A stretch of 63,350 nt of DNA, the filler included, from Collodictyon triciliatum (Eukaryota), in NCBI GenBank assembly GCA_043381765.1. It is 9 parts of 9 records of this genome, joined end to end, with 100 filler letters (N's around TTAATTAATTAA, not from the genome) between each part and the next. Parts side by side here need not be neighbours in the genome. Positions count along the whole stretch, not along the records: positions 7,067 to 14,023 come from JBHJMP010004143.1; 8 more parts are not named here. One strand, 5' to 3'. Of the stretch, positions 1 to 63,350 are shown one piece after another; the stretch's first letter is position 1; every line of letters begins with the position of its first letter. The notes below the pieces were generated by a model. The model was not told the origin of the DNA. It worked only from the letters and a program-made list of their open reading frames with translations, and made no database searches. The position numbers and the translations under genes are program-made.

Positions 1-152
1 AAAATAAATAAAATAAATAAAATAAATAAAATAAATAAAATAAATAAAATAAATAAAATAAATAAAATAAATAAAATAAATAAAATAAATAAAATAAATA
101 AAATAAATAAAATAAATAAAATAAATAAAATAAATAAAATAAATAAAATAAA
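1..152. repeat. (AAAATAAAT)n microsatellite at contig start
   Basis: Direct reading. Confidence 0.95.
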
Positions 153-179
153 ACAATTAAAGATCACTTTACAAGATGG

Positions 180-824
180 TCAACTAAGGAGGTTGTTTAC
201 ATAAAAGTAATATTGACTTACGATGGATGCCATACTAAGGATCTTCAGAATCTCACACTCAGCTTTGTGGTTATGTGATTCGCGACCAACGGAGTCAAAG
301 GGAGGAATCATGGAGAAGTGCTTACGCTTTAAATAGTAATGATGACTTAAGTGCAATATTAATACTTTGTAATTCATTCTAAGGATTTTGGACTTGGTTT
401 TTGTTTAACATATATATTATGGATACGATATTGATGACATGATCTAAATTACTAAATTTATCTACAGACTCAAGTCAAACTGACGGCAACAGCAAAAATA
501 AAATAAAATAATTGAGTTAATAGTAACAAAAAATCAAAATTAATCAAACAAACAAGATTAGCAATTTTACCGCTCTCCATAACAGCCTCATCTTTTCTGT
601 GATATTGAGTGGGTGGTCAGGAACATTTTCCAATATCCGCATGTCGACCAGTCCGCTTGCACCAGCGCGTTTCACACCTCTCAAGCATGTCTCAATTCCC
701 AGCGGTATATTTCCACGATACCGATAGTTATTACCAAGAATATACACCCAGTTCAAATACGTTTCTAGGGGCGGATTACATTTCTATGCAAATTTTATGG
801 TATATCGACTTAGTTACACGATAT

Positions 825-922
<98 letters not shown>

Positions 923-2092
923 TAATAGCTGTTATCTTGGTCCTTTGAACTCATCACACACATACCTCTGCTAGCTCTAGAGCTCTTTCATACATCTTCG
1001 TGGATTGCCCCAGGTAACCAGCACCAAAAGCTTCTTTTCCAGCCTTCGCAAATAACTAGCAGTTTTTTTTTTGTTTTTGTTTGTAAATAGAAAGTGAAGT
1101 AAACTAAAGTTCATTATATTATAGAGCTATACGCACTAAATGGTTGTATTTTATAAAAAAGATATGGCGTGTGCATCTTTTCTTCTCTTGAAATCACAAG
1201 GAAAACAATTCATGCGAAAGGGAGCATTCCGTCGACATGATTGTCACAAATAATTATTTTTTTTTTTAAAAATACAAATACTTACATGCATCGCCTTTTC
1301 TTCTTGTTTGGCGACAATAAAATGCTCAGCAAGGTCGCCAGTCGAAATAAAGGAGTCATGAAATGTCTCGGAGGCTGAAAAAGAAACAATCTGCAAACAT
1401 AAAGTAATATGCAAAGCGTCATTCATACATATATCCAGCATGTTTAAAATATCGCTCCGTTTTTACATAATCATTTCAACCAACCACCAACCTGGGTACT
1501 GACCATAGTGCGGGTTTCCATGATAACAAGACCTCTGACTATACTCAAAATAGTTAAGTTGGAAAATATGTATGCGTCACTTATTTCAGTTTCACCATCA
1601 GAATCTGGACTAGAGGTCCCCAGGGCGATTTGAGCTAGTCTCCAAGAACTTGATGGCTTGATATACTTCTCAAGAAGACCTTTGGAAACGAGCTCTGAAA
1701 GGGATTGGTCCACTCTGATTTACATGATAGATTTGCTCATAAGAGATAAGAGATATGATAAGATTTTTATCTGCAAAATCTTATTGTTTTGTTCTTGATT
1801 TGGTTCATTTCCGATAAAATAGTATTTGCCATATATACATAAAGATAGTTGTTTCTTGATCAAACAGAATCCATTTATATTATTTGTAATGTGATAACCT
1901 TTCATGAAGAGTTCTCCAAAAGCTGGACAGCTGTTGGATATTCCGGAGAATGCGCTCCAATAGGTCTCGGTGAAAGACTTCTCCGATACAGCTAGATATC
2001 TGATGGTGATGGTTGTCAAGAAGTCATTGAAGCTAATATTTGAAGCTGACTACATGTGGTATATTCAATTTTCATGTCTAAGGAAGGTATAA

Positions 2093-2130
<38 letters not shown>

Positions 2131-5100
2131 GCCTTCAGCAGCATCTGGTCTGATGGGTCGAGTCGGTCTACGGTACTCATAACGATTCCTGAAATCATGT
2201 CGTTTGGGTCATAATTTGCTTTTTCGATGGCCGCATTGTCGATGCGAGCAGTTCTTAATTGAGTATCAATAATAATGAAGCCGACAGCTAGTCCAGCATT
2301 CAGCAATTGTTTTAATATAAGAGGATTCCCGTTTGATTTCGCAGTTAAGGTTGATTCCATCTGGAGGTGGGGTAATTTGGTGTTCAGCAGCTTTATTCAG
2401 TTAAAAAGAATCGGAAACTGGAAATTTTTCAAACATAAACCGAAAATAAAAATAGAAGCAGAAAATGGTATGGTTACAGCAGGTGCGATGTTATCTACAA
2501 CTATCGTTTGGCAGGTTATTAAGCGAACGGTTTCCGGCGGTAGAGGCTCGAGAGTCATTCTTTTTGAAGACAGAGGGTTGATTATATTATTATGGAGTCA
2601 CAGATCCATCGAAAATCTTAAAGCATGAGCTAGGTACGGAGGAAGAAAAGAGAAAGAAAAAGAGGACTCTTTGTGTTTATGTCAAAGAATATTTTTAAAT
2701 TATAAGAAGATAAAATGAAAAAAGTTCAACAGTAGAAACCTCTGGATATTTGCCTGCTTCAACAAAGGTTTGATGAGTTCTGTGTGGGAGTCAAATGCCG
2801 TAATCGAGGAAATGAGGACAACAGGTGAGAGTTCTTTGACAATCGCCAACAGAATTTCGACGGAAGACTCATCCATATCCCCCAAATCATCCAGGTATAC
2901 AATCAATGCTTGCCCCAAGTCACTGGCTATTTTTCTCAAGGATTCAATAACCAAGTTCTTTAAAGCCTTGAATATGTCTTCTGGAGACAGAGGTTGCTCT
3001 AATTTTTTCTCGGAACTTTGCAATTGCTCTTCATTTTGAATAGAAAAGCTTATCCTTCTATCCTTTCCAGATGATAATCCAATCACATCATCTTCTGGCC
3101 TCGAGGGCGTAAGGTAAGGATTGCTCTGACTTGTTTGCACGGAGGGTTTAAGAGGAACAGGAGTCTGAGAATCAAACGTAACAACCCTTCTATTTCTGGA
3201 TCTCAGTCTATTGAATACCGTGGTGGGGTTACTCGAACCAGCAGCAGCGGCAGCTTTGGATTCGCTTCTTTCAGAGGTTGATGTGTCTTCTTCAGTGGGA
3301 GGTGATATCATTTCTTCCAGCATACCATGATCAATATTCATAATACCACAAATAAGTGTCTTCCAAACACCAAGAGTATTTTGGTTTTGCGATTTGGATT
3401 CGATCAAAATCGATGGTGTGATAAGGTTTTGACTGATAGTGTATAACTCATGCAAAAGACTAGTCTTCCCCATACCTATTATGTGAAAGAGTACGAGAGA
3501 GCTGTCATTATCGTTGCTTGACTTTCATAAGAAATCAAAACATGAATAATTATTTATTTATTTTTTTTAAAAAAAAATACATGAAATAAGTCGATGAAAC
3601 CATACCAGGCTCACTGTCAACTATCACAATCGCAGATTGTTTTGTCTGATTACTGCTGTCTATGACCCTTTGAATAATGTCTTTCTCTTTATCTCTTCCG
3701 TAAAAAAAGTTTCTCGAAAGTTTCTAGCAAACAGAAAAGGATTGGGTGAGACAATCGTGTGTCGTAAAAAGATAGTACAAAGTGAAAATAAAAGAATTTT
3801 GAAAGTTGCAAACAACACACGCTTTTCTTTCTTTGTATATCAATGTTCAAAATACCATTCTGCTATATTGCTGAGTGCCCCTTTTGGATTGATTAGCTGA
3901 ATATATCTGCACGGCTACGGATTTCCCTTTCACTTTAATAGACCCAAGACTCTTCATCGCTAGGTACCTTTATTATTATTATTTTTATCGATGAACATTA
4001 GAAATAAGGCTCTCTCAACCGAATGAAAAGAAATATACGGTAATTGACCATATCTCAATTTTTTTTTTTTTACACTTTGTATCATTCACGGAGACATTAC
4101 TATAAAAGAACAGGAATGTACAACAAAACAAGACTGGGTACCTGTCTAAACAGCTTTTTTGAGTCTTCTCGTCACAAATGATATCCTCTTCTGAAGCGTT
4201 GCATAGGCGAGCAGACAGGTTCACCAGATCTCCAACTATGGTATCGAGTTAAGACTTGCATAAAACCCCGAATACGAAAAATTGAAAGCGAAGTACACAT
4301 TACCATGAGTATCAATCGGATATATATATATGACATTTGAGAACCTAATGCATATTCCCATCGGTTTTGGTTTCCCACAACGCCACAAAATATTGTACCC
4401 GACGTAACTCCCGCAGAGCACTTGAGCTTTAGACCGGATGCCATGCTCTGAATTTCTTGTGCCGCTATGATTCAACGAATGTCAACGTCAGCACCGTGTC
4501 ATGGCGGAATCGTCTGAAAGTCTGTATGATGCAATCGAAAATACTTACCAACGACACACCGATACGCGTCGTCGTAATAAGACGTCGGTGGGAGCCCAAA
4601 GCATGCAATCAGAACACAGCCTTTGTCGTCCTGCATTATGTGAATGGAAAACGACATGGCAATTAAAATGAAACAAAAAGTGATATGGCATGTTCCTTTT
4701 TGCTGTATTTACAGGCTGTGTACCAAAGTGATACGTACCATCATAAACTGTCGGATGAACCCTTTCTCCTTCTTGAGAATCTTCTGTGCTGAATGGAAAA
4801 ACTTTTGTGCGACATTAGCTGTGGCTTGGTCACGGAATGTAAGGCCCGGTATCTTTACAAACATCACAGAAATCTTTCGTATCTCATTGAGCATGGATGT
4901 TGTATAGCTGGCACGAAACCGGGAATAGACCTAGTTGGTATTGAGAATATATCGCGTATGTACGGTGGTATCGCAGAATGCATAACAGGCGACAGCGTAT
5001 TTCATCAACTATCGATAATCCATAAAACAAAACAAAACAAAACAAAACAAAACAAAACAAAACAAAACAAAACAAAACAAAACAAAACAAAACAAAACGA

Positions 5101-6715
5101 AACAAAACGAAACAAAACAGATAAAAGCAAAACAAAACAAAACAGATAAAAGCAAATAAAAGCAAATAAAAGCAAATAAAGGCAAAGAAAAGCAAATAAA
5201 AGCAAATAAAAGCAAATAAAAGCAAATAAAAGCAAATAAAACATATTCAATTTAGACCATGATGATAATAATATCCAGATATATCAACCGTCAGCATACC
5301 GATCCGTTGACATATGGAACCAACAGATGGCATAGCCCGGAGGGATAGTCGTAGCTCTGCGGTGCCGCTGGGATGAAGGACTGGAATTCTTTGACTCGGA
5401 AAAATCCATTCTCAAGCTCATCGCCACTGCAAAAGTCACTGACAAAATGGTGGCTGATGGGAGAGAGAACCACTTCACCTTTCTCTGCATGGTGCAAAGC
5501 ATCCGTGATCTGTGTGATGGGCTCGCCTACGACCAAAAACTCAGACTGGTTGTCGAATCCACCCACGTGGACCAGCTGGACCTTGCCGGACCCGACTCCT
5601 GTGTGGAGAAACAGCTTGATTTCTTCTGTGACGGTGTAGTTGTTGAGGGTCTCTTCCAGCTCGAGGGCGCATTGAGCACCGAGTCGCGTCAGCCTTTGCA
5701 GCTGCTGGTTGATTGCAGGAGTGGATTTTTGAGGATTGTATTCGGTCCACGGATTTTCTTCTGTCGTGTGTCTGTTCTTGATTTTGTCTTCATATCTGTA
5801 CGCGGGTTTTCCTTTTTGAGCCAAGACGTAGAGACAAACTCAATGAAGTTTTCAGTCTCAAAAATTGTTGCAAACAGATATAGTACAACTAGAATATGTA
5901 TACTCGTCCGCGTCTGTCCAGATTAAGAGCATCGCATCTCCGGCAAAGCGGACTACGTCACCTTGATTGATTTGTAGAATATATAATAGTAAACGAAAAG
6001 CAAATTTCATGCATTTATTATCATCGTCATACTAGTTTTCTAGGTGTACAACATATATACTCTGCAATGCTACATATAATGTGCTACCTCCGTATTTTAA
6101 GATGATTTGAATCATCTTATCGAAATAAGCATTCAAATGGACGGTGAGTTGCTCGACTCCATGGTGTCCGTTTGCTGACAAGACTTCTGCCATCCGCGTG
6201 AATCTACCCATCCCACGCAGATAGGGTTTGCGCATTTATTTCATGAATATGTGAACAATCGAACAATCGAACAATCAATAAGCAATAAAACAATGAAACG
6301 ATGAAACAATGAAACGATGAAACAATGAAACGATGAAACAATGAAACGATGAAACAATCAAACAATCAAGCAATCAAACAATCAAACAATAGAAAAATAG
6401 AACAATAAATAGAATACCAAAGAAACCGAAAATCAAAAGACTTAATATGCAACTTTGAAATGAAGAAAAAAAACGATAAAAGGTATTCCATGACAGCTGT
6501 CATGTAGCAATTGTAGGTGATGAGAATAGCAATTGAGCCCATCAGCTCATTTCTTCTCTTATTTACCCAGAAACATCCGCAAATAGCACACAAGCATGTA
6601 CAGCGATGACTTCGGCACATTTTGGAGGATTTGCATCCAACAGAAATCGCGTGAGCACCGCATGAGGAACTGCTGAGATGAAGCTTTGGACGATCTCAGG
6701 TGCAAACGCATCCAT
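180..6715 (-). CDS. Soluble class III nucleotidyl cyclase of the ADCY10/sAC (Dictyostelium sGC-like) family: two cyclase domains + STAND P-loop NTPase + helical C-terminus; multi-exon, 3' end probably truncated by the contig end
   Basis: Exons reconstructed by eye. C1: ATG 6715 MDAFAPE...VLFADVSG|FTRMAE...LNAYFDKMIQIILKYGG|DVVRFAGDAML, then LHTGVGSG. C2: EIRKISVMFV, RQFMM|DDKGCVLIACFGLPP, AGVTSGTIFCGVVG..RWEYAL|VGDLVNLSARL. NTPase: Walker A EP|GMGKTSLL, Walker B LIVYLDD, STAND GNP motif and VDRLDPSDQMLLK. Junctions checked were GT-AG. Lower boundary approximate. Confidence 0.88.
826..920. repeat. (AAT)n intronic microsatellite
   Basis: Direct reading. Confidence 0.95.
5024..5240. repeat. (AAAAC)n followed by (AAAAGCAAAT)n, intronic
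   Basis: Direct reading. Confidence 0.95.
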
Positions 6716-6754
6716 TTTGCTTCTATGATAAGGAATAGTTACAGTAATGAATGA

Positions 6755-7173
6755 GAATAATAAATAATAATTAATAATGAATAATGAATAATAACAATAA
6801 TAATAACAATAATAATAACAATAATAATAACAATAATAATAACAATAATAACAACAATAATAACAACAATAAAATAACAATAAAATAACAATAATAATAA
6901 CAATAAAATAACAATAAAATAACAATAAAATAACAATAAAAATAACAATAAAAATAACAATAAAATNNNNNNNNNNNNNNNNNNNNNNNNNNNNNNNNNN
7001 NNNNNNNNNNTTAATTAATTAANNNNNNNNNNNNNNNNNNNNNNNNNNNNNNNNNNNNNNNNNNNNAGAAGAAAAAAGAGAGAAGAAAAAAGAGAGAAGA
7101 AAAAAGAGAGAAGAAAAAAGAGAGAAGAAAAAAGAGAGAAGAAAAAAGAGAGAAGAAAAAAGAGAGAAGAAAA
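6755..7173. repeat. (AAT/AAC)n and (AGAAGAAAAAAGAG)n repeats flanking the first spacer
   Basis: Direct reading; two unrelated contig-end repeats. Confidence 0.9.
6967..7066. other. Artificial contig spacer (44 N + TTAATTAATTAA + 44 N)
   Basis: Identical 100-bp element with stops in all six frames, recurring about every 7.05 kb. Confidence 0.98.
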
Positions 7174-7724
7174 AGGGTCGGTGGTTCTTTTGTTCTGGAG
7201 GGACTGGTCTCGTTCGCACAAGTTTTATCAGGGCGGCTTCGGGATTGATTAATTGATTGCTTGATTCATTTCACAGACGAGAAAGCCCAGCACAAAAAGT
7301 TCGGAAAAAACAGATTGTGGTTCATGTATCCAATGCCAACAACAGATATACTATGATTACCATAATAGTCAAGTCGATTCAAAAGGAGCCTAAGACGATT
7401 TGGTTCATGGGTATATCTACTGAGGTCAAATATTTATATATAGAATAACAGATCTACATAGAACAGTCAGGACAATGAAAGCGGATTGATCAAAAAGAAA
7501 AAGTGCTGTCGAGTTGGAGAATAAGCACACGCCAAGCCAAGAGACGTTGAAGGCAATGCTGAGTGACAGAGCAAGACTTAATAGAGCATAAAGAAGATCA
7601 CTTGAGAAAACTGGAGTGTAAATGGAGCCCTTAGAGAAAACACTTTTTCAATGTTTTTTTGCCCCGAAACTTCTAACATTTTTTATTCTTCCTTTTCTTT
7701 CTTTTTCAATTCAGTCTGAGCTGC

Positions 7725-10700
7725 ATGGAGGCGGATCAGATATTCACCTTCGATGGTGTTCAATTAAAGATCGTCAGGCTCGACCACCCAAATGAGAGCC
7801 CCTTCTCTGTGCAAATATACGACTCGGAAGCTGAAGAACGTTGGATCGACGCTGATTTTATCACCCCGCCAGAGTTTTGCTTGGACTCTTTGGCAGAAGC
7901 CTACCGTTATACGTTCAGAATGGAAAAAGCATCACTTACCCAGTCACAAAGCTGCTACAAGCTTATGGTTTCCTGGGATGCAGTAAAAAAATACCAACAG
8001 GACGGCAGCATTGTGGAGACAAGAATCCCGCGTGTCTACCTGCAAAGTGGGCTTTTCGGTGGCGGTCTGTGGAGCTCCAAAACATCTCCAAATGTTAAAT
8101 TTAGTGGAGATATTGAAAGACAAAAAATGAGGGAAAAATCACTTACGAAAAATTCCAATAACTCGAGAAGTTCAACGATTACAACAGGGAACCAGCCAAA
8201 AACAGATGCGACTGGAACTGAAACTGGAACTGGAACTGGAAATAGTGCTGGTCCTAGTTCTGAATCTACAAAAGACGGAACATTTTCAAAGAAGCAAAAT
8301 GACATGCCTGCGCCAACTAAAGATGGACGTGAAGGATTTGAAAAGAATTGGCCATTCTGCAACATTAAACCGGAGGATTTGAGAAAGCTGGATTCTTCTC
8401 CAAGTGGTAACATCCCATCAAATACCCTAGAGTTCGCTCACCACTACCGATTTGGAAAGTTAAAGAAATATAAATCATTGATTCTACATGTACTCAAAAT
8501 TGCATCCAGCATGGAAAAGTTAGAAATTATTCACATTTGGGAAGTTGGATTGCTCGCCCGCTCAAATGATGTTAAAGTATGTAGCAAATTATGGAGAATC
8601 ATAACACGGCCTGACTTAGATGAACTACATTCTCATCCTCATTACGTCAGATGCTTGGCAGAACTTTTGTTGTTCTCCGATTCTCATCTTCATCAAAAAC
8701 ACATAGATGAAGTCATGAAGAAAGTACTTCACAAAATTAAGATTAAATCAGACCATGAAAAGGAGGAATATAAAAGATCATTTGAGAAAAAAAATCGTGA
8801 AATGCAGTTTACCACTGAGGCAAAAATAGAAGAAAATGGTGAGATACCACCAAATTACTCAGAAATTCAGTATTCAGAAGTCACAGATGAAAATCCAGAA
8901 AAGCCTCTGTCATCGAGTGGTGTAGATGCATCAAAAGAACCTAATCAACAATCACATATGGAGAACCAAGGGAATGGAGAGAGTACCACTAGTCCATCAG
9001 AACCCATACTTGAATCGAGTAAACGGAAAGCAAAAAGAAGTGAAGACAAGCCAAAAGATGCAGCGAACATGACGAAAGAAAAGGATGACGCAGGAGAAGA
9101 AAACCCGATGGATGACCACCAAATGCAATTTCTCATTCACTCTGCCGGATTTCTTCTGGATTCTATTATCTTGAGAAATATCAAATTAAATGTGTCCGAA
9201 GTTGATAAAGATATGTTAAACTTCTTCCTTCTTGAGTCAAGATTGAGTCGACTAGACCAATATACCCATATTTTTGAAAAGGCTTACCAAGGATTTATTC
9301 GAATATTTCATTCTTCTGAATCATCCTCAATTAACTACTGGAAACCGAACGAAACTCAATCAGCTGATACAACGCAAAATCAGTCAAAAAGGAAAGTTTT
9401 GGAAGGCCATGGAGATTGTCAATTCCATATTGAATCTAATGATCAAAGAGAATGTTGGTATGAAGATTACATATTATTTAAATCTCTTATCCTGGCCCAT
9501 CGTTTGGAAGAAGCAGTTGCATTTTCAGAACACATATTTTCCATGGACAAGAAGTCATATCTTTCATTCTTTGTACTGGAGGAATTCGTCAGAATAGCAC
9601 AACTACCTATTAAAGCGTGCTCCAAATCAGCATTAAAGTATATCGAAAAATTGTTGAGTGACAGTTTTTTGGTTGAACAAAAGCCATACTATGGGCACCA
9701 TGCTATATATCAGCTCCGAAAACTTGGACAGTACGAAATTCATTCAAAAAAAGTACATACAATCCTTCAAAATAAAACGAATACAGTTAAAAAGAGCATT
9801 TTCATGGACCTAGTAAAGAAAGTGCTCGGAACAAACTTGGAACGACTGATTACACAGGATTTGCAGACTGATGAGAATTTTATTCCCACCTTTTTATTGA
9901 ACCAATCTCAACAAGAATTCAAGAAATGGAACTTCTCGACAGATCAAAACTGGGGCTCAAATGAGTATGAAGGAGACGAGGATGAAGATGAACTAGAAAA
10001 TGATGAGGTATATATTGAGTTAAAAGCAAAGAAAAACTTCAACGACAACCACAACACTGATGCAAACTCTATAGTCAATGATTTTTTGAAGGGGAATTCA
10101 GGGACGCTAATCATAATGGGTAATTCTGGTGCTGGAAAGTCAACTTTTGCCAGGAGATTATACGAAAGACTGCGCTCAGACACTTCCCAGAAAAAACACC
10201 CTATCTTCATTTATTTACCAGCGGTCAAGGAACCCAGAAGATTAGAGGAATACGTAAAGAAAAAGATGAATCCAGAGTATGAAAAACTGATGAAGTCAAT
10301 TTCGGCTGTCTTCATCATGGATGGATATGACGAGTTGAAAGAAGCTGGAACAGTAAAAATCATCAAGGAAAACTTGAAGTTTCTCCAGAAACACCACATC
10401 GTAATTACATATCGATATAATCTACAACAATCAAAACACGATTTGATGAAAATATTCGGGATAGAAGAATATCAAGGAATAAGTCCTTTGCAATTCATGA
10501 TTTTGCAACCTTTTGGTGATGAACAAGTAAAGAGATACATTGAATCATTCGTAGAATCTCAACCAAAAATATCCACTTCAAGCAAGGACTTAGTTTCCAA
10601 GGTGACGAGCTCTCCGAGTCTAAGGGAATCAGCAACATCTCCTTTCATTCTCTCATTGATTATGAGGGTTCTGCCTGAGTATATGGAAAAGAAAAAGTCA

Positions 10701-13700
10701 GAATCCGATGACAATCTATCCAGGTATGAAATATATGATAAATTTATAACTAATTGGCACCAGAGAGCGGAGAAAAGCTCGAAAGACACACGGCTTTTCA
10801 ACAAAAAGAATTTTGAGGACTATTCCATAAGATTATCCCAAAAACTTATCGAAAAGGATACAACGGTTGCCGTAATGAGTAGGAATAAAGGACTTCTTGT
10901 TTCGTCTAGTGAATGGAATGAATTCATCGGAGACACTTATGAGTTAACAGAATTGAGAAAAGGAGCTCTTGTGCGCAGATTTAATGTATCAGAAAACGAA
11001 GAGCAATATGGCTTTGTTCATCGCTCTATCCAAGAGTTTTTCGGTGCCAAGAAAGCCATTGAAGAAGTAGAAAAAGATGTATGGGGGGATGAAAAGAAAT
11101 CACTATTCTGTAATTTGAAAGATAAAGACTTTTTGGTGAAGCTTTTCATTGCAGATTATGCATTCAAGAATCCTGAATTTGTTGAAAAGCTGATAAAAAT
11201 CGTCCATGAATCAAAAGAAGGAAAAGAATTAGGAAGAAAACTCCGGTCAGCCAGCATAGCTATCGCAATACTAAACTATGCTAGAATACCACTTCACGAT
11301 TTGGACTTCAAGGGAATAAATATTCCTGGGGCCGACCTATCTCAAGCTATTCTGCAAAACGTGGATTTTTCTGGGGCAGACTTAAGTGGGGTCTCTTTCA
11401 TCGATGCTGACTTGAGAGGATGCACATTTGATAATGCAACACTAGAGAACACCAACTTCGGACAACTCCCGAAACTGAAGCATAACCACCCAGTAACTTG
11501 TGGAATAGCCAATCCAAATGCAGATGATGAAAATGTTCTCTTGTACACCGCTACAAAAAATGTGATTTCAGTGTGGGATTTGGAATCATGTGATTCACAT
11601 GCAAAGTTGAAACATGAAAATGTAAGTGCTATGACTTTGATTAAGAAGAACGAAGATTCTTATCTAGTAACAGGAGACAAATCTGGTATCATTTGTATTT
11701 GGGATACCATCTTGTGCGAGAAAATATTTGAAATACCAGGTATAGAAACAGGAGCAGCTCAAATAAATTGTATCTCATTTAACCTTGAGCTGCAGTCAAG
11801 GTTCAAAATTGACAGAAGCGACTCTTTTTTATTCGTTTGTGGAAACATAATTGGTGAGATAACATTCTTCCTGCTAAATCCGAAGCATGTTTACGAAAAC
11901 TCACTTAAAATAATAAAGAAAGTGAAAATGCCTGGCGAGATTACTGCAATAGACTTCTTTTTTGACAGAGAAAAATCGTACATTGTTTACGGAGGGAGCC
12001 TCGGATTCATCGCATATCAAGAGATAGAATTTAATCCTGAGACCATCAAAATATCATTAAGTGACGCCAAAACGGTTAATTTTGAAAAAAAAATTACGAC
12101 GCTCACAGCAATTAAATACCAAGACAGATACAAAATTGCTTTTGCAATAGAAAAAGACATTCACATCCTTGATTCCAGCACTCTCGACCAACCACCAAGG
12201 AAGCTTGAAAGTAGTCATGAAAAAAATATTCGAGATATTCAGTGGATTCCTTCAGACACCTCCGAGCCAGATTTCCTTGTGTCATGTGGAGCTGATAAAA
12301 TGGTTTACGTGTGGAATGTGTCTGGTGGTTCTGTCGCATATCCACTTTTTGGACAAGAAAATGAGGTATCAAAACTTAGTGTTTTCAAATACTTGGGTGA
12401 ATCCTATGTGGTTGGATGCTGTCAAGACAACTATGCCTGGATTTGGAGGGTACGCTCCAATGAGCCGTTGAAAAAACCAGCTGGACATAATCGAGCAATC
12501 AACGCGCTATCGTTGGTGACAAACATAAGAATCGAATCCAAAAGAGACGGAAATGAGCCAAAAAGTACAGAAATTACAAATTATCGCAGTTCTGTCCGTA
12601 AGGTTGTATCCTCTTCCTCCGTGATTGTGACAGGAAGCAGCGATAAACATGTGAAACTGTGGGATTTTGCAACAGGGAACTGTCTTGCAACGAAAAAATT
12701 GGACGCTATGATATCAAAGGTTATTACCAGAAAAACGATAAGCTCTTTTGAAGTTTATTTCCAATTACGTGGCGAAGAAAAGTTCATTTATTCAATTTAT
12801 TCGTTTGATTCGAATATCTCGCCCCATATTATTGTTGAAGAAACAGAAAAAATCACAGATTTCAGCGTTTTCAAAATCGGAGAGAATGATTTCTTAGCTG
12901 TATCATCTAAGTCTGGGCTCAAGGCTTATCAACTCCCTTCAAATGGGTTGGTAAATGAGATAATCAAACCTTCATATACTTTGGTTGATGGCAGAGTTGG
13001 TACATTTTTCATACACACTTCAGAGATACCGAATACTGTGGATATTATTACGGTTCAAGAAGGGATGGTTCGTTATCAAACATATACCTTTAGAAAACCG
13101 TCCTCCACACAGATAGAACAATTAGAAATAGAATCCGAAATCAAGCCCAAAATCGAGCCTGAACAAGGACTTGACACTCCCCTGACACCCATATCGATCA
13201 GAACCAAACTGAATGAAAGCGAGAATACAATATCTACCATCGTCGGGGATGAAAATGGGTTGTTGTACCGATTTGATTTCTCTTTGGATGGAAGTGAACC
13301 AAAGCAAGATGTTTTATTTGAAGGAGAAGACCCTATCTATGCATGTGACACATTCGAATTAGGTGATGTTGGTTATGTGGCGTTTGGGGGCCGCGATGGA
13401 TTTCTACGCGTCGTTGGAGTCTCAAAAGAAGATGAGGAACCAGTTTTTGAGAAGCAAATTCACAACCAAGTCCGTGCAATCAAGTATCACCAAGACACGA
13501 ACACCCTCGTTACCACAGGTGAAAACGGGTTCATGTATGTGTGGACACTTGCGCTTAAAAACGAAAAAGGCGGTTCAAGAGAAATTGAGATGTTAGTCGC
13601 CTGGACTTCTCACACAGTTCTTCACGGAGATGGTATTAGCACAGATGGCCTTAAAAAATGCTCAGAACCGAATCGTCGTCTTCTTGAACAGTTAAAATGC

Positions 13701-13712
13701 TCAGAGGTTTAA
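7725..13712 (+). CDS. NLR-like STAND protein, 1995 aa: N-terminal leader - helical domain - NACHT NTPase - pentapeptide repeats - WD40 propellers (paralogue A)
   Basis: Uninterrupted ORF. Walker A IMGNSGAGKST (~10119-10145), Walker B VFIMDGYDE, SPFILSL, winged-helix FVHRSIQEFF. Pentapeptide repeats GADLSQAILQNVDFSGADLSGVSFIDADLRGCTF (~11300-11460). WD repeats such as LVSCGADKMVYVWNV and VTGSSDKHVKLWDF. Confidence 0.92.
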   Translation: MEADQIFTFDGVQLKIVRLDHPNESPFSVQIYDSEAEERWIDADFITPPEFCLDSLAEAYRYTFRMEKASLTQSQSCYKLMVSWDAVKKYQQDGSIVETRIPRVYLQSGLFGGGLWSSKTSPNVKFSGDIERQKMREKSLTKNSNNSRSSTITTGNQPKTDATGTETGTGTGNSAGPSSESTKDGTFSKKQNDMPAPTKDGREGFEKNWPFCNIKPEDLRKLDSSPSGNIPSNTLEFAHHYRFGKLKKYKSLILHVLKIASSMEKLEIIHIWEVGLLARSNDVKVCSKLWRIITRPDLDELHSHPHYVRCLAELLLFSDSHLHQKHIDEVMKKVLHKIKIKSDHEKEEYKRSFEKKNREMQFTTEAKIEENGEIPPNYSEIQYSEVTDENPEKPLSSSGVDASKEPNQQSHMENQGNGESTTSPSEPILESSKRKAKRSEDKPKDAANMTKEKDDAGEENPMDDHQMQFLIHSAGFLLDSIILRNIKLNVSEVDKDMLNFFLLESRLSRLDQYTHIFEKAYQGFIRIFHSSESSSINYWKPNETQSADTTQNQSKRKVLEGHGDCQFHIESNDQRECWYEDYILFKSLILAHRLEEAVAFSEHIFSMDKKSYLSFFVLEEFVRIAQLPIKACSKSALKYIEKLLSDSFLVEQKPYYGHHAIYQLRKLGQYEIHSKKVHTILQNKTNTVKKSIFMDLVKKVLGTNLERLITQDLQTDENFIPTFLLNQSQQEFKKWNFSTDQNWGSNEYEGDEDEDELENDEVYIELKAKKNFNDNHNTDANSIVNDFLKGNSGTLIIMGNSGAGKSTFARRLYERLRSDTSQKKHPIFIYLPAVKEPRRLEEYVKKKMNPEYEKLMKSISAVFIMDGYDELKEAGTVKIIKENLKFLQKHHIVITYRYNLQQSKHDLMKIFGIEEYQGISPLQFMILQPFGDEQVKRYIESFVESQPKISTSSKDLVSKVTSSPSLRESATSPFILSLIMRVLPEYMEKKKSESDDNLSRYEIYDKFITNWHQRAEKSSKDTRLFNKKNFEDYSIRLSQKLIEKDTTVAVMSRNKGLLVSSSEWNEFIGDTYELTELRKGALVRRFNVSENEEQYGFVHRSIQEFFGAKKAIEEVEKDVWGDEKKSLFCNLKDKDFLVKLFIADYAFKNPEFVEKLIKIVHESKEGKELGRKLRSASIAIAILNYARIPLHDLDFKGINIPGADLSQAILQNVDFSGADLSGVSFIDADLRGCTFDNATLENTNFGQLPKLKHNHPVTCGIANPNADDENVLLYTATKNVISVWDLESCDSHAKLKHENVSAMTLIKKNEDSYLVTGDKSGIICIWDTILCEKIFEIPGIETGAAQINCISFNLELQSRFKIDRSDSFLFVCGNIIGEITFFLLNPKHVYENSLKIIKKVKMPGEITAIDFFFDREKSYIVYGGSLGFIAYQEIEFNPETIKISLSDAKTVNFEKKITTLTAIKYQDRYKIAFAIEKDIHILDSSTLDQPPRKLESSHEKNIRDIQWIPSDTSEPDFLVSCGADKMVYVWNVSGGSVAYPLFGQENEVSKLSVFKYLGESYVVGCCQDNYAWIWRVRSNEPLKKPAGHNRAINALSLVTNIRIESKRDGNEPKSTEITNYRSSVRKVVSSSSVIVTGSSDKHVKLWDFATGNCLATKKLDAMISKVITRKTISSFEVYFQLRGEEKFIYSIYSFDSNISPHIIVEETEKITDFSVFKIGENDFLAVSSKSGLKAYQLPSNGLVNEIIKPSYTLVDGRVGTFFIHTSEIPNTVDIITVQEGMVRYQTYTFRKPSSTQIEQLEIESEIKPKIEPEQGLDTPLTPISIRTKLNESENTISTIVGDENGLLYRFDFSLDGSEPKQDVLFEGEDPIYACDTFELGDVGYVAFGGRDGFLRVVGVSKEDEEPVFEKQIHNQVRAIKYHQDTNTLVTTGENGFMYVWTLALKNEKGGSREIEMLVAWTSHTVLHGDGISTDGLKKCSEPNRRLLEQLKCSEV

Positions 13713-14023
13713 AAGAAAATAAAGTATGTATTTATTCCTCTTTTATTTTAAAATAATAAATCATGTCCAAGTTATATTTTAGAGTAAATGTCCGAGTTAG
13801 TTGTTTTTTTTTTTACTTCATTCATCTCAGGCGCATCTTATTTTTCCCTTTAGGTTACAAACTACTCGCCCAGTCTACAACTGACTCGATTCGTCACTCC
13901 ATCACTTCATCACTTCATCACTTCATCACCCACTCACTCACTCACTCCATCACTCCATCACTCCATCACTTCATCACCCACCCACTCACTCACTCACTCA
14001 CTCACTCACTCACTCACTCAATC

Positions 14024-14123
14024 NNNNNNNNNNNNNNNNNNNNNNNNNNNNNNNNNNNNNNNNNNNNTTAATTAATTAANNNNNNNNNNNNNNNNNNNNN
14101 NNNNNNNNNNNNNNNNNNNNNNN
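14024..14123. other. Artificial contig spacer
   Basis: N44-TTAATTAATTAA-N44. Confidence 0.98.
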
Positions 14124-14508
14124 TTTTGTTTTTTTGTTTTTTTGTTTTTTTGTTTTTTTGTTTTTTTGTTTTTTTGTTTTTTTGTTTTTTTGTTTTTTCG
14201 TCATCATGTTTGTAATACCACTATACCAGCGTTATGTACAATCGCAAATGTAATCAAGTGTTATTGTTTAAATGATAATAACCTTCTGGATTTGATTATG
14301 ATCAATTAATTAATATTGAATAATAAGGGAATTCATACATTTATTAATCCATAGAGCGAAAGATATGAGGAAAAATGTATGTAGTACGAAGATATTCATC
14401 ATATCGTACGAAAAGGAATACAAGAGATAATCAAGGATTTTTAGTCTTTTTTTTCAGCTACGCAAACAAGGAGATTAGTCTTACTGAAGGCTTTTTCCAA
14501 GAAGTGTG

Positions 14509-17500
14509 TTACGATGTAGATAGTTGCTCGGTACTTGTTTCGTATGTCGCTTTGATAAAAGAGTCCAAATCTTTCATCATATCCATGAGCCTTTTCCTTG
14601 CACAGTCGTAGAGTATTGGTTGCACTCTAACAAATTCTACAGAACCGATTGCATTTCTTGAAATCCATTCTGTTGCTGTCTCAATTAACTTGTCTAGCAG
14701 GTTGGTCATTTCGTCTGTGGATGGCATTTTCCTTTTAGCTTAAATAGTAAATGTATTGGTATATCCGTTGATTCAAAATGGGGAAATAACAAATATATTA
14801 AAGCATATTTTCCCTAAATAAATTTATGATGATTATTTAAAAAGGATTTGTACAATCTAACCTAGAGAGAATCCAGAGATGCGACTTCTTGCAAGTTTAG
14901 TCTTTAAGACAGCGAGAGGGAGGGAGCTCTTCTGCTCCAGGATGTAGAATCTGAAATTTACAAAAATCTGATTGAAAAATGTGATAATATTGCTATGGAT
15001 ACCCACCACATCCTTGTCTATTCTTTTTAGGTTTTTCTATAGTCAATATCCGCAAAAGCAGTTATATTTTTGTGTATATAAGAAAATGAAACAATATAAA
15101 ATATGGTGAACAAGTTGCTATGTATTTTAACATATCATGTCTGATTTAGAACGAATGAAAAATCTTATTAATTTGACAAACCCTCGAATAGCGGGCATAA
15201 TGGAAAGTAGCCTGGACAGTTCTTGTTTCCGACGGACATTGTCATCAACTCCCATCGCTGCAAGTCTCTTTTTTGATTCTTCCTTTGTTTTTAGCTGTAT
15301 GTATTTTTGTGTGTATCCATCTTTTCAGTGTTTAAAATGTATGACCTCTGAACCGAAAGCGGCACCATACTTCAAATGTAAATTGTGTCAGTAAATTACG
15401 TTGTTTTTAAGAAAGAAGAAATACCCTGTCCAATAAAGCACCATTAATCCCAAGGGAGGAGTTTGATGCAGAGGGTTGCTGGTGAAGTGACGTTGGCGAT
15501 GAATCTGTGGCGATAGGATATAGTAAACCCCATCAAATCGATACATAGAAATTCCAGAAAAATATCAAGTTTCGGTGGTATTTATTGAAGACGATAGCAA
15601 AAGGGTCAACCAAAGAAGATAGAATCACCATTTGCCTCCTCGTTATCATCATTACTTTCTCCACTTGCAGCCTTATTAAAAGTGTGAATAAGCCTTAGTA
15701 ATTATGTATATTCAGGCAGTAGTAGGGGAAAATATGGCTCTTGATTAAACTAGACAGCAGAACCAATACCAGGCTTACGTAAAATAAGGTATAAAGAGGA
15801 GTCTAAAAGAAATAGAGCGAATGAACGAACGAACGAACGAAGAAAAGGGGTACAGAACACAAAACTATAAAGTGAATATTCAAAGAGTTTGGAGATTATG
15901 TACGCACAATTTGTGATGGTACCAAGAAGGGTGATAATTTGGCCTCTAAATCTGAGTAAGAGAATCTTTTTTTCCTTTCAAGCTTTGGTAGAGGTGCAGG
16001 AGGAATATCGGGGATACCTTCAATGTCAAAGTCCTTGTGCCACACATTGAGCGTGTTTTCTGGAAAATATTCTTTGCTGCCAATCTCCTTAATAAATTCC
16101 TTTTGATTTGGTTTGAAAGTAGTTTATGTTTAACAGAAACAAAAGAAACCGCAACGATATACGAAAATAGGTTAGAGACGAAATCCCTCATTGTCCCTTT
16201 CAAGGCGGTAATGAAATCATTAAAAATTGGGTAGGTCGATATAATTGTTTATCTTAAACTTTTGCACTGAGATGATAATTTATAAATTGTGTAGGTCATT
16301 AATCATGATAGCTACCATATGGTAAGTAAAGCTATTGAATGACTTACCTTGTGGTAATTTTTAACGTATTGTCGTAACTCACTACGAAAAAAGTCCCTTC
16401 TCTTTGTCACCAACTGGTTGACGTGAATCTTTTCTGTTGGTTGGCTCGTGCTTTAATCTTTGATTGACGCCGATAAAGTTGTGCTTTCATAACAAATAAG
16501 CATTTTGTGTGAATGTATACCTGAATTGTTGTTTTCCATCCTTTGTTGAGAAAAGTAGAGATCTTTTGGCAGTTTTGGTCCATCAAGACTACTGTTGTTG
16601 GGCTCAATCAGGAGTCTGTGTTCTTTGTGGGGCTGATTTGGATCGGAACCAATCTAGGATTTGGAAAATTAAGAAGTCACGCATAACTTTTGAGAATTAA
16701 AAGAATTATCCATCAAAAAGTGCCTCAAAACATGCACACAGTCACAATAATAATAAAAATAAAAATGATTGATCATTTAATAAACGGACAATGCTATAAA
16801 AGGGGAAAACGGACAAATTATATTTATTAGTCATTCATATTTTTTTGGGGGGTATGATAGTCGTCCTCACCAAAGACAATGAGTATATTGATTTTCCAAT
16901 CGTCATTATTTGGGCTAAGTGATGCTTGGTAAAAGCTCTGATATTGATTTTATTTTATTTCATTAAGGACAGAACAATTTTTTATTCTAAAAATCGTAGC
17001 TGTTTAGATCAACTCCAGAACAATTAACAAAACAAAACAAAACAAAACAAAAGCACAAGTACCATCGTAATACCCACATGAACATATAAGAAAGATAGTG
17101 GGGGTAGAAGTTGTGAATTAAAAAAAAAAACACCCAAATCCCAATATGATTGGGCAATATTAAAATCAATAATTTAGCAATTTAACTAAATAAATTAGCA
17201 GACTGATAAGATACATGTATTAACACATATTTCATTTGCACTGGGTGCTACTGACCGTCTGCTTAGAGCCTCGACGTCCATGCGGATGGCCTCATAAGTA
17301 CACTGCGCCAAACCTCGTCGAGATCGGTAGAACGAGCAGACTGTCTCGAGAGCCATGAAAATCCCGAACAAAGCCTCGATTTTCGTCGGCAACGGCATCA
17401 TCACATCATCTGATGCAAAGTCAACCGTGGTATATGTGCCTTTAGGATACACATCAACCACATCCTTTACTGGGACCATCATAATTTTTTGAGTGGGTTC

Positions 17501-17923
17501 TGGATCCTCCTCTAGACTCTGAGCTATTTCTGAATGAATCTGTTGCGTGTCGGTTGCTTTCCCAACTTCTTTGCGGATGTGTCGATTAATCGTCAGGAAT
17601 CGACGACTGGCCAGCATCGGGAAAAAGGTTGGGTTTGCAAATGACCGAGTTCCTGTGTTGATTGATGTGTTGTTTTGGTCGGGATGTGGCTTCGGGTTCA
17701 GATCGATCTGGTCGCTTTCTTGGGCTGCTCTTTGTGGCTCGCGAAGCATGTCCTTGGCATGGCTGACGGCGCTGCTCGGTTGGCTCAACGGCGTGGACGC
17801 TTTCACTGGCGTTCTGAAGGCTTCCAGATCTGCTCGGGCTTTCTTTGAGGCATAGAACTGGCCCAGGTCGATCGGTCCGTTATAGTCCCGCTTGCGCGTA
17901 GGTTGAAGTCCAGCGGAGCTCAT
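14509..17923 (-). CDS. CDT1: DNA replication licensing factor Cdt1 (multi-exon)
   Basis: Geminin-binding winged helix LPTKIEALFGIFMALETVCSF...TYEAIRMDVEALSRR|AFTKHHLAQIMTI (human LPYKYQVLAEMFRSMDTIV...RRRFEECNVGQIKTV). C-terminal MCM-binding domain MPSTDEMTNLLDKLIETATEWISRNAIGSVEFVRV (human [22 protein letters not shown]). Probable ATG at 17923. Confidence 0.85.
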
Positions 17924-18416
17924 TCTAGTGTCGATAAAAGCCCTTCTTTTCTTTTTTTTTCTTTTTCCTGTTTTAATTGTTTTTCCTTTTCCTGTCACCC
18001 AGCCTCGGGCTTCTGTGCCGTGGTTTGCATCGGACACTCTTATATCAAAAAGAGAAAGTATGTGGCTACTTTATCATGCCTCGAACGAATAGTCTAATGG
18101 CGATGTTTTGCGCACACACTGAGCAGATAAAATAATATCTTGCTGGAGTGAGGCACTTTCATGAAGGTCCTTGCAGCAATAATGATATTACCACGGCACG
18201 GCTTAAGCGTGAATGTCAACGCGCACGGCGACGCAGAAGGAAGAAAACAATTTTGTAAAGCGATTGTGTGGACATTTGAATTTTGATTGTTTAAATTTGC
18301 CATCGTTTTCGAATGTGGAAAAGGGTAAACGCTGCCGCTTTAAATCTGCCTCGGTGGTCTGTGTGGCTCGTTCCTACCCAACGCTTTCATACTGACTTGC
18401 TTTCTGATTTGTTTAT

Positions 18417-19198
18417 TTAGTTTTGCTTATCGTCAGACCCGCTGCTCTTATTTTGAAACGAGAATGGATATCGGTGGTGGCGCCTGGAGGGGAGGATAAC
18501 GCGGGACCATTTCGGTGTTAGGCGTGGAGGGACGAGGCCGCCTCCAGGAAGAGTGATGTTTGCGGCCTGTGTGCCTTTCTTTGTCTGCACCAGGTCAAAC
18601 TCAACCTAAAGTACAACATTCATGAGACAAAGAAATCTATGGGTTCTTGCTTCAGTACATCGAGTCTTGAATGAATATGACAAAATGACAAATAATAATT
18701 GAGAAAACAGAAGATGAAAGATGAAAGATGAAAGATGAAAGATGAAAGATGAAAGATGAAAGATGAAAGATGAAAGATGAAAGATGAAAGATGAAAGATG
18801 AAAGATGAAAGATGAAAGATGAAAGTTGAAAGTTGAAAGATGAAAGTTGAAAGATGAAAGATGAAAGTTGAAAGATGAAAGTTGAAAGATGAAAGATGAA
18901 AGATGAAAGTTGGAAGATGAAAGTTGAAAGATGAGAAATATAAAATGAAAAAAGAAAAAAAAATGAAAGAGACCTGTTCTCCTTGAAAAACATCCTTGTA
19001 ACCTTTGGACTTAATCTCCGAATGGTGGAAAAAGACAGCCTCCCCCGTGGCATCGACATGGATGTATCCATAGCCGCGGTTCGGCTCGAAGTTCTGGACG
19101 ATGCCGGAGTGTGTGCCATACGAGCGGCCGAACGGGGCGACAGCGACGCGGGTGTTAAGTGCCGCAGTTCTGAGAGCGGAGGCGGTTGCAGACCACAT
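18417..19198 (-). CDS. Cold-shock domain protein, two exons (19198-18974, 18605-18417), with an N-terminal presequence-like extension
   Basis: [15 protein letters not shown] (RNP1), VFFHHSEI (RNP2), [22 protein letters not shown] completed across a GT-AG intron that contains a (GATGAAA)n repeat. Stop at 18417. An upstream in-frame start cannot be excluded. Confidence 0.88.
18711..18932. repeat. (GATGAAA/GTTGAAA)n intronic repeat
   Basis: Direct reading. Confidence 0.95.
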
Positions 19199-20020
19199 TT
19201 CCTCGACCTGAGAGGCGGACTGTGCTTCAAACGAGGGTGCTTTGTGGGTGCTGGGGGGGCGAGTCGAAAGAGAAGGCAAGCTGATTTGTTGAGGCGACCA
19301 AGAAGAGATCATGGCGTTGATCAAAAGTTGGGTGTATGATCGGCCATGTGAGAAGCTCAGTGCGATGTAAGGAACCACTCTTACACGTCCATTATCATAT
19401 GTAAATATGCGTACTATATTCCACAGTGCAGGCGGCAATTATTAGATTATGACTATCAATTTTGAGTTTAATTTATAAAATCCAGATGTAACAGGACAAT
19501 TCTGGACATCATTTTCCACATATGCATCAACATCTGCACAGGAGGAAGCCAATACAGCGCAGACGGTTTTGTCCCGTATAAATCCATCATGTCCCTCACA
19601 CAACCTCCATTTGCCACAGGCTGCACAACTGGCCAGTCATAGAATCCCATCCGCCCATTCAACCGGAGCACGGTATAAAAGCACAACACACCAGCGACTC
19701 TGGCGTATATATACGACTCCCAACCGCGCTCAAGCTTGGCAGCCAATCGAACAGCAGCCAAAATACACAACGTCCTCTGCCCAGCGTAAACCCGGGTGAC
19801 ACCGCCCGCCGCAAGAGGCACAAACACAAATGCACACACACACACACACACACACACACAACGGAGGGGGACGAAAGGAGAAACCTGCGGGGGGCATGCA
19901 AAGACCTGCTCCCTGGCCGTGGAATCCACACCTGTCATGCACACCTGTCATGCACACCTGCCACAGCACAGAGAGAGAAAGATTAACACCGAGCCACCTG
20001 CACGCAGGAATCAAGAAACA

Positions 20021-20881
20021 ATGACGCGCGGGGGACTGGGACTGGGACGTGCAGCCAGGCTCGGGGCGGCGGCTGTGCTTGCGGTTGGGCTCCTGCTGGG
20101 GGCTTTGCCGTGCGGGGCGGTGCCTGTGGGCGGGGCGGGCAACGGGACGGCGTTTGGCGGGGCGGAGGAGGGCAGGGCGGTGCAGGAGGTGTACTGGAAC
20201 GACGGGGCGCGGTTCAACTGGGCGGGCGGGGTTGTGCTGAACAACCAGTGGGGCAAGTCGAGCGCAAACCCGGGGTACTCGCAGGCGATTGTCAAGAAGG
20301 ACGACGGGACGGTGGGGATGTGGTACGAGTGGTGGGGCAACGACAACCTGGTGAAGGCGTACCCGGCCGTGATCTTCGGGTGGCACTGGGGCTACTTCAC
20401 GGCGTACGGCCAGTACGGGCTGCCGTACCAGGTCGGGGCGGGCAAGTCGCTCAACATCGCGCTGTCCGCCGGGCACCGCAACCTGGCCGGCTACCAGAAG
20501 CTCAACTTCGCCTGGGACATCTGGGTGGCCCACAACCCAAACCCCCCGGTCCCCAACTACGAGATCATGGTCTGGCCCTACCGCGTCGCCCAGTACCCCA
20601 TCGGCGGCCGCGTCGAGACCGTCTCCTACTGGGGCGCCACCTGGGACCTGCACTCCGGCCAGATGTCCGACGGCCAGAACTCCTGGTACGTCTACTCCTT
20701 CCTCCGCACCTCAAACACCCTCAGCGTCTCCGGCAACCTCGCAGACTTCATCAACCACGTCTACCGCAAGGGCTGGATCCCGGGCTCCGCCTATGTCGTC
20801 GGCGCTGAGGTCGGCACAGAGGTCATCCAGGGCAAGGGCGAGTTCGACATCTACAGCTACCGCTTCGACGGCGCACGCTAG
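20021..20881 (+). CDS. Secreted glycoside hydrolase family 12 (endo-beta-1,4-glucanase/xyloglucanase-like), intronless
   Basis: Signal-peptide-like N-terminus (AAAVLAVGLLLGALPCGA). GH12 motifs LNNQWG, VKAYPAVIFGWHWG, NFAWDIW, nucleophile YEIMVW, acid/base EVGTEV. ATG 20021, TAG 20879-20881. Confidence 0.9.
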   Translation: MTRGGLGLGRAARLGAAAVLAVGLLLGALPCGAVPVGGAGNGTAFGGAEEGRAVQEVYWNDGARFNWAGGVVLNNQWGKSSANPGYSQAIVKKDDGTVGMWYEWWGNDNLVKAYPAVIFGWHWGYFTAYGQYGLPYQVGAGKSLNIALSAGHRNLAGYQKLNFAWDIWVAHNPNPPVPNYEIMVWPYRVAQYPIGGRVETVSYWGATWDLHSGQMSDGQNSWYVYSFLRTSNTLSVSGNLADFINHVYRKGWIPGSAYVVGAEVGTEVIQGKGEFDIYSYRFDGAR

Positions 20882-20987
20882 CCGCCCCCATAAACACACG
20901 CCCACTCATGCCGCTCCGGGCTGCCCGGCTGCTTTATTTGCCCTTGCTGCCTCGCTGGCCCTTGTCCTTTGCTGCCGCCCCGGCCTG

Positions 20988-21000
20988 CGTGTGTGTGGGA

Positions 21001-21078
<78 letters not shown>

Positions 21079-21179
21079 NNNNNNNNNNNNNNNNNNNNNN
21101 NNNNNNNNNNNNNNNNNNNNNNTTAATTAATTAANNNNNNNNNNNNNNNNNNNNNNNNNNNNNNNNNNNNNNNNNNNNT

Positions 21180-21270
<91 letters not shown>

Positions 21271-21273
21271 TTT
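20988..21273. repeat. (GT)n and (TTTA)n contig-end microsatellites
   Basis: Direct reading on either side of the spacer. Confidence 0.95.
21079..21178. other. Artificial contig spacer
   Basis: N44-TTAATTAATTAA-N44. Confidence 0.98.
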
Positions 21274-21420
21274 GTATGAATACTTTAAACTGTGATTTAT
21301 CCTCGCCAAAGGTGGGTTTATGAAACTGTTTATAAGAGCGGCAACACACTTTGGCGCTGTATATCAAACAAATGTGTGTGTGTGTGTGTGTATATAAAAA
21401 GTAATCATCATGATAATGAA

Positions 21421-21678
21421 GGAATCCTGCTCGGAATCGCCTCTTTCTTCATCGCCAGCGTTTTAGCTCGGTATTCGAACTCGGTGAGCCGGATGGTTAA
21501 ATAACCTTGTATTTGAAAAAAAAAAAAAAAACAAGAGGGCAACCTTCTCGCCCATCGATCTTTGTCCCTCCAAAGAGCGCTGCGTCCGGCGCCATGGTGG
21601 AAGTTTTCTCACGCGGATGAAATTACCACAGATTGCGCGGTATGTCCTGCTCTCCACTCCAGGCCAAAAGGATTCTGA
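21421..21678 (+). CDS. Possible terminal exons of an unidentified gene (hydrophobic segment followed by a short tail)
   Basis: GILLGIASFFIASVLARYSNS followed by a GTGAGC donor, and an AG-preceded GC-richer segment that stays open to TGA at ~21678. No family recognised. Confidence 0.25.
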
Positions 21679-22164
21679 GGAGGAACACATCCTGAACCTG
21701 ACGCAGCCTTACACGAGACTCCAGCCCAAATATTCTAAACGGCGTGTCCTGGGCTCGGCTGAAAACACCTTCTAAGTAGGCCCACCACGGAAAGACTGAG
21801 TCGACTCTACTCACTCACACTCTCGTCTTCTCGATTCCTCCTGTGTCCTCCGCCAAACCACCCGGGCGCTTTTCACAGCCTAGCTTATATCTCTCACTCT
21901 CACTCTCTCACTCATACACTCACACACTCACACAAATATCATGATGGGCTGCCACTTAATGTCCTTCAATCCGCGTGAGGGGCAGGTTGCTTGCTTCTGA
22001 TTTTAATTTATTGCAACTTGTTATTTCTCGGGCGCTGCGTTCTTCATCGTGATTGGTGGATCGAGAAAGAGAGAAGGCGGGTCGGAAGGGGTTAAGAAAT
22101 AGAAGGTTACTCATCCAGAATGCCGCCGAGCCAGGGGCAAGGATGTATGGGGATTATGGCAGTT

Positions 22165-47867: not shown

Positions 47868-49075
47868 TCATCGATTGAAAAGATATTTTAGTGTATGCGG
47901 GAGTTGATTAATTGAAAATGTAGCTAGATTTTGTGTCCTATAATATGATTGAAAAAAAATCAAGGATGTAAATGGTAATAAAGAAGGGAGAATGTTAATA
48001 AAAAAAAAAACCTTGGAAATAACATGATTCTGCAGCGTTGTACGAAGCTGAAGGCCGAGACCTTGGGACAGCAAACTCAATTACCTTTGACATGCTTGGT
48101 GGATTTTAGATTAGAGAGAAAACAAAATCCAGAGGGGGAATAATACTTTGATGATTTAAAAGGAAGAAATCGAAATTTTGATTGCTTTGGAAGCTATAAA
48201 AGTAAGAGACCATGTTATATGAACATAAATATGCTTCATCTCAAGATGATTATATCACGTTATACTTAAATCGAATAAAGGGGGAAATATGTAAAATTGT
48301 TAATTACACAGGTGTTGGCGGATTCCCTTCATCAGAAGCCACTCCATCGGCAAGAATATTTGGAACCTGAAGGACCCATAATAGGACAGACGGAAATTCA
48401 TGAATATATGCAAAAAAAAAAAAAAAAAGTGATGGTGATATGATGTGATGGTATAAATAACCAGATTATGTAAAGATAGCCTCATTATGGAAGAAACCAT
48501 GTATACAAGAACAAACCAAATGATTTCCCAGCTCCAAAAAACGTGATAGTATTGCCCAAAATTCTGGCTTCTTGTGAAAGCATTTCGGGAAATCATCAGA
48601 GGATATGGACGCAAGGGTGACTTCTTCTGCAAATGAAAAGGTGGTTCGACTCGACGAGTTTGGGCTTGTTGGAGGGATGCCTTTCGGTGATGTGGGTAGA
48701 GATGGTGATTTGCTTTCAGTCTCTCCAAACAACAATTTTGGTGAAGCATTCGTGTCCGAATCTTCGGCTGCAAACTTGCATAAGTTTTGTAAATAAGCCG
48801 ACAGCTCCTGCCTTCGCTTGTCGATAAAATCTGGTGTTTGTGTTCCTGTGAAGCGCAAGTATTGAAATAAGTATTGTCGGGGGAGAACGATGGACTCAGA
48901 AAGTAGAATCCAAACAAATGTCTTGAAGAATACACACGCTTGTATTTCTTTGGCGGGAATGCAGGCAAGTGAGGATAATGACGCAGGAGCTGGTAGTGGA
49001 CCAAGTCAAAGTCTCTATATCGGCGGACGATTTTCCATCTCTTCTTTTTGAACTCGATACTGATAAAGAATACCT
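47868..49075 (-). CDS. PX (phox homology) domain-encoding exons; 5'-truncated; separate gene or 5' part of the VPS9 gene
   Basis: WKIVRRYRDFDLVHYQL...LPAFPPKK...PDFIDKRRQELSAYLQNL...ILSRFLE, the canonical PX RRY, PPK and FIxxRRxxL motifs. Confidence 0.85.
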
Positions 49076-49150
49076 ATGGAGAATTTACAGATAATGTGTT
49101 ACTGTAAAATGAAGAATTAAAGAATTTCCTGTGCTTATTTTTTCGTTAAT

Positions 49151-49264
49151 TTTTATTGGGTTTTTATTGGGTTTTTATTGGGTTTTTATTGGGTTTTTAT
49201 TGGGTTTTTATTGGGTTTTTATTGGGTTTTTATTGGGTTTTTATTGGGTTTTTATTGGGTTTTT
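49151..49264. repeat. (TTTTTATTGGG)n 11-mer repeat at contig end
   Basis: Direct reading. Confidence 0.95.
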
Positions 49265-49364
49265 NNNNNNNNNNNNNNNNNNNNNNNNNNNNNNNNNNNN
49301 NNNNNNNNTTAATTAATTAANNNNNNNNNNNNNNNNNNNNNNNNNNNNNNNNNNNNNNNNNNNN
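49265..49364. other. Artificial contig spacer
   Basis: N44-TTAATTAATTAA-N44. Confidence 0.98.
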
Positions 49365-50240
49365 GTGGAAGAGGGTGCCGACTGGGATGAGGGCGGCCGT
49401 TTGTCGCTGGTGAAGGCCGCAGGCACATAGGCACGCGCGAGATGGATTGGGGTCGCAACGAAGGGCAGCAGCACAAGCCCAACAAGGACAGCCACGCAGA
49501 TGGCCAGCGCCATATAGAGCAGGATGCAGACGGTCGGGAGGATGACGTGAGCATCCAGCGCAACAATGTCACCCGCCGCCTCGGCCAGAACCGCGGCTCC
49601 TTGGAAGCTCGAGACCTCCAGCGCAGCCATGACTCCGGCTGCTGCCTCGCCGCGTACGTCCATCTGTCACACCCACCAGGCAAAGCTCGCTCTGAGCATC
49701 GTGCGCGCCAGAGACGTCGCCATGGCTGTGCCTGTGAGCCCGAGTTCCGCAGTGCAAATGAGCGCATAGTTTGCTAGGATGTTGAAGAGGTTGTTGGCAA
49801 GGCCCAGGGCCAGACACGGAGCCATACGGCCTTGCGCCAGCAGGAGCACCAGCAGGACCGTGGACGCAACGAGAATCGACACCCCGGGATTCAGCCAGAG
49901 GCAGAAATCGCCCGTCAGCCGCGCAATGCCTGCATCCTGTCCCCGGGATGTCGAGATAGGTGCTCACGCCGACGCAAAAGAACCACGACAGTTTGAACCG
50001 TGTGTTGCCCAGCGCTGCTGCTGGCTCATTCTTGCCTTGGTGCCCCACCATCATCTGGTCCGTAGTATGCAGTAGGAACAGCAGCAGATTTGTCAATACT
50101 GTGGGGATTTCGAGATGGAGCAGTTGCTTCAGCTCCGCCCATGTCTCCTACCTAGGCCCATTCTGTGTCGCGGTGCTCTGTGATTTTGTCCGCTTGCTGG
50201 TCGTCGCCCTCATTGTTTTGGTACTCGCTGCTCAGCATTC
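49365..50240 (-). pseudogene. MATE (SLC47/NorM-like) transporter pseudogene
   Basis: MATE-like segments lie in different frames: WAELKQLLHLEIPTVLTNLL..DQMMVGHQGKNEPAAALGN; LLAQGRMAP..NILANYALI..LGLTGTAMATS; MAALEVSSFQ..ALDAHVI. Frameshifts, an in-frame stop near the 5' end and apparent internal deletions. GC-rich, no introns seen. Confidence 0.75.
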
Positions 50241-50392
50241 TGCGTTGATGGGTATCTTGCTTCTCCTTTTTTGAGGTGAGACTTTGTAATATGCGCGATG
50301 TGGCGTATGACTTATTCGCGGTTCATTTTTTTTTGTCTTTCTTTCTTCCTTTCAATTTTGTGCAGGATGGTGAAGATGCTGGCTTTGGTTCG

Positions 50393-51075
50393 CTAGACTT
50401 CGTTTGCATGGACGCTACTTGTTGGCCGGGTGGCGGAGAAGTAGTTGGTAATCAGGAATTGCATCCTGCGGTTTGGCCTGTAGCCTGAATCTTGTGCTTG
50501 CATGAGAGATACAAAGCGAGGTTTAATATCTTTCTCAGCTTCTTTCCACATGTCTCTTCTCACAGGGTCTGAGTAGTAGAGAACGTGCAAGTGGCGAAGA
50601 AAGCTGTTGAGAAAAGCATTTGTATGATGTCATCCAGCCTGTTATCAGGAATGGGTGGCTGGTTGTTGACCCTTACTTTGCATGAGTATATGCATGCTAT
50701 CCACACAGTCCATAGCAAATGGCCTCGCGTCACTGCCCAGAATGTTTTTGCCTCTGGACGCAGCTGTTGCAGAGGCCCAAATATCGCCTGGATTGGTCAA
50801 ACAGCCGCAACCGTCTTGAGTGTCAGTCGAAGAGTCTCACCGGCTGTTTCGCGCAGGTTTTGAGCGAAGGGACATTGCACAAATGTGTGCTCAATGGATT
50901 CATCACCGTTGCTGCAAAGTGTGCATTGTCGGGAGACTTTGCCAGCTTTTGCCGCGCGTGTGCCCATCCATAGCTCCCTATTGGTGATATTATGCATTAG
51001 AGAGCGGTGATTTGGAAGGACTTGCGGGGTTCGTGCTTGTCTCCAGCTCGCGGTGAGCGGCTCATCTATGTACAC
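50393..51075 (-). mobile_element. Non-LTR retrotransposon (L1/Tx1-like) ORF2 C-terminal remnant with zf-RVT zinc finger
   Basis: QCTLCSNGDESIEHTFVQCPFA (CxxC...ExxxHxFxxC), followed after a frame break by FWAVTRGHLLWTVWIAC, the typical downstream LWxxW helix. Degenerate. Confidence 0.8.
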
Positions 51076-51313
51076 ATATCTCTAAACATGTAAAGCGACA
51101 AAACAACGCAATACGGCCGCACTTTAAACCTTTGAATGACAATACTATATCTGAGTCATAGTAGGATGTTAATGGAACCCACCTTGTATTCATCGCGATA
51201 TGAATCAACAGGTTGAATATATAGGTTATGAAAGAAAGAAAAAAAAAACAAAGAAAGGATCAACAGCAACCAAAAAGCAAAAGCAAAGATAAAACGCAGC
51301 AGATTGTTCAAGT

Positions 51314-51360
<47 letters not shown>

Positions 51361-52613
51361 CAATTCGCGTGCGCTTAGTGCTAGATAAAAAGTGCAGAAA
51401 TGGCAGGGTTGAAAGGCTGATGTAGAAAAATGCATCCAACACGCGCCGCAAGCTGCACTACCCAGATTGCCAGCAGCTCAACCAATCTTAAAATCGCAAG
51501 GTAATTATCTATATCATTTAATAGTTTTTGACGCAAATACTCCCAGAGTCTGCAACGCAAACCTCCTCAACCCTAACCGCTCTGTTCAACTCCATTGAAT
51601 GGCAACGAAGAAAAAACCTCATCCAAACATATCCATTCGCTGCTCATTTCATGCATACTTTTTTTATTCTAAAAATCTTGGCTGTTGAGCCCGTCTCAAC
51701 AATCCTTCAATCAACCATCAGGCAAGTAGTTCCAAAGTAGGTGGGGATGTGTAAGAGATAGAAAAATAAAATCAGGGATATTTAAAAAGAAAATAAAGGA
51801 AAAAGAGAGGTCCTTGAGGCTTGATAAGAGACGCATGGATTTCTTTTGGGGACGCATGATAGTGTCCCACGAGCATGGGAAAAAAAAGGGACGGGTGATA
51901 TTGATTGGATGGGGGAGGGGGAAATACTGCTTTGATGGCGCAAGCTGTCGAAAAGGATGGTGAAAAGAGAAGTGAGGTTCGTTTGATAAGCACTAGGTCG
52001 AGTGCAAAGAGGACTTCTCTGCATGGTTGACTCACCTCCTTCCAGACCGTACTTGTGTCTTTTCAGTAGAGGTTGTCGAAGGGATTTCTCCCTCTTGCTT
52101 GCAAAACCTATGGGTATAAGCTTCCACTCCCTGGTGTCTCTCTCAGCCAAGGTCGGGAGTTTTGGCTTTGTTGCCGCAGGTCTTGCAAGTGGAATTGACC
52201 AGCTATTCAGGACTCACGTGTCATGAGGTGTTAGCTGCCTGCAGTCTCCCGGCTCAGGAAGTCTGTTAATGGGTTCGTTTGGGGTAGGGTATGGGTATGA
52301 TGGTCGGTATACCCATAGAGGAGGTCAGGACTGATGCGAGGTATCCAGGAGAGGATGTTTGGTTTCAAATTGTTTTGACACTCGACGGGTTGTGAAAGTG
52401 AGCAACATTTCCCCTCCCTCTTGAATGGCGTCTTCAGAAATCGGCCCTGGATGACTGAGATAGCTGCCAAGGTCGATATGTGTCTTAAAACCAAATGTAT
52501 CGCAAATCCTCCGGGGCGAAGGGAAAGAAAGATTCTTTGAGCCACCCTTCAAGATGGGGAACGTTAGTCCCCCAATGCGCTCATAGGCAGAGCGCCGGGC
52601 CACACTGGGCGAA

Positions 52614-53760
52614 TTAAAAGGAAGAGGCGGAGGCGTAACCTTCCTCCACAGACACGTCTGTGGCCCTTGTGTCGCCGTGTGGCTGGTGCGGTTCGTAGTC
52701 ACCGGCTTCACTTGCGTATGGCGGACTCCCCTGCCTGCAGGGCGAAACCTGATTCTTGCGAGGCTGCGTGGTTGTGGCAGCTTCTTTGTGCTGTATGTTC
52801 AGCTTGACCACGGGCGAGACAACGTCGGTGAGAGACTGGCCGCGTGTACGGATGTGGTTGGAAAACATGCCTTCACGATACTTGTGCTCGTTGGAGTGGG
52901 TACTCTCGTTGCTGTTGTGGGTGCGCTCCCGCTTTGTTCCAGTCTGCTCCGGCGTGTGGGCGGCCGTGGAGTTGGGTCTTTGGAACACAGACACCGATGC
53001 AGATGCACTCCTCTGGTGGGAGGACACCTGCTGGGCAGCTTTTTCGGCGATAGCAGCTTGGCGTGTTACTCTGCGAGTAGCATACGCGTCAGCCTTTATC
53101 GCGGAGGTGGCTGCCTCTGTCGGCTTTGTCTGTTTGAGGGTGCTGCTGAGTGTTGTCTGTTTGCAGACATCGGAGTTGCCGCTCGCCTTCGCTTGGGTGG
53201 CGGCGGGCTTTGTTTGTGTCCGCTGTGGGGCGGTGTTGGGTGCGGCTTTGCCTGTGAGCGTGCCTGCCGAGTTGGAGGGCACGTTTGGGTCTTTGTCCGC
53301 AGTGGACGGGGAGCCTCTTGTGGAGTCTTTGGGGTTAGCGGGGGTTTTGCCATGGTTGGTGTGTGCGCTGACTCTGGAATCGGCGCGAGCTGTGGTGTGG
53401 CTTCGCCTTTGTTGTGGGGCAAAGCGCTCGGCCGTCTCCCTGCGGGGGTACGCAAGGCCCAGGCCGCTCGACAGGTCGGATGCCAGCAGCACAACGCCCT
53501 CCGTGGCGCACTCACGGGTGCGGTGGACTTCGCACAGCTGCTCCAACAAGCGCGGGCGTGTGGCGTGCGTCAGTGTCTCAGTGTACTCGCCCACAAGGCG
53601 CACCACACAGACGGCCGGGTAGAGTCCCTTCTGCTGCAGCCCCGCTGCTCGCTCCACCGGTCGCGTCCGGTAATGCTCGTAGACCATTCTCGTCGTCAAG
53701 TTGAGGCTTGGTTGCCATCCGTGTAGTTTTTGTGCAAGACCGAAGGGGCACCGAACACAA
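52614..53760 (-). mobile_element. Probable degenerate retrotransposon ORF1/gag-like remnant
   Basis: GC-rich, intronless, A/T/Q/P-rich low-complexity ORF with a decayed knuckle (LCEVHRTREC) and frameshifts at the 5' end. Upstream of, and on the same strand as, the zf-RVT remnant. Confidence 0.45.
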
Positions 53761-56309
53761 CCTACCTTTAAATATAGCGCATAAAGAGATATAGATATTC
53801 TCGTTTGGACAAGAAAAAACAGAACTTTGAAGCCATTATTTGGATGCTTTGTGTGTAAATGACTTAAAAATAATCAGGAAAAGAATACAACTATCTTTCT
53901 TGTTCAAATAAAGGTGACATACACGCCGAGTATGGATACATGCCCGACCAACACAGCGCCATCGCCATCAGAACCCTCTAAAAATCAAAGTAAGTCTGCA
54001 GTTGTCTATCAATATATAACTATCAGAACCGGAAGCTTAATTGAACTGTCGATATTTATTCATCTCCAAGTGCCCAACTGTTTTGTCAGATGCTCCGCAA
54101 TTATATCCATCCAAGACATCTCTTTGATTCCATCGCGCTAATTCGATTTTTTCCAAGCACTGGATTAGATGATATTTCGCAGCCTCATCCGCATGTTGTT
54201 TGCATGGCCATGGTGCATCTCGCAAAGGTTTCTCTCTGCCATGAAAGTGAGAAAAGTGCATCGTCCAAAATTCAATCTGCTGCACATCATTCATCTTCGA
54301 TGTGTAAGAGGATGCAATTTTTCTGTTTTCTTACACCTTTCATGCAAGATAAATATTTTATTTTTCTCGTTCTTCTTGTCTCGGAGCGCAATCTCCGATG
54401 CATAAGTGCCTATTTCTCGCCACCTTTCGCAGCTTATGACATCGACTGAATGCGGATATGTGATGCATGTTTCCAGTTGCTAGGATTATATTGTGCTTCT
54501 TTGTGAAACGGTTGCTCATCGCTGCGGTCGAATATTGCAGCGTCTATCAATCGGTCAATGAACTCAAAGCATCACTAATATAATTTAGCCAAGCAAATAA
54601 AAAAAGTGATCATCTCCTCTTGTAAGTAAATATTGAAGTTCAAGGATAATGGAATCAAAATTATTCGAAAAATTATTTATTCGTTTGATATCGGGGGTTT
54701 TAAAGTTCCAGTTTACATTCTAAAAACTTGATGTTTATCTTGTGTTTGGCATCGAGCCTCTTCATTGATGACTCTGCACTGTACTCGGTAAATGACTGTT
54801 CTGATGTAATTAAAAAACGACAGATGCGTCAATCCTTGCGACTTGGAAAAAGAGATATATTTTGCACAGAATACTGATGATAGTATTTGGTGTCAAATAA
54901 GTTTTGATTTGAAAAAAATGACAGTAATAGCGAAGAAATGAAAGTGTCACTTATTTACAGCAAAAGCAAGAAGGAAAAGCAAACCCGTTTCTTTGTCTTT
55001 CCAACGGCAAGTTTTGGTAGCCCGCGATAAGGCTATCGAGCGGAAAACACGCTTTGCAGACTTTTTTTGGCTGCTGATGTATTTACATCGTGAACACGCA
55101 CTTTGCATAGGAGTTCGCCCTGATTATCAAAAGTCATCGCTTCGACCGATTGGATGATATCTATTGAGAAAGTCTAGACACATGCGCAGCGCATCCGCAT
55201 GAACTAAATCAAGAGTACAAATTTAAAATTATATTGGTTTTTGATAAAAAAAAAGGCCACTGATTTGCATGGAAGTAAAGAGAATACACTACATATCTCC
55301 TTTTCATATTTATTTTTAACAAGCTATTAGTTCAGCGAACACATTTAGATGAAAAAAAACCTACAATTTCACTCGACCAAATACACTCCAAATCTCTGAG
55401 ATAATCTCAACCAAACTTGTCATGGGTATTCGATGCATACCTAAAAGGAAAGAAGTTACGGTTTGAGTCTTTACTATTTATGATTGTCGAGGATTTACAA
55501 AGGAAGGAAAGTTCACATCCCAATCTCTTTCTCGTAGCAAAGCTTGAGAGGTTTGTGTCATGGGTGTGACGCTGAAGAAATCAAAAAATTGGAATGTATT
55601 TGTAATAAAGTGTACAGATTAATATATGTGAGTTTTCTTGTGATTGTTTGTGTGAAATATAGGCAGTTTTACCTATTATTATGCAATAGTACTATATCGT
55701 GCCAAACTGAAACCTTTACTTCATGAGGTAATACTTGAGCAGCGTTGAATTCGAGCGATATCTCCACTAAAAACCAATGAGCAGAGAAATACGAAAACAG
55801 ATGAAATCCTCTACAATAAACTAAAATAGCGTGATTGCTGAATCGAATATATGAATGATGTATTTCATAATTTTTGGGAGAACGTTTGAATAAAACGATG
55901 GACATAATATTCATCACACCAGTCTACCATTTCGTCTGCACCGTGTTCGGTAATGATTTTGTCAGCGCATAGAAGTCCTGCACCACGGTCTAGTGCTTGT
56001 CTGCAAAAGTCTCCGCAAGTAAAGACCTATAATTTGAAATGAGAGAGGGTGAGATATTATAGAAATTAATTTGTCTGCATTTTTTTTTAGAAGATATGAG
56101 GGAGTATGTCGGAGTTGGATGAGAGGAGAATAATTTTTTTAATGGATAATCAAATGAATTACAATTATTTCATTGTCTGATTATCTTCCGATTCGGTTCA
56201 TCGTCCATCCATAAAGCTCATTCTATGAGACGTTTTTCAAGGGGTTTTCATATTGTTGCTCGTTGTGCTTCACGGTCTGCGTTAAATTTTTAAAAATAAA
56301 AATAAATAA

Positions 56310-56409
56310 NNNNNNNNNNNNNNNNNNNNNNNNNNNNNNNNNNNNNNNNNNNNTTAATTAATTAANNNNNNNNNNNNNNNNNNNNNNNNNNNNNNNNNNN
56401 NNNNNNNNN
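56310..56409. other. Artificial contig spacer
   Basis: N44-TTAATTAATTAA-N44. Confidence 0.98.
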
Positions 56410-56607
56410 GATGTTTTGATGTCTTGATGTCTTGATGTTTTGATGTTTTGATGTTTTGATGTTTTGATGTTTTGATGTTTTGATGTTTTGATGTTTTGAT
56501 GTTTTGATGTTTTGATGTTTTGATGTTTTGATGTTTTGATGTTTTGATGTTTTGATGTTTTGATGTTTTGGTGTTTTGGTGTTTTGGTGTTTTGGTGTTT
56601 TGGTGTT
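56410..56607. repeat. (GATGTTTT/GGTGTTTT)n repeat at contig start
   Basis: Direct reading. Confidence 0.95.
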
Positions 56608-56721
56608 TCCGTATTTGATATTCTGGTGTTATTATGGTTTATTTTCCATTTTCCATCGTCAATTAATTAATTAATCAACCAACCAACCAATCAATTATAT
56701 GAACAAAATTGAAATAATCAG

Positions 56722-60293
<3,572 letters not shown>

Positions 60294-61089
60294 CTCTTTT
60301 TTTCTATTTTTTTTTCTCTCTCTCACGTCTCTTTATTTCGCGTTGTTCTTGATTTCTTCAAGATTTTCTTCATCACGCCCTTCCCCTCGAGAATTGTGTG
60401 CTTGGGGACGAAAGATGGTGCCATTGTTAATAGCTTGCTCCCACAAACAAAATAAATATTGATGATGAAGAAAACAAAAGAAAAGAAGAAAAGAAAATAT
60501 GGATAAAGGGGAATCATATTTATGTGGTGTGTAGAATCGATCTCTAATGAAATACAGTCACTAACAAATGAGTGGTATATCTGACTATGTCATAAGTATT
60601 TTAAGTGTACGCGCAAAACTGTTCATAAAGAGTGTCCAACAGAACGTATTTCGATTCGAAAAAGTAGACATTTCAATCTATGAAGAAAGAAAGAAGTTGT
60701 AATTCGGCGGATTCTTTTGACCAAGAAAAAAGAAAAGTAGTCTGGCAAACGGTACATTAGCAAAAAGGAATTAGTTCTGACGAAATATGGTTATAATCAC
60801 CGGAGCTGATCCAAATACTTTCTGGAATAACATTTTTCTTTCAAAATATTGTAAGTAGTCATGGAAACTCTAAAACAATTGAATGTAATCTAGAACGTAT
60901 ATTTTATTTTGGTATACTGGCGAGAGGTTTCAAGGTTTGGGGCAAAGGAATGATGAATAAAGCAGGATGGCTTGATTATGATAAAAGATAGCTTTTAAAT
61001 AACAGTTTTCACGTCGTCATGAGGAGGAAAGAAATAAATAGAAAACGTAAATAGTTTTTTTTTCCCCCTATAACTACACTTCGTTCACC

Positions 61090-63206
61090 TCAAGATGGGA
61101 GGGAGATATCCTGAGTCCTATGTTTTACAGGGGGTATTTTTAAAGAAATATACACTAAAGAATTCACACTAAAAACTGTAACATTTGAGCTCCATAATAT
61201 TTTCACATCCTTTCGGCGTGTTTTTCTTCTCCCTATGCCAAAAAAATCGATTAAAAAAGCAGTATAATTTTTTTTAACCTCCCGACCACAGAAACCATTG
61301 TGCCATTCAATGCGTCATCTCGAAAGTACTCTTGAAATATGACAGGAAATGATTGAACCCTATATGAAAAAAAAATGAATTTCGTTTCTGAAATATAACG
61401 TGCTTAGCTATCGTACTTAAGATGATAACAAATATATTTATTTTTTTTTAAAAAAAAAAAACACTATGCAGGGACATGCATGGAATTGCTATGCATCATT
61501 TCGGATATCCATATTTATATATGAATGAGGAACAAACGATATCATCATGATTTCTAACGGTGTTGATATAAATGACATTTTTGCGAGAGCCGATGACGAC
61601 GGCCTCTCAGTGGGGCTCCTGGGCATGAAATTTATTATGAGATACCATACGGAATGACATTTTGAAGACAAAACAAAAAGTGGATTAATACAAAACAACA
61701 AACCAAAATCAACGAAAGTTTAATAACATGATTCATCCGTGTGCAATATGAGAAAAATGACTGAGCACCGTTTGAGACATGAGAGGATAAAGCGATGTGC
61801 GTCTGTGGATGCGTTTGATGGGATTCTTGGGAACTTCTTTGTTGATGCAATATGGAAGAGAATGTTTGTAGTATCCATCACATGGAACCAGGGAGGTTTG
61901 GCTGAAAGCATCTCAATAACTGTACAACCAAGGCTCCAGATATCAGCCTCGCTAGATTAATTAAAAGGATAAATTAGATTAAAAAGAAAGAGTATTTTTT
62001 CTTTATTTGATTCAAATTGAGGATAAAAAGAGTATATATGATTACAAAGTGTGAAGAAATGTGAGAATAAAATACATAAAAACTTATTCAACTTCTTGAA
62101 TTGTCACATACAATCCTTGTGTTTTGTCGATTACAGACTCGGGCGCCATCCAATTTGGAGTCCCTCTGATGGAATGCAAAGAGCCTTCTCCTTGAATGGA
62201 GGCACCAAAGTCTGCCACTTTGACAGTTCCATTCGTATCAACTAGTATGTTTGCTCCTTTTATATCTAGAGTAGAATTATATGTAAATTTATACTATCAG
62301 AGAAAAAAAACAACTTCGCGATAACGTCCACTGCACCCACAGATTATATTTCATTGTGTATTCATTACAACAAATCAATTTTCGAGGGTTATGTACCTCT
62401 GTGTACGATTCCTTTCGCATGAAGATATTCTATTCCATTCACTATCTGTTTTGTGTATATTTGCACAAGTTTTTCTGGGAATGGACCAAATCTTTGTAGA
62501 AGCGATGCCAAAGAGCCACCAGGAACATACTCCATAAACACATAAATGTAGTCGCTGCTCCTTTCAAACCCCAAGTACCGCACAATATTTACATGGCATA
62601 AGTCTTTCATCACTCCGATTTCCTTGATAGTGGCTTCAATCTATTCAAACATGTCCACCATATTAATTTCAAACAACGAAAAAAATCTTATAAATATAAA
62701 AAATAATCAAAATGAAAATTACAAAAAAAAAAAAGTTAAATTGGCAATAAGTTGCAAACAATTGCTTAATCATAATGATCAATAGAATGACCCATGCTTC
62801 AAAACAAACGATATAACATTACTGTCTTCGTCTGCTCCTCGTTACCAATCAGAATAGGATACTGCTTTGCTGCAAAGAGTTCGCCTGTGTCGGAATTGAG
62901 TGCGAGGTGGACGCGGCCATAAGAACCTGCGCCCAGCAGCGAGCCCAACCGCCACCGAATGGAGCCTTCAATCGGTCGTCGCAGAATCGGCCCGCTTTCC
63001 CGCTGGGAGGCCGAGACATACGCGAAGCTCTGTCCTACTCTGTGTGAGACTGCATGAGACGGTAGCTGCGGGTCGGCATAGGGAGATTCTTTTGGAGGCT
63101 CTGACTCTGGTGTTGCTGAGTGGTAGCTGCGCAGTCCAAAAGGCACTTGTGACTGTGTAAACAGAGAGAAATCATGCTCGGAAGAGGTGCATCGACTAGA
63201 GCTCAA
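61090..63206 (-). CDS. STE11/MEKK (NPK1/ANP-like) MAP kinase kinase kinase; multi-exon, probably 5'-truncated
   Basis: IRWRLGSLLGAGSYGRVHLALNSDTGELFAAKQ, HVNIVRYLG, FMEYVPGGSL, IVHR|DIKGANILVD, VADFGAS, GTPNWMAPE, ADIWSLGCTVIEMLSAKPPW, PTERPS. 3' boundary uncertain (between 61090 and 61489). Confidence 0.92.
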
Positions 63207-63311
63207 TGTATGTATGTATGTATGTATGTATGTATGTATGTATGTATGTATGTATGTATGTATGTATGTATGTATGTATGTATGTATGTATGTATGTATG
63301 TATGTATGTAT
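63206..63311. repeat. (ATGT)n microsatellite
   Basis: Direct reading. Confidence 0.95.
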
Positions 63312-63350
63312 TCATTTATTATTTTCTCCTTTCGTTTTCTTATTTTATCT

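Follow-up and report, generated by a model that had tools for sequence, protein, structure and literature searches.

Does the diglycine that closes the N-terminal leader of two NLR-like proteins in Collodictyon triciliatum mark a place at which the leader is removed, and would its removal turn the next glycine into a lipid acceptor? The question is raised by two genes, A and B, in the window analyzed here, a stretch of 63,350 nucleotides made of nine joined parts of assembly GCA_043381765.1. The reading that we favor is that the leader is a pro-domain cut after GG, so that a glycine is exposed for N-myristoylation; judged from the sequences, we hold the case for it and the case against it to be evenly balanced.

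Gene A (7725–13712, forward strand) is one open reading frame of 1995 aa, with an in-frame stop at 7674–7676 upstream of its presumed start ATG, immediately before which stand a polypyrimidine tract and a CAG. Its leader (residues 1–113, 7725–8063) is predicted to be mostly β structure and ends in L-F-G-G. Beyond the junction come a low-complexity linker rich in S, T, N, G, and K (residues 120–230, 8082–8414); an ARM_5-like helical region (residues about 231–770, 8415–10034) with a low-complexity insert at about 345–462; a NACHT NTPase domain (residues 794–943, 10104–10553; PF05729 at 32.8 bits, above its cut-off of 26.7); pentapeptide repeats (residues 1183–1246, 11271–11462; PF00805, E = 2.7e-15, and PF13599, E = 1.5e-10); and a WD40 β-propeller region (residues about 1270–1995, 11532–13709; PF00400 and several propeller families), all on the forward strand. 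Pfam assigned no family, ARM_5 included, to residues 1–792; hhalign matched the helical region collinearly with the ARM_5 of relatives, at probabilities of 78% (E = 1.8e-5) and 91% (E = 1.1e-6). Gene B (28573–34005, reverse strand, as are all its features) is likewise one open reading frame (1810 aa) and shares this architecture: a leader ending in L-H-G-G (residues 1–106, 33688–34005), an ARM_5-like helical region (residues about 157–590, 32236–33537), a NACHT domain (residues 610–764, 31714–32178; PF05729 at 27.0 bits, above the same cut-off), and, from Pfam, pentapeptide repeats (residues 997–1059) and WD40 propellers reaching to the C-terminus (together 28576–31017). Outside the leaders the two proteins are 40% identical over A465–1991, and with a NACHT domain and a C-terminal repeat region in both, the two are paralogues that belong to the NLR-like STAND receptors. 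Their linkers cannot be aligned with each other, that of A being the longer. A tblastn search with both N-termini found no third copy in the window. B lies tail to tail with A in the joined stretch, outside the part from JBHJMP010004143.1 (7,067–14,023) that carries A.

Translation places the junction of A, L110-F-G-G/G114-L-W-S-S-K119, at 8052–8081 on the forward strand (G112-G113 at 8058–8063, G114 to K119 at 8064–8081), exactly where the initial annotation had read it; the proposed cut falls after G113, and G114 is the proposed myristoyl acceptor. The same annotation claimed a matching arrangement in B, and one is indeed present at the leader end, L103-H-G-G/G107-Q-L-H-S-K112 (33670–33699, reverse strand, read from 33699 to 33670), where K112 is followed directly by F-P-C-C, so that two cysteines stand at +9 and +10 from G107. 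In both proteins the diglycine comes after the last predicted strand of the leader. The leaders are otherwise as divergent as had been asserted: the only BLASTP match between them is the WIDAD stretch (8/18 identical, E = 0.018), and the junction is the sole well-conserved element of a stretch of A and B that is otherwise unalignable. Its codons differ (ctt ttc ggt ggc ggt .. tcc aaa in A; tta cac gga gga gga .. tct aaa in B), and the match therefore does not stem from recent gene conversion.

How much should such a short match be made to bear? When B's region, WIDAD excluded, was shuffled 2000 times, 35 of the shuffles reached six identities in a ten-residue window, allowing ±20 positions, and by itself this comparison of the two sequences carries modest weight. 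Each protein has one L.GG site, against a background in the relatives of 81 in 201,131 residues, or about one per 2000 aa; for the pattern G...[ST]K, A has two matches and B has one. When longer N-terminal pieces were aligned with MAFFT (two of four alignments), the GGG of A and that of B fell in different columns, whereas with trimmed leaders and in a seven-sequence alignment they shared one. N-myristoyltransferase acts on a glycine at position 1, with an uncharged, non-aromatic residue at position 2, one of S, T, C, A, G, or N at position 5, and no proline at position 6, where lysine is favored. G-L-W-S-S-K of A and G-Q-L-H-S-K of B both match that consensus, B having a histidine at +4 where the others have S or C. 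Loose myristoylation patterns are frequent among proteins. A pattern of this kind, GX2XXS, is given for myristoylation in a study of bacterial effectors (PMC2708883). On the sequences compared, the weight of the junction is carried by the position of the site and by its recurrence in other proteins.

That recurrence is considerable. A gapless 12-mer, x-x-[L/G]-x-G-G/G-x-x-[S/C/H]-[S/C]-[K/T], closes the leaders of P0033, P0114, P0127, P0086, P0026, and P0154, which make up two further leader subfamilies and fall with A and B in one NACHT clade (45 leaves, support 0.83). NACHT is present in all six, pentapeptide repeats and WD40 in P0033, P0026, and P0154, and ARM_5 in P0033 and P0114. As far as the sequences go, the sharing of the junction beyond A and B by six proteins of the same clade is a new observation. 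The motif LxGG/GxxxS/T, whose conservation was at issue from the outset, has held on one side of the proposed cut and given way on the other: all three glycines, S or C at +5, and K or T at +6 are kept in 8/8 (A, B, and the six relatives), but the leucine of LxGG is not, P4 being glycine in four of the eight, with the leucine at P3 in those four. Among the best 150 relatives (196,475 aa), GGG..[SC][SC][KT] occurs five times, always at residues 88–130; over 200 rounds of shuffling it arose 0.025 times on average and never more than once. Pairs of cysteines come after the motif in B, P0127, P0086, P0026, and P0154, and none is near it in A, P0033, or P0114.

Likeness between the subfamilies hardly extends beyond this point. 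An HMM of five leaders (P0033, P0114, P0127, P0086, and P0026) gave no significant match to A or B, and hhalign, applied to the whole leaders of A/B and those five, aligned only 20 columns around the junction (probability 6%, E = 0.006). The invariant residues are a leucine and the three glycines in the five-leader alignment, and the three glycines only when seven sequences are aligned. Since the leaders of A and B have no significant likeness to the others past the last strand and the motif, the shared junction could be convergent, or it is too short to judge. In the seven-sequence MAFFT alignment, strands 1–4 and the last strand share columns, a correspondence to which no statistical test is attached.

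The leader itself found few counterparts. A search with residues 1–1180 of A returned 889 relatives at E ≤ 0.001, of which the best 150 match only residues 713–1180; leader-only matches weaker than these 150 are possible, and the search does not by itself prove the leader an orphan. Among proteins of near or shorter length there was no homologue of A residues 1–330, and among longer proteins the five-leader alignment retrieved only its own five members and P0154. The ESM Atlas held no usable match for A 1–130 or P0009 1–90. Metagenome scans gave 338 pattern matches with alignment A3 and 181 with alignment A7, and a scan of genome contigs with A7 gave 85, with no relatives among any of them; sequencing runs searched for the locus had shares of ≤0.10, too small to count as evidence, and none contains it. 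AlphaFold2 models of the leader consist mostly of strands and are of low confidence (pLDDT 50.9 from two sequences, 51.0 from seven); that of leader A reaches moderate confidence only in a hairpin at residues 76–110 and falls below 50 from residue 110 on. A Foldseek search of the PDB with this low-confidence model gave no match at E ≤ 0.001 (best E = 0.51), Pfam at E ≤ 10 gave nothing meaningful and no Ubl family for three leader sets, and sequence and profile searches of the PDB found no Ubl. The best PDB profile match of the seven-sequence alignment, the uncharacterized archaeal protein MJ0327 (E = 0.0085, 20 bits), is not trusted because that alignment mixes unproven relatives. Low-confidence models such as these lend no support to a β-grasp likeness, and consequently no known diglycine-directed protease is implied.

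We suggest the following course of events for A and B. The β-rich leader of 106–113 aa would serve as a pro-domain, and an endoprotease would cut after the conserved x-G-G. The next glycine, followed by x-x-x-S-K, would then become the N-terminus and could be N-myristoylated, and the receptor would be kept at a membrane by its lipid; S-palmitoylation of the nearby cysteines could reinforce the anchoring in B and several relatives. The segment after the motif is of low complexity and low model confidence, and so should be accessible. The protease might most simply be a cellular hydrolase that recognizes a C-terminal diglycine tail, and processing might be constitutive or regulated, as with ubiquitin-fusion or SDE2-type precursors; of these last two points we are less sure. 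Other ways of producing the new N-terminus were considered and set aside: no candidate catalytic residue is conserved in the leader alignments, as a self-cleaving leader would need; there is no methionine before the glycine from which translation could start internally; and the motifs of 2A-like skipping and of intein- or hedgehog-type processing are absent, the +1 residue being glycine.

Relatives that have no leader bear on the lipidation step. Among 134 relatives that start at methionine, seven begin with MG and five fit the myristoylation pattern; these starts include MGCSSS (in Hexamita inflata), MGCGAS, MGNTPT, and MGATSSK, and the core of the MG-starting proteins is the same ARM_5-NACHT. 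MGATSSK corresponds to the internal GG/GQTSSK of P0033, which resembles GG/GLWSSK of A. An acylation-type motif straight after the initiator methionine of leaderless relatives would be expected if the glycine after GG becomes an N-terminus. The difference is one of place: in the MG(C/N/A)xxS relatives the motif stands at the start, and in A and B it is internal, some 110 residues in.

Precedents exist for parts of this scheme. Plant CC-NLRs such as RPS5 are N-terminally acylated, and post-proteolytic N-myristoylation is known for caspase-cleaved BID, huntingtin (HTT), and BFSP1. In picornaviruses a leader protein precedes the Gly-x-x-x-S/T of VP0, which is myristoylated once the leader has been removed; there the substrate is a viral polyprotein cut by the leader protease or by 3C, whereas A and B are cellular receptor genes that encode no protease domain. 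Bacteriocin double-glycine leaders are short, serve secretion, and are removed by an ABC exporter with a C39 peptidase; we set this comparison aside, the leader here being a domain that exceeds 100 aa and belongs to a eukaryotic receptor of cytosolic type, 1800–2000 aa long. In ubiquitin–ribosomal protein fusions and in SDE2, as in A and B, a small N-terminal domain ends in a diglycine ahead of the functional protein. In SDE2 it is USP5 that cuts away the N-terminal UBL, and removal of the domain creates a defined N-terminus that sets the fate of the protein (PMC13572447). The leader of A and B, at 106–113 aa, is longer than ubiquitin and resembles it neither in sequence nor, with any confidence, in structure; instead of an N-degron or a ribosomal protein, its removal would leave a lipidation signal at the N-terminus. 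For effectors of the AvrPphB family, processing is described as exposing embedded acylation sites of the form G-x-x-x-S, some with a palmitoylated cysteine, and as leading to membrane targeting (PMC2708883). The site in A and B would be x-G-G instead of the Asp of caspase sites or the GDK of AvrPphB, and, compared with the BID and AvrPphB class, what would be lost is a domain, it is carried by an NLR-like receptor, and a self-protease is not evident.

In a Chlamydiae MAG, ten copies of a third leader family, ending in RGLxGG/[S/A]P, occur on NACHT and TIR proteins, and another genome of the same phylum has one copy; this family is the counterpart of the GLxGG-ending leaders of amoebal-symbiont effectors that the initial annotation had mentioned. 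These leaders are about 75–90 aa long (one copy is longer), finish with a last strand and then [L/V]-x-G-G, and precede ARM_5-NACHT-WD40 or TIR modules; one carrier is a complete, stand-alone leader+TIR protein of 293 aa. The xGG is kept in 10/10 copies. The residue after it is S, A, D, M, I, or L, with proline next in 12/13 copies, and there is therefore no myristoylation signal at that place. In this the bacterial family, with its [R/P]-G-[L/V]-x-G-G ends and x-Pro, is unlike A and B, where glycine follows GG. No significant similarity was found between the A/B leaders and the chlamydial family (hhalign probability 1.8%), nor any PDB profile match to the chlamydial leader alignment. Neither Peptidase_C48 nor a leader of the five-leader type was found in the MAG, an incomplete genome in which absence is not shown by this. 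Because the chlamydial GG is kept with no glycine after it, conservation of the diglycine need not go with a lipidation signal and may have a structural cause.

This last point favors a possible, if less probable, reading in which the leader stays in place as a small domain with an adaptor or regulatory role (in homotypic recruitment, for example, or in autoinhibition), L-x-G-G-G acts as a conserved structural cap or as a hinge leading into a flexible linker, and any lipidation is internal S-palmitoylation of a nearby cysteine where one is present. The chlamydial leader keeps its xGG in a bacterium and sits both on NACHT proteins and on the small TIR protein, and the effector-associated or adaptor domains of STAND systems typically recur on different protein types. 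The cysteine pairs of B and four relatives would suit internal palmitoylation, and neither the fold models nor the fold and family searches gave evidence of an enzyme or of processing. Yet A, P0033, and P0114 have no cysteine near the motif, a hinge needs no S/C at +5 and K/T at +6 fixed in register with the third glycine in 8/8, and leaderless relatives bear the same motif right after methionine. The exact register also weighs against the view that the junction is a short glycine-rich linker sequence with no specific function, which we consider very unlikely: the modest A-versus-B shuffle result, an L.GG frequency near background, and GGG sites left unpaired in some alignments would all be in keeping with coincidence, but six more proteins have the motif at the same place, where 0.025 occurrences were expected.

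Could the cut instead report infection? Protease-sensing NLRs (NLRP1) exist, as do viral and bacterial proteases that cut at LxGG, and the LxGG might be bait for a deubiquitinase- or papain-type protease of a pathogen or symbiont, cut only during infection, the exposed glycine then being myristoylated and the receptor activated by its recruitment to membranes. An LxGG-type junction on an NLR-like receptor would suit this, as would the rapid evolution of the leaders in the diverged pair A and B, which is what one expects of bait regions. We nevertheless think it quite unlikely that the leader acts in this way, given that the acylation side is conserved better than the bait side, where the leucine of LxGG is lost and P4 is glycine in four of eight, and that the leaderless relatives, presumably always acylated, suggest anchoring to be a resting-state property of the clade and not an alarm. 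A wider version, in which these are pro-domains undescribed before and a deubiquitinase-like protease, the cell's own or an invader's, unmasks N-myristoylation with or without palmitoylation as a proteolysis-gated membrane switch, the analogous leader in chlamydial symbionts of protists pointing to an arms race over the same machinery, we regard as unlikely. Listings and abstracts from the full-text literature contained no description of the A/B arrangement or of the chlamydial GG-ended leader arrangement.

If the leader of A and B is cut and the glycine lipidated, as in the reading that we prefer, these would be the first NLR-type receptors in which loss of an N-terminal domain controls attachment to the membrane, and post-proteolytic myristoylation would here depend on a diglycine site instead of a caspase site. 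There would then be a simple, testable handle on the localization, and perhaps the activation, of orphan protist NLRs, and GG/G-x-x-[S/C]-[S/C]-K near residue 100 of NACHT proteins would serve as a signature with which to search for more of them. The GG-ended leader of the chlamydial NACHT and TIR proteins, unrelated to those of A and B, offers a second lead. Proteins with GLGGGGCCSK, similar to the LRGGGC..S N-termini that the initial annotation had mentioned for ciliate NACHT-WD40 proteins, were also found.

The leaders of A and B, the two NLR-like paralogues of this window, both end in a diglycine followed directly by a third glycine. On re-reading of the two open reading frames, both junctions had the sequences and positions that the initial annotation gave them: residues 110-119 of A are LFGGGLWSSK (on the plus strand, with the GG occupying nt 8058-8063 and G114-K119 following at nt 8064-8081), and residues 103-112 of B are LHGGGQLHSK (nt 33699-33670, minus strand). 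Each protein has a single L.GG site, the junction itself. Because its codons differ between A and B, the motif has been kept at the protein level. The annotation had also described the leaders as very divergent apart mainly from a WIDAD motif and a hydrophobic strand before the GG, and BLASTP of leader A against leader B indeed recovers the WIDAD stretch as its sole match. MAFFT places both GGG in one column with the trimmed leaders (alignment A2) and in a set of seven leaders (A6), and does not pair them when longer N-terminal pieces are used. With WIDAD excluded, the observed 6/10 identities were reached in 35 of 2000 shuffles, a result that is suggestive and not strong.

Both genes are single open reading frames, lying tail to tail: A at 7725..13712 (plus strand, 1995 aa) and B at 28573..34005 (minus strand, 1810 aa), with 40% identity over A465-1991. 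Pfam identifies NACHT (A 794-943, B 610-764), pentapeptide repeats (A 1183-1246, B 997-1059) and WD40 propellers up to the C-terminus in both proteins, and assigns no family to A 1-792. Low-complexity sequence, longer in A and not alignable between the two, follows the junction; the helical region after this linker is kept (TLEFAH.YR .. EVG.LA .. LW.IIT ..) and gives two collinear matches (probability 78%, E 1.8e-5; 91%, E 1.1e-6) to a profile of the ARM_5 region of relatives. Relative to B, A has two long low-complexity insertions: the linker after the motif (8082-8414) and residues ~345-462 (~8757-9110), the second inside the ARM_5-like region. The start codon of A is a predicted one: the stretch 7660-7724 contains an in-frame stop (7674-7676) and a polypyrimidine tract whose closing CAG (7712-7714), 10 bases 5′ of the ATG, may act as 3′ splice site for an intron in the 5′ UTR.

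The window holds no third copy of the A/B N-terminus; two copies from the source organism were compared. Word-based protein searches with A 1-330, the Atlas and a metagenome scan returned nothing. HMMER with A 1-1180 gave 889 matches at E <= 0.001, and the best 150 are all confined to A 713-1180 (NACHT and winged-helix). Among the matches listed, a Diphylleia rotans transcript ranks first (34% identity), followed by proteins of Mycoavidus and of Mortierellomycotina fungi. A FastTree phylogeny built on 148 NACHT regions places the Diphylleia protein as sister to A plus B (support 1.0); since this protein begins just before its NACHT, it is uninformative on the leader. Nine NACHT relatives (P0002, P0003, P0049, P0070, P0071, P0078, P0104, P0120 and P0121), one of them from Mycoavidus cysteinexigens, begin M[LF]PI[NS].. 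with a P-loop near residue 160, which suggests that they share some other type of N-terminal signal or module.

When the N-termini of the best 150 of the 889 relatives were scanned, at least six proteins (sources Logan and JGI), in two further subfamilies, were found to carry a leader of ~85-130 aa that ends as in A and B. Their junctions, an arrow marking the proposed cut, are FLPKLCGG↓GQTSSK (P0033), FIPKLLGG↓GQTSST (P0114), IPKGLGG↓GGCCSK (P0127), HTRGLGG↓GGVCCK (P0086), YAKGLGG↓GNVCCK (P0026) and VKGLGG↓GGVCCK (P0154, a fragment). All eight proteins, A and B included, fit the gapless consensus x-x-[L/G]-x-G-G-G-x-x-[S/C/H]-[S/C]-[K/T], so that a cut after the second glycine would leave every mature protein beginning G1-x-x-x-[S/C]5-[K/T]6. 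Pentapeptide and WD40 domains also occur in P0033, P0026 and P0154, and ARM_5 (PF23948) lies between leader and NACHT in P0033 and P0114; since these domains agree and the A/B helical region matches the ARM_5 profile, A and B share the architecture of the leader-bearing relatives. All fall within one 45-leaf clade of the NACHT tree (support 0.83).

Leaderless relatives offer what we regard as the strongest argument that the glycine after GG may become an N-terminus, for in some of them the same kind of motif stands at the true N-terminus. Seven of the 134 Met-starting proteins among the best 150 relatives begin with MG, and five fit the classical myristoylation pattern: MGCSSS (Hexamita inflata), MGCGAS, MGNTPT, MGATSSK and MGNTQG. 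MGATSSK (P0076) repeats the motif inside P0033 (GG↓GQTSSK) and is near that of A (GG↓GLWSSK); the starts MGWCCC (Entomortierella) and MASCCC resemble palmitoylation sites. An ARM_5 plus NACHT core is common to the leader-bearing proteins and MG-starting P0061, P0076 and P0137, as well as to P0113, P0116 and P0122, while P0041 and P0051 match from the NACHT region onward only. N-terminal acylation thus seems to be a trait that recurs in the clade, its signal lying behind a leader in some members.

The reading that we consider most likely, with about even confidence, is that the leader acts as a pro-domain. Some protease would cut after x-G-G, Gly114 of A or Gly107 of B would be N-myristoylated, palmitoylation would follow in B and the CC-bearing relatives, and the lipidated receptor would then be tethered to a membrane. 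Chance placement of the motif seems very improbable, since GGG..[SC][SC][KT], which A matches and from which B departs by a His at the first S/C position, occurs five times in the 150 relatives (196,475 residues), always at residues 88-130, against a mean of 0.025 and a maximum of 1 in 200 shuffles. That the leader cuts itself is unlikely, because the leader alignments keep no candidate catalytic residue. The leader could instead serve as a tripwire for proteases, which we think improbable. AlphaFold2 models of the leader have a mean pLDDT of 50.9 (A and B) or 51.0 (seven sequences), the moderately confident part being a long hairpin at residues 76-110 (pLDDT 77-87 at 81-100) that ends at L110, just before FGG, with values below 50 from residue 110 on. 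Foldseek with this low-confidence model found no match at E <= 0.001, and neither Pfam (E <= 10) nor PDB sequence or profile searches assigned a ubiquitin-like or other family. MAFFT lines up a beta-beta-beta-beta .. beta pattern across the leaders; outside the motif and the strand before it, the leaders of A and B show no significant similarity to the others.

A possible, if less probable, alternative is that the leader stays uncleaved as an adaptor or hinge, and here the GLxGG-ending leaders that the initial annotation mentioned for effectors of amoebal symbionts, which found their counterpart in a Chlamydiae MAG, are relevant. A third leader family, ~85 aa long and ending F[YF]L[TAS]RGLxGG|[S/A/L]P, is seen in P0009, P0010, P0038 and P0060, where ARM_5 or TIR and then NACHT follow it, with WD40 also in P0009 and P0010. 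Run against the prokaryote genome collection, a DNA pattern for the RGLxGG ending hit eight sites, of which three lie on two contigs of 'MAG: Chlamydiae bacterium isolate OFTM140'. This MAG holds 10 copies, on ARM_5-NACHT-WD40 proteins and on a complete, stand-alone 293-aa leader plus TIR protein, and all 10 end in [L/V]-x-G-G. A phylum survey matched in 3 of 301 sampled genomes, in one case on a large contig (PGLLGG|SP, in a 2534-aa open frame). Eleven loci of two genomes (L009-L018 and L020; G001 and G207) share the N-terminal domain, ~75-90 aa in most copies and ending [R/P]G[L/V]xGG; it is apparently undescribed so far. This family also weighs against the cleavage reading: the chlamydial leaders keep GG without a glycine after it, in a bacterial host that is not known to have an N-myristoyltransferase of its own, and they occur both on a sensor-type protein and on a small effector, as is the habit of adaptor domains.

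Processed leaders, post-proteolytic myristoylation and acylated NLRs are each already known; the combination of a processed leader, a myristoylation signal and an NLR appears to be new. HTT and BFSP1 reportedly undergo caspase-dependent myristoylation. As further precedents for the proposed processing of A and B, SDE2 loses its UBL to USP5 (PMC13572447), and AvrPphB-family effectors contain embedded acylation sites (Gly at P1′ and Ser at P5′, with Cys nearby) that processing exposes (PMC2708883). In full-text searches, screened through listings and abstracts, we found no published description of a diglycine-ended leader with an acylation signal on a NACHT/NLR protein, nor of the chlamydial leader.

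The window as a whole is eukaryote-like, with long single open reading frames, microsatellites and ~31-55% G+C in 2-kb windows. Pairs of 44-base N-runs recur every ~7,050 bases (704 N in all; 6967-7066, 14024-14123, 21079-21178, 28129-28228, 35177-35276, 42223-42322, 49265-49364 and 56310-56409) and have the look of masks set at regular intervals, not of gaps in the assembly. Frames at 13763-14071 (plus strand) and 18620-19438 (minus strand) encode mostly microsatellite repeats (such as THSLTHSL) and are probably not genes. A G+C-rich island at 19796-20881 (plus strand; 0.53 versus ~0.37 around it), flanked by CA-type microsatellites, encodes 361 aa that begin with an Ala/Gly/Leu-rich, signal-peptide-like segment and include a domain of glycoside hydrolase family 12 (PF01670, E 3.2e-17); horizontal acquisition of the gene or a chimeric assembly may account for it. 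A second island (52000-54000; 0.55) carries long overlapping frames on both strands (52614..53699, minus; 52677..53726 and 52756..53622, plus) without an assigned family. The 257-aa frame at 2700-3473 (minus strand), which starts MGKTSLLHELY and weakly matches AAA_16 (E 9.7e-4), probably represents a single exon of a further STAND or AAA ATPase gene that has no relation to A and B.

Follow-up and report, generated by a model that had tools for sequence, protein, structure and literature searches.

Do two long intronless genes of a freshwater eukaryote encode NLR-like receptors and, if so, do they belong to an expanded immune repertoire? Work on animals, plants, fungi and, more recently, bacteria has told us much about NLR-type STAND receptors, but little is known of those in the remaining eukaryotes. 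The window, by which we mean the whole stretch of 63,350 nucleotides analysed here, is made up of nine contigs of about 6.95 kb each, joined by spacers of the form N44-TTAATTAATTAA-N44. Gene A lies on contig 2 and gene B on contig 5, and these two contigs are unlinked (Table 1). A preliminary description had reported collinear paralogues on two of the nine contigs; their coordinates are exact and their products are 40% identical. A tblastn search of the window with proteins A and B detected no third copy. The AAA_16 ORF on contig 1 was considered as a third STAND copy and rejected, being cyclase-linked, a different gene and dissimilar to A and B.

Table 1. Features of genes A and B, in positions of the window.
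Feature	Position	Strand	Remarks
Putative short 5' leader, gene A	7713..7724	+	X1 cDNA contig match begins at 7713
Gene A (P0001), intronless ORF, 1995 aa, ATG to TAA	7725..13712	+	
Gene A head, aa 1-115, beta-rich, ending in invariant P..L.GGG..S	7725..8069	+	no known family
Gene A low-complexity linker, aa 116-225	8070..8399	+	gene B counterpart pLDDT ~22
Gene A helical ARM-like region, aa 226-760	8400..10004	+	
Acidic/serine-rich insert in ARM-like region, aa 346-464	8760-9116	+	gene A only
Gene A NACHT NTPase domain, aa 794-943	10104..10553	+	Walker A 799-807, Walker B 862-870
Gene A helical and winged-helix part of NACHT module, aa 944-1182	10554..11270	+	contains FVHRSIQEFF; core profile vs NLRC4
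Gene A pentapeptide-repeat segment, aa 1183-1246	11271..11462	+	
Gene A WD40 beta-propeller region, aa 1251-1995	11475..13709	+	
Gene B (P0002), intronless ORF, 1810 aa, ATG to TGA	28573..34005	-	
Gene B head, aa 1-110, ending in LHGGG	33676..34005	-	
Gene B helical ARM-like region, aa 165-575	32281..33513	-	AF2 helices 170-560, fold matches, hhalign aa 208-494
Gene B NACHT domain, aa 610-764	31714..32178	-	
Gene B pentapeptide-repeat segment, aa 997-1059	30829..31017	-	
Gene B WD40 beta-propeller region, aa 1065-1810	28576..30813	-	

Judged by their sequences, A and B are STAND NTPases with the three-part layout of NLR-like proteins. The NACHT, pentapeptide and WD40 content ascribed to them is borne out by Pfam, each domain scoring above its cut-off in both proteins. 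NACHT (PF05729) gives 32.8 bits for A and 27.0 bits for B (cut-off 26.7, so that B is narrowly above), and 45.7 bits for the EukProt transcript P0003 (see below). The pentapeptide repeats (PF00805; A 56.1, B 40.1 bits, cut-off 20.2) lie directly after the NACHT module, and WD40 (PF00400) scores 55.2 bits in A and 60.8 in B (cut-off 27). Propeller matches are obtained from both halves of the WD40 region, those of the second half being weaker; in gene A, the size of this region would fit two propellers. The Walker A motifs (GNSGAGKST in A, GKSGAGKST in B) and Walker B motifs (VFIMDGYDE and IFILDGFDE) are all intact, as had been noted. Positions 8-347 of a profile built from 14 core sequences match the NBD-HD-WHD of NLRC4 (residues 66-373) with an E-value of 1.3e-9; the same profile also matches NLRP9, NLRP3 and solved pentapeptide proteins. 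The FVHRSIQEFF block is presumably the winged-helix histidine motif. NB-ARC is absent among the Pfam matches listed (25 families, which is the complete set for gene B and the 25 shown for gene A).

BLASTP aligns A and B collinearly from residue 465 of A and 288 of B to the C-termini (618 of 1559 positions identical, or 40%; E = 0). An extra N-terminal match is found by tblastn between residues 220-407 of A and 157-367 of B (28% identity, E 3e-12). The seven identical blocks quoted earlier and the TLEFAH, EVGxLA and WYxxYI motifs are present in both proteins. Synonymous sites are saturated at 40% protein identity. The pentapeptide segment is the best conserved part (67%), followed by the last 185 residues (56%) and NACHT (45%), while the N-terminal parts range from 19 to 36%; the least conserved stretch is that of residues ~1650-1800, with 12-30% in 60-aa windows. 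The N-terminus and the distal WD blades had both been called divergent. This stands for the N-terminal parts and for residues ~1650-1800, but not for the last 185 residues. Such a pattern, with the pentapeptide segment and the last WD blades most conserved and the N-terminus least, is unlike that of an arms-race receptor. Tandem Repeats Finder detected only microsatellites on the contigs of A and B, among them (ACTGGA)5 at 8211-8241 inside the gene A linker, and no highly similar WD repeat units.

What precedes NACHT had been described as unrecognisable as TIR, HET, HeLo or a death fold, and indeed Pfam searches up to an E-value of 10 find none of these in the N-termini of A and B. A PDB sequence search with the N-terminus returned nothing below E 0.47, and the fold searches on the N-terminal parts were run with poor models, hence without power to exclude effector folds. 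The AF2 model of the gene B N-terminus (mean pLDDT 47.9) contains a helical solenoid that matches ARM/HEAT proteins with Z-scores of 8-10.6, the caution line of the tool for helical repeats being about 13. The Pfam family ARM_5 (PF23948) is found in 6 of the 11 N-termini of relatives that were scanned. It gives no match to the N-termini of A and B at E up to 10, nor to P0003 among the 25 families listed for it, and our own HMM of ARM_5 regions reaches these three N-termini at E 0.25-0.56 (12-sequence set). By profile-profile comparison, hhalign aligns the N-terminal alignment with that of the ARM_5 regions over 274 collinear columns (probability 81.4%, E 1.2e-5, score 53.5). Reversed alignments, used as controls, score 27.3 and 26.2; 30 column shuffles stay at or below 19.4 and 30 block shuffles at or below 26.6. 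In this alignment EVGxLA and WYxxYI of A and B pair with EVVALA and WYxAL of the ARM_5 domain. It is thus probable that this helical stretch represents, in a very diverged form, the ARM_5-type domain which Mycoavidus/Mortierellaceae members usually carry at the N-terminus. Other branches of the family carry a TIR (L024) or PRTase-CE (L073) domain in the same pre-NACHT position. The supposed new effector module is largely accounted for in this way; only the first ~115 residues have no known family. The fold model of this head (mean pLDDT 52.8) has its best matches in the oligomerising heads of CCDC61, SAS-6 and XRCC4, a likeness too weak for use (Z 3.3-4.4). The idea that the L-x-GGG end might be ubiquitin-like found no support.

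Relatives were sought among 5.8 billion clusters and 1.84 billion representatives, and in JGI metagenome contigs. The searches returned a single full-length member of the clade, the EukProt transcript P0003, plus one 80-aa fragment, P0024, which is the sole match (E 6.3e-4) of a profile of the N-terminal alignment against the 1.84 billion representatives. The expanded family that had been postulated does not emerge from these large public searches. P0003 comes from another eukaryote and is 29% identical and collinear over its full length; it has the head, GGG motif included, and some of the N-terminal helices in common with A and B. Next after it rank NACHT-pentapeptide-WD40 proteins from Mortierella, Linnemannia and Mycoavidus, with 24-28% identity (24-29% within the 500-aa core). 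Residues 150-1080 of gene B retrieve three pentapeptide proteins only, residues 150-600 give no match at E 0.01, and neither N-terminal part has a usable match in the ESM Atlas. Among 185,579 prokaryote species genomes, 171 relatives were found; of the 80 loci listed, 74 carry Mycoavidus cysteinexigens titles and at least 22 come from one MAG. When the metagenomes were scanned for motifs taken from the clade itself, 58 loci came up at 20-29% identity, with short pieces at 31-36%, and therefore no close member. Viral contigs contributed 11 loci at 21-29%, none of them close. No prokaryote or metagenome locus above ~29% identity over the core was found.

In a tree of 42 representatives, A and B group together with a support of 97, and A, B and P0003 with a support of 100. 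By this tree, A and B are old paralogues, born after the split from P0003, their nearest known relative. By sequence comparison the core of A and B belongs to the NACHT-pentapeptide-WD40 family of Mortierellomycota and Mycoavidus. In the tree, A, B and P0003 form part of a polytomy beside, and outside, the 20-row Mycoavidus/Mortierellaceae clade, on a stem of 1.51 changes per column. A tree that unites them with that clade is worse by 2.67 log-likelihood units (p-AU 0.361).

This architecture has been published as that of 'NACHT-PPR-WD40' NOD-like receptors of Mortierellomycota and their Mycoavidus endosymbionts (Evol Lett 2024, PMC11291939). A and B share with these the order NACHT, short pentapeptide, long WD40, and the long helical domain before NACHT. 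They differ in forming a separate long-branched clade with P0003, in a helical domain so diverged that only profile-profile comparison detects the relation, and in adding a beta-rich head of ~110 aa and a disordered linker, the alignment starting only at about residue 208 of gene B. Their host, an intron-rich freshwater eukaryote that does not look fungal, also sets them apart. The N-terminal alpha-solenoid of more than 500 aa of Mortierellomycetes NLRs, also present in Mycoavidus, has been named 'NLR_Helical' (PLoS Comput Biol 2022, PMC9815663). The helical region of A and B occupies the same place before NACHT and has the EVxxLA and WY motifs in common with it and with ARM_5, but unlike ARM_5 members A and B remain below the Pfam threshold. 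We infer that PF23948 corresponds to 'NLR_Helical'; no mention of PF23948 was found in the literature searched.

In bacterial anti-phage bNACHT proteins, too, an N-terminal output part and C-terminal repeats flank NACHT, and pentapeptide and beta-propeller repeats are among the sensors (Kibby et al., 10.1101/2022.07.19.500537). A and B resemble them in this arrangement, but that study demonstrates no defence by a member with the A/B layout. Its authors argue for several acquisitions of NACHT by eukaryotes from bacteria, followed by lineage-specific expansions; the HET-D/E homologues of endosymbionts fall in their clade 18. Fungal HET-E/NWD allorecognition proteins likewise have an N-terminal output domain, NACHT and then WD40 repeats. 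Unlike these, A and B have a pentapeptide segment between NACHT and WD40, no HET domain and no WD units that are highly similar at the DNA level. A and B are an extension of a known family and not a new kind of system. A design with ARM-like, NACHT, pentapeptide and WD40 parts, previously tied to Mortierella and Mycoavidus, now occurs in at least two other eukaryotes, in genes that are intronless, transcribed and very diverged. They bear on how often such genes cross between bacteria and eukaryotes, and allow the role of an ARM-like N-terminus without a recognised enzyme to be studied in eukaryotes of a second kind.

The reading that we favour, with some reserve, is that these old paralogues encode single-chain STAND switches, which follow the Mortierellomycota/Mycoavidus plan from the ARM-like part onwards and whose biology would be non-self sensing. 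The predicted chain consists of a beta-rich head (~110 aa), a disordered linker, an ARM-like alpha-solenoid (~400 aa), NACHT with its winged helix, a short pentapeptide beta-helix and a WD40 propeller part of ~745 aa. By analogy with other NACHT/STAND proteins, the WD40/pentapeptide end would keep NACHT closed and ADP-bound at rest. A ligand on the propellers would then allow nucleotide exchange and oligomerisation, and the oligomer may gather the ARM-like and head parts so that a partner is recruited or activated by proximity. A and B are most likely ligand-gated in this way. Because no enzyme domain is recognised, their output is most likely of the adaptor type rather than catalytic. The putative immune role may include the sensing of viruses, bacteria or symbionts. 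It is improbable that the head is a new output module specific to the clade, self-associating or cleaved at its glycine run, and that A and B are the tip of a lineage-specific NLR repertoire; if this were true, a protist group without a described NLR repertoire would possess one.

Several other explanations have to be weighed. Clearly less probable than non-self sensing, yet the strongest of its competitors, is that A and B are conserved low-copy cellular regulators, i.e. STAND scaffolds whose ligand is endogenous, as TEP1 and NWD1 are believed to be, and do not form an immune or allorecognition repertoire. In favour of this, the presumed sensor end is the most conserved part; against it, residues 1650-1800 are very divergent. 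Large protein searches gave one full-length relative, collinear throughout and sharing the head, plus one fragment; however, copies sit on two of nine random ~7-kb contigs, and cDNA of related organisms hints at a short third variant. No near-identical internal repeats and no enzymatic effector were recognised in A and B, whereas related branches do bear TIR or PRTase-CE effectors and many copies of the family occur in Mycoavidus records. The restriction of the family, overwhelmingly, to Mycoavidus-titled records and fungal hosts brings to mind a connection with symbiosis, in which the genes were acquired from, or serve to manage, intracellular bacteria. The question has been raised for the Mortierella-Mycoavidus pair (PMC11291939), and A and B are intronless in an intron-rich genome. 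We nevertheless regard this as unlikely. The position of the long stem, outside the Mycoavidus/Mortierellaceae clade, points to no donor, and the AU test neither rejects nor supports union with that clade.

Long intronless ORFs that almost fill their contigs, from a family that is mostly prokaryotic in the collections searched, might also betray bacterial contamination or a very recent transfer, with contigs foreign to the eukaryote's genome. This we consider most improbable. The remaining contigs carry intron-split genes for CDT1, a DEAD-box helicase, Ndc80 and kinases, so A and B reside in a eukaryote. This host is intron-rich and lives in freshwater; it is plausibly a protist. GC content (0.385 for ORF A, 0.40 for ORF B) and GC3 (0.365 and 0.379) are like those of the surrounding contigs, A/T-rich microsatellites flank both ORFs as they do the ends of other contigs, and gene A contains low-complexity inserts of eukaryotic style. 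Moreover, the nearest relative is a eukaryotic transcript, prokaryote and metagenome loci staying at or below ~29% over the core, and template-switch junctions occur in cDNA (see below). Rfam and tRNA scans of the window were empty and no rRNA was found. Exons are short in the conserved genes of the window.

Two Smart-seq-type libraries and a freshwater metatranscriptome contain contigs that match gene A at 90-100% identity. These RNA data are assembled contigs, which carry neither expression level nor strand; those of X1 occupy 25 of the 30 depth bins of the gene. Upstream of the point where the X1 match begins, its contig shows 8 unlike letters and then letters that we take to be the template-switch oligo, the junction lying 12 nt before the ATG. 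Since gene A also has internal junctions of this kind (three in X3), the 5' end at 7713 is a hint only, namely of an mRNA 5' end ~20 nt upstream of the ATG in the copy of the X1 organism. The cDNA contigs of related organisms give a similar hint of a short third variant.

The two NLR-like genes lie exactly where the preliminary description had placed them (see the table) and are by far the longest open reading frames in the window, the next longest having 361 codons. NACHT, pentapeptide-repeat and WD40 domains score above the Pfam cut-offs in both proteins, the NACHT domain of gene B only narrowly. The two are indeed collinear paralogues, with 40% identity (618 of 1559 residues, E = 0) and a weaker N-terminal similarity detected by tblastn; the identical blocks quoted in that description and both Walker motifs are all present in both proteins. 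No third copy was found in the window by tblastn with either protein. Identity between the two amounts to 28% in the head (the first ~115 residues), 19% in the linker, 27-36% in the helical region, 45% in NACHT, 47% in the post-NACHT helical/winged-helix part, 67% in the pentapeptide repeats, 42% in the first WD half, 25% in residues 1601-1810 and 56% in the last 185 residues. Because of these last two values, the marked divergence ascribed to the distal WD blades is confined to residues about 1650-1800 and does not extend to the end of the protein.

Features of the window, with positions along the whole stretch
Feature	Contig	Position	Strand	Remarks
Gene A	2	7725-13712	+	1995 codons
Bin of the coding (ACTGGA)5 microsatellite in gene A	2	8088-8309
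Gene B	5	28573-34005	-	1810 codons
Cyclase-like gene with P-loop region	1	1474-6740	-	multi-exon
Glycoside hydrolase family 12 ORF	3	19790-20881	+	Pfam E 3e-17
DEAD-box helicase gene	4	24074-26638	-	many short exons
zf-RVT retroelement zinc-finger fragment	8	50800-51081	-
Stretch open in several frames	8	52587-53873	both	55% GC; ORFs of 379 and 419 codons

The proposal that NLR-like proteins reside here in a eukaryote is borne out. The GC content of genes A and B (0.385 and 0.40, respectively; GC3 0.365 and 0.379) is like that of the surrounding contigs, and gene A carries a 119-residue acidic/serine-rich insert as well as a coding microsatellite. Parts of gene A are present in five public sequencing runs, and the contigs of four of these (X1-X4) were compared along the gene. 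The loose ends of X1 and X3 contigs carry letters that we take to be the 3' part of the Smart-seq template-switch oligo, and these two runs are therefore cDNA libraries. Their contigs match gene A at 90-99% identity and cover 25 and 14 of 30 bins, respectively. In one X1 contig the oligo and 8 unlike letters come before a match that begins at 7713, 12 nt 5' of the ATG. Such a junction suggests a 5' end ~20 nt upstream of the ATG, with no exon further out, but it is a hint only, since three like junctions occur within the gene in X3. Two further runs, X2 (a freshwater metatranscriptome) and X4 (a freshwater metagenome), contain stretches without differences from gene A, of 157, 123 and 151 nt. 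All four runs were compared as contigs, which show neither expression level nor strand. The X4 depth jumps to 146 in the microsatellite bin, most likely owing to unrelated low-complexity matches.

The 500-aa core was used as query in a word-indexed search of 5.8 billion clusters; among the 8000 candidates scored, 21 matched. The top one is P0003, a EukProt transcript of 1907 aa that is 38% identical in the core and 29% identical over 1484 collinear residues, part of the N-terminal helices included. NACHT-pentapeptide-WD40 proteins of Mortierella sp., M. alpina, Linnemannia elongata and Mycoavidus follow at 24-28%, and the rest have pentapeptide repeats alone in common. Genes A and B share the architecture of the NACHT-PPR-WD40 NOD-like receptors, which the relevant passages of PMC11291939 describe as common to Mortierellomycota and Mycoavidus. 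A scan of prokaryotes, one genome per species, gave 171 relatives. Among the best 80 of these, 74 come from MAGs titled Mycoavidus cysteinexigens; going by record title, three such MAGs account for 22, 15 and 14 loci. Of the remaining loci among the best 80, four stand in tandem in a gammaproteobacterial MAG, and the others are from one Bacillota and one Anammoxibacter MAG. Most of the Mycoavidus-titled loci whose N-termini were scanned carry ARM_5 ahead of NACHT. Scanning metagenomes with the clade's own motifs yielded 58 loci but no close relative: short pieces aside, identity was 20-29% throughout. Eleven loci in the viral collection IMG/VR, several per contig, are core relatives at 21-29% identity; they probably represent prophage regions predicted in bacterial genomes.

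The tree of the core was built from 119 of 232 domain matches, those running near end-to-end over the core profile, with pentapeptide-only and partial matches left out; clustering at 55% identity reduced them to 42 representatives. In a quick IQ-TREE analysis, genes A and B are sisters (support 97) and form with P0003 a clade with support 100, whose stem is long at 1.51 changes per column. Bacterial and unlabelled branches share a polytomy with this clade, and a clade of 20 Mycoavidus/Mortierellaceae rows (support 99) lies next to it. Joining the two clades is neither rejected nor supported by the AU test (p 0.361). From this placement, the duplication that produced A and B is old and lineage-specific. 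The tree identifies no donor.

The N-terminal region, which the preliminary description held to be a possible new effector module, has no Pfam match at E up to 10, and a three-sequence profile of it found no match among PDB sequences. Against 1.84 billion representatives, this profile matched only an 80-aa fragment (TIEFAHFYR ... EVGQLA), which by its motifs is plainly a further family member. AlphaFold2 modelled residues 1-605 of gene B poorly overall (mean pLDDT 47.9), with a helical solenoid at 170-560 (pLDDT 55-80 in 170-470). When this model was compared with 48,161 chains, it matched ARM/HEAT proteins at Z 8-10.6, under the tool's caution line for helical repeats. Among the N-termini of 11 relatives scanned, six have ARM_5 (PF23948) just before NACHT (E 1e-30 to 1e-79); the others gave PRTase-CE, TIR, a sub-threshold TPR (one each) and nothing (two). 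Our N-terminal alignment matches ten ARM_5-type regions by hhalign with a probability of 81.4% (E 1.2e-5, score 53.5, 274 collinear columns); reversed controls scored 27.3 and 26.2, and no score above 19.4 came from 30 column shuffles, or above 26.6 from 30 block shuffles. The conserved EVGxLA and WYxxYI line up with EVVALA and WYxAL of the ARM_5-type domain. Against homology, a plain HMM of the ARM_5-type regions misses the three N-termini (E 0.25-0.56), yet detects 6 of the 9 other relatives it was tried on, with E of 1e-45 or lower. Homology of the helical N-terminus to the ARM_5-type domain is quite likely, and to call it a new module went too far. Long helical N-termini of Mortierellomycetes NLRs, present in Mycoavidus too, are named NLR_Helical in PMC9815663. 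We infer that NLR_Helical and PF23948 are one domain; no mention of PF23948 was found in the literature searched. The likely homology stops short of the head and the linker. In the head, P..L.GGG..S is common to the three proteins, at the end of a beta-rich stretch. The structure predicted for the head is poor (mean pLDDT 52.8), and the closest folds, those of the CCDC61, SAS-6 and XRCC4 heads, match it too weakly to be of use (Z 3.3-4.4).

Genes A and B are thus a diverged variant of an ARM-like/NACHT/pentapeptide/WD40 family previously reported from Mortierellomycota and Mycoavidus. The preliminary description reported its observation correctly and was right about NLR-like proteins in a eukaryote; its "expanded family" is an overreach. 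In favour of expansion, a copy occurs on two of nine contigs. As the preliminary description had cautioned, an assembly that breaks at microsatellites favours a 6-kb intronless gene among its 7-kb contigs. Furthermore, X1 and X3 loose ends at 13455 and 13486, flanking the conserved QIHNQVRAIKY block, translate to a peptide resembling that of gene B; compared by eye, it agrees with gene B at 26 of 31 residues and with gene A at 17 of 31. Their nucleotide identity to gene B is ~71% over 59 letters, while the same runs match gene A at 90-99%; these ~60 letters suggest a third family member in related organisms. Against expansion, public protein searches gave almost no further members, one EukProt cluster alone matching. 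The WD region has no near-identical tandem units, so that the mode of repeat diversification of fungal HET-E genes is not shared by genes A and B.

Both proteins retain intact NTPase motifs, and their core profile aligns with the NBD-HD-WHD of NLRC4, NLRP9 and NLRP3. By analogy with solved NLRs and with the bacterial NACHT proteins tested by Kibby et al., the products would be ligand-gated oligomerising switches. Sensing and autoinhibition would fall to the propellers, perhaps jointly with the pentapeptide helix, and the ARM-like and head end would serve as a proximity-activated adaptor. An output role fits the N-terminal slot because relatives carry TIR or PRTase-CE there. As conservation is highest at the sensor end, there is real room, too, for a non-immune role with a conserved ligand. 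In other branches of the core family, the slot holds PRTase-CE in an Anammoxibacter MAG (L073) and TIR in a metagenome contig (L024).

Sixteen runs of 44 N, paired around TTAATTAATTAA, divide the window into nine contigs that are 6941-6966 bases long; many of the contig ends are microsatellites. They were sampled by size, not by genomic place, and do not form one genome stretch. Apart from the NACHT genes, 6 of the 129 ORFs scanned gave Pfam matches, which fall into five kinds: CDT1, a DEAD-box helicase, Ndc80 and a protein kinase, each seen as short exons, and the retroelement zinc-finger fragment. By frame reading, the helicase and kinase genes are each broken into many short exons, hence the host is an intron-rich eukaryote; the helicase gene contrasts with the two intronless NACHT genes. 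As gene A ends in TAA and gene B in TGA, the standard stop codons apply. Neither rRNA nor tRNA was found in the window. The contig 1 gene reads as two adenylate/guanylate-cyclase-like domains, assigned from motifs by eye without a Pfam match, followed by a P-loop region (GMGKTSLLHEL) with a weak AAA_16 match (23.6 bits, cut-off 32.6); it would be a second, unrelated STAND-like gene in the sample. On contig 8, the stretch open in several frames has no Pfam match. The glycoside hydrolase ORF has a signal-peptide-like start and lies directly after a (CA)n run, in an island where GC rises to 46-53% against ~37% for the genome; it may have been horizontally acquired.
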